The notes beneath the pieces are model-generated. The model made no database searches. It was not told the origin of the DNA and worked only from the letters and a program-made list of their open reading frames with translations. A program made the translations under genes and the position numbers. This document shows, piece after piece, positions 1 to 32,000 of a stretch of 32,000 nucleotides of DNA (positions are counted from its first letter, which is position 1; each line of letters starts with the position of its first letter). This DNA is from an uncultured Eubacteriales bacterium (GTDB taxonomy: Bacteria; Bacillota; Clostridia; Oscillospirales; Oscillospiraceae), in the NCBI GenBank assembly GCA_900317375.1, contig ONGJ01000025.1, forward strand, positions 1 to 32,000, read 5' to 3'.

Positions 1-623
1 CGCAGGGCCTTTTCCCGGCCGACGCCGCAGCCCGGATTGGAAAGGAAGCAGTTGTGGCCGCATCCGCCGCAATGGGCTTCCTTTTCTGATATGACGAACT
101 TTTCCAGCGGCCGGACCCGGAAAATCCCGCTGCGCTGGCAGACATAGTTCTGTACCCGAAAGCGGTCCAGCAGTTCGGTCAGGAACAGCGGCCCCGTGAT
201 CAGGATGCAGTCGCCTCCGTCCTGCGCCAGCTTCAAAATCAGCGCATCTGCCCGGGCCCTCACCTGCTGCAGGGATTCCGGCTGACGGGGATCGGCCTGC
301 TTCCTCTGTGCGGCGGCCTTTCGCAGCCAGACGGAGACATCGTGCCGCACATCGGTATCGCAGAACGAGTGTACCGTGATTTCGTTCAGCAGCGGTTCGG
401 CAGCCGGGTCGCAGGCTTCCAGCATTCGGGCCGCCGTGTCAGCGGCGAGACCCCCCTCTGCCAGATAAACCCTGCGTCCTGCGGGGTCTATTTTCCGTCC
501 TGCCGGCGGCGGGCAGATTCCGCCTTTCCCTGCACGCTCCCAGGCGGCATCGAATTCCGCCGAATTGTATTTTCCCTCCGGCTGATGCTCCGGTGTTCCG
601 GTGCATACGATCAGTACCTTCAT
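1..623 (-). CDS. hypothetical protein, C-terminal part cut by window edge
   Basis: Manual minus-strand translation from ATG 623-621 stays open to position 1 (MKVLIVCTGTPEHQPEGKYNSAEFDAAWERAG...CGGCGHNCFLSNPGCGVGREKAL). Codon usage is GC-rich like the neighbours. It is absent from the ORF track because it runs off the window. No family recognised. Confidence 0.45.
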   Translation of the reverse strand, partial: MKVLIVCTGTPEHQPEGKYNSAEFDAAWERAGKGGICPPPAGRKIDPAGRRVYLAEGGLAADTAARMLEACDPAAEPLLNEITVHSFCDTDVRHDVSVWLRKAAAQRKQADPRQPESLQQVRARADALILKLAQDGGDCILITGPLFLTELLDRFRVQNYVCQRSGIFRVRPLEKFVISEKEAHCGGCGHNCFLSNPGCGVGREKAL

Positions 624-700
624 GCGTTCCCCTTCCCTGTCGTCGTTTCCGTCATACGATTCAGTATAGCACGAAGTCTTACAAAATTGTATAAATATTC

Positions 701-729
701 TTGCTTTTTTCCCCTGCGTGCGTTATATT
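701..729 (+). promoter_or_regulatory. candidate sigma-A promoter of the ABC transporter/araA operon
   Basis: TTGCTT (701-706), 17 nt spacer, TATATT (724-729). GGAGGAAAG RBS lies before ATG 776. The palindrome TACAA-AA-TTGTA at 680-691 just upstream could be an operator. Confidence 0.35.
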
Positions 730-775
730 ATGAACAAAGCCTGAACGGCTACACTAAGAAAACGGAGGAAAGTAA

Positions 776-2053
776 ATGAAGACCATGAAAAAAGCCCTGG
801 CGCTGATCATCGTCCTGACTCTCATGCTGAGTCTGTCCGCCACATCCTTTGCGGCGAAAGACGATCCGATCAAAATCGGCATCTCCATCTGGAGCTCCAC
901 GGACACCCTCGGCAGCGAAGTGAAACGCATGATCGACGCGGCCGCCGAAACCCTCGGCGTTGAGACCACATGGGTTGACCAGGCCCACATCTCCGAGCAG
1001 GTAACTGCTTCCGCCGAGACCCTTGCCCTCGCCGACTGCGACGGCATCATCATCTGCAACTCCGCTTCCGCGGAGATGGGCTCCGTCATCAAGACCTGCG
1101 ACGAGAATGAGATGTATGTTGCTCAGTTCTTCCGCGTGATCGATCCGGAAGCCAACCCTGACGAATATAAGATGGCCTGCGAGTCCCCGTACTATGTCGG
1201 CGCCGTGCATGAGTCCGAGGTTGACAACGGCAAGACCCTCGTCACCATCCTTGGTCAGCAGGGCCACCGCAAGATCGGTCTGGAAGGCTGGGAGCCGGGC
1301 GACGCCACCTTCCTGGGCCGCTGGGAAGGCTACAAGGCCGGCGTTGAGGCCTGGAACGAAGAGCATCCCGATGACAAGCTCGAGCTTCTTGAGCCCCAGT
1401 ACGGCGGCACCACCACCGACACCGGCCGCAAGACCGCAGAGGCCATTATCCAGGCCAATCCCGACATCGACTCTCTGATCGTTGCCGGCGGCGGCGGTGA
1501 TGTTCTGGTCGGCGCCAATGCCGCGATCGAGGCTCTGGGCCTCGTCGGCAAGGTTCAGACCGTTTCCACCGACTTCCTGCCCGATCTGGATGTCAAGCTG
1601 GAGAACGGCACCATGGCGGCGGAGTCCGGCGGTCACTACGCCGACCCGTTCTTTGCCTTCCTGCTGGTCTACAATGCCATCAAGGGCAACTATGAGGTTC
1701 CCACAGACGGTTTCTATGAGATGCTCTTCCCGTACATGTTTGTTGACTCTCCGGAAAGCTATGCCAACTATGCCCAGTATTTCACCGGCACCGAGCTTCC
1801 GTACTACTCCGATGAAATCGCCGAGCTCGCTGACATGGACTTTGATGCTCTGAAGAAGACGTCGTCGCCCGCCACGCAAAATAATCACAAAGTACTTGAG
1901 GGATGCGGGTCTTTGACCCGCACCCTTTTTTTAAGGAGGGAAGTGGCAAAACCATGTCGAAAACACTTGAGAAGTGGAAGGGCACCCGGACCTATGGCCT
2001 GTGTCTGCTGCTCGCGATGCTTCTGTTCTTCTATCTTGTCTTCAAAATCCTGA
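776..2053 (+). CDS. sugar ABC transporter substrate-binding protein (periplasmic-binding-protein fold); 3' end probably frameshifted or read through
   Basis: Signal-peptide-like N-terminus MKTMKKALALIIVLTLMLSLSATSFA. Operon context with two permeases, an ATPase and araA. The ORF lacks a stop where the domain ends (about 1860-1885) and runs through a terminator hairpin into the next gene. Confidence 0.7.
   Translation: MKTMKKALALIIVLTLMLSLSATSFAAKDDPIKIGISIWSSTDTLGSEVKRMIDAAAETLGVETTWVDQAHISEQVTASAETLALADCDGIIICNSASAEMGSVIKTCDENEMYVAQFFRVIDPEANPDEYKMACESPYYVGAVHESEVDNGKTLVTILGQQGHRKIGLEGWEPGDATFLGRWEGYKAGVEAWNEEHPDDKLELLEPQYGGTTTDTGRKTAEAIIQANPDIDSLIVAGGGGDVLVGANAAIEALGLVGKVQTVSTDFLPDLDVKLENGTMAAESGGHYADPFFAFLLVYNAIKGNYEVPTDGFYEMLFPYMFVDSPESYANYAQYFTGTELPYYSDEIAELADMDFDALKKTSSPATQNNHKVLEGCGSLTRTLFLRREVAKPCRKHLRSGRAPGPMACVCCSRCFCSSILSSKS
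1901..1932 (+). terminator. intra-operon rho-independent-like hairpin after the binding-protein gene
   Basis: GGATGCGGGTC-TTTG-ACCCGCACCC followed by a run of seven T. Attenuators after the binding-protein gene are typical of ABC operons. Confidence 0.5.
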
Positions 2054-2856
2054 CTCCGAGCAATTTCGGATCTCCCAGCAATCTGTATGCCTATCTGCAG
2101 TCCTCCATCATCTATTCGGTCGGCGGCTGCGGTCTGTACTTCATCGTCGTGATGGGGCTGTTTGACTTCGCCGTCGGCGCGAACATCGTGCTGTCCTCCA
2201 TTGTCGGCGTCATTCTTTCCAAGCACTTCGGCTATGCCGGATTTATTCTCGGCTGCCTCGGCTGCGGCACGCTGATCGGCTTTCTGATCGGCATGATCTA
2301 CAACAATCTGAACGTCCCGTCGATGATCGTCACGGTCGGCCTGATGCTGATCTTCGAAAGCATCGCGGTCTATGTCGCGGGCGGTGTCAAGCAGACCCTG
2401 GACGAAGGTCTTCGCTTTTTCTCGGGCGCACCCGGCAACATCATTCTGGCGGTCCTGGCCTTCCTGCTGATGTATTTTATCCTGAACTATACAAAGATCG
2501 GAACCTACTGCAGCGCCATCGGCTCAAACGAGTTTGTCGCGAAGAACATGGGCATCAATGTCCGGAAGTATAAGCTGATCGGCTTCATGCTTCTGCACTT
2601 CTTGGCCCTGACCGGCATGAGCACCATGAGCCGCAACTTCCAGCCTCTGATGGGCACGTTTTTTGGCGTGGCATTCCGTAAATATAACATGCCGATCACG
2701 GCAATCGTCATCGGCGAGTTTATCATCTCGATCATCTTCAACGGCTTTGTCGCTCTCGGCGCTCCGACAACCATTCAGAACGTCGTCACCGGTGCAGCCC
2801 TGCTGATCATCGTTACCCTGACCGCCCGCGGTGCCAAGGGCAGCGTGGTAAAGTGA
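1954..2856 (+). CDS. sugar ABC transporter permease (RbsC/AraH-like)
   Basis: Polytopic hydrophobic protein. AAGGAGG at 1933-1939 precedes ATG 1954. The ATG at 1903 used by the ORF track lies inside the terminator hairpin. Confidence 0.8.
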
Positions 2857-2865
2857 GGTGCCGGA

Positions 2866-4410
2866 ATGAGTAACAACGTGAATCTGCAGAAACCTGCACA
2901 GAAGCACGAAGGCGGGAATACGCCGCTGCTCATCGCAGAGCATATTGACAAGCAGTTCGGCATCACCCATGCCGTCAACGACGTCTCTCTTACCATCGAC
3001 GCCGGGGAGGTCCGCGGTCTGATCGGCGAAAACGGCTCCGGCAAGAGCACCTTTTCCCAGATGCTCTGCGGCATCTATTCCATCGGCGGCGGCAGCTTTA
3101 CTCTCGACGGTCAGCCACTGCATCCGAAGAATCAGGTTGAGGCGAACAACGCCGGTGTTGCCATCATCGTGCAGGAGATGGGTACGCTCTCCGGCCTCAC
3201 GGTGGCGGAGAACATCTTTTTCGGTCACGAAGAGCCCTTCATGCATCTCGGCGTCAAGAACACCGGGGCCATGAACCGCGAGGCCCAGCGCCTGCTGAAC
3301 GAATACGGCTTCGGGCGTATCAAGGCCTCGGACATGATCGACCGCTACAATTTTGAGGACCGCAAGCTGGTCGAGATCGTCAAGGCCACCTATATGAAGC
3401 CGAAAATCCTGGTGGTTGACGAGACGACCACCGCGCTTTCCCAGAACGGCCGTCAGGAGCTCTATAAAATCGTCGACGCGATCCGCGCCGACGGCAGAAC
3501 CGTCATCTTCATCAGCCACGACCTGAACGAGGTCATGGAGCATACGGACAGCATTTCCGTCCTGCGTGACGGCGAGTTCGTCGGAACCTTCCGCACAGCC
3601 GATACCTCCGAGGACCAGCTCAAGCGCTACATGGTCGGCCGTGAGATCGGCTCTGCCTACTACCGTGCCGACTACGGCGAGAAGGTCTCGGACGAGGTGG
3701 TCCTTACCGTGGACAATGTCAGCGTCCCCGGCGAAATCAGCAACATCAGCTTCCAGCTCCATCGCGGGGAAATTCTCGGCTTCGGCGGACTTTCCGAGTG
3801 CGGCATGCACGAGGTCGGCAAGGCGATTTTTGCCGCCTCCTGGGACCGCACGGGAAGCGTGAAGCTGGCCGACGGCACCGCCATCAACGACATCCCCACC
3901 GCCATCCGCAAGTCCATCGCCTATACGTCAAAGAACCGTGACAACGAATCCGTCATCGTCAACGAGTCCATCCGCAACAACATCGTTCTCCCGTCCATTG
4001 AGGACCTCGCCAACCACGGAATTCTGAACAACCGGAAGCTCACGGCTTTTGCTGACAAGTATGCAAAGGACATGCAGACAAAGATGACCGGCGTCAATCA
4101 GTTTGTCTCGGACCTCTCCGGCGGCAACAAGCAGAAGGTCGTCCTGGCCCGCTGGCTCGGCAAGGGAAGCGACATTCTGGTGCTCGACTCGCCGACCCGC
4201 GGCATCGACATCGGTGTGAAGCAGGCGATCTACGCCCTGATGGATGACATGCGAAAGCAGGGGAAATCCATCATCATGATTTCGGAAGAAATCCCTGAGC
4301 TCCTTGGTATGGCCGACCGCATCATCGTCATGAAGGACGGCACCATCAGCGGAGAATTCATGCGCGATCCGGCTCTGAGCGAAGAAGACCTGATCGCAAA
4401 AATGGTATAA
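2866..4410 (+). CDS. sugar ABC transporter ATP-binding protein with two fused ABC domains
   Basis: Walker [10 protein letters not shown] in domain 1, LSGGNKQKV signature in domain 2, 514 aa. This is the typical RbsA/MglA/AraG architecture. Confidence 0.9.
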
Positions 4411-4417
4411 GGAGGCG

Positions 4418-5389
4418 ATGAAGATGCAGAAAAACAACAATCAGGAACCCTCCAAGTTCCGCGCTTTTCTCAGCAGCGACACCTTTAAGGGCCTGCTGCC
4501 CTTCATCGGCTTTGTTGTCATCGTTGTGGTCATGAATATTCTGACCGAGGGAAAGATTCTGACGCCCAAACGCATCCGCCTGCTGCTTTCCCAGGTCTAT
4601 TATCCGATGATCGTTGCCACCGGTGTCTTCTTTATCATGACGCTCGGTTCCATTGACTTTACCGAGGGCTCGACCCTTGGCCTTGCTTCCATCGTCATCA
4701 GCAAGCTGTCCTTTATCAGCATTCCCCTGGCGATTCTCGGCGGTGTCCTCACCGGTGCTGCCATCGGTGCCATCAACGGTTTCTTCCACGTGAAGTTCAA
4801 GCTCCAGAGCTTTATCACCACGATCTGCACCATGTTTCTTTTCCGCGGTGTCTGTGCCTATCTGACGACGGAGAGCGCCGTGCCGGCCAGCACCGAGATC
4901 AAGGCGCTGGATCTGAACTGGCTGAAGATCACCATTACCGTCGCCGTACTGCTTATCGCCTGGTTCCTCTTCCGCTTTACCCGTATCGGCAACGACGTGA
5001 AGGCCATCGGCTCCGGCGAGACTGCAGCCCGCTTCTCCGGTGTAAAGACGGACCGCGTGAAGTTCCTCGTCTTCGTTGCGGCAGGTGCCCTTACCGGCAT
5101 TGCAGCTTTCGTTAACGTCATCAAGGTCGGTTCCATTACCGCCACCGCAGGAAGTCAGCTGGAAACCCAGATTCTCATCGCGCTGGTCCTCGGCGGCCTG
5201 CCCATCACCGGCGGCGCCAAGGTGCGTTTCTCGAACATCATCGTCGGCACCCTGATGTACACCGTCCTCAACAACGGCCTTGTCATGCTGGGCTATGAAA
5301 CCCAGACCCAGCAGCTCATCAAGGGCATCATCTTCCTGGTGTTCGTCGCGCTGACCATCGACCGCAAGGCGCTGAAGGTCATCAAATAA
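4418..5389 (+). CDS. sugar ABC transporter permease (second membrane component)
   Basis: Hydrophobic, about 320 aa, RbsC-family-like. AAGGAGG at 4409-4415 favours ATG 4424 as the real start over 4418. Confidence 0.8.
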   Translation: MKMQKNNNQEPSKFRAFLSSDTFKGLLPFIGFVVIVVVMNILTEGKILTPKRIRLLLSQVYYPMIVATGVFFIMTLGSIDFTEGSTLGLASIVISKLSFISIPLAILGGVLTGAAIGAINGFFHVKFKLQSFITTICTMFLFRGVCAYLTTESAVPASTEIKALDLNWLKITITVAVLLIAWFLFRFTRIGNDVKAIGSGETAARFSGVKTDRVKFLVFVAAGALTGIAAFVNVIKVGSITATAGSQLETQILIALVLGGLPITGGAKVRFSNIIVGTLMYTVLNNGLVMLGYETQTQQLIKGIIFLVFVALTIDRKALKVIK

Positions 5390-5403
5390 CAGGGAGGAAC
5401 CAT

Positions 5404-6870
5404 ATGAAAAACTATGAATTCTGGTTTGTGGTAGGCAGTCAGTTTCTCTACGGGCCCGAGGTTCTGGAGACCGTAGAGGCCCGCGCCCGGGAGATGGCGC
5501 AGGAGCTGAGCCTGTCCCTGCCGTTTCCGCTTGTCTACAAGGTGACCGCCAAGACGAGCGATGAAATCACCCGTGTCGTGAAAGAGGCCAATTACCGCGA
5601 GGAGTGCGCCGGGATCATCACCTGGTGCCACACCTTCTCCCCGTCCAAAATGTGGCTCACCGGCCTTGATCTGCTGCAGAAGCCCTGGTGTCATCTGGCC
5701 ACGCAGTATAATCAGGCGATTCCGAACGAAGAGATCGACATGGACTTCATGAATCTGAACCAGGCCGCCCACGGCGACCGGGAACACGGATTCATCGGCG
5801 CCCGTCTGCGCAAGCCGCGCAAGATCATCGCAGGCTTCTGGACGGACGCTTCGGTCCGCAGCCGCCTCGGCGCCTGGATGCGCACGGCGGTCGGCGTCGC
5901 CGTCTCCCGCGAGATGCGCGTCATGCGCTTCGGCGACAACATGCGCGACGTGGCCGTCACCGAAGGCGACAAGATCGAGGCTCAGAAAAAGCTTGGCTGG
6001 CAGGTCAACACCTGGGCGGTCGGCGATCTCGTCAAAGAGATGAACGCCGTCACCGAGGCCGAAATTGATGCGCTTGTAAAAGAGTATGAGGCATCCTACG
6101 ACATCGCAACAGACAATACGGCTGCCATCCGCTATCAGGCCAAAGAAGAAATTGCCATCAAACGCATGATGGACCACGAGGGCTGCAAAGCCTTTGCCAA
6201 CACCTTCCAGGATCTCTACGGCATGGAGCAGCTCCCCGGCCTGGCCAGCCAGCACCTGATGGCGCTGGGCTACGGCTACGGCGGCGAGGGGGACTGGAAG
6301 GTCTCTGCCATGACAGCCATTCTGAAAGCGATGGGAGAAGGCGGAAACGGGGCCTCCGGTTTTATGGAGGATTATACCTACCACCTGATCGAGGGCCAGG
6401 AGTATTCCCTCGGCGCGCATATGCTCGAGGTCTGCCCGAGTCTTGCAGCCGACAAACCCCGGATCGAAACCCATCATCTGGGCATCGGCATGAACGAAAA
6501 AGACCCGGCACGTCTGGTCTTTGAGGGCAAGGCCGGCCCCGCCATCGTCGTAAGTCTCATTGACATGGGCGGCCGCCTGCGCCTGATCGTGCAGGATATC
6601 GAATGCGTAAAGCCCATTCTCCCGATGCCGAATCTTCCGGTTGCCCGCGTCATGTGGCGTGCCATGCCGGACCTGACCACCGGTGTGGAATGCTGGATCA
6701 CGGCAGGCGGCGCACACCATACCGTGCTGAGCTATGATGTCAGCGCGGAGATGATGCGCGACTGGGCGCGGATCATGGACATCGAGTTTGTCCATATCTC
6801 AAAAGATACGCTTCCCGAAAAGCTCGAGGAAGAGCTCCTGGTCAAGGATCTCATCTGGAAGCTCCGCTGA
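5404..6870 (+). CDS. araA: L-arabinose isomerase
   Basis: 488 aa. N-terminus MKNYEFWFVVGSQFLYGPEVLETV and overall length are characteristic of AraA. GGAGGA RBS upstream. Confidence 0.9.
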   Translation: MKNYEFWFVVGSQFLYGPEVLETVEARAREMAQELSLSLPFPLVYKVTAKTSDEITRVVKEANYREECAGIITWCHTFSPSKMWLTGLDLLQKPWCHLATQYNQAIPNEEIDMDFMNLNQAAHGDREHGFIGARLRKPRKIIAGFWTDASVRSRLGAWMRTAVGVAVSREMRVMRFGDNMRDVAVTEGDKIEAQKKLGWQVNTWAVGDLVKEMNAVTEAEIDALVKEYEASYDIATDNTAAIRYQAKEEIAIKRMMDHEGCKAFANTFQDLYGMEQLPGLASQHLMALGYGYGGEGDWKVSAMTAILKAMGEGGNGASGFMEDYTYHLIEGQEYSLGAHMLEVCPSLAADKPRIETHHLGIGMNEKDPARLVFEGKAGPAIVVSLIDMGGRLRLIVQDIECVKPILPMPNLPVARVMWRAMPDLTTGVECWITAGGAHHTVLSYDVSAEMMRDWARIMDIEFVHISKDTLPEKLEEELLVKDLIWKLR

Positions 6871-6903
6871 CGTCTCCGGCGGAATCCGCCGGCTGACCGC
6901 ACG

Positions 6904-6958
6904 ATCTGCCGACAGTTTTCTCTGCCCTTGAGGGAGAAAAACTGCCGGCAGATTTTTG
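6904..6958 (+). terminator. rho-independent terminator after araA
   Basis: Long imperfect hairpin ATCTGCCGACAGTTTTCTC...GAGAAAAACTGCCGGCAGAT followed by TTTTT. Confidence 0.55.
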
Positions 6959-6986
6959 ATCGCCGGAAGAAATAAAAAAAGCACCC

Positions 6987-7015
6987 TTGACAAATTCCGG
7001 TATTGGGACTATACT
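6987..7015 (+). promoter_or_regulatory. consensus-like promoter of tRNA-Pro
   Basis: TTGACA (6987-6992), 17 nt spacer, TATACT (7010-7015), about 22 nt upstream of the tRNA. Confidence 0.55.
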
Positions 7016-7037
7016 CTACAGGCTTGAAAGCGCATTT

Positions 7038-7113
7038 CCGGGTGTAGCGCAGATGGTAGCGCGCTTGAATGGGGTTCAAGAGGCCGCTGGTTCAAATCCA
7101 GTCACTCGGACCA
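7038..7113 (+). tRNA. tRNA-Pro (anticodon GGG)
   Basis: Hand-folded cloverleaf. Acceptor CCGGGTG/CACTCGG (one G-U pair), D stem GCGC/GCGC, anticodon stem CTTGA/TCAAG with loop ATGGGGT. T arm GCTGG-TTCAAAT-CCAGT, discriminator A, encoded CCA. Confidence 0.85.
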
Positions 7114-7155
7114 AAACGCTGAAATCGTTGGTGATTTCAGCGTTTTCTTTTTATT
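7069..7155 (+). repeat. attL: 87-bp direct repeat (tRNA-Pro anticodon loop to 3' end plus terminator)
   Basis: Identical over 87 nt to 19387-19473 by manual alignment. Confidence 0.85.
7116..7152 (+). terminator. rho-independent terminator of tRNA-Pro (inside the att repeat)
   Basis: ACGCTGAAATC-GTTGGT-GATTTCAGCGT followed by TTTCTTTTT. It is duplicated at 19434-19470. Confidence 0.6.
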
Positions 7156-7171
7156 TTTTGGACTTTTCAGG

Positions 7172-7369
7172 AACGCTTGATTTTTGAAGAATGAAGGAGG
7201 AATCAAGCGTGCTGGGAAAAAACCGCATTCAAAAGAATCAAGCGTGTCGTTGGAAGAGTCAAATAATCCCATCTGTTCAGAAAAATCAATGTTTTATTAA
7301 AAAAACCTTTGAGGCAGAAGGGAGGATTCAAGCGTGTCAAATAGAAAACGGATTTTGGTCAATTCAAGC
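7172..7369 (+). promoter_or_regulatory. five copies of the motif AWTCAAGCGYG between attL and the integrase 5' end (candidate arm-type or regulatory sites)
   Basis: ACGCTTGATT (7172, inverted), AATCAAGCGTG (about 7200 and 7235), ATTCAAGCGTG (about 7325, containing the integrase GTG start), ATTCAAGCGCG (about 7359). The first two form a 10-bp hairpin around an AAGGAGG. Confidence 0.4.
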
Positions 7370-8293
7370 GCGTCTGTAAAGGAACAATTCAAGAGTTTCC
7401 TTATAGCAAAGAAGGCAAAAGGGCTTGCTGATAAGACTTTGGCTACTTACGAGCAACATCTTTCAGCGATTGGAAAACATCTTGATTTAATGACAAGCGT
7501 CGAAAATCTAAATACGAACGATTTGGAATCTATGGTTAGTTCCATGCGAGACGATGGGCTTTCTCCTAACACTATCAAAAGTTACACAAACACACTCAAA
7601 TCTTTTTTCTCCTGGTGCAATGAAGAAGGTATCACAAATTTAACAATCACTCGCTATAAAGCAGAAGAGACTGTAAAAGAAACATATACTGACAGCGAAT
7701 TGGAGATTTTGCTGAAAAAGCCAAATCTCCGCAAATGCAAGTTCTCCGAATATCGTAATTGGGTCATTATCTGCCTTTTGGTGAATAACGGTTGTCGCGC
7801 TGCATCTGTCCGTAATATCAAAATAAAGGACTTGGACCTTGAGGGACGAATTATTTATCTTCGGCACACTAAGAATAAGAAAACACAGATTATTCCTCTA
7901 TGTGATACTCTATGCGTAACATTAAAGGAATATCTGCGTATCCGAAACGGTGAAGCTGACGATTATCTGTTCCCAAATGAGTTTGGAGAGCAGCTTTCAG
8001 AAAATGGCCTGCGCTGCACCATAGCCAAGTATAACAAGAAGCGCGGCGTTCAGAAAACTAGTCTCCATATGTTCAGGCACACCTTTGCTAGAAAGTATCT
8101 TGTGGATTGTGGAGGAAATGCTTTTACGCTTCAACATTTACTTGGCCATTCAACCCTTGATATGACAAAGCATTACTGTGCCATTTTTGACGCTGATATC
8201 TCCAAGAATTTTGAAAACTACTCCCCTCTGGCACAAATACAGAATAATAAAAGTAAGATTTCTATGAAATGCAAAAAAACGAGAACAGTATGA
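7334..8293 (+). CDS. tyrosine-type site-specific integrase (phage integrase family)
   Basis: GTG start 8 nt after GGAGGA. SAM-like N-terminal domain. C-terminal catalytic motifs ...LHMFRHTFARKYL...LLGHSTLDMTKHY. TGA stop. Confidence 0.9.
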   Translation: MSNRKRILVNSSASVKEQFKSFLIAKKAKGLADKTLATYEQHLSAIGKHLDLMTSVENLNTNDLESMVSSMRDDGLSPNTIKSYTNTLKSFFSWCNEEGITNLTITRYKAEETVKETYTDSELEILLKKPNLRKCKFSEYRNWVIICLLVNNGCRAASVRNIKIKDLDLEGRIIYLRHTKNKKTQIIPLCDTLCVTLKEYLRIRNGEADDYLFPNEFGEQLSENGLRCTIAKYNKKRGVQKTSLHMFRHTFARKYLVDCGGNAFTLQHLLGHSTLDMTKHYCAIFDADISKNFENYSPLAQIQNNKSKISMKCKKTRTV

Positions 8294-8375
8294 AACATCT
8301 TTCAGCATCTTTTGAATATCTTTGAACATAACAGAACATCTTTTAGCATCTTTCCATCATTTTTGAACATCTCTA
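8294..8375 (+). repeat. array of about 8 degenerate 10-11-bp repeats (GAACATCTTT / AGCATCTTTT), cluster 1; includes the 23-bp direct repeat 8294-8316
   Basis: Units start at roughly 8294, 8304, 8314, 8324, 8334, 8345, 8356 and 8365. AACATCTTTCAGCATCTTTTGAA recurs at 12521-12543. Confidence 0.55.
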
Positions 8376-9019
8376 AAGAAAACAAAAACCGCTCTGAACA
8401 TTTCCTGAAGCATTTTTAAATCCAGGAGACAGTCAGAGCGGTTGTTTATGAGGCAATGAGATGAAATGTGTATTTTCAAAACTCTTGAGCGGAAGTGAAA
8501 ACAGCGAAGCAGCCAGACTTTCAGCGCGACGACAGGTTATTTTTCTTCCTCGTCTTCGTTATCGTTTTGTATTCAATGGGACAAAAGGAAATCTCAGGAA
8601 ATAGGAATAAAAGTGAAGTCGTGGTCGTATGCGAAATCATCAGCAGTGCTTCCTGCCTTTCCAAATATAACAAGTTCCTGTATATCACCAAAAGCATTAC
8701 TATCAATCGTGGTTGTTTCATTTGGAATGTAGATATACCTGAGATTGGGACAGTTAGCAAATGCAAAAGGTCCGACATACTCTGTCTGCTCCGAAAGCTT
8801 CACATAGCGAAATGCTCCACCAGAAAAAGCGTCTTCACTTAATATCTTCAAGGATGCTGGCAAAAAAATGTCAGGAGTTGGAGTAATCAATGTGACACCT
8901 TTGTCAAATTCAATAATTGTAGTAGAACTAGTAATGATGGTTCCAGGTTCTTTGTAGCGAACAATTGACCCCGAAATTTCTGGCTGTGTGTTATGGACAA
9001 GTGCAAATAGCTTTGGGCA

Positions 9020-9800
9020 ATTACTAATGTCCAAGGTTTCAATATTATTAGAAAAACAGTATAACCGTCGCAGGAAGGTACAAAAACTGACATCTAGGCT
9101 TGTCAATTGATTTTCAACACAGGATAAAGAAGTCAGTGCACTATTATTGTTAATATTTAAAACTGTCAACTGATTATAATCACAGACTAATGAAGTTAGT
9201 GCAGTGTTGTTGCTGACATCTAGGCTTGTCAGTTGATTTTCCATACAATCCAGAGAGTTCAGAACAGTGTTATTGCTGACATCTAGGCTTGTCAGCTGAT
9301 TGTTATAACAATTCAGAGAAGTTAGTGCAGTGTTATTGCTGACATTCAGGCTTGTCAGTGGATTTTGTTATTGCTGACATTCAGGCTTGTCAGTGGATTT
9401 GAAGAACAATTAAGAGCCGTCAGTGCGGTGTTATTGCTGACATCTAAGCTTGTAAGTTGATTTCCAAAACAATCCAAGGAAGTCAGCACAGTATTGTTCC
9501 CGACATCTAGGTTTGTAAGTTGGTTGCTAGAACAATCCAAGGAAGTCAGCGCAGTATTATTCCTGACATCTAATCTTGTCAGTTGGTTATTAGGACAATA
9601 CAGAGAAATCAAAGCAGTGTTGTTGCTTACATCTAATCTTGTCAGCTGGTTCCTTGTACAATACAGGGCAGTCAAAGCAGTATTGTTGCTTACGTCTAAT
9701 CTTGTCAGTTGATTACCATAGCAATATAGAGAGGTCAGTGCAGTATTGTTGCTTACATCTAATCTTGTCAGCTGATTATTTCCACAAGATAAATTAGTTA
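9020..9800 (-). repeat. 66-bp in-frame tandem repeats encoding the LRR units
   Basis: Repeated ...GTTATTGCTGACATCTAGGCTTGTCAG... units are visible on the + strand. The period matches the 22-aa LRR. Confidence 0.8.
9331..9400. repeat. perfect 35-bp tandem duplication (9331-9365 = 9366-9400) causing the LRR frameshift
   Basis: TGTTATTGCTGACATTCAGGCTTGTCAGTGGATTT occurs twice back to back. 35 nt is not a multiple of 3, and a TGA follows immediately in the shifted frame. Confidence 0.9.
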
Positions 9801-10104
9801 ATGATGTAAAAAACTCGATTCCTTTAAGAGACGATAATCCACTTTTATTTAGGGAAATACTCCTGCTTCTAGAGATTTCAGTTTCACTCAGTTTTCCATT
9901 ACCGTCTCTGTCACAGTTCACTGACACATAATTACGGAAAACACTATCAGGGAAATTTGTCTCATTGATGTCAACATCATCAGCGAAAGCAGTGGGCGTA
10001 AGAATGAAAATGAATACCAGGCAAAACGACAATAGAACAAAAGGCAATGATTTCTTCATAATAAGACACCTCTGTTTTTGTTCTTAAAAATATCGATTTT
10101 TCAT

Positions 10105-10133
10105 ATTATACCAGATATATTAGCGTGATTCAA
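10105..10133 (-). promoter_or_regulatory. near-consensus promoter of the LRR gene
   Basis: Minus strand reads TTGAAT, 17 nt spacer, TGG-TATAAT (extended -10). Confidence 0.55.
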
Positions 10134-10153
10134 GACCAGATAACACACACTGG

Positions 10154-10717
10154 TTAAAGCAATTCTGCGTGCCCTTCTATCGCTTTTTCTATTCTCTGTG
10201 GTTCAATTCCAATGTAACGCTGTGTAATGGCTGCGCTGCTGTGCTGTAAGAGTCTCTGAACAAGGGCAATGTCATAACCTTTTTTTTGGTAAATCTCTGT
10301 GGCATACCACTTCCTGAATGAATGTGTGCTGATTCCAGAATAGCCAAGGTATTCACAGACATGGGCTAGCTGTTTCTGAATGGCTCTTGTAGTAACAGGG
10401 AACAACAGCGCGTCACGCGCAATGCCGTTCCGCAGACAGTAATTTTCCATATATTGATAGATAACAAGGGGAACAGTGAAAACACGCTGTTTTCCTGTTT
10501 TCTGCTCAGTGATGGAAAGGCGATAGCGCCCACCATCGCTGACAATATCGCAGAGGCGCAGTCTGACAATATCGCTGATTCTGATCCCAAGGTTTCCTTC
10601 CAGCACAAGGGCTGTTGCTATGCGCTCATTGGGACGAAAGCCAATGCCCCCTTCCTTCATTGTCGTGATAATCTCCCTGTATTGTTCAGTGGTCAGGGCT
10701 GTCGTTTTCTTGTTCAT
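10154..10717 (-). CDS. small tyrosine recombinase (catalytic domain only, about 187 aa)
   Basis: ...ISTHSFRKWYATEIY...LLQHSSAAITQRYIG catalytic motifs. GGAGGA lies 6 nt before ATG 10717 (the ORF track starts at 10753). TAA stop. Confidence 0.8.
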   Translation of the reverse strand: MNKKTTALTTEQYREIITTMKEGGIGFRPNERIATALVLEGNLGIRISDIVRLRLCDIVSDGGRYRLSITEQKTGKQRVFTVPLVIYQYMENYCLRNGIARDALLFPVTTRAIQKQLAHVCEYLGYSGISTHSFRKWYATEIYQKKGYDIALVQRLLQHSSAAITQRYIGIEPQRIEKAIEGHAELL

Positions 10718-10844
10718 AGCATCCTCCAAAAGAAAAGAAAGTTCGTTTTTCAAGAAGGGAAAAGTTCATAAAATGCGTTCGTTTTGAAATATTCCCCTTT
10801 CCTATTGCCTTCTGGTGTTCGTATTTGCAGTCTTTTACGAACAT

Positions 10845-11495
10845 CTACGCTGCAATCACTAGTTGTTCGTTGCAATCCAGGCAGGCGATGTTCACAGCCT
10901 TTGTAGCGCGAACGCTCATACCGCAGCAAGGGCAGATGTATTTCCTTGTGCTGGAAGGTTTACGGCCTGCTGTCCCTGTAAAGGTCCCTGCGTGCGTTCC
11001 ACTGACACCAACGGCAATGCTCATCAAATCGTTTCTGTTCAGCCTGATTTCTGTCAGATTGTTCTCTACGCAGAATTCCAAGAGAGAATCAGAAGGAGAA
11101 GTAATGGACCAGCCATAGGAGCTGTGATGCTCTACGACCAAATCACAGGCTTCGGCAGCTGCCTTGAAGTTTTTATTGTGGTAGGTGTTCCCCCTGCTGC
11201 AATCCTTCACGCCGTTCTTATCGTTCCAGTAATGAACCATTTCGTGAAGAAGGGTAGCTACCACGCATTCAATAGGTCTGGACAGCGTGCCTGCGCCGAT
11301 GTTGATTTCCCGCATTCCCTGCTCGCCGTCAACGCTCCAAGCATCAAACAGGGTGTAATGGCCGTAAGCTTTGGGCGTGCTCTGAATCGTGATGACAGGC
11401 CTTGAAAGTGTATTTTCAAAGTATCTGGCATTCAGCAGGTCAAAGATGGTGTTCAGATAGGCAGCTGCTCTGTTGTAGGTGGTAAGCTGTTTCAT
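10845..11495 (-). CDS. SprT-like zinc-metalloprotease domain protein with C-terminal Cys4 zinc ribbon
   Basis: HEMVH motif in an SprT-like context (TLLHEMVHYWN). C-terminal CPCCG...CLDC. It ends in a TAG that behaves as a genuine stop. Confidence 0.7.
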   Translation of the reverse strand: MKQLTTYNRAAAYLNTIFDLLNARYFENTLSRPVITIQSTPKAYGHYTLFDAWSVDGEQGMREINIGAGTLSRPIECVVATLLHEMVHYWNDKNGVKDCSRGNTYHNKNFKAAAEACDLVVEHHSSYGWSITSPSDSLLEFCVENNLTEIRLNRNDLMSIAVGVSGTHAGTFTGTAGRKPSSTRKYICPCCGMSVRATKAVNIACLDCNEQLVIAA

Positions 11496-11558
11496 TTCCT
11501 TTTCTCCCTTCTTTTGGCTGGGGCAGGTTTTGTGTTCCTGCCCCCCTCTCTGTTCATC

Positions 11559-11834
11559 TCACGCGATGGAGAACCGTTTGGAAGCACTCTGCTTGATGAA
11601 GGACTTGTAAACATCAGGCATTGCCTTCTTGAAGCTCGTGGTGTCAAAACGCTGGGTCAGGACGCTGGTCCAACGGATGATGTACTGTCCACATTCCAGC
11701 TCTTCAGTGTCGCGTTCCAGCATCTCCTGCTTGATGGAATCACGAAGGGCTTCGGCTTCAGCTCTGGCTTCTTCCATCAGCTTTTCCCAGCTGTTCAGCT
11801 CCTCAATCTTGTTCAGCAGTTCGTTGTTAGCCAT
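11559..11834 (-). CDS. hypothetical coiled-coil protein (about 91 aa)
   Basis: MANNELLNKIEELNSWEKLMEEARAEAEALRDSIKQEM... An A/G-rich RBS precedes ATG 11834. TGA stop. Confidence 0.55.
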   Translation of the reverse strand: MANNELLNKIEELNSWEKLMEEARAEAEALRDSIKQEMLERDTEELECGQYIIRWTSVLTQRFDTTSFKKAMPDVYKSFIKQSASKRFSIA

Positions 11835-11975
11835 TGTCTTTCTTTCCTTTCTTCTTTTGGATTTGGGAGTGGCCTCGCCGAGAATGTACATGCTGCATAT
11901 CGTTCGCGTCACTCGTATGTCTGAGGCCGTTGTAAGTTTTTAAGCTCGCTCCCTTTCTTGATTGTGTCTACATTA

Positions 11976-12074
11976 TAGCACTAAAATCTCGTGCTGTCTA
12001 TTCGCAAAAGCACTAAATTTTGGTGTTGTTTAGCACTGGTTTTTAGTGCATTTTGTACACTTGATTTTAGTGCT
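11976..12074. promoter_or_regulatory. operator-like array of the GCACTAAA / TTTAGTGC motif between divergent genes
   Basis: TAGCACTAAAAT (11976-11987), AGCACTAAATT (12009-12019), palindrome TAGCACT-N7-AGTGCA (12031-12050). ATTTTAGTGCT (12064-12074) is the exact inverse of the first copy and overlaps the -35. Confidence 0.45.
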
Positions 12075-12089
12075 TTCTTGTGCTATACT
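12061..12089 (+). promoter_or_regulatory. promoter of the XRE-family gene
   Basis: TTGATT (12061-12066), 17 nt spacer, TATACT (12084-12089). Confidence 0.5.
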
Positions 12090-12118
12090 GTGTATGGTGG
12101 AAAAGGAGGCTCTTTTTT

Positions 12119-12352
12119 ATGGCGATACGTTATAAGATAGACATAATGGCTGCATTGAAAGAAAAGGGGTATCCATCTACAAGAATACGAGATGAAAAGC
12201 TGATAGGGCAGTCATATCTACAACAAATCAGGCATGGCGAACTTGTATCATGGAAAACCATAGACACTATCTGTAAACTGCTGGAATGCCAGCCAGGGGA
12301 CATAATAGAATATATTTCTGATGATGCAGCCCCCCCTCCCCCTGCTGAATAA
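12119..12352 (+). CDS. XRE/Cro-type helix-turn-helix transcriptional regulator (77 aa)
   Basis: MAIRYKIDIMAALKEKGYPSTRIRDEKLIGQSYLQQIRHGELVSWKTIDTICKLLECQPGDIIEY. AAGGAGG lies 10 nt before ATG 12119. Confidence 0.75.
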   Translation: MAIRYKIDIMAALKEKGYPSTRIRDEKLIGQSYLQQIRHGELVSWKTIDTICKLLECQPGDIIEYISDDAAPPPPAE

Positions 12353-12469
12353 GGCTTCTCTGTTGCGCTGCTGGTAGGCTGGGGCACGGTTTTCAGGAAG
12401 ATATAAATCTCATTCCCCTTTTTCCTATATATATGGCCTGACAAATTTCCAAAAGCCAAAACAAATCAG

Positions 12470-12547
12470 AACACGATTGAACATCCCTGAACGTGTCAGC
12501 GTGTGAACTGAACGTCTTTTAACATCTTTCAGCATCTTTTGAACATC
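12470..12547 (+). repeat. GAACAT/GAACGT decamer array, cluster 2; includes the direct repeat 12521-12543
   Basis: CAGAACACG, TTGAACATCC, CTGAACGTG, CTGAACGTCTTTT, then AACATCTTTCAGCATCTTTTGAACATC. Confidence 0.5.
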
Positions 12548-12555
12548 ACGGAAAG

Positions 12556-12597
12556 AAAAAGAAAAAACGGAGAATAACGATAAACGCTATCCTCCGT
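12556..12597 (-). terminator. strand-specific rho-independent terminator ending the minus-strand small-gene operon
   Basis: Minus strand reads ACGGAGGATAGCG-TTTAT-CGTTATTCTCCGT followed by TTTTTTCTTTTTCTTT. The two G-U pairs exist only in the minus-strand RNA. Confidence 0.6.
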
Positions 12598-12602
12598 CAG
12601 GG

Positions 12603-12791
12603 TTACCATTCCCATTCTTCTATCTCATCCCAGTCAATGCTTCTGTCGTTCAAATCAATATAATGCCAGCCTAGCCATTCATCAAAGAAATAATTCATCA
12701 TCTGACTGGTGACTTCCTTCATCACGTTATAAAGGAATTCTTCAATCCAGGACTATTCTCGTTTCTTTTTCTTTTTCTCTTCGTCTGTCAT
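12603..12791 (-). CDS. hypothetical small acidic protein, 62 codons with one in-frame TAG (codon 13)
   Basis: AAGAGG lies 7 nt before ATG 12791. Translation MTDEEKKKKKRE[TAG]SWIEEFLYNVMKEVTSQMMNYFFDEWLGWHYIDLNDRSIDWDEIEEWEW, TAA stop. TAG at 12753-12755. Confidence 0.4.
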
Positions 12792-12802
12792 TGCTTAGCC
12801 TC

Positions 12803-12988
12803 TTACTGGTTATAATGATTGCGCAGATGCCTTTCCAGTATCTCTCTGTCTTTTGGACTCTCTTCAGCCCAAAGAATCTGATAGGGTTTGACATCTTCCT
12901 GAAGATGAACGAAATGGTCATAGTAGAGAACTGGTCCCTCTGTCAGCTAATCCAGAACGCTGCTCTTATGTTTCTATATTGGATTCAT
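12803..12988 (-). CDS. hypothetical small protein, 61 codons with two in-frame TAG
   Basis: The AGGTGA RBS overlaps the upstream TGA stop. Translation MNPI[TAG]KHKSSVLD[TAG]LTEGPVLYYDHFVHLQEDVKPYQILWAEESPKDREILERHLRNHYNQ, TAA stop. TAGs at 12974-12976 and 12947-12949. No alternative start after the TAGs. Confidence 0.35.
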
Positions 12989-12997
12989 ATTCTTTTT

Positions 12998-13357
12998 TCA
13001 CCTACTTCGTCTTTTTTTTATTTTTTCGCAATACGCTCTATAGTTGTCTTGCTAGCTCAAGAAACGCAAATTGCTGGCTTTGTTATTGCTGACATCACCG
13101 TCAATGTGGTCCACTGTGTTCTTGTGCTATGGATCATCGTTATCACAGAACGCCGCAGCCACTAAACGACTGACAAGAAAATGTCTGCTTACTCCGTTAT
13201 GGGACAAACAGACACGGTAATATCCTTTATTATTAGGGAACGCTGTCAGAATCTTTTCTTTCTTGTGTTTCAGGGATTTGATTCTGCCAAGGGAACTAAC
13301 ATAGTATTTTTCATAACCGTCTATCGGTTTCCAGATTTCTTTTTCTATTGGAATCAT
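12998..13357 (-). CDS. NUMOD4 + HNH (HNH_3-type) homing-endonuclease-like protein, frame intact but with two in-frame TAG
   Basis: MIPIEKEIWKPIDGYEKYYVSSLGRIKS...GYYRVCLSHNGVSRHFLVSRLVAAAFCDNDDP[TAG]HKNTVDHIDGDVSNNKASNLRFLS[TAG]QDNYRAYCEKIKKRRSR, TGA stop. The ORF track reports only the first 76 aa. TAGs at 13127-13129 and 13052-13054. Confidence 0.7.
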
Positions 13358-13445
13358 CTCCTTTTCTATTGTTTGAGAAATAGGAAAGAAGAATTAAACA
13401 AGTTTGACAAGAAGCAGAGTACAAAAAAAGAGAGGATTTGTAATT

Positions 13446-13925
13446 ATGAAGGCAAAAGCGATCGCAAAAGAATACGGTTTTGACCCAGACAGATTTCAGT
13501 CTTTTGTTTGGCGTCAATCAGAAATCCCAACAAAAGGATTTAGTGGAGATTCTATTGATGATGCAGATATACCCAAGATGGTAGAACTGTATAAAAAAAC
13601 AGAGGGGGAAGTTCATCGAATTGAAGAAATAAAAGAAAAAGACCTTCAATCGGCTTTGCCAAGAATAAAGTATACAAGTATCATTAACTCCTTTGTCAGT
13701 GTAGAAGGTGTAGGAGCGTATACAAACTATGTTTACTACAGTGTTTTGATCGTCTTTGATGATGGAACAGCTAAAATCGTAGAAGGAAACAGCGACACAA
13801 TTGCTCCTCTGCTGGTTTATTTACGCACTCCTGTAGATGAAATGAAAGAAATAAAACAGATTATCGCGCATTTGTCTTCTGATATTAATACTATCAAAGG
13901 GGTGTTAGATGAGAAGATAAAATAA
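13446..13925 (+). CDS. hypothetical protein (159 aa), the only plus-strand gene in this part of the island
   Basis: AGAGAGGA RBS before ATG 13446 (the ORF track starts at 13404). TAA stop. No family recognised. Confidence 0.55.
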   Translation: MKAKAIAKEYGFDPDRFQSFVWRQSEIPTKGFSGDSIDDADIPKMVELYKKTEGEVHRIEEIKEKDLQSALPRIKYTSIINSFVSVEGVGAYTNYVYYSVLIVFDDGTAKIVEGNSDTIAPLLVYLRTPVDEMKEIKQIIAHLSSDINTIKGVLDEKIK

Positions 13926-14055
13926 TGCTGATGTGAAGTCTTTGGGACCTTTTAAGAGATGATACAATTATAAAGGTTCATTTGTGATAATTCTGGATCT
14001 ATCGATTTCCATGATGAAAACAGATTGGATCGTTCATAATGCCCATATAAGATTT

Positions 14056-14100
14056 GATCCTCAAGGTCTTCTATTTAATGGAAAACCTTGAGGATCTTTT
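14056..14100 (+). terminator. hairpin terminator between convergent genes
   Basis: GATCCTCAAGGT-N17-ACCTTGAGGATC followed by TTTT. Confidence 0.5.
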
Positions 14101-14509
14101 ATTCTGCACTTGCCAGAATTTCTTCCAGCGTTACTGTTAGCGCATGAGAGTTATAATCATACTTGCGCCAGTTAGATTCCTTTGGAATCTGTGTGTTCAG
14201 TGCTGGTAGATACTGCCTGATATAACGCCCTTCAGCTTCTCCTATTTCTTCTACTACATCGGAAAGCTTGGACGAAGTCGCATAGCAAACCACATCAAAC
14301 TGAACAGCGTGCCCCTTCTGTTTTGCTTCTGCCAGGATCTGATACTTGTGACTTTTCGGCTGTCGGAAAGCAAAGTAGTGTTCTGCCAGCCTCCACAGCA
14401 TATCTTTGCTCTTGCCTATGTATACAATTATCCCATCGATTGTAATCTTATATATACCAGCGTGCTGGAAGCGCGCTGCAAACCCTCTGCGCTATAGCAT
14501 CTTGTACAT
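14099..14509 (-). CDS. GIY-YIG nuclease domain protein with an in-frame TAG at codon 6
   Basis: MYKML[TAG]RRGFAARFQHAGIYKITIDGIIVYIGKSKDMLWRLAEH...EAEGRYIRQYLPALNTQ. GIY-N9-YIG, the conserved R, and E...N are all present. The ORF-track ATG (14401) lies after the YIG motif. TAG at 14492-14494. TAA stop. Confidence 0.7.
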
Positions 14510-14522
14510 ATTTTCTACGTAA

Positions 14523-15266
14523 TTAGCCAATTCTCTCTTCCTTTCCAGAAATATAACGTGTCAGTTCATACACTTCCGCAAGGCTGCCATTCAGATTCCA
14601 GGCTGTGAAGTGGAAAGTCTTGCAGGAGTAATAACAGCAATGGTCCCTGTCCCATAGAAAATTAACCACATTTTTCCATGCTTCACTTCTGGCCTCATCA
14701 TAGGAAAGCTTTCTGCTCCCCTTCATAATCTGCCAAGTGATTTCTTCTATTAGCGCTGAACGCTCTTTGAAATAGGTTTGCGCTTCTTCCTCTGTAACGA
14801 GCTGGCGCTTCTTGAATCCTGCTTCGTCAATGTAGGTTTTCCAGTAACTACCTTCGCTGCCCTTGCACATAATGCCCTGATCTATGAGTTTCTTGCACCA
14901 TCTGCTTAAAGTACGGCTTGTATAGAATCTGCCTGAGAACTTCCAATATTCCTCTTCGCGAACCTTCCATGGCATACAGTCAAAACCAGGAACATCATTA
15001 AACGCAGTGACGAAGCAGGCGAACGAGTACATATCAACCTGAATATCAACTTGGAACTGTCGGATCAGGATTTCCTGTAATCTTTCTTCTGGTAGATCAG
15101 GAACATGGGTAATTGCTACACCGTTGCGCATCCAGTCATATCCATAGCCCCACTTCGTCAGAACAGACTCTACATTTCTTTTAAAGTGTTTTACATCAGC
15201 TAAGCTCACGCTTGTGATTTCAGCAATTTCCTTGCGGCTATAGAACCGCATTTCTAACTATTTCAT
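14523..15266 (-). CDS. hypothetical protein with HTH-like segments (possible DNA-binding or replication function); possible in-frame TAG at codon 3
   Basis: 242-aa ORF from ATG 15251 has no RBS. GAAAGG lies 8 nt before ATG 15266, giving MK[TAG]LEMRFYSRKEIAEITSVSLADVKHFKRN... TAG at 15258-15260. TAA stop. Confidence 0.6.
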
Positions 15267-15343
15267 AATAAGAACCTTTCGAGTATCATAATACTTTTTA
15301 CAACTTTGATTTGATTTCTTTACAAGAATAAAGCAACTATAGA

Positions 15344-15421
15344 TTTTGAATATACACTTTCAATCCCCCCAAAGGTTTTCCAGATATACTTTTATAAATG
15401 TGAAATCCTTTGGAGGGGATT
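15344..15421 (-). promoter_or_regulatory. repeated intergenic cassette A: stem-loop (AATCCCCCCAAAGG/CCTTTGGAGGGGATT) plus palindromic promoter-like box TTGAAAGTGTATATTCAAAA
   Basis: The 34-nt stretch 15344-15377 is identical to 15761-15794. On the minus strand the hairpin is followed by TTGAAA, 16 nt spacer, TATAGT. Confidence 0.5.
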
Positions 15422-15426
15422 ATCAG

Positions 15427-15735
15427 TTAACCAATATATCCGTTATTCAGTACTGCTTTTGCATCTGAATAGAACTCCCAATAGGTTAAATCAAAAACCA
15501 ACCAAATGATATAATCATGAATAAGAATTGAAACATCATCATAATCGTTCATATCATATTCAATATTTACAGGATGGGCACACACGTAGTCTTTCATTTG
15601 AAGTAGTTCAGCATTAGTAAACTCATCGCAAAACTCTTCCCACTCCTTTTCGTTTCTATTAAGGATTTTTTGATTCTGGGAGATACTAAGGTCAAGATTT
15701 TCTTCGATTTTCTTTTCATCACAGACAACAATCAT
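15427..15735 (-). CDS. hypothetical acidic protein (102 aa)
   Basis: ORF with GAAAGGAA RBS and TAA stop. No family recognised. Confidence 0.55.
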   Translation of the reverse strand: MIVVCDEKKIEENLDLSISQNQKILNRNEKEWEEFCDEFTNAELLQMKDYVCAHPVNIEYDMNDYDDVSILIHDYIIWLVFDLTYWEFYSDAKAVLNNGYIG

Positions 15736-15760
15736 TTTATAATTCCTTTCAGATTATTAT

Positions 15761-15837
15761 TTTTGAATATACACTTTCAATCCCCCCAAAGGTTGTCCTT
15801 TCTAATCTATAATTGTCAGGAAAACGTTTGGGGGGAT
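15761..15837 (-). promoter_or_regulatory. repeated intergenic cassette B (stem-loop ATCCCCCCAAAGGTT/AACGTTTGGGGGGAT plus TTGAAAGTGTATATTCAAAA box)
   Basis: Same 34-nt core as cassette A. On the minus strand the box is followed by an ATAAT-type -10. Confidence 0.5.
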
Positions 15838-15845
15838 CTATACAA

Positions 15846-16070
15846 TTAGCAAGCTCTTGGATCAAGCCCCAGAGAATGACGAATGAATCTTGCTGGGATT
15901 ACTTTATGCATATTACATTCATCACAGCAACGACCTTCTTTCGTGATTGGAGCTGGATTATTGCCATATCCAATAAATGTAGTACCGCAGATACAGCATT
16001 TCTGCTTACGGTTGGGATAAGGATTAGTGACTGCGAGAATATAAGCTGGATTAATAAATTCATTTTTCAT
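15846..16070 (-). CDS. small Cys-rich zinc-ribbon protein (74 aa)
   Basis: CCICG...CCDEC cysteine pairs. AAGGAG RBS. TAA stop. Confidence 0.6.
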   Translation of the reverse strand: MKNEFINPAYILAVTNPYPNRKQKCCICGTTFIGYGNNPAPITKEGRCCDECNMHKVIPARFIRHSLGLDPRAC

Positions 16071-16110
16071 TTTAATAAACTCCTTATAATTATTATTTTT
16101 TTAATTTTTT

Positions 16111-16164
16111 CTCCAAAGGTTTTCATACTTATTCTATTACAGGAAAGGAAAACGTTTGGGGGGG
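16111..16164 (-). promoter_or_regulatory. repeated intergenic stem-loop C (CTCCAAAGGTTTTC/GAAAACGTTTGGGGGGG)
   Basis: Third copy of the CCAAAGG/CCTTTGG hairpin family, without the TTGAAAGTG box. Confidence 0.45.
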
Positions 16165-16167
16165 TTG

Positions 16168-16446
16168 TTATATAGCGTACAGGATTTCATATAACCTGCG
16201 TACTTCGGCATCCATTCTATCGTGGTATTCTGCTTCATACAGAAGGAACAGAATATAGTGGTAGATAATCTGTTCCCTGTAATCTGGCTGTGAAGGGTTG
16301 TACTTCTCTATGGGATAGTGGTTTTTTATCATCACTTGGCGCATCGCGCAGATTTCCTGATTGGTGATTGCGCATGCAAGACAATGAAAATTCTATTTGT
16401 CCCAAGACAAGATTTTTTGTTTACTTGATATCAGCAGAGAATTCAT
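16168..16446 (-). CDS. hypothetical protein, 92 codons with an in-frame TAG at codon 18
   Basis: Strong RBS AAGGGGGTGA before ATG 16446. Translation MNSLLISSKQKILSWDK[TAG]NFHCLACAITNQEICAMRQVMIKNHYPIEKYNPSQPDYREQIIYHYILFLLYEAEYHDRMDAEVRRLYEILYAI, TAA stop. TAG at 16393-16395. Alternative reading: a 17-aa leader plus an internal start at ATG 16344. Confidence 0.45.
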
Positions 16447-16579
16447 TTCACTGATTCACCCCCTTTCGTAGTTTTGTGTTATGCTGATTGCTTTTCTGTA
16501 GAATGCACGAATGAGAAAACAATCTTTGTTGCTTCCTTATTCGTTTTAGAAATTTGTTTTTCCCCTTTTTTCTATATAT

Positions 16580-16608
16580 ATTATAACAAATTTTTTATAA
16601 AAAGTCAA
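16580..16608 (-). promoter_or_regulatory. consensus promoter heading the TAG-containing gene block
   Basis: Minus strand reads TTGACT, 17 nt spacer, TATAAT, followed by a leader of about 125 nt before ATG 16446. Confidence 0.6.
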
Positions 16609-16649
16609 AAAATCGTCAAACAACGGCGATTTTTCGAACTTTTTAAGGG

Positions 16650-16684
16650 AAAAAGAAAAACTCTGTGGAAAAGGTCCACAGAGT
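16650..16684 (-). terminator. rho-independent terminator after the WYL-led genes
   Basis: Minus strand reads ACTCTGTGGA-CCTTT-TCCACAGAGT followed by TTTTTCTTTTT. Confidence 0.6.
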
Positions 16685-16713
16685 ATTATGCGCTATTCAT
16701 TTGTTCACCTGCT

Positions 16714-17199
16714 TTATGCAGTCTTTTTGTTTGCATTTTCCAGATAATCTGAAAAGCTAATCACATCAGGGAGCTTTTCAGTATCCAGATAGAACAGAGG
16801 CTCTTCTCTGAACTTAGGAAACTGAGCCATAAACCACTGAGCAACAGGCGCATAGGGTGAAAGGCATATTGCTTCGGCCTTTTCACGCAGTTTGTGATAC
16901 TCATCCAGATACTTCTGGCTGTTATCAAGCGCATTCATAAATCTCTCCATGCGCTCATAGGAAAGGTTTTTGGTAGGATAGTAGGAGGTTCTCTTACCAT
17001 CCTGCCCCTTCCCCTTGTAGGAAGTGGGTGAAGTGCGTGTGCGATTCACAATTTCCAGATTGGGAAAATCATGCAGGAACTGACGTACAAGTTTATATTC
17101 AGCAGATCCAGGGTTGTTGGCTGCATCAGCAAAAGCAGCAGTCAGAGTGAGAGTCTGGTGGGCCAGGTCCAGCTTATAGCCCTTCATTTTTGTAGCCAT
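16714..17199 (-). CDS. hypothetical protein (161 aa), weak N-terminal paralog of the upstream gene
   Basis: MATKMKGYKLDLAHQTLTLTAAFADAANN... GGGGG RBS before ATG 17199 (the track starts at 17214). TAA stop. Confidence 0.6.
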   Translation of the reverse strand: MATKMKGYKLDLAHQTLTLTAAFADAANNPGSAEYKLVRQFLHDFPNLEIVNRTRTSPTSYKGKGQDGKRTSYYPTKNLSYERMERFMNALDNSQKYLDEYHKLREKAEAICLSPYAPVAQWFMAQFPKFREEPLFYLDTEKLPDVISFSDYLENANKKTA

Positions 17200-17227
17200 T
17201 TTAAATACCCCCATTTATGTTTTTTGC

Positions 17228-17731
17228 TTAAAGATTCACAACAGGCTTGAGTTCATTCTCTTCGGCTTCGCCGATGACAGTATTATTATCTGTCGTAGGC
17301 TTAGCTTTAGCACAAGTTGCGCTGTTGAGCATCTGCTTATAGCGATAATCATCAACACAACTCTTGGCTTCAGCATAGTTGAAGCTTTTGTAAGCATCAA
17401 AAAGCACGCGCTTGACAAGTGGGTATTTGCTCTCACGCATCTTCCCAGCATAATCGATTACTTCATTCACTGTTTCCAGTGTGATGTAATCTTTGACTGC
17501 CGTAAGGTAGTCCACGATAAAGGGAATGTCCATCCCCTTATAGGTCTGCTTGGGCTTAGCAGGCTTCTCAGGCTGCTTGATTTCGATACCATAGGTAGGG
17601 TGCTTCTCCATCAAAGCGATGAGTTCGTCATAGACAGGGCCATAACCCTTGCTAGCTTTGTCAAAGCTGTTCTGGGTTCCGACGATGGTCTTGTTGGCAA
17701 AGTTAAGGGTAAAGCGTGCATTCTTAGACAT
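17228..17731 (-). CDS. hypothetical protein (167 aa)
   Basis: MSKNARFTLNFANKTIVGTQNSFDKASKGYG... GGAG lies 8 nt before ATG 17731 (the track starts at 17743). TAA stop. Confidence 0.6.
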   Translation of the reverse strand: MSKNARFTLNFANKTIVGTQNSFDKASKGYGPVYDELIALMEKHPTYGIEIKQPEKPAKPKQTYKGMDIPFIVDYLTAVKDYITLETVNEVIDYAGKMRESKYPLVKRVLFDAYKSFNYAEAKSCVDDYRYKQMLNSATCAKAKPTTDNNTVIGEAEENELKPVVNL

Positions 17732-17910
17732 ATTAGTCTCCATTCTCTGTTTTTCTGAGTTTATCAGCTCTCATTTTTTTATTCTTGGAAGGGGTTTTCT
17801 TTTCTTTGTTTCCCCCTCCTCTTTACAATTATATTTTACCAGATTTGAAAAATATTACAATATGTTCAGGCGTTTCAGCAGTACATAAGCGGCCTTCTGA
17901 CTTTATTCTA

Positions 17911-17942
17911 AAACAATTATAGCAGGGCTAAAAACCCTGCTA
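17911..17942 (-). terminator. hairpin after the WYL gene (possible attenuator)
   Basis: Minus strand reads TAGCAGGG-TTTTTAG-CCCTGCTA followed by TAATTGTTTT. Confidence 0.4.
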
Positions 17943-17955
17943 TTTCTTGTGATTT

Positions 17956-18990
17956 TTACTGATAATGCGCTTCTATTCTTTTGATGTAGTCTTTGAATCT
18001 CCCTGCTGTTTCTGGTGGGTCTACAATGACTATTTTTTCACCTAGACCACATACCCAACCATAGAAGTTTTCGCTTTCCACGATGAATGTTTTGATGCTG
18101 AAATGCTTGTCATCTATTGGAGTGTATACTGTGTCAGGTCCTTTGGGAAAGCGTTCCAGCATTGCATCCAATAGGGAGTTTTCAAATTGAAGAGTAATAC
18201 GTCCTGCTTTGCCACCGATGAACATTCCAAAAGTCTGTTTCGCATAATCGCTAATCCCCAACCGTTTGAACTTTTCTTCCCCTTCTCTTGGCTCATCCGT
18301 AATCTTTACATCATCCATCCTGTCTATTCTGTATGCCCTGATTTGGTGGTAGGTATCATCATAGCCTATCAGGTAGTGGTTTCCATCTGAAAGGACAACA
18401 TTGAAAGGGCTGACAACATACCGTTTTCCTTTCCTGCGGTTTTCCGTTTGAGTGATATTCACTGGACTATGGCGAGTATAGAGAAAAGATATTTTCTGAT
18501 TATTTCTTATAGCGAGTTTTATTCTACGAAGGTATTTTAACATCTTCCTTTCCGTGTATTTCGGTCGTTCTGCTACGATGTACTCGCTTTTCAGGGTGTC
18601 TGCTTGATACTTGCTACACAGTTTTTTAAGTTTTTCAATAAGTTCTTCTGCTTCTGGTCGTGATATGAAATTAGCGGAGGCGACACATTCTGCTATCGTT
18701 TCCAAGTCTTCAAATGGCAGAAAGCGAGTGCCCAAATAGATAGGCTTGCCTTTTCCCCCTTGGACATCCAACACAGCGTCAAACGCTGCGTCTCTTCCTC
18801 CACGCAAAAGGTCAATGTCTCTGCGGATAGAATGATTTTCTGCTTCAATTCCTTTGCTATTCAGGTATTGCTCTACATCCTTTAACAGAACGCCGTGAAG
18901 CATATTGCCTTTTTCATCGGCGTCAGTTTCTCGCATAAGATAATCGGCGATGTAAAAGATTTTCAGTTTCTGACGGTCGCTCTTTGGCAT
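17956..18990 (-). CDS. WYL-domain transcriptional regulator (wHTH-WYL-C-terminal extension, YafY/BrxR-like architecture)
   Basis: 344 aa. N-terminal HTH-like region. Central ...YVVSPFNVVLSDGNHYLIGYDDTYHQIRAYRIDRM... typical of WYL domains. GGGGGA RBS. TAA stop. Confidence 0.8.
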   Translation of the reverse strand: MPKSDRQKLKIFYIADYLMRETDADEKGNMLHGVLLKDVEQYLNSKGIEAENHSIRRDIDLLRGGRDAAFDAVLDVQGGKGKPIYLGTRFLPFEDLETIAECVASANFISRPEAEELIEKLKKLCSKYQADTLKSEYIVAERPKYTERKMLKYLRRIKLAIRNNQKISFLYTRHSPVNITQTENRRKGKRYVVSPFNVVLSDGNHYLIGYDDTYHQIRAYRIDRMDDVKITDEPREGEEKFKRLGISDYAKQTFGMFIGGKAGRITLQFENSLLDAMLERFPKGPDTVYTPIDDKHFSIKTFIVESENFYGWVCGLGEKIVIVDPPETAGRFKDYIKRIEAHYQ

Positions 18991-19019
18991 TGTGTCGTAT
19001 CCCCCTGTTTTCAGAGATT

Positions 19020-19115
19020 TTGAAAAGATTATAACAGATGTTCCAGACGCAAGGCAAGATGTTCAACAATGCTGGCACGATGATAAAAGATGCTGGAAAG
19101 ATGTTCAATGATGTT
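19020..19115 (-). repeat. GAACATC/AGCATCTTTT array, cluster 3 (inverted relative to clusters 1 and 2), overlapping the WYL-gene promoter
   Basis: Minus strand reads CCGAACATCATTGAACATCTTTCCAGCATCTTTT...AGCATTGTTGAACATCTTGCCTTGCGTCTGGAACATCTGTTATAAT. TTGCCT, 18 nt spacer, TATAAT, with a GAACATC box inside the spacer. Confidence 0.5.
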
Positions 19116-19120
19116 CGGTT

Positions 19121-19140
19121 TTGAAAGTGTATATTCAAAA
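19121..19140 (+). promoter_or_regulatory. third copy of the palindromic box TTGAAAGTGTATATTCAAAA, here on the plus strand facing attR
   Basis: Exact reverse complement of the first 20 nt of the cassette core at 15344 and 15761. Confidence 0.45.
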
Positions 19141-19386
19141 AACAACCATTCGTTTTCTGATAAAAAAACGAACAGAGAAAGTCCCTGTTCGTTGGTAAAG
19201 ACAGCGTTATCTATGGAAAGTTCGTATTTGTATGGCTGAAAGTTCCATTATTGGATACTTTTTGTTAACATTATAGGCATTATCTTGAATAAAAGTGCTG
19301 CCCTGATATAATGGAAATACAGAAGTCAAGTGTTTCCTGATTGTGGTGATTTCAGCGACGGGGTTGCGCCAGTGGTTAGACGGTTG

Positions 19387-19473
19387 ATGGGGTTCAAGAG
19401 GCCGCTGGTTCAAATCCAGTCACTCGGACCAAAACGCTGAAATCGTTGGTGATTTCAGCGTTTTCTTTTTATT
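19387..19473 (+). repeat. attR: 87-bp direct repeat (partial tRNA-Pro 3' half plus terminator)
   Basis: Identical to 7069-7155. It is preceded (about 19355-19386) by a degenerate tRNA 5'-half-like sequence that cannot form an acceptor stem. Confidence 0.85.
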
Positions 19474-19600
19474 CTCTTCTGAAAAGCAGCACGCTTGAAT
19501 TTTCTACTTGAAGGGAGATTCAAGCGTGCTGTTTTTTTGTAAAGTTATGCTTGATTTTATTATACTTTTCGGTATAATAAAACGGAAGGATGTGATTTGC

Positions 19601-20998
19601 TTGGAGAGATTTATCGACCGCGAGCAGGAAATGGAGACTCTGCAGAGCGAATATGAGCGTAAAGGGAGTTCCCTCGTGATCCTTTACGGGCGTCGGCGCG
19701 CCGGAAAAACCACACTGATCTCGGAGTTTATCAAGGACAAGAACGCCCTTTTCTTCCTGGCCAGCGAGGAATCTGAATCGCAGAACCGAAACGCCTTTAA
19801 GGAGAAGGCTGCGGACTTCATCGGCAGCTCCCTGCTGCATGAGGCCAGCGTCTCCACCTGGGACGCGATCTTCAAAGCAATCATGGAGCACAGCTTTGAA
19901 ACGAAACCCATCATCGTGATCGACGAGTTTCAGTATATCGGCAAGTCCAACCCGGCTTTTCCCTCAGTGTTCCAGCGCATATGGGAAGAGCAGCTCAGGA
20001 ACCGCGCAGTTATGGTAATTCTCTGCGGCTCGCTGGTCTCCATGATGGAGTCACAGACCCTGGCCTACAACAGCCCGCTCTATGGGCGGCGCACGGCGCA
20101 GATCCGGCTGGGGCAGATCCCGTTCCGCTATTACGGCAAGTTCTTCCCCGACCGCAGCCGGAAAGAGCTCATTGAGATGTACGCCATCACCGGCGGCGTC
20201 CCCAAATACGTGGAGATATTCTCCGAGAGCAAGGACATCTACCGCGCCATCGCGCGCAACGTCCTCAATCGCTCCGGCTATCTATACGATGAGCCGCACT
20301 TCCTGCTGCAGCAGGAAGTCAGCGAGATCGGCAGCTACTTCTCCGTCATCAGGGCCATTGCCGCAGGCAATCACAAGCTGGCGGCCATTTCCTCCGCCCT
20401 GGAGGTCAAGGCCACCAGTCTGACCAAATATCTGAAAACGCTGATTGATCTGGATATTCTGGAGCGCGAGATACCCATCACCGAGGAGAACCCGGAGAAG
20501 AGCAAGCGCGGCCTTTACAGGATCAAGGACAATTATATCCGCTTCTGGTTTGCCTTCGTCTATCCCAACATGAGCTTTATCGAGAGCGGCAACAGTCAGA
20601 TCGTTCTGGACAAGATCCGCAAGGGCCTGGTCACCAGTCATATCGCCTTCGTCTATGAGGATGTGTGCCGGGAAAAAATGTGGGATCTGAATGCAGACGA
20701 CGCCTGGCCTTTCCACTTCTCCAGGATCGGACGCTATTGGGACGCCGCTACCGAGATCGACATCACTGCCCTCGACCCGGAGGGACACAACCTCATTCTC
20801 GGCGAGTGCAGGTATTGGCAGGAGCCGGTGGGTGCGAACATCCTGCGCGAGCTGGAGCAGAAAGCCGAACACGTCTCCTGGAACCAGGATCATCGACAGA
20901 CCTGGTTTGTACTGTTCAGTATGGGTGGTTTTACTGATGAACTGAAGCAGCTTGCTGAAGGCCGCGCCGACTTACTCCTGGTGGACGACCGCAAGTAA
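19601..20998 (+). CDS. AAA-type ATPase with C-terminal DUF234-like domain
   Basis: Walker A GRRRAGKTT, Walker B IIVIDEFQY. A TTG start at 19601, 10 nt after GGAAGGA, gives MERFIDREQEMETL. The ORF-track start at 19508 lies in AT-rich non-coding DNA. Confidence 0.75.
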   Translation: MERFIDREQEMETLQSEYERKGSSLVILYGRRRAGKTTLISEFIKDKNALFFLASEESESQNRNAFKEKAADFIGSSLLHEASVSTWDAIFKAIMEHSFETKPIIVIDEFQYIGKSNPAFPSVFQRIWEEQLRNRAVMVILCGSLVSMMESQTLAYNSPLYGRRTAQIRLGQIPFRYYGKFFPDRSRKELIEMYAITGGVPKYVEIFSESKDIYRAIARNVLNRSGYLYDEPHFLLQQEVSEIGSYFSVIRAIAAGNHKLAAISSALEVKATSLTKYLKTLIDLDILEREIPITEENPEKSKRGLYRIKDNYIRFWFAFVYPNMSFIESGNSQIVLDKIRKGLVTSHIAFVYEDVCREKMWDLNADDAWPFHFSRIGRYWDAATEIDITALDPEGHNLILGECRYWQEPVGANILRELEQKAEHVSWNQDHRQTWFVLFSMGGFTDELKQLAEGRADLLLVDDRK

Positions 20999-21040
20999 GC
21001 CGGCACGCGAACGCATTGCAGGCGTACATAGTCCAGCCCA

Positions 21041-21997
21041 TCATTCTTCCAAATCCGGAACCGTCCCAAGCAGCTCTCGAACGATAGGAAGCGATTCCTC
21101 CGGATGCAATAATTCCTGCCGATTTTCGGCGGATGAGCGTGTGCTTTGCAGCAAAGAGGGATGCTGCCTGCGATATTCTTTGGGCGTGCAGCCGTATTTT
21201 TCGCGAAAAGCCTTCGTCATGTACCGCAGATCCGAAAAGCCGCTTTCAATCGCAATATCCAGAATGGTTTTACTCGTCGTATTCAGAAGCTCCAGGGCAT
21301 GTTCAAAGCGCTTTTCCTTCAGGTACTCCTGGAAACTGATTCCCAGGATATTCTTGAACAGATGAGAAACATAAGGCATCGTCAGCCCGTACTGCCGCGC
21401 GATGTCCTCCAGCAGCAGCTTCTGCTGGAAATGTCGGTCAATCTCGTCGAGAATGGATACCATGCGGTCAGTCTGCCTTCGCATCATTTCATAATCATTC
21501 TGCGTCAGCACTTGCCTGGGAAGATTCCGGTCAAGCAGGAGAAGGAGTCTGGACAGGAGGTAGAAGCAGGTCATTGCGTCCTCTCCCCCGGCCGAAAGGT
21601 AATGGACTGCCAGATCCAGAACCGCTTCCCGCAGCTCCCGGGCCTTCTCGCTGCCCTTTGGGAAAAACGGCTCCAGCGGCGGTTTGACCTGGAAGCAATG
21701 CATGGATGCGTCCGGAATAAACGGCTCCAGAAATCTGGGTGAAATCTGAACGGCAAGTACGAGCGTTCCTTCCCCGACGGAAGTGAACTCATGCGGTTTC
21801 ATGGAATTCACCAGATAAAACTCGTCTTTTTCAAGCCGGTATCCCTGGCCGGCATGGCGGAGAGTCAGGCGTCCTTCCAGAATCAGGCCAAGCTCCAGCT
21901 CGCGGTGAAGGTGGGGACAGCGGGACTGAAGCCGAACAAGAAAAAGGTTGAGGCAGGGATAGCTGCCGGTCGGAATCATCTCATATTCATGCGGCAT
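21041..21997 (-). CDS. AraC-family transcriptional regulator (cupin sensor plus AraC HTH)
   Basis: C-terminal ...LLLEDIARQYGLTMPYVSHLFKNILGISFQEYLKEKRFEHALELL...GFSDLRYMTKAFREKYGCTPKEYRR. Divergent from the sugar cluster. Confidence 0.85.
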   Translation of the reverse strand: MPHEYEMIPTGSYPCLNLFLVRLQSRCPHLHRELELGLILEGRLTLRHAGQGYRLEKDEFYLVNSMKPHEFTSVGEGTLVLAVQISPRFLEPFIPDASMHCFQVKPPLEPFFPKGSEKARELREAVLDLAVHYLSAGGEDAMTCFYLLSRLLLLLDRNLPRQVLTQNDYEMMRRQTDRMVSILDEIDRHFQQKLLLEDIARQYGLTMPYVSHLFKNILGISFQEYLKEKRFEHALELLNTTSKTILDIAIESGFSDLRYMTKAFREKYGCTPKEYRRQHPSLLQSTRSSAENRQELLHPEESLPIVRELLGTVPDLEE

Positions 21998-22188
21998 ACA
22001 GAAACGCCTCCTTCCCGGCCATCTTATACCGCAGATACGCGGCCGTCAAGAAGGATCGCAAACTTGTGCTGTAATTTGCCGCAAATTCATACGAGACAGC
22101 GGGAGATCGGCATGTTATCATGAACGCATAAAGCAGAACACTGCATCTATCGATATTTTCTATACTTTTTATCTGAGGAGGATGATTC

Positions 22189-23223
22189 ATGTCTCGCTTC
22201 AAGTTTTCTGTCGGCCCCTGGAATGTTCATACCGGTGCGGATTCCTATGGCCCCGACACCCGTCAGGCCATTGATCTCGAGAGCAAATTCGCCATGTTCA
22301 AAAAGCTCGGTTTCGATGCCGTGCAGTTTCATGATGACGACGCGGTTCCCAACATCAACGACTACACCGAGGAAGAGATCAGGGCCAAAGCCCGGGAGGT
22401 GAAGGCGCTGCTCGACAAGTATGACCTGAAGGCCGAATTCGTCGCGCCGCGTCTTTGGATGGATCCTCACACAAGAGACGGCGGCTTTACCAGCACCAGC
22501 GCCGAGGACCGGGAGTATGCCATGTGGCGCGCCTACCGCTCCATCGACATCGCCAATGAGCTTGGCTGCGACCTGATCGTGCTGTGGCTTGCCCGCGAGG
22601 GAACCTCGTGCGCGGAGAGCAAGAGCGCCGTCACCGCCACAAAGCAGCTTGTCGAGGCCATCAACTGCATGCTTCGCTATGACGGCAAAATCCGCGTCTG
22701 CATCGAGCCCAAGCCCAATGAGCCGGTTGACCGTTCCTTCTGCGGCACCATCGGCCATGTGATGGGTGTTTCCGCCGCGACCATCGACCCGAAGCGTGTC
22801 GGCGCCAACATGGAATCCGCCCACGCCACCCTGGCCGGGCTGGATCCCGCCAATGAGATGGGCTTCGCACTGGCCTTCAACAAGCTCTTTACCGTGCACC
22901 TGAACGACCAGAACGGCATCCGCTTCGACCAGGACAAGTCCTTCGGCGTGGAGAACCTGCGCCAGGCCTTCAATCAGGTCAAGATCCTCATGGAGAACAA
23001 ATACTACGAGACCGGCAACTATGTCGGCCTCGATGTCAAGGCCATGCGTACCACCTCCGACGAGGACAGCTACGCCCATCTGGTCACTTCGCTCGAGCTC
23101 TTCAAGGCCATGGAGAAGAAGGTCGAGAAGTATGACTACGCTTATGCCAACGAGCTGATCGCCCAGCGCAAATATGAGCAGCTTGAACTCTACGTCAACA
23201 GGCTGATCATGGGCATCGAATAA
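22189..23223 (+). CDS. xylose-isomerase-family TIM-barrel sugar isomerase (class I XylA-like, short form)
   Basis: FSVGPWNV...FHDDDAVP, IEPKPNEP and HLNDQNGIRFDQDKSFG blocks resemble actinobacterial-type xylose isomerase motifs. 344 aa. Confidence 0.75.
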   Translation: MSRFKFSVGPWNVHTGADSYGPDTRQAIDLESKFAMFKKLGFDAVQFHDDDAVPNINDYTEEEIRAKAREVKALLDKYDLKAEFVAPRLWMDPHTRDGGFTSTSAEDREYAMWRAYRSIDIANELGCDLIVLWLAREGTSCAESKSAVTATKQLVEAINCMLRYDGKIRVCIEPKPNEPVDRSFCGTIGHVMGVSAATIDPKRVGANMESAHATLAGLDPANEMGFALAFNKLFTVHLNDQNGIRFDQDKSFGVENLRQAFNQVKILMENKYYETGNYVGLDVKAMRTTSDEDSYAHLVTSLELFKAMEKKVEKYDYAYANELIAQRKYEQLELYVNRLIMGIE

Positions 23224-23282
23224 TACCAAAGCTGAATCGGGGCTGCCGGGAGCGACAGCCCTGACTGTTTAAGGAGAACAGG

Positions 23283-24392
23283 ATGAAGAAGATCATTGCG
23301 GCAGGGCATATCTGTCTGGATATCACCCCGGTGTTCCCTGCGCAGCGGAGCTGTCGGGAACTCAATGAGGTGCTGATCCCCGGAAAGCTGGTGCACATGG
23401 AAGGTGCCGACGTACACACGGGAGGAAGCGTGGCCAATACCGGTCTCGCACTGAAGATCCTGGGCAATGATGTTGTCCTGATGGGTAAGGTGGGTGCGGA
23501 CGCCTTCGGCACCATGGTGCAGAACATCCTGGCAAAGTACGGCGCCGGCGGCCTGCATGCGGACCCGGCAAGTTCAACCTCGTATTCCGTCGTGCTTGCC
23601 GTGCCCGGCATCGACCGCGTGTTCCTGCATGACCCCGGCGCCAATGACAGCTTTGTCAGCGCGGATATCCCGGACTCGGCACTGGAGGACGCTGCGCTGC
23701 TGCATTTCGGGTATCCGCCGCTGATGAAGCGGATGTACGCGGACGGCGGGCACGAGCTGGTCTCGATCTTCCGCCGGGCGAAGGAACACGGCCTTGCCGC
23801 CAGCCTGGATTTTGCGGCGATCGACCCCTCCTCGGAGGCCGGAAAGGCAGACTGGGAGGCCATTCTGCAAAACGTGCTGCCCTATGTGGACTTCTTTGTG
23901 CCCAGTTTTGAGGAGCTTTGCTTCATGCTGGATCGCCGCCGCTATGAGGCGCTCGCCGCACGCGGCGGAGACATGACGGCAAATCTCGATGTTGAGGCTG
24001 AATGCGCACCCCTCGCAGAAAAGCTTCTCGCGATGGGCTGCCGCTTTGTTCTGATTAAATGCGGCACCGCCGGGATGTTCTATCGCGCGGCAGGAAGGGA
24101 AGCCCTGCGGAAGATCGGCCGCCGGATCTGTGTCGATAGCGAATCCTGGGCCGGCCGTACAGGGGTGCAGCGCTGCTTTCGGGCGGAGACGGTCCGCTCC
24201 GGAACCGGTGCAGGAGATACCAGTATCGCGGCTTTCCTGACGGCGGTGCTGGCCGGCAGGACGCCGGAGGACTGCGTGGCGCTGGCCGCCGCGGAGGGCG
24301 CCTGCTGCGTGACCGCCTACGACGCGCTCAGCGGTCTGAAATCCATCCCGGAGCTGGAGGATCGCATCCGGTCCGGATGGGAAACACGGTAA
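23283..24392 (+). CDS. PfkB-family carbohydrate kinase
   Basis: GGSVANTGLAL N-terminal motif and GAGDTSIAAFL C-terminal motif. Confidence 0.8.
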   Translation: MKKIIAAGHICLDITPVFPAQRSCRELNEVLIPGKLVHMEGADVHTGGSVANTGLALKILGNDVVLMGKVGADAFGTMVQNILAKYGAGGLHADPASSTSYSVVLAVPGIDRVFLHDPGANDSFVSADIPDSALEDAALLHFGYPPLMKRMYADGGHELVSIFRRAKEHGLAASLDFAAIDPSSEAGKADWEAILQNVLPYVDFFVPSFEELCFMLDRRRYEALAARGGDMTANLDVEAECAPLAEKLLAMGCRFVLIKCGTAGMFYRAAGREALRKIGRRICVDSESWAGRTGVQRCFRAETVRSGTGAGDTSIAAFLTAVLAGRTPEDCVALAAAEGACCVTAYDALSGLKSIPELEDRIRSGWETR

Positions 24393-24407
24393 CTCGGAGG
24401 ATTCATC

Positions 24408-25253
24408 ATGCTTGTGAATATGAACGACGTGCTTCTTCCCGCGCGGGAAGGGGGCTATGGCGTAGGTTTTTTCAACGCAATGAATGTGGAGATGGCACGC
24501 GCCGTGATCGAAACTGCGGAAGAGCTTCATGCGCCTGTGATGGTGGGTACGGCAGAGGTGCTGCTTCCCGCCATGAGCATGAATCTGGTGGCGGACTATC
24601 TGATCCCCATGGCCGAGAGAGCTTCGGTTCCCGTGTGTGTTCACTACGACCACGGCCTGCGTTTTTCAACGTGCATGGAAGCGCTCCGTCTGGGCTTTAC
24701 CTCCGTCATGTACGATTGCTCCACCGCCTCCTACGAGGAGAATGCCGCCGCTGTTGCCGAAATGGTGCGCATCTGTCACGCGATGGGTGTGACCGTGGAG
24801 GGCGAGCTCGGTCATGTAGGGGACAATGAAGGCAGCGGGAAGCTGGCAAGTCCGTCGGACTATTATACAGATCCCGGCGCAGCGGAGGATTTTGTGCGCC
24901 GCACAGGGATTGACTCGCTGGCTGTAGCCGTCGGAAACGCCCACGGGGATTACAAATTCCCGCCCAGGCTGGATTTTGAACGGATCGAAACCATCGCCCG
25001 AAAAACCGGTCTTCCGCTGGTGCTCCACGGAGGGAGCGGACTGGCTGATTCCGATTTCCGCGAAGCTGTCCGGCGCGGGATCTGCAAGGTGAATATCTTC
25101 ACCGATCTGGATAAGGCGGGGAAAGCAGGGATCGAGACCGGTCTTGCCGCCGGGGCCAAAAGCATGATGGGCCTGATCGCCTATGAAATCGATGCCATGA
25201 AGGCGGTTGTCAGGGAAAAGCTCGAGCTGTTCGGCTCCGTCGGAAAAGCCTGA
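24408..25253 (+). CDS. class II (metal-dependent) ketose-bisphosphate aldolase, Fba/GatY/KbaY family
   Basis: MLVNMNDVLLPAREGGYGVGFFN..., VHYDHG, LVLHGGSG motifs. 281 aa. Confidence 0.85.
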   Translation: MLVNMNDVLLPAREGGYGVGFFNAMNVEMARAVIETAEELHAPVMVGTAEVLLPAMSMNLVADYLIPMAERASVPVCVHYDHGLRFSTCMEALRLGFTSVMYDCSTASYEENAAAVAEMVRICHAMGVTVEGELGHVGDNEGSGKLASPSDYYTDPGAAEDFVRRTGIDSLAVAVGNAHGDYKFPPRLDFERIETIARKTGLPLVLHGGSGLADSDFREAVRRGICKVNIFTDLDKAGKAGIETGLAAGAKSMMGLIAYEIDAMKAVVREKLELFGSVGKA

Positions 25254-25279
25254 AAAGCGGCTGCTCGCAGGGTGCGGAC

Positions 25280-25322
25280 GAAAAAAGCAAGGACTGCATC
25301 CAATACAAATGCAGTCCTTGCT
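25280..25322 (-). terminator. rho-independent terminator for minus-strand transcription (after the micropeptide ORFs); also closes the aldolase operon
   Basis: 14-bp stem AGCAAGGACTGCAT / ATGCAGTCCTTGCT. The T-run is present on the minus strand only. Confidence 0.55.
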
Positions 25323-25337
25323 ACGTATTATGATCGG

Positions 25338-25385
25338 TCATTTCCCTTCGCGGTGAGAGAAGCTTTCATAGAACTCTTTCAGCAT
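25338..25385 (-). CDS. candidate micropeptide gene, copy 1 (MLKEFYESFSHREGK)
   Basis: It differs from the 3' 15 codons of copy 2 by six synonymous and zero non-synonymous changes. A TTG two codons upstream is an alternative start. Confidence 0.35.
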   Translation of the reverse strand: MLKEFYESFSHREGK

Positions 25386-25435
25386 TTTCAACGCCTTCTT
25401 TCTGTTCTGTTATGGTTGTCCGGCAGCCGTCCCGG

Positions 25436-25519
25436 TTACTTGCCCTCGCGGTGAGAGAAGCTTTCGTAAAACTCCTTCAGCATTTCCTGCACCTTCTTTC
25501 TCTGTGTTTTTATCCTCAT
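25436..25519 (-). CDS. candidate micropeptide gene, copy 2 (MRIKTQRKKVQEMLKEFYESFSHREGK, 27 aa)
   Basis: ATG follows AGGACAGAG. It is part of a tandem duplication of about 98 bp. Same orientation as cutC, upstream of the terminator at 25280-25322. Confidence 0.4.
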   Translation of the reverse strand: MRIKTQRKKVQEMLKEFYESFSHREGK

Positions 25520-25671
25520 CTCTGTCCTGTTCCCTCAGGACGATTGTATGATAACACAGAGATTTCGAAAAAGGAAATACATATAATAGTCTGGTAATTA
25601 TACGAAAAGGATATCTTGTCCTGCCATCCCGGGATTCGCGCCGGAGGAGGCGTTCTGCCAGCGTTCAGCCG

Positions 25672-26418
25672 TCACAGGCACGCTTTCATTTTTGCGATCG
25701 CCGTGCCGTCGATGATCAGGAACCGGTCCTCCGGCGGATACAGGCACCCGCCATAATAGATGGAGCGGTTGTTCACTGTGGAAAGGTCCGCTGCGCTTCG
25801 GTGAACCGCAACGTGCAGCTGATGTGCGCCGGTTTCCTCCGCCACGCGCCGGAGATTCCGCAGGGTAATGCCCGCGCCGGGAAGAATCTGGATTCTGTCT
25901 CCGGCATAGGCGATCATCTCGCGCACGGTGTCCGCTGCATCGCTGACATCCGGAGCCTGTCCGCTGGTCAGGATCCGCGTGATTCCCAGGTCCGCGAGCA
26001 GGTCCACCGCCTTTTTCCAGTCCGGAACCACGTCAATTGCCCGGTGGAAGACGCTTTCCTTTCCGGCACGCTGCGCAATCCCGGCCAGCCGGTGCGTCCG
26101 TTCCGGGTCGATTTCTCCCTCGGCTGTCAGAAAGCCGAACACCAGTCCGTCAGCGCCGTTCTCGATCAGCAGTTCGGCATCTTCCAGACACACGCGGTAC
26201 TCCGCTTCCGTGTAGCAGAATCCGCCCTCCCGCGGACGCACCATCGTCATGACGGGAATGTCGGTCTCCCGCTTGACGACTCGCAGGGTACCGACGGTCG
26301 GCGTCAGCCCGCCGTGAAACAGGTCGCTGTTCAGTTCCACCCGGTCCGCACCGGCCTGATATGCCTCTATGACGTCATCGGCGCTCCCGCAGCAGACCTC
26401 GAGAAGTATGTTTTTCAT
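25672..26418 (-). CDS. cutC: copper homeostasis protein CutC family
   Basis: MKNILLEVCCGSADDVIEAYQAGADRVELNSDLFHGGLTP... is the typical CutC N-terminus. 248 aa. Confidence 0.85.
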   Translation of the reverse strand: MKNILLEVCCGSADDVIEAYQAGADRVELNSDLFHGGLTPTVGTLRVVKRETDIPVMTMVRPREGGFCYTEAEYRVCLEDAELLIENGADGLVFGFLTAEGEIDPERTHRLAGIAQRAGKESVFHRAIDVVPDWKKAVDLLADLGITRILTSGQAPDVSDAADTVREMIAYAGDRIQILPGAGITLRNLRRVAEETGAHQLHVAVHRSAADLSTVNNRSIYYGGCLYPPEDRFLIIDGTAIAKMKACL

Positions 26419-26650
26419 TTCCTTTTCATCCTCTCCGCCCGGTTATTTTCCCCATTTTATCACACAGATTTTTTCAAAACAACAAAAACAGTCCGCCTCC
26501 AAACAGCCTCTGCCCTTCTCTGCGTGAAGAGCCGCCCTTCCATGCGAAACTGTCTCTTTTCCCGCCCGGTAAAATTGTGCTATAATATCAATACTGTTTC
26601 ATTAAAGCAGAAAGGAGCGCCGGAATCTCCCGTCCGGCGATTGACAATTC

Positions 26651-27535
26651 ATGACCGATTATGTGATCGCAACTTCATCGACCTCGGATTTGCCCAGAAC
26701 CTGGCTTGAGGAACACCACATTCCGTTTATACCCTATACCTATACCGTAAACGAGCAGCTCTGTGAGGATGACTGCAGGGAGGAGTCCCGCGAGGCCGTC
26801 TACCGGGGGATGCGCGCCGGCGACAGGCTGAAGACCTCCATGATCAATGAATTTGTATACTATGACTTTTTCAAGGGCCTGCTCGACAGCGGGAAGGATG
26901 TCATCTTTCTCGACATGTCGCAGAAGATGTCCGTCTCGTTTGAGAACGCCAACAAGGCGGCCGAAAAGATTCGCCCGGAATACCCCGAACAGCGCCTGTA
27001 TGTGATGGACACCCGCTGCATTTCCGGCGGTCTCGGGCTGCTGGTGGAAAACATGGTGCAGCAGAAGGAAGCCGGGGCCGGATGGGAAGACGTGATCGCC
27101 TGGGGTGAGGAAAACAAGCTGAAAATCGCCCACCGCTTTACCGTGGACGATCTGAACTATCTGAAGGCCGGCGGCAGGGTCTCCAACGCCTCCGCTCTGG
27201 TCGGCTCGCTGCTTTCCATCAAGCCGGTTCTCTATGTGCCGGACCGCGGTACGCTGGACGTTGCCAAAAAGGTCCGCGGCAGGAAAGCCGCCCTCCGTGC
27301 CATTATAGACGGCGTTCTGCATGACCTGAGCAAAATTGACCCCACGGGTCTTGAGTTTCGGATCCTGCAGGCCGACTGCCGGGATGACGCCGCCTATGTG
27401 CGCGATGAGATCAAAAAGGCGTATCCGCAGGTGGGCAGGATCACCATCACCGGTCTTGGCGTGGTCATCGGTGCGCATTGCGGGCCGGGTCTGCTGACGG
27501 TCTTTTACCTCTGCGAAAGCCGCCAGCCCGAATAA
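26651..27535 (+). CDS. DegV-family fatty-acid-binding protein
   Basis: 294 aa. N-terminal ...IATSSTSDLP... and overall DegV-like pattern. Confidence 0.8.
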   Translation: MTDYVIATSSTSDLPRTWLEEHHIPFIPYTYTVNEQLCEDDCREESREAVYRGMRAGDRLKTSMINEFVYYDFFKGLLDSGKDVIFLDMSQKMSVSFENANKAAEKIRPEYPEQRLYVMDTRCISGGLGLLVENMVQQKEAGAGWEDVIAWGEENKLKIAHRFTVDDLNYLKAGGRVSNASALVGSLLSIKPVLYVPDRGTLDVAKKVRGRKAALRAIIDGVLHDLSKIDPTGLEFRILQADCRDDAAYVRDEIKKAYPQVGRITITGLGVVIGAHCGPGLLTVFYLCESRQPE

Positions 27536-27541
27536 AACAGG

Positions 27542-27574
27542 AAACGCTGAAGCTGACGTTTCAGCGTTTTCTTT
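27542..27574. terminator. bidirectional terminator between convergent degV and cbiC
   Basis: AAACGCTGAA-N8-TTCAGCGTTT followed by TCTTT. A-rich on the other side. Confidence 0.55.
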
Positions 27575-27586
27575 ATCTGCGCATCA

Positions 27587-28246
27587 TCACCCGAGGCGGG
27601 ATTCCGGCGCGGTCAGATCTGCCGCCTGATAGAGCAGCGCGTTCAGGATTGCCGCGGCGACGGTGCTGCCGCCCTTCCGGCCCATCGCGAGGATGGCGGG
27701 GACGGCGTATTTTATGCAGGCTGCCAGCGCGCGCTCCTTGCTCTCGGTCACGTTGACAAAGCCCACCGGCACCCCGATCACCAGGCCCGGCCGCAGTCCC
27801 TCTTCTATATACTCCGTGAGGCGCAGCAGCGCCGTCGGGGCATTGCCGACGGCATAGACCGCACGCGGATAAAGGGATGCCGCATGCTCCACGGAGGCAG
27901 CGGCGCGTGTGACACCGCGCTCCCGCGCCGCCTGCGCAATGAAAGGCTCTGCCATGAAGCAGAGTGCCTCACAGCCCAGTTTCTGCATCGCCGGCCTGCT
28001 GATCCCCGCCAGGGCCATGTTGCTGTCGGTGATAATGGTGCCGCCGGCCAGTGCCGTATGGGCCTGCCTGACGGCGTCCTGCGTAAAGCGCAGATTCTCG
28101 GCATAGTCAAAGTCCGCTGTCGTATGGATCACGCGTTTCACAACCGCCCCGGTTTCCGCCGGCAGCGTGATGCCGCGCGCGCGGAGCCCGTGCTCGATGA
28201 TCGCCATGCTCTCCCGCTCGATCTCTGCGGGTCTGATCCGTTCCAT
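27587..28246 (-). CDS. cbiC: precorrin-8X/cobalt-precorrin-8 methylmutase
   Basis: MERIRPAEIERESMAIIE...VIHTTADFDY...VGNAPTAL motifs. The ATG at 28246 overlaps the cobQ stop (TGATG). Confidence 0.85.
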   Translation of the reverse strand: MERIRPAEIERESMAIIEHGLRARGITLPAETGAVVKRVIHTTADFDYAENLRFTQDAVRQAHTALAGGTIITDSNMALAGISRPAMQKLGCEALCFMAEPFIAQAARERGVTRAAASVEHAASLYPRAVYAVGNAPTALLRLTEYIEEGLRPGLVIGVPVGFVNVTESKERALAACIKYAVPAILAMGRKGGSTVAAAILNALLYQAADLTAPESRLG

Positions 28247-29727
28247 CAGGCATACTCCTCCATCATGCGATAGATCGCGTCCATATCCAGCGCTTCTCTC
28301 ACGCCTGCCGCCAGCAGGTCGTATTGGCGCTCTCTGCTCTCCCGCCACGGCTCTGCCGCGGCGTTTTTCTTTTCCATCCCTCTGCGGCCGCAGAGCCAGT
28401 CGGCAAGCTTTTCCGTAAGCTCGCCGCTGTCGAACAGACCGTGCAGATAGCTGCCGAAGACATTCCCACTCTGGCAGCCCTCTGCTCTTCCGTCCTCCAG
28501 ACGGCAGAAGGGCTCGCCTCTCACCGCCGTGGCGCCCATGTGGATCTCATACCCTTCAAGCGCCGCCCCGTCGAAGGGTCCGCCCGTCACGGCGGCACGG
28601 ACCCGCGTGAGGGTTTTCCTGGCTTCGAACGCTGTCTCACAGGGCAGCAGGCCCATGCCGGGCAGGGACGGGCAGCTCCCCTCCAGCCCGGCGGTATCCG
28701 TGATCATCCCGCCGAGCATCTGATAGCCGCCGCAGATGCCGAACACCGGCGCTCCGGCGGCGGCAAGATGCAGCACGGCGCTCTCCAGGCCGCTTTGGCG
28801 CAGCCAGAGCAGGTCATCGATCGTGTTCTTGGTGCCGGGCAGGATCAGCAGGTCCGGTGTACCCAGATTTTTCGCATCGGCCACGTAGCGCACGCCGAGC
28901 AGGGGATGCGCCTCCAGCGGGGAAAAGTCTGTAAAATTGGCAATGTGCGGCAGGCGGATCACCGCGATGTCGATCGGCTTTCGCGCCGTCCGTTCCGCAA
29001 GGCAGGGGGCGAGGGAATCCTCGTCGTCGATCCGTACCGGCAAAAACGGCACAACGCCGAGCACCGGGACCCCGGTCAGGCTTTCCAGCTGCCGGAGGCC
29101 GGGGCGCAGAAGCGCCTCGTCGCCGCGGAACTTGTTGATGACAAGGCCCCTGACCCGGGCACGCTCGCGCTTATCCAGCAGCATCACCGTGCCGTACAGC
29201 TGGGCAAAGACCCCGCCGCGGTCGATATCCCCCGCGAGCAGCACCGGCGCATCCACCAGCTCTGCCAGGCCCATGTTCACGATGTCGTTTTCACGCAGAT
29301 TGATCTCCGCCGGGCTGCCCGCTCCCTCGATCACGATCACGTCGTACTCTTCGGCAAGGCTTTCATAGGCCGCCAGGATTTCCGGGACCAGCTGCTTCCT
29401 GTACGCAAAATAGTCCGCCGCTGCCATCTGCGCGCGCACCCGGCCGTTGACGATGACCTGGCTTCCGACATCGCTGGAGGGTTTGAGCAGGATCGGATTC
29501 ATGCGCACATCCGGCTCGATGCCCGCGGCCTCGGCCTGCACGGCCTGGGCACGCCCGATCTCGCCCAGCTGGGGCGTGACATAGCTGTTGAGGGCCATGT
29601 TCTGGCTTTTAAAGGGCGCCGCGCGCAGACCGTCCTGCCGGAAGATCCGGCAGAGCGCCGTGCACAGCAGGCTCTTGCCCGCGCCCGACATGCTGCCCTG
29701 CACCATGATGCGTTTTACCCTGCTCAT
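28246..29727 (-). CDS. cobQ: cobyric acid synthase
   Basis: 493 aa. N-terminal ATPase domain (MVQGSMSGAGKS) plus C-terminal glutamine amidotransferase domain (GICGGYQMLG). Confidence 0.9.
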   Translation of the reverse strand: MSRVKRIMVQGSMSGAGKSLLCTALCRIFRQDGLRAAPFKSQNMALNSYVTPQLGEIGRAQAVQAEAAGIEPDVRMNPILLKPSSDVGSQVIVNGRVRAQMAAADYFAYRKQLVPEILAAYESLAEEYDVIVIEGAGSPAEINLRENDIVNMGLAELVDAPVLLAGDIDRGGVFAQLYGTVMLLDKRERARVRGLVINKFRGDEALLRPGLRQLESLTGVPVLGVVPFLPVRIDDEDSLAPCLAERTARKPIDIAVIRLPHIANFTDFSPLEAHPLLGVRYVADAKNLGTPDLLILPGTKNTIDDLLWLRQSGLESAVLHLAAAGAPVFGICGGYQMLGGMITDTAGLEGSCPSLPGMGLLPCETAFEARKTLTRVRAAVTGGPFDGAALEGYEIHMGATAVRGEPFCRLEDGRAEGCQSGNVFGSYLHGLFDSGELTEKLADWLCGRRGMEKKNAAAEPWRESRERQYDLLAAGVREALDMDAIYRMMEEYA

Positions 29728-30770
29728 GTCAGAACCTCCCTCAGCGCCGCGATCAGGCGCCCGTTCTCCTCCTCCGTCCGCACCGCACAGCGGTACCAGC
29801 TTTCATCGAGGCCGTGAAAGTCGGCACAGCTGCGGATCAGGATCCCGCGCTCACGCAGTCCTTTATCCAGCGGCTGCCTGCTCTGAAAGAGCAGAAAGTT
29901 TGCCTCGCCCGGTATGACGCGCAGCCCGAGGGCCTGCAGCGCGGCAAAAAGCCGCGGGCGCTCGCTGCGGACAAGCGCGCGCACGCGTTCGGCATAGTCC
30001 GGCTCCTCCAGCGCCGCAAGCCCTGCCGCCTGGGCAGGATGCGACACGCTCCAGGGCGGGCCGGAGCGGCGCATCGCGTCCAGGAACGCCGCATCCGCGC
30101 TCAGCCCATAGCCAAGGCGCAGGCCCGCCATGCCCCAAAGCTTGGTAAAGGCCCGGAGAATCAGAAGGGTCGGCTCCCGCGCCAGCAGGGGTTTCCCCGT
30201 ATACAGCGCCGGTTCCTCCAGGAAGCCGAGAAAGCATTCGTCCAGCAGCAGGCGCGTCCCCGCCTCTCCGCAGCGCCCGATGACTGCACGCAGCAGGGAG
30301 GGGTTGATCGTGCGCCCCGTCGGATTGTTGGGGCTGCAGAGGATCAGCAGATCCAGCCCGGGAGCAATCCGGGACAGGATCCGGTCCGTCAGCACAAAGT
30401 CTTCTCCCAGCGGAAATCGGCGTATTTCACAGCCGACAGCCTCCAGCGCCGCCTCGTACTCCCCGAAACAGGGGGCAGTCACCAGCGCGCGCTTCGGTCC
30501 GGCGGCAAAAACCGCGCGCCAGATCAGATCCGCCGCGCCGCTGCCGCAGAGCACCCAGTCCTTGGGGACAGCTTCCCGCGCCGCAAGGGCGGCGCAGAGG
30601 GCGCGGCACTTCGGGTCGGGATAGCGGTCCGCCTCCGACGCCGCCTGCCGGATCGCCGCCTGCACGCCGGGCGGTACGCCGAGCGGGCTGATGCTGGCTG
30701 AAAAATCCAGCGGCGCTCGCCCCTGCTCTTCCTGAAAGGCGGCCCAGTCGCCGCCGTGGTTTCCTGTCAT
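29724..30770 (-). CDS. cobD: threonine-phosphate decarboxylase (class I/II aminotransferase fold)
   Basis: MTGNHGGD... N-terminus, aminotransferase-like body, cob operon context. GAGGAG RBS before ATG 30770. Confidence 0.75.
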   Translation of the reverse strand: MTGNHGGDWAAFQEEQGRAPLDFSASISPLGVPPGVQAAIRQAASEADRYPDPKCRALCAALAAREAVPKDWVLCGSGAADLIWRAVFAAGPKRALVTAPCFGEYEAALEAVGCEIRRFPLGEDFVLTDRILSRIAPGLDLLILCSPNNPTGRTINPSLLRAVIGRCGEAGTRLLLDECFLGFLEEPALYTGKPLLAREPTLLILRAFTKLWGMAGLRLGYGLSADAAFLDAMRRSGPPWSVSHPAQAAGLAALEEPDYAERVRALVRSERPRLFAALQALGLRVIPGEANFLLFQSRQPLDKGLRERGILIRSCADFHGLDESWYRCAVRTEEENGRLIAALREVLT

Positions 30771-31735
30771 CCGAATCTCCTCACAGCGATCCATCGCAGA
30801 TAAGCGCAGGCAAGCAGCAGAAGGATACTCGCACAGACCATCATTCTGTCTGCGCGCAGAATATCCTCCGCAGCGCAGGGGCGGTCTGCATCGCCGAGCG
30901 CTGCCTTTTCGACCTCTCTGCCGAAGTACCGCGCCGGACCGCCGAGCTGAACCCCCAGCGAGCCTGCGCAGGCGCTCTCGGTCTGTCCGGCATTCGGGCT
31001 CAGGTGCAGGTTTCTGTCGCGCCGCCAGATCCGGTACGCACCCCGTGCGTCATGACCGGTCAGCGCCGCCGCGGCAATCCAGAACAGCGCCGCGATGCGT
31101 GACGGCAGAAAATTTGCCGCGTCGTCGAGTCTGGCCGATGCACGGCCGAAATACCGGTACTTCTCGGTTTTGTAGCCCAGCATGCTGTCCATGGTGCTGA
31201 CCGCCTTGAAGGCCAGCGCAAGCGGCGCTCCGCCAAGCGCCATGTACAGCAGCGGGGAGGCAACGCCGTCACAGAAGCCTTCCGCGACGGTTTCCACCGC
31301 CGCCTTCGCAACGCCCTCGGCGTCCAGGCAGTCCGTATCCCGCCCGACAATGCGTGCCACCGCTTTGCGCGCAGCCGGCAGGTCGCCTGCATGCAGGGTC
31401 TCAAAGACGTGCCTGCTTTCCTCTGCGAGACCCCGCACTGCGAGGGCCTGGGCGCACCAGAAGCTCTGCAGCGCGAGCTCGAAAGCAGGATGGATGTGCT
31501 TTGCGAGCAGGCACAGGCCCCAGGGCAGCAGAAAGCTCAGCAGCGTCAGCGAGACGGTAAGCAGTGCTCCGCCCCACAGCTCAAAGCGCGGCGTCGGCGG
31601 GAAAAGCGGCCGGATCCGGCGCTCGTACCAGGTGATGCACTTTCCCATCCCCACGACGGGATGGGGAAGCCACACGGGGTCCCCGAACAGGAGGTCCAGC
31701 ATAAAACCGATCAGCATCGCATGGAGGATCAGCAT
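30767..31735 (-). CDS. cbiB: adenosylcobinamide-phosphate synthase
   Basis: MLILHAMLIGFMLDLLFGDPVWLPHPVVGMGK... is the typical CbiB N-terminus. Membrane protein. Start taken at ATG 31735. Confidence 0.85.
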   Translation of the reverse strand: MLILHAMLIGFMLDLLFGDPVWLPHPVVGMGKCITWYERRIRPLFPPTPRFELWGGALLTVSLTLLSFLLPWGLCLLAKHIHPAFELALQSFWCAQALAVRGLAEESRHVFETLHAGDLPAARKAVARIVGRDTDCLDAEGVAKAAVETVAEGFCDGVASPLLYMALGGAPLALAFKAVSTMDSMLGYKTEKYRYFGRASARLDDAANFLPSRIAALFWIAAAALTGHDARGAYRIWRRDRNLHLSPNAGQTESACAGSLGVQLGGPARYFGREVEKAALGDADRPCAAEDILRADRMMVCASILLLLACAYLRWIAVRRFG

Positions 31736-32000
31736 GCCGCGCTCTCCCCTTCCCGGCTGACGGCCCGCAGCAGGCGAAGCTTCCGCTCCCGCTGCCACAG
31801 CGCTGCGTTATATTCAAGCACATAGCCTCCGCCGAAGGGCGTCGGCAGTGCGAAAAATGCGAACTGCGGCTCGGAAAAGCGCTCCATCACGGCGCGCAGG
31901 GTCCCACCGTGCGCGACGATGACGAGGCTTTCCCGCCCTTCCGCGGCGGCCCGCTCCACGAGGGCGGCGAAAGCGCGGCAGCTTCGGCCGCAGAACTCTG
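31729..32000 (-). CDS. histidine-phosphatase-family protein, N-terminal part outside the window (likely alpha-ribazole phosphatase CobC by context)
   Basis: ...RESLVIVAHGGTLRAVMERF... The frame stays open to position 32000. The stop overlaps the cbiB start. Confidence 0.55.
   Translation of the reverse strand, partial: EFCGRSCRAFAALVERAAAEGRESLVIVAHGGTLRAVMERFSEPQFAFFALPTPFGGGYVLEYNAALWQRERKLRLLRAVSREGESAAC

Follow-up and report, generated by a model that had tools for sequence, protein, structure and literature searches.

Topaz phages have been reported to be prophages of Oscillospiraceae that are TAG-recoded and whose integrases are free of TAG (Borges et al., bioRxiv 10.1101/2021.08.26.457843). 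In the same study no more than about 40% of the TAG-recoded genomes had a detectable suppressor tRNA. The locus analysed here lies in a 32-kb stretch of DNA, referred to as the window. It is a phage-derived integrative element at a tRNA-Pro gene and, judged by homology, evolutionarily tied to TAG-recoded phages. It represents a previously unannotated family of islands of roughly 7 to 12 kb, which are written in two genetic codes.

The island comprises positions 7156-19386 of the window, about 12.3 kb, between perfect 87-bp direct repeats (attL, 7069-7155; attR, 19387-19473; 100% identity in a repeat search). The integration target is the host tRNA-Pro(GGG) on the plus strand (7038-7113; ARAGORN; Rfam tRNA, 63 bits); attL consists of the 3' part of this gene and a terminator hairpin, and the GC content falls there from about 58% to about 40%. 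A copy from another sample, L020, is 99.995% identical, and related islands, hosted by genomes of Oscillospiraceae and other Clostridia, use several integration sites and several integrases. Perfect att repeats, a near-identical copy elsewhere and the variety of sites and integrases mark the island as an independent mobile element. The initial annotation had described an outer element of about 8 kb lacking capsid, tail or lysis genes. The size was too small, but the absence of these genes was borne out: Pfam and PHROG profile searches gave no hit to capsid, tail, lysis or terminase genes in the island, comparison with the related phage L003 revealed no homolog of its structural or packaging genes, and no phage structural remnant was left in any island of the family. 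The segment at 8.4-12.5 kb had been considered as a foreign nested insertion; this was rejected, because it recurs as a cassette across the island family.

In-frame TAG codons were restricted to seven minus-strand genes running from a promoter at 16608-16580 to an intrinsic terminator at 12598-12566 with a 14-pair stem and a T-run. TAG-aware gene models yielded five genes with six in-frame TAGs, all between these two signals, i.e. 6 of 839 module codons versus none of the 2,245 other island codons (Fisher P = 4e-4). The TAG-bearing genes were free of in-frame TGA and TAA, although TGA (71) and TAA (36) were commoner than TAG (25) in the other two frames. The same held for 11 related islands with 18 TAGs in 3,660 codons of module orthologs versus 0 in 7,001 codons of other orthologs (P = 4e-9), and for 44 further metagenome loci. 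Comparison of the window with L021 revealed TAG/Gln swaps at two sites, one in the HNH gene and one in g62; close variants use CAG or CAA. The database gene calls of the recoded phage L003 carry Gln at TAGs, and TAG accounts for about 13% of the Gln-type codons of the module. Comparative sequence data thus show that TAG is a genuine sense codon, most likely read as Gln, and that this use is limited to a single expression module.

The module promoter (16580..16608, minus strand) is a consensus extended -10 promoter, TTGACT-17-TATAAT with an upstream TG. It matches 11 of 12 consensus positions, which places it in the top two of the island. The earlier assignment of all TAG genes to this promoter or to a sub-operon ending at the terminator behind the HNH gene was correct, as they all lie on the minus strand between 16608 and 12566. 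The first gene, g92 (16168-16446), has its TAG at codon 18 (16393-16395); a AAAGGGGG Shine-Dalgarno motif precedes the ATG at 16446, and the ortholog in L007 can be aligned across the TAG. The two following genes are the only ones of the seven without TAG in the window copy: g74cys (15846-16070) encodes a small protein with two CxxC pairs and 73% identity to its L007 ortholog; g102 is located at 15427-15735. Upstream of fam247 the minus strand carries a conserved inverted repeat, CCCCnCCAAAGG...CCTTTGGGGGG, and after it the 21-nt box TTGAAAGTGTATATTCAAAA (15344-15430); a second copy of both repeat and box is found upstream of g102 (15760-15837, minus strand).

The fam247 gene (14523-15266) codes for a tandem winged-helix protein of 247 amino acids and belongs to a family of 54 clusters. 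Its TAG at codon 3 (15258-15260) falls on a nearly invariant Gln of the family with the N-terminal consensus M-x-Q-L-E; many diverged islands, as well as the recoded phage L074, likewise have a TAG as codon 2 or 3 of this gene. The AF2 model had a mean pLDDT of 94, and no confident PDB match was found for it; from its fold the protein is predicted to bind DNA. The TTG start of the adjacent stand-alone GIY-YIG nuclease (14099-14530, 143 amino acids) overlaps the fam247 stop codon. This gene has a TAG at codon 13 (14492-14494) and matched a PHROG endonuclease with 1.8e-9; the Pfam GIY-YIG score of 19.3 bits was below the cut-off of 22.6. Its orthologs begin at the same residue and have TAGs elsewhere, one of them on the conserved Gln of LNTQIP (LNT#IP). 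Directly after the GIY-YIG stop codon a 20-nt inverted repeat (14056-14096, 90% complementary, 1-nt gap) is probably the terminator of the transcript from g92 to GIY-YIG. The NUMOD4 plus HNH_3 endonuclease (12998-13357, 119 amino acids) contains TAGs at codons 77 (13127-13129) and 102 (13052-13054). Both are spanned by the alignment with the PHROG HNH profile (E = 7e-35), the Pfam domains were also matched, and the second TAG is Gln in L021 and L007. The last gene, g62 (12603-12791), specifies a small acidic protein with a TAG at codon 13 (12753-12755), which is kept in the L021 ortholog; there, a second TAG occupies a position that is Gln in the window.

The TAG-aware starts have Shine-Dalgarno motifs in front of them, in fam247 solely that at 15266 and in g62 as AAGAGG. 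The starts available under the standard code lack such a motif in fam247 and g62 and have only weak purine runs in g92 and GIY-YIG. The dN/dS values of the TAG genes were 0.05-0.23 (fam247, 0.08; g62, 0.12; HNH, 0.05-0.23), and in diverged orthologs the reading frames remain full length. As substitution patterns indicate, the TAG genes are under purifying selection. Decay of these genes was refuted by the dN/dS values, the conserved TAG positions and the TAG/Gln swaps.

The remaining genes of the island are host-readable as they are, with TAG either out of the reading frames or used as a terminator. The tyrosine integrase (7334-8293, plus strand, 319 amino acids, stop codon TGA; Pfam Phage_integrase, 4.8e-30) has no in-frame TAG. 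The initial annotation had seen none in this gene, the WYL regulator and the two genes behind it, and counts of in-frame codons confirmed this. The HTH-WYL-WCX regulator (17956-18990, minus strand, 344 amino acids; Pfam WYL, 5.6e-13; PADLOC WYL, 2.7e-25) is present as an identical protein on 14 contigs and heads an operon with g171 (17228-17743) and g166 (16714-17214), tandem paralogs of an island-specific family. A terminator was indeed found to close this operon (16684-16660, minus strand). The g166/g171 pair occurs in nearly every island and is absent from the phages; none of the 81 database clusters of its family is annotated, and no PDB analogue was found for the AF2 model. A second minus-strand operon consists of the conserved, TAG-free g117 (11559-11912; orthologs in L005, L008, L011 and L013), a SprT-like zinc metalloprotease with a C-terminal zinc ribbon (10845-11495; Pfam SprT-like, 3.1e-7), a short Xer-like tyrosine recombinase, which comprises the catalytic domain only (10154-10753, 199 amino acids; Pfam, 1.2e-18; also NCBIfam), and a secreted leucine-rich-repeat cargo gene of the BspA type (8594-10059; Pfam LRR_4, LRR_5). 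The latter is split by a 35-nt tandem duplication into two ORFs in the window (9355-10059 and 8594-9244) and is a single gene of 476 amino acids in L020. The plus strand further carries a TAG-free Cro/C1-type HTH_26 regulator (12080-12352; Pfam, 2.9e-10; conserved in 7 island loci) and, between GIY-YIG and HNH, the TAG-free g173 (13404-13925), for which no homolog was found in other loci. The SprT-like gene ends with TAG (10845-10847), and its orthologs have the same final residue followed by TAG, TAG, TGA or TAA. The short recombinase, 79-84% identical across islands, stops with TAA in the window; its orthologs have TGA or TAG there. Judging by this interchange TAG is a normal stop codon outside the module.

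Homologs of fam247 and GIY-YIG in Topaz-like contigs contain 3-5 TAGs. The module promoter is the sole non-coding DNA common to the island and these phages; 8 phage-type loci matched it in blastn with 79-89% identity over 37-62 nt. In the 5 of these with a located integrase the promoter site lies between integrase and lytic operon, and the module promoter is similar to the one that Topaz-like phages use for early lytic expression. Among the TAG-free island genes only the integrase has a phage homolog; island and phages therefore share no candidate protein switch.

The absence of a tRNA(CUA), release factor and aminoacyl-tRNA synthetase, seen by eye in the initial annotation, was reproduced. 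ARAGORN reported only tRNA-Pro(GGG) in the window, Rfam at E<=1 added no further tRNA-like RNA for the island, and Pfam, NCBIfam and PADLOC identified neither a release factor nor a synthetase there. No such gene and no suppressor tRNA was visible in any island of the family. The accompanying assumption of suppressor tRNAs in recoded phages did not hold for the closest relatives, as none of 16 TAG-recoded Topaz-like contigs showed a tRNA(CUA); one of 22,602 nt, read end to end, contained no tRNA, release factor or synthetase. Because the closest recoded phages also lack any detectable suppressor tRNA, release factor or synthetase, the lack of a suppressor in the island does not by itself demonstrate helper dependence, and the decoding factor might come from the host or be a small protein or RNA that escaped recognition.

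The latter consideration leads to a reading in which the recoding is self-sufficient or gated by the host and needs no helper phage, TAG being decoded by an unrecognised factor other than a canonical tRNA, e.g. an anti-RF1 protein, a modifier of tRNA-Gln or a non-canonical RNA. It might stem from the host, possibly induced by stress, or from the TAG-free island genes g166/g171, g117, g173 or SprT-like. Judging by the fully read phage, decoding in this system must be possible by way of the host or without a tRNA; the limited occurrence of suppressor tRNAs in recoded genomes also favours this reading. Directly upstream of the module, in the operon that the WYL regulator heads, lie several conserved TAG-free genes with no recognised fold; members of the WYL family often respond to DNA damage or ligands. 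Yet the island shares no TAG-free gene but the integrase with recoded phages, and hhalign compared g166/g171 with the phage TAG-free gene family at a probability of only 7%; no common switch was visible. A constitutive host suppressor would render the strict avoidance of TAG in the other island genes pointless and would override the SprT and recombinase terminators, and some long ORFs in the host flanks end with TAG, although this count is noisy. We regard self-sufficient or host-gated recoding as rather unlikely.

Could the TAGs be ordinary stops, read at a low rate by near-cognate tRNA-Gln, so that basal expression of a toxic nuclease-regulator module stays very low without any code switch? 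A C after TAG is a weak termination context and follows 42% of the island TAGs, a value from only 24 non-independent sites; besides, island genes have just 1-3 TAGs each, and no suppressor was found anywhere in islands or phages. However, the proportion of TAG among Gln-type codons and its scattered positions are typical of a sense codon, two TAGs in HNH and 4-8 per gene in phage homologs would reduce yields to negligible levels, and confinement to one module with TAG terminators elsewhere suggests two decoding states. Leaky readthrough thus appears improbable. Least probable by our estimate is an origin by deletion from a Topaz-like prophage, of which only integrase and early region would remain, with the TAG genes as functionless leftovers: fam247, GIY-YIG and promoter are common to the phages and the LRR gene is disrupted in the window, but the low dN/dS, conserved synteny, the occurrence of the g166/g171 pair, WYL, HTH_26 and g117 in more than 40 loci with several integration sites and different integrases, perfect att repeats and the lack of structural remnants all speak against a relic.

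Thus the best model, although unproven, is a helper-gated satellite: a two-code island with a module that may be locked until TAG-to-Gln decoding arrives in trans, most likely from a recoded phage, a proposal we consider about evenly balanced. The helper gating suggested by the initial annotation is partly supported, by the sense TAGs, the lack of suppressor and structural genes and the ties to recoded phages, but not by its suppressor-tRNA premise or its 8-kb element. Neither terS nor a cos/pac site, a capsid-remodelling gene or a proven replication module was found in the island; hence it can only be called a putative satellite. The module has a strong promoter. In a standard-code cell translation of fam247 would halt after 2 residues, that of the translationally coupled GIY-YIG after 12, of g92 after 17, of g62 after 12 and of HNH ahead of its catalytic motif. 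DNA-binding and nuclease functions would then be silent even when transcribed. The TAG at codon 2 or 3 of fam247 is placed like a gate; one sub-lineage of the family has no TAG in fam247 at all, therefore the lock is not essential to this type of element. As the island encodes no suppressor, we infer that the module would be translated only with decoding supplied in trans, the likeliest supplier being a temperate TAG-recoded phage of the same host family that infects the cell or is induced in it. If this is true, the stop codon would act as a lock by which the island's replication, mobilisation or interference is tied to a helper.

A perfect 87-bp direct repeat (7069-7155 and 19387-19473) delimits the island; it comprises the 3' part of a tRNA-Pro(GGG) gene (7038-7113) and a terminator hairpin. 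Perfect repeats on both sides indicate that the element is complete at about 12.3 kb. Its GC content is low, 36-49%, versus 55-68% in the surrounding DNA, and a 99.995%-identical copy, L020, was present in another sample. The integrase gene (7334-8293, +) adjoins attL beside the tRNA and contains no TAG; its product is 33% identical to the integrase of the phage contig L003 (see below). At the other end, an HTH-WYL-WCX regulator (18990-17956, -) is followed by the paralogous, functionally unannotated pair g171 and g166 (17743-16714, -) and a terminator (16684-16660, -). A consensus extended -10 promoter (16608-16580, -) then leads into the TAG module: g92, g74cys, g102, the tandem winged-helix protein fam247 and a GIY-YIG nuclease (16446-14099, -), and, beyond the opposite-strand gene g173 (13404-13925, +), an HNH nuclease and g62 (13357-12603, -), closed by a terminator at 12598-12566 (-). 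An HTH_26 regulator on the opposite strand (12080-12352, +) separates the module from g117, a SprT-like protease, a 199-aa Xer-like recombinase and a leucine-rich-repeat surface protein (11912-8594, -).

Protein-family searches of the island genes found no release factor, synthetase, capsid, tail or lysis gene, in agreement with the initial annotation, and no terminase either. Likewise, that annotation had seen no suppressor tRNA, and ARAGORN and Rfam detected only tRNA-Pro in the window. The island thus is a small integrative element with integrase and attachment sites, no virion genes and no detected tRNA(CUA) or code-change gene of its own. Packaging-hijack functions (terS, a cos/pac site, capsid-size redirection) were not recognised by Pfam, PHROGs or NCBIfam. 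NCBIfam and PADLOC, applied to the unknown island proteins, matched the WYL regulator and the Xer-like recombinase only; PADLOC matched no defence protein beside WYL among the ten island proteins scanned, a set that excluded the HNH and GIY-YIG nucleases. The module DNA (blastn) and fam247 (tblastn) had no match among 50,697 GenBank phage records. The leucine-rich-repeat gene (8594-10059) is present as two ORFs in the window via a 35-nt tandem duplication, AAATCCACTGACAAGCCTGAATGTCAGCAATAACA, with a junction near 9365, and as a single 476-aa gene in L020; this is either a phase-variation-like frameshift in the 63-nt repeat array or an assembly difference.

Read in the standard code, five of the genes that lie between promoter and 12598 terminator were truncated or lost their N-terminus, and reading TAG as sense restored all of them. 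TAG occurred at codon 18 of g92 (92 aa), codon 3 of fam247 (247 aa), codon 13 of the GIY-YIG gene (143 aa), codons 77 and 102 of the HNH gene (119 aa) and codon 13 of g62 (62 aa). The initial description of TAG-bearing genes confined to one module was therefore correct: the 839 module codons contain 6 TAGs, the 2,245 other island codons none (Fisher P=4e-4). No TGA or TAA was in frame in the module, though each outnumbers TAG in the two remaining frames. Shine-Dalgarno motifs precede the TAG-aware starts of g92, fam247, GIY-YIG and g62; of the standard-code starts, those of fam247 and g62 lack one and those of g92 and GIY-YIG have weak purine runs only. The PHROG HNH profile runs through both TAGs of the HNH gene (E=7e-35). 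The sequence context of the in-frame TAGs yielded no convincing motif. Homology-anchored stop counts replaced a comparison of ORF coverage under alternative stop sets, which lacked resolution, as any relaxed code makes spurious ORFs longer. Host stop-codon usage estimated from long ORFs was noisy, since antisense ORFs are picked in high-GC DNA.

The meaning of TAG was assessed in homologs. The fam247 family comprises 54 unannotated database clusters; genomes, viral contigs and assemblies supplied 18 fam247 loci, to which metagenomes later added another 44. Scanning viral contigs with the single protein gave no confirmed relative, and an alignment-based scan retrieved relatives. The family begins M-x-Q-L-E-x-R-F-Y with a nearly invariant Gln-3, and the window protein begins M-K-TAG-L-E-M-R-F-Y. 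Many loci have TAG at codon 3 of fam247 and others at codon 2 or 12; it is found at a few additional sites as well, among them one that is Gln in the consensus. The gene is essentially free of TGA and TAA, with a lone non-TAG stop within an HSP, in L144. GIY-YIG orthologs carry TAGs elsewhere in the gene (RVA-TAG-HY is common to three loci), one of them on the conserved Gln of LNTQIP, and HNH orthologs carry TAG at eight different positions across six loci. Orthologs of all three genes were full length only with TAG as sense.

A further comparison was with L021, a close variant island whose HNH region shares 89% DNA identity with the window. It retains TAG in DDP-TAG-HK and KRE-TAG-SW, has Gln where the window has TAG (FLSQRDN versus FLS-TAG-QDN) and TAG where the window has Gln (VTS-TAG-IM versus VTSQMM). 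At variable positions, some TAGs are matched by E, K or A. Protein-family searches of the island genes returned nothing related to pyrrolysine, and the TAGs align with Gln or Glu. Across 11 related islands, module orthologs contained 18 TAGs in 3,660 aligned codons and the orthologs of all other genes none in 7,001 (P=4e-9); no TGA or TAA was in frame in the module orthologs. TAG makes up about 13% of the Gln-type codons of the module. Decay of the TAG genes, which the initial annotation had named among the outcomes that would count against it, is contradicted by the TAG/Gln exchanges with L021 and by dN/dS values of 0.05-0.23 for fam247, HNH and g62. Pseudogenisation was rejected, because TAG is the only in-frame stop, frameshifts are absent and dN/dS is well below 1. 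Purifying selection on the recoded genes indicates that they are translated in full.

TAG also serves as a terminator in the same element. The SprT-like gene of the window ends in TAG, and its orthologs stop at the same residue with TAG (L005, L007), TGA (L013) or TAA (L011); TAA, TGA and TAG interchange likewise at the stop of the short recombinase. These interchangeable ends imply that two decoding regimes, separated by operon, exist in the island. Such an arrangement favours two translational states that are separate in time over a permanently suppressing host.

We compared all window proteins with the collected loci by tblastn and found a conserved architecture. Its parts are the g171/g166 pair, fam247, GIY-YIG and/or HNH, the opposite-strand HTH_26, g117, a variable recombinase cassette, cargo, WYL and an integrase; g92 and g74cys as well as g62 are present sometimes. 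Gene order is circularly permuted depending on the position of the att site. The unit of L002 spans just 6,912 nt between tRNA-Val-containing repeats. Genome-derived loci belonged to Oscillospiraceae and other Clostridia (Candidatus Limivicinus, Pseudoflavonifractor, Faecalibacterium). ARAGORN and Rfam found no suppressor tRNA in the related island stretches scanned, further island loci gave no terminase or portal match, and the packaging and structural genes of phage L003 had no homolog in the window or the 11 islands. A sub-lineage (L008, L009, L114-L129, L142), mostly from human-gut assemblies plus Pseudoflavonifractor sp. MSJ-30, which carries L009, has a fam247 devoid of TAG and no GIY-YIG or HNH match, a parallel to the phage clade with its mixed codes.

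The initial annotation had also taken the 8.4-12.5 kb segment for a nested element. A foreign 4-kb insertion was rejected, because the HTH_26-g117-SprT-recombinase block recurs at the same place in L005, L007, L011 and L013 with 78-84% identity; the segment is a swappable module. In L104 a DUF6809-resolvase cassette replaces the g117-SprT-short recombinase block. This block (10154-12352) has a GC content of 44-49%, higher than the rest of the island. Between islands SprT and the recombinase are 78-84% identical versus 40-60% for fam247, which suggests a recent exchange of the cassette between islands. The gap between GIY-YIG and HNH holds different, unrelated, TAG-free opposite-strand genes in the islands, e.g. 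g173 (13404-13925, +) in the window and a 146-aa gene (11410-11850, -) in L007, and looks like a variable cargo slot within the recoded module.

The fam247 model consists of tandem winged-helix domains and has a mean pLDDT of 94. Searched against the PDB it gave weak winged-helix matches only (E>0.1) and no confident match to Rep proteins; a viral fold library returned only uncharacterised gut-phage proteins. The same PDB search with g171 gave nothing. Judging from its predicted fold, fam247 may be the DNA-binding initiator or activator of the module. The start of GIY-YIG overlaps the fam247 stop codon, i.e. the genes are translationally coupled, and the same is seen in L005. DNA of the island or of a helper could be the substrate of the two nucleases.

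Upstream of fam247, 13 of 16 loci have an inverted repeat with covarying arms and, often, a TATAAT-like box in the loop. The repeat reads CCCCCCAAAGGTTTTCC-(18-30 nt AT-rich loop)-GGAAAACNTTTGGGGGG with 13-24 Watson-Crick pairs and was found upstream of fam247 in islands and phages (L001, L003, L005-L012, L015, L016, L074); the window contains it at 15363-15430 and 15780-15837 (-), with a half-site at 16146-16163. Since the fold has the same stability in sense and antisense, the repeat could be either an RNA hairpin or a palindromic operator. A promoter-like box of 20-21 nt, TTGAAAGTGTATATTCAAAA, follows the module repeats (15344-15363 and 15760-15780, -). It is also located upstream of WYL in opposite orientation (19121-19141, +), toward attR, and would point toward the integrase in a circularised island; degenerate copies lie at 11402-11420 and 8465-8480. 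An analogous repeated box precedes the WYL gene of L002.

Clusters of a further motif, GAACATCTTT(T/C)AGCATCTT, lie after the integrase (8279-8388), after the module terminator (12506-12564) and, inverted, upstream of WYL (19053-19123). The first two are direct repeats flanking the swappable cassette, and the clusters could be operators or recombinase-binding sites. A 22-nt repeat, TTCCCCTTTTT(T/C)CTATATATAT, overlaps the -10/start region of the module promoter (16560-16581) and recurs with 95% identity between the module terminator and HTH_26 (12413-12434), which suggests a second promoter there that is regulated like that of the module.

A distant fam247 homolog was encoded by L003, a phage contig of 22.6 kb. 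Its integrase and the neighbouring divergent gene are TAG-free, while 17 of 18 downstream genes have 1-8 in-frame TAGs; the database protein of this phage has Gln at the TAGs. Its large terminase, used as a query, brought up 73 viral contigs about 20-24 kb long. Sixteen members of the terminase clade are TAG-recoded (L003, L031, L068, L071-74, L076-80, L083, L089, L091, L093), a single one, L081, is TGA-recoded and the remainder use the standard code; the integrases are always TAG-free. L081 (IMGVR_UViG_3300032007_000850) has six in-frame TGAs in its terminase, portal and MuF genes (2560-5839), three of them opposite Trp. Its TGAs place TGA-recoded, TAG-recoded and standard-code members within one terminase lineage of 57-79% identity. 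Homologs of fam247 and GIY-YIG in the recoded phages L068, L072 and L074 contain 3-5 TAGs each, and fam247 of L074 starts M-TAG-Q-I-E.

The only non-coding DNA common to island and phages is the module promoter (16553-16614). Eight phage-type loci match it at 79-89% identity over stretches of 37-62 nt; in the five of these whose integrase was located, the match sits between integrase and lytic operon. Shared fam247, GIY-YIG and promoter thus identify the TAG module as a homolog of the early-lytic region that recoded temperate phages of this host group carry. In size, host family, tRNA-Thr attachment and TAG-free integrases the clade agrees with the Topaz phages of Borges et al. (bioRxiv 10.1101/2021.08.26.457843). 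L074 contains a 5' fragment of tRNA-Thr(CGT), an attP remnant, at 3700-3760, in line with the tRNA-Thr site that Topaz prophages are reported to use. At positions 1-29, L003 has the 3' terminus of a tmRNA gene, which is probably its attachment site. In 18 phage loci, recoded and standard-code, a TAG-free gene of about 116-123 aa adjoins the integrase, divergent from the early promoter (L074 3969-4319, -; L003 1429-1800, -); it has no recognisable HTH and is a candidate lysogeny regulator or code-switch factor.

The initial annotation had presumed that recoded phages carry suppressor tRNAs. For the closest relatives this premise fails, with no tRNA(CUA) in any of the sixteen TAG-recoded contigs. 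Among TAG-recoded genomes, Borges et al. (bioRxiv 10.1101/2021.08.26.457843) found suppressor tRNAs in about 40% only. For one recoded phage, IMGVR_UViG_3300045988_091535 (22,602 nt), L074 and L103 together gave the whole contig. Even a threshold of E<=1 yielded no tRNA gene in it, and inspection of its TAG-aware ORFs by eye revealed neither a release factor nor a synthetase. A suppressor hidden in its gene-poor region was rejected; the region contains the TAG-free 116-aa gene and the tRNA-Thr(CGT) 5' attP fragment. The TAG-free island genes other than the integrase had no homolog in phages, and the g166/g171 family aligned weakly with the TAG-free phage gene beside the integrase (hhalign probability 7%, P=0.005). 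Judging from the compared sequences, the island does not visibly share any switch that the phages may carry.

Taken together, we regard the two-code architecture as practically certain. Very probably the module requires a TAG decoding that the recognisable genes of the island do not provide. That a TAG-recoded phage supplies it and the island is a code-gated satellite has, in our estimate, a little under an even chance, and homology of the module to such phages points this way. A switch other than a tRNA, encoded by the host or the island itself, is the less likely but foremost rival. We think it improbable that the TAGs form a leaky-readthrough attenuator, and still more improbable that the island is a prophage relic.

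The island has partial counterparts among known elements. Topaz and Garnet are TAG-recoded temperate phages and prophages (Borges et al., bioRxiv 10.1101/2021.08.26.457843; Nat Microbiol 2022). Like the island they use TAG as Gln in a standard-code Firmicutes/Oscillospiraceae host, integrate at a tRNA gene and keep the integrase strictly TAG-free, and their recoding has been proposed to be a lysis-lysogeny or expression switch. Topaz-clade phages have fam247, GIY-YIG and the early promoter in common with the island and, like the island family, mix recoded and standard-code members in one lineage. Yet the island lacks the capsid, tail, portal, terminase and lysis genes which are mainly recoded in Topaz-like phages, islands measure 7-12 kb (12.3 kb in the window) versus 22-24 kb, WYL, the g166/g171 pair, HTH_26 and g117 are TAG-free genes specific to the island, and its second operon also uses TAG as a terminator.

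Phage satellites (PICI/SaPI, P4-like, PLE, cf-PICI) resemble the island in being small, integrase-bearing, located at a tRNA site and without virion genes, with regulator genes adjoining the integrase, a module with homology to the early region of a temperate phage group from these hosts and, plausibly, expression conditional on a putative helper. Unlike them, the island has no recognised terS, cos/pac site, capsid-size redirection gene or primase-replicase. Known satellites are induced by anti-repressor proteins or by transcription activators of the helper; to our knowledge, a change of the genetic code is not among the mechanisms of satellite induction. The crAss-like, Lak, Jade and Agate phages also use two codes block-wise in one genome, standard-code genes acting first and recoded genes later, but they carry their own suppressor tRNA and sometimes RF2, RF1 or TrpRS, whereas the island and its closest phage relatives do not. 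The nucleases resemble free-standing phage HNH (NUMOD4/HNH_3) and GIY-YIG homing-type endonucleases in domain content, as small stand-alone genes and by their phage-like early region; in contrast, they lie outside any intron, intein or conserved target gene. Being syntenic and translationally coupled with fam247 across islands, they look like fixed parts of the module rather than selfish insertions.

A bolder reading, which we hold less likely than not, is a satellite family locked by the genetic code. An amber at codon 2 or 3 of a key DNA-binding protein, together with ambers inside the nucleases, would form the lock. The module would be translated only while a helper phage switches the cell to TAG=Gln, so that the code change itself would be the induction signal, and island lineages, recoded or standard, would match the code of their local helpers.

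TAG recoding with TAG-free lysogeny genes is already known for phages and prophages, where stop-codon recoding has been proposed to time late genes or the lysis-lysogeny decision. A full-text literature search found no report of stop-codon recoding in a non-viral island or satellite, or of an amber lock at codon 2 or 3. What is new here is recoding in a small non-viral mobile island, with TAG as sense codon and as terminator in separate operons and without recognised decoding machinery. Annotation pipelines should let the code vary by module within islands, beyond phage contigs alone. If decoding is supplied in trans, such satellites would be invisible to gene callers using the standard code, by which 5 of the 7 module genes here were truncated or missed. 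The family would then be a compact test system for code change in small recoded phages without suppressor tRNAs, built of a 2-codon leader, TAG and a conserved protein. The genetic code would also make one mobile element dependent on another, as a form of conditional expression.

Follow-up and report, generated by a model that had tools for sequence, protein, structure and literature searches.

The locus described here raises the question of whether ribosomes read TAG as sense in a cluster of genes that it interrupts. The window, a 32,000-nucleotide stretch of contig ONGJ01000025.1 from an uncultured Oscillospiraceae bacterium, was described in an initial annotation as carrying eight in-frame TAGs across six consecutive minus-strand genes, nested in an outer element and forming a candidate recoding or suppression module. 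All eight codons are indeed in frame at the sites listed in Table 1, and the six gene models lack TAA, TGA and frameshifts. However, the genes are not consecutive, as two TAG-free genes and one opposite-strand gene are interspersed among them, and relatives show the same gene order, so there is no nesting. The recoding part of the proposal is supported below, but the suppression part is not, because genes for a suppressor tRNA, a release factor and a synthetase are all absent from the block.

The TAG-bearing genes are located within a 12.3 kb integrative island (7069-19473) of a rumen/gut Oscillospiraceae genome, and its insertion point is precisely at a tRNA-Pro gene. The sequence to the right of the island matches the empty-site junction of sister genomes (9 contigs of the same species), and thus filled and empty sites both exist within one species. 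Related islands (9-10 kb) occupy other integration sites and carry repeats of their own, and at least eight loci, 9-12 kb in size, repeat the same virion-less architecture with differing integrases and integration sites. These comparisons show the island to be mobile. No virion, lysis, packaging or terminase genes were found in it, and none of its proteins matches packaging or capsid-redirection families. The island copies L001, L002 and L107, which come from independent assemblies, exhibit 99.7-100% identity and carry the same TAGs.

Table 1. Coordinates of the island features within the window, with in-frame TAG codons indicated.
Feature	Position	Strand	Remarks
tRNA-Pro(GGG)	7038..7113		3' end within attL
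attL	7069..7155	+	Left copy of 87-nt perfect direct repeat; covers tRNA-Pro(GGG) 3' end and terminator hairpin
Tyrosine integrase, 319 aa	7334..8293	+	Pfam Phage_integrase; standard code; no in-frame TAG; TGA stop
Leucine-rich-repeat (LRR) cargo gene	8594..10059	-	63-nt tandem repeats; two ORFs here
Short tyrosine recombinase, 187 aa	10154..10717	-	Standard code; 82-84% conservation across islands
SprT-like zinc metalloprotease gene	10845..11495	-	No internal TAG; terminates with TAG
91-aa conserved gene	11559..11834	-	Standard code; p117 when counted with upstream extension
XRE/HTH_26 regulator, 77 aa	12119..12352	+	Standard code
Intrinsic-terminator-like hairpin	12566..12598	-	Closes operon
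62-aa acidic protein (p62) gene	12603..12791	-	TAG codon 13 (12753-55)
61-aa protein (p61) gene	12803..12988	-	TAG codons 5 and 14 (12974-76, 12947-49)
NUMOD4 + HNH_3 endonuclease, 119 aa	12998..13357	-	TAG codons 77 and 102 (13127-29, 13052-54)
159-aa gene	13446..13925	+	Opposite strand within operon; no TAG; confined to this island lineage
GIY-YIG endonuclease	14099..14530	-	TAG 14492-94
p247, 247 aa, tandem winged-helix domains	14523..15266	-	TAG codon 3 (15258-60)
102-aa gene	15427..15735	-	No TAG; 3 Gln codons
74-aa Cys-rich gene	15846..16070	-	No TAG; 1 Gln codon
92-aa protein gene	16168..16446	-	Good ribosome-binding site; TAG codon 18 (16393-95)
Predicted sigma-70 promoter, near-consensus	16580..16608	-	TTGACT, 17 nt, TG-TATAAT; 11/12 positions; heads operon
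Two paralogous genes, 166 and 171 aa	16714..17743	-	Standard code; no function assigned
WYL-domain transcription regulator, 344 aa	17956..18990	-	Standard code
attR	19387..19473	+	Right copy of 87-nt repeat

A predicted promoter and terminator delimit the TAG genes as one transcription unit, which occupies the centre of the island on the minus strand (~16608 to ~12566). All eight of its genes terminate with TAA or TGA. In the HNH nuclease, the Pfam match to NUMOD4 (residues 7-52) lies upstream of both TAGs, and that to HNH_3 (residues 81-105) lies past the first TAG and spans the second. The TAG of the GIY-YIG gene is codon 13 when counted from TTG 14530 and codon 6 when counted from ATG 14509; the former is probably the start codon, given the conservation of the N-terminus among relatives. 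The GIY...YIG catalytic motif follows this TAG and precedes the first start codon available under translation table 11, and therefore can be accessed only by TAG read-through. Thus, the nuclease motifs flank or follow the TAGs as originally annotated. The sole distant homolog of the 92-aa protein (L005) can be aligned across the TAG column. The 102-aa gene has too few Gln codons for its lack of TAG to be informative either way.

The evidence that TAG is a sense codon comes from approximately 25 divergent related loci, with homologs at 35-92% identity. In these loci, the in-frame stops of the p247, GIY-YIG and HNH genes comprise 63 TAG, 0 TAA and 0 TGA, and the count for all operon-gene families across relatives is 67 TAG, 0 TAA and 0 TGA, with no frameshifts. 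At conserved glutamine columns, CAA/CAG and TAG interchange between relatives, as in column 3 of p247 (Gln in 15 sequences, TAG in eight) and column 108 of GIY (Gln in 11, TAG in one). Values of dN/dS between the window and L008 are 0.09 for p247 and 0.17 for GIY-YIG, indicating that the TAG-bearing genes are under ongoing purifying selection, and the GIY-YIG TAG is kept at a dS of ~0.4. Of the tests proposed for the claim that TAG is read as sense, all those feasible here were passed: extra TAGs but no other lesions occur elsewhere in relatives, Pfam domains and alignments continue through the TAG columns, and TAG is swapped with CAA/CAG. Nor are the TAGs sequencing errors, as the independent assemblies show. 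Plain nonsense mutation (pseudogene decay) or sequencing or assembly error is effectively refuted, for although CAA/CAG stands at the window TAGs of p62 and p61 in their close relatives, as recent C-to-T changes would yield, the TAGs of the operon families are unaccompanied by other lesions, are retained across a dS of ~0.4 under purifying selection and are identical in independent assemblies, and the bases preceding them show no deaminase-like context.

These comparisons support a table-15-type reading of the operon block, in which TAG is translated as sense, and they show TAG behaving as a selected codon that aligns with glutamine. The amino acid inserted is probably Gln. The only invariant TAG-containing columns are the two named above, and both are invariant Gln (for p247 codon 3, in 15 of 15 non-TAG sequences of a unique set from related loci). 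The p62 site is occupied by Gln in the six closest homologs and in relatives at 94-97% identity, whereas codon 5 of p61 corresponds to Q or T and codon 14 to Q in all three homologs. Several variable columns have TAG opposite K, E, S, L or F instead of Q, which counts against the Gln reading. If TAG specified pyrrolysine or another non-Gln amino acid, this might explain why Lys dominates GIY columns 7 and 14 and p247 column 71 in relatives, and why a BLOSUM profile puts K slightly over Q. However, genuine Gln columns of the same alignments have an equal E/K/Q profile, the window contains no pyl genes, and a related phage clade, that of Topaz, has been described as using TAG for Gln (bioRxiv 10.1101/2021.08.26.457843), all of which makes such a reading highly improbable. 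Pyrrolysine systems in Firmicutes and archaea do resemble the island in having in-frame UAG within functional genes while UAG is otherwise a stop, but the island has neither a pyl operon nor a methyltransferase context, and its TAG columns match conserved Gln.

Comparison also shows two gene classes in one element, with a code-15 operon on the one hand and standard-code integration and regulatory genes on the other. In the window, operon genes have 8 TAG versus 29 CAA/CAG, and other island genes have 0 versus 67 (Fisher p = 1.5e-4). Across relatives, the operon class has 67 TAG versus 292 CAA/CAG, and the integration/regulatory class has 0 versus 292 (Fisher p = 4e-19). Of the two tests, the one across relatives is by far the stronger. 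The standard-code class consists of the integrase, WYL, XRE, 166/171-aa pair, 91-aa, SprT-like and short recombinase genes. TAG is never internal to the integrase, WYL, XRE, SprT-like or short-recombinase genes, nor to the 166/171-aa paralogs, which form tandem repeats in relatives. TAG does serve this class as a terminator, in the position where orthologs have their stop. It had been proposed that none of 13 outer genes ends in TAG, but this does not hold for the SprT-like gene, whose TAG is located where its orthologs have TAA or TGA, and at least four of ten distinct XRE/HTH_26 ortholog sequences likewise terminate with TAG. The complete exclusion of TAG from the interiors of this class implies that in this cell TAG ordinarily functions as a stop.

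Recoding itself is already known from Topaz prophages, which reside at tRNA genes in Oscillospiraceae and have TAG-free integrases, and it has been proposed that recoding allows such an element to sense co-infecting phages (Borges et al., bioRxiv 10.1101/2021.08.26.457843). The p247/GIY-YIG(/HNH) module and the integrase of the island are homologous to those of ~22-kb TAG-recoded Topaz-like temperate siphophages from the same host family, with integrase identity of up to 52%. Furthermore, p247 is present in 5 of 14 recoded TerL loci versus 1 of 53 non-recoded loci, and it is the hallmark gene common to the island and these phages. One Topaz-like phage contig, L029 (22.6 kb, of which 13.4 kb was read), has 1-8 in-frame TAGs in 17 of its 20 called genes, including those for terminase, portal and Mu-F, and its p247 homolog is located upstream of terS. 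The island and these phages share an Oscillospiraceae host, tRNA-adjacent integration, low GC relative to the host, a TAG-free integrase, TAG as Gln elsewhere, and recoded genes without TAG terminators. In contrast, the island is smaller (12.3 kb versus 22 +/- 3 kb), lacks terminase, portal, capsid, tail and lysis genes, and carries additional WYL, 166/171-aa, XRE, 91-aa, SprT-like and short recombinase genes. The recoded portion of the island is a small operon for nucleases and DNA-binding or small proteins, whereas that of Topaz is a structural and lysis module. The Topaz clade is defined by TerL, which the island lacks, and therefore the island cannot be placed in it. The island and Topaz-like phages were not found to resemble each other at the DNA level, for example through a common cos or pac site, which counts against a helper link.

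The island might instead be what is left of a TAG-recoded prophage that has become defective, its TAGs being historical sense codons and its operon now neither expressed nor useful. The missing virion, lysis and terminase genes and the phage origin of the shared genes are consistent with this, as is the LRR cargo gene, which is frame-disrupted in the window copy but intact (476 aa) in L001. We nevertheless consider a remnant improbable, given the recurrence of the same layout with different integrases and sites, the perfect att repeats, the coexistence of filled and empty sites, the dN/dS values, and the fact that no gene of the family carries frameshift, TAA or TGA lesions.

A possible, if unlikely, alternative is that decoding is provided by the host through amber read-through, either constitutive or stress-induced, such that the island is autonomous and needs no helper phage. 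Candidate agents include a host suppressor or near-cognate tRNA-Gln, or a weak RF1. In the island, ARAGORN and Rfam detect only the att tRNA-Pro, and no suppressor tRNA was detected in 46 Topaz-like loci (all scanned with ARAGORN, seven also with Rfam), which favours host decoding and counts against the helper proposal. The TAG-bearing genes of L029 include the first genes of the lytic operon, and this spread suggests that the phage lacks a standard-code 'switch' gene. In addition, no host gene examined ends in TAG (0 of 19 in L108, 0 of 9 in L033 and 0 of 3 in L031, a small sample), and therefore the host's own handling of TAG may be unusual. However, standard-class genes of the island end in TAG at exactly the sites where orthologs have TAA or TGA, and constitutive read-through would extend their proteins by 5 to >75 residues; these genes also have no TAG at all in their interiors.

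The explanation we favour, with moderate confidence, is that a code-15 operon is carried by a satellite-like island and is translated conditionally with the aid of a helper code-15 phage. Because the island has neither virus-particle genes nor a suppressor tRNA, the operon is probably translatable only once the code has been switched by some other factor in the cell. Ribosomes in an ordinary cell would halt at the TAGs, most of which are within the first 3-18 codons, and the nucleases and small proteins would remain unmade; p247 might be produced at a low level at best, by re-initiation at Met6. Among the TAGs of the family, 40% are within the first 10% of the protein, a statistic that ignores shared ancestry. 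In an amber-decoding cell, the whole operon would become translatable, and the likeliest source of such a state would be a code-15 phage, either co-resident or infecting.

Large code-15 phages (crAss-like, Lak, Agate and others) similarly read TAG as Gln and divide their genes into standard-code and recoded sets, a split that is thought to time expression. They differ from the island in encoding a suppressor tRNA(CUA) themselves, in some cases along with RF2 or a synthetase, in infecting mainly Bacteroidota, and in having 10-40 times larger genomes. Phage satellites (PICI/SaPI, P4-like, PLE and cfPICI) resemble the island in being integrative elements with an integrase, att repeats, their own regulators and cargo, no full virion set, genes akin to one phage lineage and, plausibly, helper-triggered expression; the shared size range is 9-12 kb. 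However, the hallmark primase-replicase, terS, capsid-size redirection, AlpA and Stl-type repressor were not found in the island, nor was a shared packaging site detected. Helper dependence via the genetic code, as proposed here, is described for no satellite family in the literature searched.

The initial annotation knew of no description of such recoding for a small tRNA-integrated island without structural genes. TAG-recoded prophages at tRNA genes were already described, but the small virion-less context seemingly was not, as no description of such an island was found in the literature searched. The apparent novelty is thus a family of islands, 9-12 kb long, that lack virion genes and a suppressor tRNA and use TAG both ways. 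Which phage acts as helper, and whether the island is packaged, are matters of speculation. Under the helper proposal, the TAGs would serve as a translational lock that couples a phage-derived module to its helper in the manner of a satellite, and the island is plausibly a hitchhiker on recoded phages.

The eight in-frame TAG codons of the operon lie exactly where the initial annotation placed them, in six minus-strand gene models with no TAA, TGA or frameshift; the count for the window is 8 TAG, 0 TAA and 0 TGA in 900 codons. These six genes are co-directional as described, but they are not consecutive, since two TAG-free genes and one gene on the opposite strand intervene. Six of the TAGs occupy codons 3, 5, 13, 13, 14 and 18, and the other two are codons 77 and 102 of a 119-amino acid NUMOD4/HNH_3 nuclease. 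All eight operon genes stop with TAA or TGA. The domain motifs are arranged around the TAGs as had been suggested: in the nuclease, the Pfam domain NUMOD4 (residues 7-52) is upstream of both TAGs, while HNH_3 (residues 81-105) follows the first and extends across the second. In the GIY-YIG protein, the catalytic GIY...YIG is located downstream of the TAG and upstream of the first table-11 start codon. The start of this gene is probably a TTG codon, because the N-terminus is conserved among relatives. The same TAGs are present in three independent assemblies of the island (L001, L002 and L107; 99.7-100% identical) and therefore are not sequencing errors. The island is present in rumen or gut samples such as the sources of ERZ919325 and ERZ27280476. 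Coding density estimated by naive ORF tiling does not distinguish between TAG, TAA and TGA as the sense codon.

About 30 related loci were collected with a profile built from the many homologs of p247, the 242/247-amino acid protein of the operon. The profile was required, as single-sequence pattern scans of viral and genome collections returned no match; blastn of the block against phage and plasmid collections likewise returned none. Within the tblastn alignments of the p247, GIY-YIG and HNH families, all in-frame stops are TAG and they are distributed over more than 20 different columns, with 63 TAG, 0 TAA and 0 TGA among non-redundant sequences. When all operon-gene families are pooled, there are 67 TAG, 0 TAA and one TGA. 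This single TGA resides in the 5′ extension of 'p117' (a model of the 91-amino acid gene with an upstream extension), 5′ of the start assigned in L001.

The positions of TAG in one sequence correspond to glutamine in others. Column 3 of p247 is Gln in 15 sequences and TAG in eight, and column 108 of the GIY-YIG family is Gln in 11 and TAG in one. Codon 13 of p62, a 62-amino acid operon protein, is TAG in the window and Gln in the six closest homologs, and homologs at 94-97% identity have Gln there. In homologs of the 61-amino acid protein p61, codon 5 encodes Q or T and codon 14 encodes Q (3/3). In variable columns TAG is found opposite K, E, S or Q, and true Gln residues of the same alignments give the same neighbour profile. 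Furthermore, comparison of the window with the related locus L008 yields dN/dS values of 0.09 for p247 and 0.17 for GIY-YIG, and the GIY TAG is common to both loci across a dS of ~0.4. We consider it very probable, from this comparative evidence, that TAG is a selected sense codon in the block, as the initial annotation had proposed.

The amino acid inserted is most probably Gln. Pyrrolysine or Lys would formally still fit the substitution profile, but columns in which TAG alternates with otherwise invariant Gln speak against both, and pyrrolysine is further disfavoured by the lack of pylTSBCD genes or a Pyl-dependent enzyme context within the 32-kb window. Gln at UAG has been approached at the protein level by metaproteomics (PMC9523058), and putative TAG-spanning peptides under this assignment are MKQLEMR, DNDDPQHK, FLSQQDNYR and EQSWIEEFLYNVMK. 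Random decay, sequencing error and deaminase-type damage are excluded by the TAG-only stops, the Gln columns and the selection, given that lesions are not mixed with TAA, TGA or indels, that dN/dS is 0.09-0.17, and that the bases preceding the TAGs have no consistent context.

The remaining genes of the island form a second class. Among the relatives, the integrase, short recombinase, SprT-like, XRE, WYL and 166-amino acid families contain 0 in-frame TAG versus 292 CAA/CAG codons, whereas the operon class contains 67 TAG versus 292 CAA/CAG (Fisher p = 4e-19). The window alone gives 8 versus 29 for the operon and 0 versus 67 for the other island genes (Fisher p = 1.5e-4). Moreover, genes of the standard-code class use TAG as terminator exactly where their orthologs carry TAA or TGA. 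This is the case for the SprT-like gene in the window and in related loci L003 and L031, for the XRE gene in at least four of 10 distinct orthologs, and for the short recombinase in L031 and L010. The earlier statement that genes outside the block never end in TAG is thus wrong for the SprT-like gene. Nor is the block an element nested within an outer one, as relatives keep the same gene order; the 22-nucleotide repeats considered as ends of such an element resemble promoter/leader copies and were rejected. As judged from these alignments, TAG is both a stop and a sense codon inside one 12-kb element, split by gene class, which points to two translational states and not to constitutive read-through.

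Of the TAGs in the recoded families, 40% are located in the first 10% of the protein; common ancestry accounts for TAGs shared between related sequences, so that these counts are not independent observations. In the window, with six of the eight TAGs at codons 3-18, the placement is that expected of an early translational lock. Among called genes of the host flanks (window 1-7000 and 19500-32000, L108, L031 and L033) none ends in TAG, with 0/19 in L108, 0/9 in L033 and 0/3 in L031. This may be chance at a small sample size, or TAG stops may be depleted in the hosts that carry these elements. Host stop usage derived by naive ORF tiling is unreliable because antisense shadow ORFs are picked in high-GC DNA.

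The island has a GC content of 38-49%, compared with 55-68% for its flanks, and the flanking host proteins carry the name Oscillospiraceae bacterium in rumen/gut MAG records. There are nine contigs that encode an identical neighbouring host protein and that carry araA, tRNA-Pro and an ATPase gene but lack the island, and the junction in these contigs is the same as the attR flank of the window. The insertion is therefore precise and polymorphic, which implies recent mobility. Pattern matches to a near-consensus promoter and an intrinsic terminator exactly enclose the TAG-bearing genes (see table). Eight or more loci, which differ in integrase and integration site, have the same architecture. 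Recurring genes are the 166-amino acid paralogs, p247, GIY-YIG and/or HNH, XRE (on the opposite strand), the 91-amino acid gene, the SprT-like gene, the short recombinase, cargo genes, WYL and the integrase. Island sizes delimited by direct repeats are 9.2 kb (L015), 10.3 kb (L003, located in the 3′ end of a GAPDH-like gene), about 9.0 kb (L024) and 12.3 kb (window). Searches with Pfam and PHROGs revealed no terminase, portal, capsid, tail or lysis/lysin genes in the island, and the precomputed Pfam tables of L001, L031 and L033 list no virion, lysis or terminase genes. ARAGORN and Rfam searches for a suppressor tRNA(CUA) or code-change genes found only the att tRNA-Pro in the island, and the related islands likewise have no suppressor tRNA.

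Features of the island and their coordinates in the window
Feature	Position	Strand	Remarks
Direct repeats (island ends)	7069-7155; 19387-19473		Perfect, 87 nt; 3′ end of tRNA-Pro(GGG)
Operon promoter	16608-16580	minus	
TAG-bearing gene models	16446-12603	minus	
p247 gene	14523-15266	minus	
GIY-YIG start codon (probable)	14530	minus	TTG
Hairpin	14056-14096		20-bp near-perfect inverted repeat
159-aa gene	13446-13925	plus	Function unassigned
Operon terminator	12598-12566	minus	
SprT-like gene	10845-11495		L001 copy at 13757-14377
Short tyrosine recombinase gene	10154-10717		187 aa
LRR cargo gene	8594-10059		63-nt tandem repeats; L001 copy at 15163-16593
Iteron-like cluster	8279-8388		After integrase
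Iteron-like cluster	12462-12564		Just beyond operon terminator
Iteron-like cluster	19057-19123		Upstream of WYL, opposite orientation
Palindrome	15344-15381; 15761-15798; 15816-15837; 16146-16163; 19121-19141; 11402-11420; 8465-8480		
22-nt repeat	12413-12434	minus	Beyond operon terminator, pointing into XRE antisense
22-nt repeat	16560-16581	minus	Directly after -10 box of operon promoter

Several individual genes show peculiarities. The SprT-like gene differs from its L001 copy by one indel of ~30 nucleotides (216 versus 206 amino acids), and the copies are otherwise identical. Read-through of its TAG would add 53 residues and extend the protein into the beginning of the recombinase gene. 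The LRR cargo gene is split into two ORFs by a 35-nucleotide difference from L001, where the gene is intact (476 amino acids) and otherwise identical; the split is either a true frameshift or a repeat-assembly artefact. The short tyrosine recombinase is 82-84% identical across the islands compared (window, L003, L010, L022-24 and L031), whereas other genes are only 40-60% identical. Partial second copies of its 3′ end occur in L022/L024 (as a direct repeat 9.0 kb away) and L031 (inverted), and this 3′ end may be an attachment site. The 159-amino acid gene on the opposite strand within the operon is found only in this island lineage, adjoins the tabulated hairpin and looks like a later insertion.

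There are also three classes of repeated sequence. Iteron-like repeats (GATGTTCAA / TTGAACATC) are present as 5-7 copies per cluster at a spacing of ~10-11 nucleotides, and these clusters may be an origin or binding sites for a recombinase or regulator. The palindrome TTGAAAGTGTATATTCAA is located in the intergenic spacers of the TAG operon, where it is preceded by a C-rich hairpin (GATCCCCCCAAAGG...CCTTTGGGGGGAT), and also upstream of WYL. It has no Rfam match and looks like an operator or RNA element. The third class is the 22-nucleotide repeat ATATATATAG[A/G]AAAAAGGGGAA.

Related recoded genes are also found in phages. Locus L029 comprises 13.4 kb of a 22.6-kb phage contig, in which 17 of 20 called genes have 1-8 in-frame TAGs and stops are TAA or TGA only. 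Its gene order is integrase, repressor-like gene, small genes, p247 homolog, terS, endolysin-like peptidase, terL, portal, Mu-F and head genes. L029 matches the Topaz clade, whose TAG-recoded genomes of 22 ± 3 kb are Oscillospiraceae prophages at a tRNA gene with TAG-free integrases (Borges et al., bioRxiv 10.1101/2021.08.26.457843). A TerL scan of IMG/VR gave 67 loci with a full-length gene, 14 of them TAG-recoded, and p247, often followed by the GIY-YIG gene, is present in 5/14 recoded versus 1/53 non-recoded loci. One Topaz-like TerL locus (L090, among L034-L103) carries three in-frame TGA codons in TerL instead of TAG. The genetic code therefore varies inside this narrow clade of closely related TerL sequences.

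The island integrase is up to 52% identical to phage integrases, and the short recombinase has weak matches to them. By tblastn and phmmer, only the integrase, p247, GIY-YIG, HNH and a 74-amino acid gene are clearly common to island and phages, and at the nucleotide level the island showed no similarity to, and no segment in common with, Topaz-like phages. Like the Topaz clade, the island has an Oscillospiraceae host, a tRNA-Pro att site and a TAG-free integrase, but it lacks the clade-defining TerL as well as structural and lysis genes. It also resembles code-15 elements (TAG read as Gln) in that recoded genes have no TAG stops and integrase/lysogeny genes have no in-frame TAG. However, it has no suppressor tRNA(CUA) of its own, a feature that is common but not universal in such elements and is present in about 40% of TAG-recoded genomes (Borges et al., bioRxiv 10.1101/2021.08.26.457843). 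Finally, the island shares small size (relatives are 9.0-10.3 kb), an integrase, att sites and an incomplete virion set with phage satellites (PICI, P4-like, PLE and cfPICI), but Pfam and PHROGs give no match for a primase/replicase, terS/capsid redirection, AlpA or a master repressor.

The predicted structure of p247, a high-confidence model, has tandem winged-helix domains (pLDDT 91). Its sequence matches are exclusively uncharacterised viral proteins, and Foldseek returns only weak winged-helix matches in the PDB. We predict that p247 binds DNA and may initiate replication or act as a regulator. A role as code-switch factor was rejected, as p247 itself carries TAG and 9/14 recoded TerL loci have no homolog, even though for several of these the sequence was read for 5-10 kb ahead of terL.

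In a standard-code cell, the operon products would be truncated early, perhaps with re-initiation of p247 at Met6, 12 nucleotides past its TAG. Full expression would therefore need an amber-decoding state provided in trans. The most economical source would be a code-15 phage of a related clade in the same cell, in which case the island would be a hitchhiker that depends on a helper. It has been noted that an element could use recoding to detect co-infecting phages (Borges et al., bioRxiv 10.1101/2021.08.26.457843). We lean slightly towards this conditional-translation model as a whole.

A serious rival is that TAG is decoded by host-supplied or conditional read-through, because no suppressor tRNA is recognisable in 46 Topaz-like loci (ARAGORN; seven also with Rfam). 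A tRNA with anticodon UAU located mid-genome in three phage loci (L057, L059 and L060) proved to be an ordinary tRNA-Ile, and Rfam scans, which would reveal tRNA-like or ribozyme elements, were negative for the island and for seven Topaz-like loci. An extension of the conditional-translation model, which we regard as tentative and rather doubtful, is that the islands are an undescribed family of satellites of amber-recoded temperate phages. Integration and regulatory genes would then be kept in the standard code with TAG as stop, the phage-derived operon would be kept in code 15 with TAGs clustered at gene 5′ ends, and the island would take the genetic-code switch of the helper as its unlocking signal. 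If this is true, a 12-kb element uses one codon as terminator and as sensor.

TAG-to-Gln recoding is already known in prophages of standard-code Oscillospiraceae. We found nothing in the literature that describes it for a small tRNA-integrated island, in agreement with the initial annotation. Three points appear undescribed, and a literature search for them gave no match: a conserved small-island family with a code-15 operon and no virion genes or suppressor tRNA, the explicit use of TAG for both termination and sense in a single element of this kind, and code-based helper sensing as an implication. Databases contain truncated fragments (39, 42, 58, 76 and 100 amino acids) of the operon genes. 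Standard-code gene callers fragment the islands, and the family is therefore invisible to routine annotation. With eight TAGs and one operon, the island would be a compact natural system for asking what decodes TAG, a question that concerns many recoded phages without a recognisable suppressor tRNA. Descriptions of stop-codon recoding have so far treated it as a property of complete phage genomes, and its presence in a conserved family of small virion-less islands that lack a suppressor tRNA would mean that alternative coding structures helper-hitchhiker relations too.

Follow-up and report, generated by a model that had tools for sequence, protein, structure and literature searches.

In-frame amber codons in an HNH endonuclease gene of small tRNA-associated islands in Clostridia: a proposed translational gate

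Recoding of the amber stop codon TAG is known in mobile elements of gut Clostridia, and the locus considered here raises the question of what such codons might be doing inside the gene of a nuclease: do they disable it, or do they belong to it, and by what means could they then be read? The gene lies at 12998..13357, on the minus strand, of a 32,000-nucleotide stretch of DNA from an uncultured Eubacteriales bacterium (the whole stretch is referred to here as the window). It combines NUMOD4 and HNH_3 endonuclease domains in 119 codons, with an ATG start, a genuine TGA stop and two in-frame TAGs. The initial annotation had given its peptide without naming a strand, and translation of 13357..12998 on the minus strand matches that peptide exactly, as MIPIEKEIWKPIDGYEKYYVSSLGRIKS...DNDDP[TAG]HKNTVDHIDGDVSNNKASNLRFLS[TAG]QDNYRAYCEKIKKRRSR[TGA]. 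The first TAG is codon 77 (13127..13129, minus strand; ...DNDDP[TAG]HKNT...) and the second is codon 102 (13052..13054, minus strand; ...RFLS[TAG]QDN...). The frame is preserved through both and the gene ends at a TGA (12998-13000) within AGGTGA, about 10 nt ahead of the ATG of the next ORF (12988), just as had been described.

The domain content of the product depends on whether the first TAG is passed. NUMOD4 (Pfam PF07463) occupies residues 7-52, scoring 60 bits where the cut-off is 23.4 (E=2.4e-16), and the beta-beta-alpha-metal motif of HNH_3 (Pfam PF13392) is recognised in the whole read-through product at 26.9 bits against a cut-off of 24.8. The standard-code ORF is a 76-aa protein in which Pfam finds NUMOD4 only, in agreement with the earlier statement that such an ORF lacks the nuclease domain. 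The segment after the first TAG, for which the lack of any significant HNH_3 match beyond 13127 had been foreseen as a possible outcome, scores significantly even when searched alone (E=7.8e-7, 29.1 bits, cut-off 24.8). The closest solved structure is that of I-HmuI (PDB 1U3E, E=3.6e-13), an HNH homing/nicking endonuclease of Bacillus phage SPO1, with which the island protein can be aligned over about 100 N-terminal residues, the catalytic Asp-His pair and Asn being the same in both. By alignment, D83/H84 are the equivalents of I-HmuI D74/H75 and N105 that of N96, the metal-ligand Asn, while the codon-102 TAG aligns with Gln93. It had been claimed that the catalytic block lies entirely between the two TAGs; in the I-HmuI alignment this is right for Asp83 and His84 and wrong for the metal-ligand Asn105, which is found downstream of the second TAG. 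Because Asn105 follows the second TAG, an active enzyme would require that both TAGs be read. The alignment stops at I-HmuI residue 99, and the island proteins, of 119-135 aa, have no C-terminal DNA-binding module of the I-HmuI type (I-HmuI residues 100-174). Also unlike I-HmuI, the island gene is not intronic, is amber-interrupted, and occupies a fixed position in its island beside a small overlapping partner ORF. By family and by catalytic residues the gene is an I-HmuI-like endonuclease, whose activity is predicted from its sequence.

The copy in the window is altered at its C-terminal end. A run of A8 (13012..13019, minus strand), expanded by 2 nt with respect to the A6 of the closest relative, L039, changes the reading frame over the last ~14 residues. 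The ancestral tail, TK[TAG]VKKEYESNIET*, is still present out of frame at 12966..13010 (minus strand), with a third TAG at 13002-13004; in L039 it is in frame (...KTK[TAG]VKKEYESNTET), whereas the window reads RRSR instead and stops earlier. The expansion is common to the window and to a 37-kb ENA contig 99.995% identical to it, and the frameshift spares the catalytic core. The change may be tolerated or may represent early decay, and since both the HNH tail and one cargo gene are frameshifted, the window copy could be starting to decay. These two frameshifts, together with the fact that standard-code gene callers give only a 76-aa fragment, are what might be expected of a pseudogene, that is, of an HNH gene inactivated by nonsense mutations, perhaps selected through toxicity, and now decaying. 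The wider family bears directly on this possibility, and the setting of the gene defines that family.

The window gene is part of an integrated element. The chromosome in the window has 55-68% GC and carries sugar transport, araA and cobalamin genes, and the element has ~40% GC. Two perfect 87-bp direct repeats, attL (7069..7155) and attR (19387..19473), both given on the plus strand, bound it; the left one takes in the 3' half of tRNA-Pro(GGG) and the sequence that follows it, and they therefore delimit a 12,318-bp integrated island. Most of its conserved genes are TAG-free: the tyrosine integrase (7334..8293, plus strand), a regulator with WYL and WCX domains (17956..18990, minus strand), two conserved genes of 171 aa and 166 aa without assigned function (16714..17743, minus strand), and the module formed by a SprT-like protein and a second, short tyrosine recombinase. 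A conserved 242-aa protein encoded upstream of the nucleases (14523..15251, minus strand) is TAG-free here and has 5 TAGs in 22 loci of its family. No capsid, tail, terminase or lysis families were detected in the island with Pfam, PHROGs and NCBIfam, and it has no recognisable packaging or known defence genes. With Pfam, PHROGs, NCBIfam and PADLOC, the core island proteins returned only integrases, WYL, SprT-like and a generic homing-endonuclease model, and an AlphaFold model of the 166-aa protein (pLDDT 79) found no PDB match by Foldseek (best E=1).

Some further observations on the island could be made at this point. Its leucine-rich-repeat cargo gene (8594-10059, minus strand) is split into two overlapping frames with the junction at 9365/9366. 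The gene is intact (476 aa) in the 99.995% identical ENA contig L042, the difference of ~35 nt falls within 63-nt tandem repeats, and the split reflects either a true change of repeat unit or an error in the assembly. The SprT-like gene has TAG as its own stop (10845-10847), to which an amber suppressor would add 53 codons. A motif, AACATCTTT(C/T)AGCATCTTT, is repeated close to the integrase end (8279-8388), at 12506-12564 just past the terminator of the TAG-bearing block described below, and inside the WYL gene (18528-18546). Similar repeats adjoin the integrase in other islands, 'MLKDVQ...' being found in spurious ORFs of L032 and L118, and the motif may correspond to recombinase arm sites or iterons.

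When one genome of each bacterial species was scanned, 23 loci were recovered, most of them in Oscillospiraceae, Ruminococcus and other Clostridia and including two isolates, at which HNH homologues 54-67% identical reside in islands syntenic with that of the window. Ruminococcus sp. JL13D9 (NZ_CP162392) and Ruminococcaceae bacterium P7 (FMUA01) are among the carriers, and ERZ27280476 is one of the metagenomes with the island. Their gene order could be written as (WYL)-171aa-166aa-(242aa)-(GIY-YIG)-HNH-<HTH-117aa-(SprT-recombinase)-...-integrase. Some islands are only 8 kb in length and lie between duplicated tRNA-Thr or tRNA-Val genes; across the family, which consists of Clostridial islands of 8-12 kb inserted at tRNA genes, the HNH gene belongs to the core. 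Together with the window, 80 loci from a metagenome scan and 4 further ones, the 23 loci provided a set of 108 HNH genes with DNA, which standard-code annotation presents as fragments of 76-79 aa or misses. Protein identity among the loci spans 54-97%, and they are not copies of one recent sequence.

At every one of the 23 genome loci the HNH gene contains TAG, at varying positions, with the frame kept and with neither TAA nor TGA. Over the whole set, 107 of the 108 genes carry one to three in-frame TAGs (a single TAG in 69 genes, two in 25 and three in 13), and 1 gene has none. The TAGs make up 36 patterns over 24 different columns, the earliest at codon 3 and the last in the C-terminal tail; in 104 of 108 genes a TAG stands upstream of the catalytic Asn. 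The aligned HNH segments of 107 loci comprise 11,884 codons, with 128 TAGs in frame, 0 TAA and 0 TGA, and no frameshift was found in the HNH core across these loci. The residues D83, H84, N92, N96 and N105 are retained in 106-107 of 108 genes, and when pairs of genes were compared solely over the stretch beyond the first TAG in each of the two, the median dN/dS was 0.16. The reading of the TAGs as non-disabling is borne out by these data, and the varied nonsense and indel mutations that might have been met in homologues did not appear, TAG being the sole interruption. Ordinary decay is excluded because only TAG interrupts the genes, the catalytic residues are kept and dN/dS is 0.16; with TAG columns moreover shared by clades whose proteins are 30-40% divergent, a pseudogene is scarcely credible as an explanation, in spite of the frameshifted tail of the window copy.

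The TAGs are also largely confined to this gene. Ten other conserved island families (the integrase, the second recombinase, the SprT-like, 117-aa, HTH, 242-aa, 74-aa, 166-aa and 171-aa proteins, and the WYL regulator) have 9 TAGs in 43,754 codons (Fisher p~3e-100 against HNH), with 0 in 3,623 integrase codons and 0 in 10,107 WYL-regulator codons. L032 and L118, two minimal islands, have no clear TAG-bearing gene besides HNH, and the HNH homologues of ordinary phage contigs have 0 TAG in 2,019 codons. The TAGs are real and gene-specific, nearly all members of the family have them, and the sequence around them is under purifying selection. Genes without any TAG are rarer than a random distribution would give: against ~24 predicted by a Poisson model, 1 of 108 was seen, the loci being phylogenetically non-independent. 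When the genes were clustered at 80% identity, 1 of 30 clusters was TAG-free (P~1.5e-4). A number of TAG-free genes so far below chance suggests, with counts that are phylogenetically non-independent, that selection keeps at least one TAG in the gene.

In the window, TAG-bearing genes are found only within one minus-strand block, which runs from a promoter-like site (TTGACT-17-TATAAT with TG; 16580..16608, minus strand) to a terminator-like hairpin with a T-run (12566..12598, minus strand), both recognised by consensus scan only. The first gene of the block is a 92-aa ORF (16168..16446, minus strand) with a TAG at codon 18 (16393-16395). A GIY-YIG-type nuclease of 143 aa with a TTG start (14099..14530, minus strand) has a TAG at codon 13 (14492-14494), and its standard-code ORF (14401..14099) is devoid of the GIY motif; homologues in L021 and L049 score above the Pfam GIY-YIG cut-off and have 2-3 TAGs each. 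Beginning ~10 nt past the HNH stop, a 61-aa ORF (12803..12988, minus strand), the conserved partner of the HNH gene, has TAGs at codons 5 and 14, with TAG/CAG swaps in comparison with L039 and L041. It precedes a very acidic 62-aa ORF (12603..12791, minus strand) with a TAG at codon 13 that is kept in L039, L041 and L043. The succession of the HNH gene, the 61-aa ORF and the acidic, Trp/Glu-rich 62-aa ORF recalls nuclease/immunity pairs or DNA-mimic proteins, and no family match was found for the small ORFs at 12603-12988. Near-identical pairs of intergenic repeats, of 38 nt (15344-15381/15761-15798) and 18 nt (15818-15835/16146-16163), separate small genes of the block, and each of these repeats overlaps a promoter-like TTGAAA...TATAGT/AATAAT site.

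A comparison with known recoded phages is instructive. 'Topaz' phages are TAG-recoded (code 15) temperate phages of Oscillospiraceae, 22 +/- 3 kb in size, which integrate at tRNA-Thr and have TAG-free integrases (Borges et al., 10.1101/2021.08.26.457843). Like them, the islands have in-frame TAG in conserved genes, low GC, a standard-code Clostridial host, integration by a tRNA gene, a TAG-free integrase and TAG-free regulators, and interchange of TAG and CAG. From this likeness it could be argued that TAG is merely a synonymous Gln codon left over from recoded-phage ancestry or exchange, with no gating involved, and the presence of TAGs in several genes of one block of the window, as well as the fact that TAG makes up ~40% of TAG plus Gln codons in the HNH gene, fits such an origin. 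Unlike Topaz phages, however, the islands are of only 8-12 kb, have no recognisable structural or lysis genes, and have no suppressor tRNA detected in ~60 loci, so that the TAG-bearing genes would be dead in them and yet are under purifying selection. Topaz recoding extends across most of the genome, whereas in the islands no more than a few genes, mostly for nucleases, are affected, and in the minimal ones just the HNH gene. The presence of at least one TAG in 107 of 108 HNH genes, where ~24 TAG-free genes would be expected, points to selection and looks like an obligatory gate rather than a habit of codon usage. A neutral leftover of this kind is accordingly regarded as distinctly improbable.

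As to the residue inserted at TAG, glutamine is best supported, and this is inferred from codon pairings in DNA. Among close relatives of the window (85-97% nucleotide identity), sites with TAG pair with TAG in 13 cases, with CAG in 7 and with CTG in 1. The codon-77 column, which is TAG in 12 of 108 family members, is also TAG in L039, L041 and L043, while codon 102 is CAG in L041 and L043. Family-wide, the nearest non-TAG codon at TAG columns is most commonly CAG, and AAG/AAA and GAG are seen as well. The initial annotation had proposed to look at the residues occupying the TAG columns in homologues, and the answer differs with the level examined. Many seemingly intact protein-database homologues have Gln exactly at these columns, but as evidence for decoding this was rejected as circular: the DNA of P0001, P0003 and P0063 has TAG there, and these proteins could not be translated from their own DNA under the standard code. 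The database residues are not independent because the depositing pipeline must have used code 15; the DNA-level comparison stands, with CAG the commonest counterpart and AAG/AAA and GAG beside it. Those Lys and Glu codons in near relatives are also the ground on which TAG might be taken for another residue (pyrrolysine, Lys, Glu, Tyr or Trp) inserted by a host-encoded system. Such a system is highly improbable: CAG is the commonest counterpart overall and accounts for 7 of 8 non-TAG codons among the closest relatives, no pyl-related domain occurs among the annotated genes of the window, and the hosts are diverse. In the neighbourhoods of the islands TAG is a normal stop that ends 43 of 250 long ORFs (~17%), from which it follows that the hosts use TAG as an ordinary stop.

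If the hosts stop at TAG, the means of reading it has to be sought elsewhere. ARAGORN found no suppressor tRNA in the window and in ~60 loci scanned whole, and neither did Rfam at E<=5 on the island; in the window, no tRNA other than tRNA-Pro appeared even at a lax Rfam threshold. In TAG-recoded phages themselves, a suppressor tRNA is detected in only ~40% (10.1101/2021.08.26.457843). GenBank phages gave no match to the island by megablast or to two core proteins by tblastn, and no relatives of the 166-aa, 242-aa and WYL proteins turned up in scans of IMG/VR. The relatives of the integrase in IMG/VR (L048 and L049) are standard-code contigs, and in L049 a TAG-bearing GIY-YIG gene adjoins the integrase. 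This gene (L049:11017-11433; IMG/VR UViG_3300024268_002441) has three in-frame TAGs and lies at the end of a 21-kb viral contig; because the large structural genes of the contig are TAG-free, this may be an island integrated in tandem with a standard-code prophage. Ten IMG/VR contigs that share the tRNA-Pro 3' end were considered and set aside as neither island-like nor recoded. Since the islands encode no suppressor tRNA, the decoding agent would have to come in trans. The searches made found no helper or invading phage and no other decoding agent; for this reason, we infer rather than observe a TAG-recoded phage as the source of the suppressor.

The arrangement proposed as probable, from the pattern of TAGs in the family, is that of a functional nuclease in which amber codons act as a translational gate, opened by a suppressor that is supplied in trans, most likely by a TAG-recoded phage. 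The HNH reading frame would carry amber codons deliberately. Under the standard code, translation would end at the first TAG and leave a catalytically dead fragment, so that the nuclease would be kept off, and full-length enzyme would depend on decoding of TAG, most likely as Gln (genetic code 15). The likeliest source of the suppressor would be a TAG-recoded phage infecting the same cell or induced in it, and the amber codons would in this way tie production of the nuclease to the code switch of the phage. In the window, the same gate would also cover the GIY-YIG nuclease and the three small ORFs of the block.

Signals in the transcript itself could in principle take the place of a suppressor. 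No conserved nucleotide context was found around 34 TAGs, at which the +4 base is G in 10, C in 8, A in 8 and T in 8 with no shared flank. The lack of a common context at these 34 TAGs and the variation of TAG positions over 24 columns speak against programmed read-through signalled in cis. A truncated NUMOD4-only isoform was rejected as a real product, given TAG positions that span codon 3 to the C-terminal tail. A different possibility is natural leakiness, whereby the amber codon would cut the output of a toxic nuclease to ~0.1-1% through near-cognate read-through, largely by tRNA-Gln, and this would be enough for a nicking or homing enzyme. Leakiness would explain why no island scanned has a suppressor tRNA, and near-cognate insertion of Gln would tolerate TAG/CAG swaps. 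Exactly one TAG in 69 of 108 genes is also in its favour, as is, weakly, the Shine-Dalgarno sequence of the window copy, which in our own reading directly touches the ATG. Nevertheless, in 38 of 108 genes a ribosome would have to pass two or three TAGs, and the multiplied read-through would be negligible there, there is no conserved read-through context, and TGA, the leakiest stop in bacteria, is never used (0/128). Leakiness is on balance rather unlikely, and the gate opened by a suppressor in trans is retained as the preferred reading.

What purpose such a gate would serve could only be suggested tentatively. The HNH nuclease locked by amber codons, accompanied in some islands by a GIY-YIG nuclease and companion genes, might be opened by the suppressor tRNA of a recoding phage, either in a satellite that times its mobilisation or in defence, an arrangement that could be called 'suppressor-tRNA sensing'. 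As a satellite, the island would mobilise itself when a code-15 helper reaches its late phase; as a defence, it would possess an abortive-infection or defence nuclease aimed specifically at recoded phages. Like phage satellites of the PICI type, the islands are small and have a tyrosine integrase, perfect att repeats at a tRNA gene, a regulator and small genes, and they would share with them a dependence on a function supplied in trans. In contrast to PICI, genes for a primase/replicase, a terminase small subunit or capsid remodelling could not be recognised in them, and the proposed need is for the suppressor tRNA of the helper. For recoded phages, Borges et al. proposed that recoding restrains dangerous late functions and could sense the suppressor tRNAs of other phages, and in Agate phages an intron homing endonuclease is preferentially TGA-recoded (10.1101/2021.08.26.457843).

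In the literature searched, no satellite dependent on the suppressor tRNA of a helper is described, and nothing specific was found on recoded satellites, suppressor-sensing defence or amber-interrupted HNH genes. New with respect to that literature are the small island without structural genes or suppressor, the restriction of recoding to a nuclease gene and a few of its neighbours, and the near-obligatory amber codon. Stop-codon recoding of gut phages is known and a regulatory role for it is still hypothetical; this HNH family offers a compact, testable case, with a nuclease that almost never lacks an amber codon in an island without its own means of reading TAG. If the suppressor of a recoded phage does open the gate, this would be the first example found of a mobile element or defence system that senses a change of genetic code, and it would allow code switching in Clostridia to be reported simply. 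There is also a consequence for annotation, in that some pipelines silently apply code 15 and thereby create misleading 'Gln' residues in databases.

Two minor observations concern the host genes of the window. The stops of 14 Pfam-supported host genes (776-6870 and 19508-31798) are TGA in 8, TAA in 6 and TAG in none, a sample too small for any conclusion. The host gene that adjoins attR (19508-20998) encodes an ATPase_2/DUF234 protein, with a PADLOC match to the candidate defence family PDC-S27 (E=1.7e-48).

Follow-up and report, generated by a model that had tools for sequence, protein, structure and literature searches.

Does a nuclease gene that carries an in-frame TAG upstream of its catalytic motifs represent an otherwise pristine gene killed by a single nonsense mutation, or one whose enzyme is made by decoding the TAG? 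Both alternatives had been put forward in an earlier note for a locus within a 32,000-nucleotide stretch of DNA from an uncultured Eubacteriales bacterium of the Oscillospiraceae (hereafter the window). The explanation we favour, and consider likely in the absence of direct translation evidence, is that the TAG is maintained and read as an amino acid, likely glutamine, which makes production of the nuclease dependent on amber suppression in trans.

A GIY-YIG nuclease gene with an in-frame TAG

The gene was found to lie on the minus strand, reading from 14530 to 14099, which corrects the earlier note. It encodes a GIY-YIG (T4 endonuclease II-like) nuclease and comprises 143 codons followed by a TAA stop (14099-14101). 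On the minus strand, 14099-14533 translates as ...ELANYVENMYKML*RRGFAARFQHAGIYKITIDGIIVYIGKSKDMLWRLAEH...EAEGRYIRQYLPALNTQIPKE...SAE*, with asterisks marking stops. As the note had claimed, the in-frame stop upstream of GIY is a TAG, here codon 13 (14492-14494, minus strand), and the first standard-code ATG (14399-14401, minus strand; the M of MLWRL) is downstream of YIG, both GIY and YIG preceding MLWRL. No ATG, GTG or TTG occurs in the codons between the TAG and GIY (CGC AGA GGG TTT GCA GCG CGC TTC CAG CAC GCT). The standard-code ORF is limited to 14099-14401 (100 aa, beginning at the M of MLWRL), and its product lacks the GIY and YIG beta-strands. The start that had been placed at ATG 14509 was not upheld; the likely start is instead the TTG at 14528-14530, which has a good Shine-Dalgarno sequence (GGAAAGGAAGAGAGAA followed by TTG), overlaps the stop of the upstream gene and occupies a position that is ATG, TTG or GTG in 9/9 subclade members. 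Three independent assemblies show 99.6-100% sequence identity over the nuclease locus, which rules out a sequencing error as the origin of the TAG.

Judged from its translation and a structural model, this frame encodes a single-domain nuclease akin to endonuclease II of phage T4; its cleavage activity is itself inferred. The AF2 model has a GIY-YIG fold (pLDDT 93.5, pTM 0.87) in which the AGIYKI and VYIGKS motifs of the translation fall on predicted strands E12-18 and E21-28, and these two strands (model residues 12-28) precede the internal M of MLWRL. The rest of the domain is intact, as had been noticed, with the named R, E and N residues all present; R34, E87 and N99 (numbered on the post-TAG product) are invariant in an alignment of 48 sequences. 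Foldseek matched the model with probability 1.0 to the UvrC N-terminal domain (1YCZ), T4 EndoII (2WSH) and I-TevI (1MK0). Searched against the PDB, the family profile matched T4 EndoII 2WSH (E 3.3e-7, positions 23-114), with the nuclease Glu aligned to the E118 position (A in the 2WSH mutant). The nuclease also matched denA of T4-like Aeromonas phages (tblastn, 31% identity, E 3e-4) and PHROG 1111 'endonuclease' (E 1.8e-9). The proposed check of the read-through product against PF01541 gave a match, albeit a weak one that fell below the gathering score (E 1.3e-3; 19.5 bits vs 22.6), and a precomputed PF01541 match is present for many homologues. A C-terminal DNA-binding domain (NUMOD, IENR1 or HTH) was sought and not found, either by Pfam or in the one-domain, 143-aa model. 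A free-standing homing endonuclease of the I-TevI type was also considered and rejected, this being a single domain of 143 aa with no other Pfam domain.

Subclade members retain the internal Met, as would be expected if the functional product were the 100-aa C-terminal fragment from ATG 14401, or a split protein of two polypeptides. We find this scarcely credible. The single domain is predicted with confidence, and such a fragment would be without its GIY and YIG strands; nor does an evident Shine-Dalgarno sequence stand before 14401. Moreover, most family members have their TAG downstream of the Met, at the RVA*HY site in 29/57, and are beyond rescue by an internal start.

The TAG is conserved within a gene under purifying selection

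A search for every TAG-bearing family by all-against-all clustering of stop-to-stop ORFs was obscured by conserved ORFs in wrong frames or on the antisense strand, and tblastn with defined proteins was used instead. All codon-level claims rest on DNA translated in this analysis and not on database proteins.

A TAG was present at codon 13 in 9/9 distinct subclade relatives for which real DNA was available, at 68-93% amino acid identity. Two observations had been named that would refute a decoded TAG, namely homologues that start directly before GIY and upstream codons that are not conserved. Neither was made. Starts lie ~20 codons upstream, where all subclade members have a start codon, and pN/pS within the subclade is 0.10 for the 42 codons from the start to the internal ATG (pS 0.67), compared with 0.26 for the remainder.

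Across the wider family, 50 of the 57 aligned copies contain one to three TAGs and none (0/57) requires a frameshift to be translated. The remaining seven have no TAG, and gating is therefore not obligatory. In-frame stops at 67 loci comprised 97 TAG, 1 TAA and 0 TGA in 8,346 aligned amino acids. Random nonsense mutation would give a TAG share of 0.39-0.47, whilst 80 of 82 stops in the first tblastn set were TAG (binomial p 4.5e-30). These counts are not phylogenetically independent and represent ~25 distinct TAG columns. At another TAG site, common to 29 sequences, dN/dS was 0.154 upstream and 0.161 downstream. The family thus shares with stop-codon-recoded (code 15) phage genomes the presence of TAGs in frame within conserved genes that purifying selection maintains.

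These data bear directly on the possibility that the gene is a pseudogene, in which one nonsense mutation abolished the nuclease so recently that the remainder still looks intact. Standard-code gene callers do return only a 100-aa fragment, and the Pfam score is under threshold, both of which would fit. However, the reading is very improbable, being already contradicted by a TAG that persists in all nine relatives down to 68% identity, by the strong constraint around it, by 97 TAG against a single other stop in a family without frameshifts, and by an element that is intact and mobile (see below). Because the TAG is conserved, the upstream codons are constrained, the stops are nearly all TAG and constraint is equal on both sides of the common TAG, the 'dead gene' alternative of the earlier note is rejected and decoding is supported. 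On this comparative sequence evidence, the codon-13 TAG is an ancestral, selectively maintained codon and not a one-off nonsense mutation.

The residue for which TAG stands

We sought the residue encoded at TAG sites by comparison with TAG-free relatives. The nearest such relative has CAG or CAA at 30/95 TAG sites, a ten-fold enrichment over the 3% Gln of the family. Three other TAG columns of the subclade alternate with CAG/CAA, and one of these is the Gln of LNTQIPK, which is invariant in 55/56 sequences and aligns with the Q in NIQ of T4 EndoII. The window's own TAG column (codon 13) is K or R, not Q, in TAG-free relatives outside the subclade. A Q at the TAG site in apparently 'intact' database homologues was rejected as evidence, as their DNA has TAG and the contigs were translated with code 15. 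The decoded residue is probably Gln, an inference from comparative evidence only, without peptide data.

The nuclease is carried by a mobile element

The nuclease gene is contained within an integrative element of 12,318 bp in a tRNA-Pro(GGG) gene (7038-7113). Its attL (7069-7155, plus strand) is an 87-nt perfect direct repeat over the 3' part of the tRNA gene and the terminator, and the second copy of the repeat forms attR (19387-19473, plus strand) at a spacing of 12,318 bp. The element was absent from 7/8 conspecific contigs, in which the empty site joins both flanks exactly, and it is intact and mobile.

The element has its own tyrosine integrase (7334-8293, plus strand), and a WYL/WCX-domain regulator (17956-18990, minus strand) heads an array of minus-strand genes. 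Two paralogous genes of 166 and 171 aa (16714-17743, minus strand) are conserved in most related elements. None of these genes contains an in-frame TAG. No capsid, tail, terminase or lysis gene was matched in Pfam, PHROGs or NCBIfam among the element proteins scanned, from which a few small ORFs were excluded. The element has the features of a small integrative island (PICI-like), with integrase, att sites and regulators but no recognised virion genes. For the other island proteins, searches of Pfam, PHROGs, NCBIfam and PADLOC suggested hardly any function apart from integrase, WYL, HTH, SprT-like and HNH. Island DNA had no match in 50,697 phage records, nor any plasmid DNA match. Matches in IMG/VR were confined to three GIY-YIG, one HNH and two of a 199-aa family, none of them in an evidently recoded phage. 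Related elements are 8-9.5 kb, with limits at host genes that rest on listed ORFs alone, and the Pfam scan covered a single one (L036). Pseudoflavonifractor and Oscillibacter strains are among the carriers of relatives (L033, L052), and the element itself is present in samples such as ERZ28612998, ERZ919325 and ERR2027902.

TAG is concentrated in a subset of element genes

The nuclease is one of several TAG-bearing genes in this discrete element, the others being an HNH endonuclease gene and two or three small genes with one TAG each. The NUMOD4-HNH gene (12998-13357, minus strand; 119 codons, ending in TGA) has in-frame TAGs at 13127-13129 and 13052-13054. When read through, it yields a protein whose PHROG HNH matches extend over both TAGs (E 6e-36) and which aligns with phage HNH proteins at 97-100% coverage. 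The second of these sites is CAG/Gln in four related loci (L069, L070, L063 and L006), and the first is also TAG in L069. In a 92-codon gene (16168-16446, minus strand), which a strong Shine-Dalgarno sequence precedes at ATG 16446 and which standard-code annotation reduces to a 58-aa fragment, TAG is codon 18 (16393-16395); this TAG and the N-terminal peptide are conserved in L069. A 62-codon gene (12603-12791, minus strand) has TAG as codon 13 (12753-12755), with the same TAG in L069. The possible third gene, of 247 codons (14523-15266, minus strand), is directly upstream of the nuclease gene and overlaps it. Its start is unresolved between ATG 15266, which would make TAG (15258-15260) codon 3, and ATG 15251. 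Its counterparts read MK*LEMRF in L069 and ML*LEQRF in L070, with no internal M.

TAG as a fraction of TAG plus Gln codons was 0.27 in GIY-YIG, 0.20 in HNH and 0.21 in an 84-aa gene, compared with no TAG in int1, int2, SprT, p117, p166, p171, WYL and resolvase (~27,800 aligned amino acids with 1,026 Gln). Avoidance of TAG by integrase and lysogeny genes, a further trait of code-15 phage genomes, was likewise seen (0 in int1, int2, WYL and resolvase). The SprT-like gene (10845-11495, minus strand) ends in a conserved TAG, which is a genuine stop, and the spacer after it is not conserved. A read-through fusion of SprT-like protein to integrase was considered and rejected, given this lack of conservation and the different frames of the two genes in the window.

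The source of suppression

With ARAGORN, no tRNA-CUA was found in the window or in 58 related loci (~0.7 Mb of related loci), and none was found in the island with Rfam; only ordinary tRNAs were recovered. We saw no pyl genes among the loci surveyed, which did not extend to whole host genomes. As the element encodes no suppressor tRNA, suppression must come in trans. Moreover, a search for an RNA recoding structure after the window's TAG found none (z 0.26), and a search for a sequence context common to 95 TAG sites found none. G at +4 followed only 3/95 TAGs, against ~32% G at codon position 1.

The depletion of G could reflect selection for weak termination contexts. Together with the failure to find a suppressor, and with the nuclease genes being the richest in TAG, as toxicity control would have it, this fits a leaky stop acting as an attenuator, with host near-cognate tRNAs rarely reading UAG so that a toxic nuclease is kept at trace level with no phage or dedicated suppressor. 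We think this unlikely. Many copies have two or three TAGs per 140 codons, and HNH has two, and a low rate of readthrough multiplied over these would give essentially no protein. The TAG sites also lack both a common context and, in the window, a downstream RNA structure, and within one operon-like array the genes divide sharply into TAG-free and TAG-rich, which resembles a switch rather than a dimmer.

Suppression might alternatively be provided by the cell or the element itself, through a host tRNA-CUA or pyrrolysine system or through a protein of the element (e.g. the SprT-like metalloprotease or one of the 166/171-aa paralogues) acting against release factor 1, such that decoding follows induction of the element and needs no phage. 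Several conserved element proteins are of unknown function, and none of ~27 genes examined in the window's own host ends in TAG, as this would predict. However, such a sample is too small to interpret as host avoidance of TAG. Host-wide reassignment of TAG was rejected, since apparently real genes of related genomes end in TAG, and both these genes and the element's own SprT-like gene argue against suppression of this kind. The lack of any tRNA-CUA in the related loci, and the replacement by TAG of an invariant Gln, which fits insertion of Gln and not of pyrrolysine, make it quite unlikely.

The preferred reading remains a maintained TAG that is suppressed in trans. By analogy, the suppression probably comes from the TAG-to-Gln recoded phages known from Oscillospiraceae; this source is inferred and no suppressor has been identified. 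Under the standard code of the host, release factor 1 would stop translation at codon 13 and no nuclease would be made, although this silence in uninfected cells is inferred. Were UAG suppressed, the 143-residue enzyme would be produced, accompanied by the HNH nuclease with its two TAGs and by the two or three small proteins that the same 3.8-kb module encodes. If the inferred suppressor is indeed that of a TAG-to-Gln recoded Oscillospiraceae phage, the result would be a phage-dependent, code-gated module of a satellite- or defence-like kind. Taking this further, it is possible, though doubtful on present evidence, that the island is a genetic-code sensor, in which the amber-locked GIY-YIG, HNH and few partner genes are unlocked only by the suppressor tRNA that a TAG-to-Gln phage brings on invasion or induction. 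The DNA-cutting module would then come on just as such a phage alters the code of the cell, either for satellite parasitism of that phage or as a defence specific to alternatively coded phages, through destruction of the phage or of the cell.

Taken together, these data reveal a recoding signature in widespread small chromosomal islands of Oscillospiraceae and relatives, concentrated on nuclease genes, with no virion genes and no means of TAG decoding. Should the gating prove real, non-phage mobile elements would be making use of, or be keyed to, an alternative code of phages, which would constitute a new kind of inter-element dependency or sensing and a testable system for what supplies amber suppression in these bacteria. 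It would also follow that standard-code annotation systematically truncates such genes whilst code-15 gene callers silently 'repair' them, a source of confusion already present in protein databases.

Comparison with known systems

Like T4 endonuclease II (DenA, PDB 2WSH), the island protein is a single-domain GIY-YIG nuclease of ~140 residues, and the two share a structural match and a profile match that spans GIY, YIG, the Arg, the Glu (E118 position) and the N-x-Q motif. However, the similarity is only distant, and the island nuclease is on a chromosomal island rather than in a lytic phage and carries an in-frame TAG. Organisms that use pyrrolysine similarly tolerate in-frame UAG inside genes, but TAG in the island family alternates with CAG/CAA, replaces an invariant Gln and has no downstream RNA structure.

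Recoding of stop codons is known from gut phages, in which its supposed role is the timing of late genes. The Topaz prophages of Oscillospiraceae are TAG-to-Gln recoded and their integrases avoid TAG (Borges et al., bioRxiv 10.1101/2021.08.26.457843). The island resembles these code-15 prophages in having in-frame TAGs at Gln-like positions of conserved genes and TAG-free integrase and lysogeny genes, in its integration beside tRNA genes of standard-code Oscillospiraceae, and in recoded genes that would be silent until a code switch. It differs in size (12.3 kb, with relatives of 8-9.5 kb, vs ~22 kb for Topaz), in the absence of recognised capsid, tail and lysis genes and of a suppressor tRNA, and in the restriction of TAG to few genes, mainly nucleases, one element gene still stopping at TAG. 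In TGA-recoded Agate phages, the same preprint of Borges et al. describes preferential recoding of a homing endonuclease that belongs to a group I intron. There too, a nuclease is singled out for in-frame stops, and the proposal was that synthesis of the enzyme is thereby postponed to the code change. The Agate case, however, involves TGA-to-Trp and a nuclease within a phage intron, whereas the island genes are free-standing, use TAG and belong to a non-phage island, and no DNA-binding (homing) domain can be recognised in the island GIY-YIG protein.

We found no description in the literature of amber-gated islands or satellites, or of dependence of satellites on a genetic code. Phage satellites such as PICI/PLE-like islands depend on helper phages. 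Unlike these, the island has no recognised packaging or capsid-redirecting genes and no helper has been identified. Nevertheless, it shares with them a size of 8-12 kb, an integrase with att sites at a tRNA gene, regulators, an absence of virion genes, a variable cargo slot (holding an LRR protein or AAA ATPase) and a proposed reliance on something that a phage provides.

Reading frame and start of the nuclease gene

The GIY-YIG nuclease gene is read from the minus strand, and translation from 14533 to 14099 gives ELANYVENMYKML*RRGFAARFQHAGIYKITIDGIIVYIGKSKDMLWRLAEH...EAEGRYIRQYLPALNTQIPKE...ILASAE*, in which codon reading identifies the internal stop as TAG (14492-14494) and the terminal stop as TAA (14099-14101). 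The only standard-code ORF covers 14099..14401 and encodes 100 amino acids, beginning with the first residue of MLWRL. The earlier note had placed the first standard-code ATG downstream of YIG, and this ORF does indeed start past both GIY and YIG; the in-frame codons also bore out its claim that no ATG, GTG or TTG lies between the TAG and GIY. The same note had begun its reading at the ATG at 14509. Judged from the sequence, however, the true start is likely to be the TTG at 14528-14530, which has a good Shine-Dalgarno just 5′, overlaps the upstream gene's stop codon and occupies an alignment column that is ATG in four, TTG in four and GTG in one of nine related sequences. With this start, the gene has 143 codons and the TAG is codon 13. 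Three independent metagenome assemblies match the window at 99.6-100% identity over the nuclease region, which excludes sequencing error.

Many of the homologues recovered by the first protein search were 'full-length', with Q at the position of the TAG, and several others were 'truncated' to 100 amino acids. Reading the DNA of the 'intact' homologues revealed TAG there too, their contigs having been translated in the database with code 15. The Q in these proteins was therefore rejected as evidence, and all codon-level results rest only on DNA translated in the present analysis. The public protein collection mixes code-15 translations and standard-code fragments of one family (P0001, P0002, P0123 and P0136; loci L071, L063, L069 and L070). 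A gene caller's choice of code can thus make 'intact' homologues of this family artefactual.

Conservation of the in-frame TAG

All nine distinct sequences of the nuclease's subclade, which share 68-93% amino-acid identity, have TAG at codon 13. Between the start and the internal ATG (42 codons), pS is 0.67 and pN 0.07 in this subclade (ratio 0.10); constraint is looser after the internal ATG (pN/pS 0.26). A one-genome-per-species scan found 53 further loci of the family, hosted by Oscillospiraceae, Faecousia, Acutalibacteraceae, Ructibacterium, Pseudoflavonifractor, Oscillibacter and a few Lachnospiraceae. In-frame TAGs (1-3 per copy) occur in 50 of 57 aligned copies, 95 in total across ~25 columns, and every copy translated keeps a single frame across the gene. 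By tblastn, the family contains 97 TAG, 1 TAA and 0 TGA in 8,346 aligned residues, whereas family codon usage predicts that TAG should make up 39-47% of random nonsense mutations. TAG accounted for 80/82 stops in the first tblastn set (p = 4.5e-30 against that expectation); this value is overstated, the copies being related, but the 25 independent columns give the same point. The 29 sequences with the commonest TAG (RVA*HY) have a dN/dS of 0.154 ahead of it and 0.161 beyond it, and on these substitution rates the segment beyond the TAG is as much protein as the segment before it.

The earlier note had left two alternatives: a gene killed by a single nonsense mutation, or a TAG that is decoded. 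The first, a pseudogene, is contradicted by retention of the TAG throughout the subclade, by the low pN/pS ahead of the internal ATG and by equal constraint on either side of the RVA*HY TAG. Retention, the low ratio and the restriction of stops to TAG favour decoding, without direct evidence of translation. The note had also reasoned that homologues starting directly before GIY, or unconserved upstream codons, would refute it; neither applies, the start being shared upstream of the TAG in all nine sequences and the start-to-ATG segment being constrained.

Family and fold of the predicted product

A Pfam GIY-YIG search with the read-through product, which the earlier note had proposed, did find a match (E 1.3e-3), but its score of 19.5 bits is below the threshold of 22.6. 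Stronger support comes from the family profile and from structure prediction. The profile matched phage T4 endonuclease II (PDB 2WSH, E 3.3e-7), and the match takes in GIY and YIG as well as the Arg, the position of the catalytic Glu and the N-x-Q motif. The nearest kin among cultured phages is denA of T4-like Aeromonas phages (31% identity). The post-TAG product was modelled with confidence by AlphaFold (pLDDT 93.5), and the model matched the GIY-YIG domains of UvrC, T4 EndoII and I-TevI in Foldseek with probability 1.0. The product is a single domain without a DNA-binding appendage and is therefore like EndoII rather than a homing endonuclease. Initiation at the internal ATG (14401) is contradicted as a way to make the enzyme, since both catalytic strands lie upstream and the 100-aa product cannot be a nuclease.

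Decoded residue and TAG context

The nearest TAG-free relative carries CAG/CAA at 30 of the 95 TAG sites and GAG/GAA at 32, in a family whose Gln content is only 3%. The subclade's three other TAG columns alternate with CAG/CAA. One subclade TAG column is the Gln of LNTQIPK, which is invariant in 55/56 other sequences and aligns with a Q of T4 EndoII. Codon 13 itself is K or R in relatives outside the subclade; Gln is thus inferred as the decoded residue from the family as a whole and not from this codon.

No common sequence context was found around the family's TAG sites, nor any RNA structure downstream of the window's TAG (z 0.26). The base following the TAG (95 sites, loci L004-L060) is C in 45, A in 27, T in 20 and G in 3, against ~32% G at first codon positions; the C excess is owed partly to one recurrent site preceding His.

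TAG-bearing and TAG-free genes

The TAG-bearing genes identified in the window all lie on the minus strand within 12603-16446. The NUMOD4-HNH endonuclease gene (13357→12998) has in-frame TAGs at 13127-13129 and 13052-13054 and yields only a 76-aa NUMOD4 fragment under the standard code. Its read-through product matches PHROG phage HNH families end to end (E 6e-36), with 97-100% coverage of phage HNH. The actual DNA of relatives shows TAG or Glu at the first site and CAG/Gln at the second; a third site is TAG in relatives and Gln in a standard-coded homologue. A 92-codon gene (16446→16168, TAG at codon 18, strong Shine-Dalgarno) and a 62-codon gene (12791→12603, TAG at codon 13) keep their TAGs in a relative with 90% DNA identity. 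The 247-codon gene upstream of the nuclease (14523-15266) has a possible TAG at codon 3 and may begin MK-TAG-LEM. Standard-code ORF calling shortens all three. In related elements, two genes immediately upstream of the nuclease (84 aa and 199 aa) likewise have TAGs where Gln occurs (e.g. TFPN*R vs TFPNQR).

A ~20-nt G/C-run motif (GGAAAACSTTTGGGGGG and its complement) occurs four times in gaps between the small genes of this TAG-bearing module (15363-15384, 15780-15799, 15818-15837 and 16143-16167), the middle two copies forming a hairpin with an 18-nt loop between 74-aa and 102-aa genes; the motifs may be terminators or attenuators. The related element at locus L071 encodes a DEAD/ResIII helicase with four in-frame TAGs (2324-3496).

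No in-frame TAG was found in ~27,800 aligned residues, including 1,026 Gln, of both integrases, the resolvase, the WYL regulator, the SprT-like protein and three other conserved families. The SprT-like gene terminates at a conserved TAG beyond which the spacer is unconserved, so TAG is also a working stop in the element. An integrase with the catalytic domain only sits after this gene, the pair occupying 10154-11495 on the minus strand; their frames agree across the TAG in loci L006 (14906-16363) and L063 (4769-6082), but not in the window.

The element and its host

The 7-20 kb region of the window has 36-44% G+C, against 55-68% in the host, an uncultured Oscillospiraceae bacterium. A perfect 87-nt direct repeat (att sites, 7069-7155 and 19387-19473) covers the 3′ end of tRNA-Pro(GGG) and bounds an insertion of 12,318 bp. 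The site is empty, with flanks joined exactly, in 7/8 conspecific contigs (L075-L077, L079-L082); the eighth, L078, carries a different island with IS21 elements there. The element encodes a tyrosine integrase, an LRR/internalin-like cargo gene, the catalytic-domain-only integrase, the SprT-like protein, an XRE-type HTH, two nucleases, several small unknowns, two paralogous unknowns and the WYL regulator. Related elements keep this gene order, span 8-9.5 kb and adjoin various tRNA genes. No capsid, tail, terminase or lysis genes were found among the element's scanned proteins, its DNA had no match in phage and plasmid collections, and IMG/VR contains almost no members of the nuclease families.

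The cargo gene (8594-10059, minus strand) contains eight copies of a 63-nt repeat (9024-9840). In the window it is broken into two ORFs (216 aa and 234 aa), whereas the near-identical contigs L001 and L002 encode a single protein (518 or 476 aa); the difference is due to repeat-number variation or a frameshift. Other low-GC cargo genes lie between the resolvase and WYL regulator in L036 (12393-13781, 462 aa, an AAA ATPase by Pfam) and L046 (12719-14305, 528 aa). None of ~27 host genes (window 1-7000 and 19500-32000; L075) ends in TAG, a sample too small to establish depletion; the 17 in L075 end in TAA (10) or TGA (7). A DUF234/ATPase_2 gene (19508-20998, plus strand) matches the PADLOC candidate defence family PDC-S27 (E 1.7e-48); since it lies just outside attR and is also found where the site is empty, it is a host gene and no part of the island.

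Proposed mechanism and comparison with known systems

In a cell reading TAG as stop, translation would end after 12 residues and no nuclease would be made. Were UAG decoded as an amino acid, the complete EndoII-like enzyme would be produced, together with the HNH nuclease and small neighbours. The clean split between TAG-free housekeeping genes and the TAG-bearing module implies two translational states, in the ordinary one of which the TAG-free genes would have to work. Trace-level natural readthrough of UAG is difficult to square with genes that carry 2-3 TAGs each. Suppression of UAG by a factor of the host or the element is another possibility; no suppressor tRNA was found in the element or related loci. 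As the element lacks its own decoder, the second state must arise in trans, and the obvious candidates are TAG-to-Gln recoded phages, which have been described from gut microbiomes (Borges et al., bioRxiv 10.1101/2021.08.26.457843). Supply of UAG suppression by such a phage is an inference: our searches found no suppressor, helper or direct evidence of translation through the TAG. The boldest reading is that the amber codons might act as a lock opened by a recoded phage's suppressor, in which case the island would be either a satellite of alternatively coded phages or a defence against them. We found no paper describing such TAG-bearing islands.

The TAG-to-Gln recoded phages include Topaz prophages of Oscillospiraceae, which are integrated at tRNA genes and whose integrases avoid TAG, as do those of the element; Agate phages, which are TGA-recoded, show preferential recoding of a homing endonuclease (bioRxiv 10.1101/2021.08.26.457843). 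The element shares its coding signature with code-15 phages. However, it differs from them in being small, in lacking virion genes and a suppressor, and in that only some of its genes are recoded, the nucleases above all.
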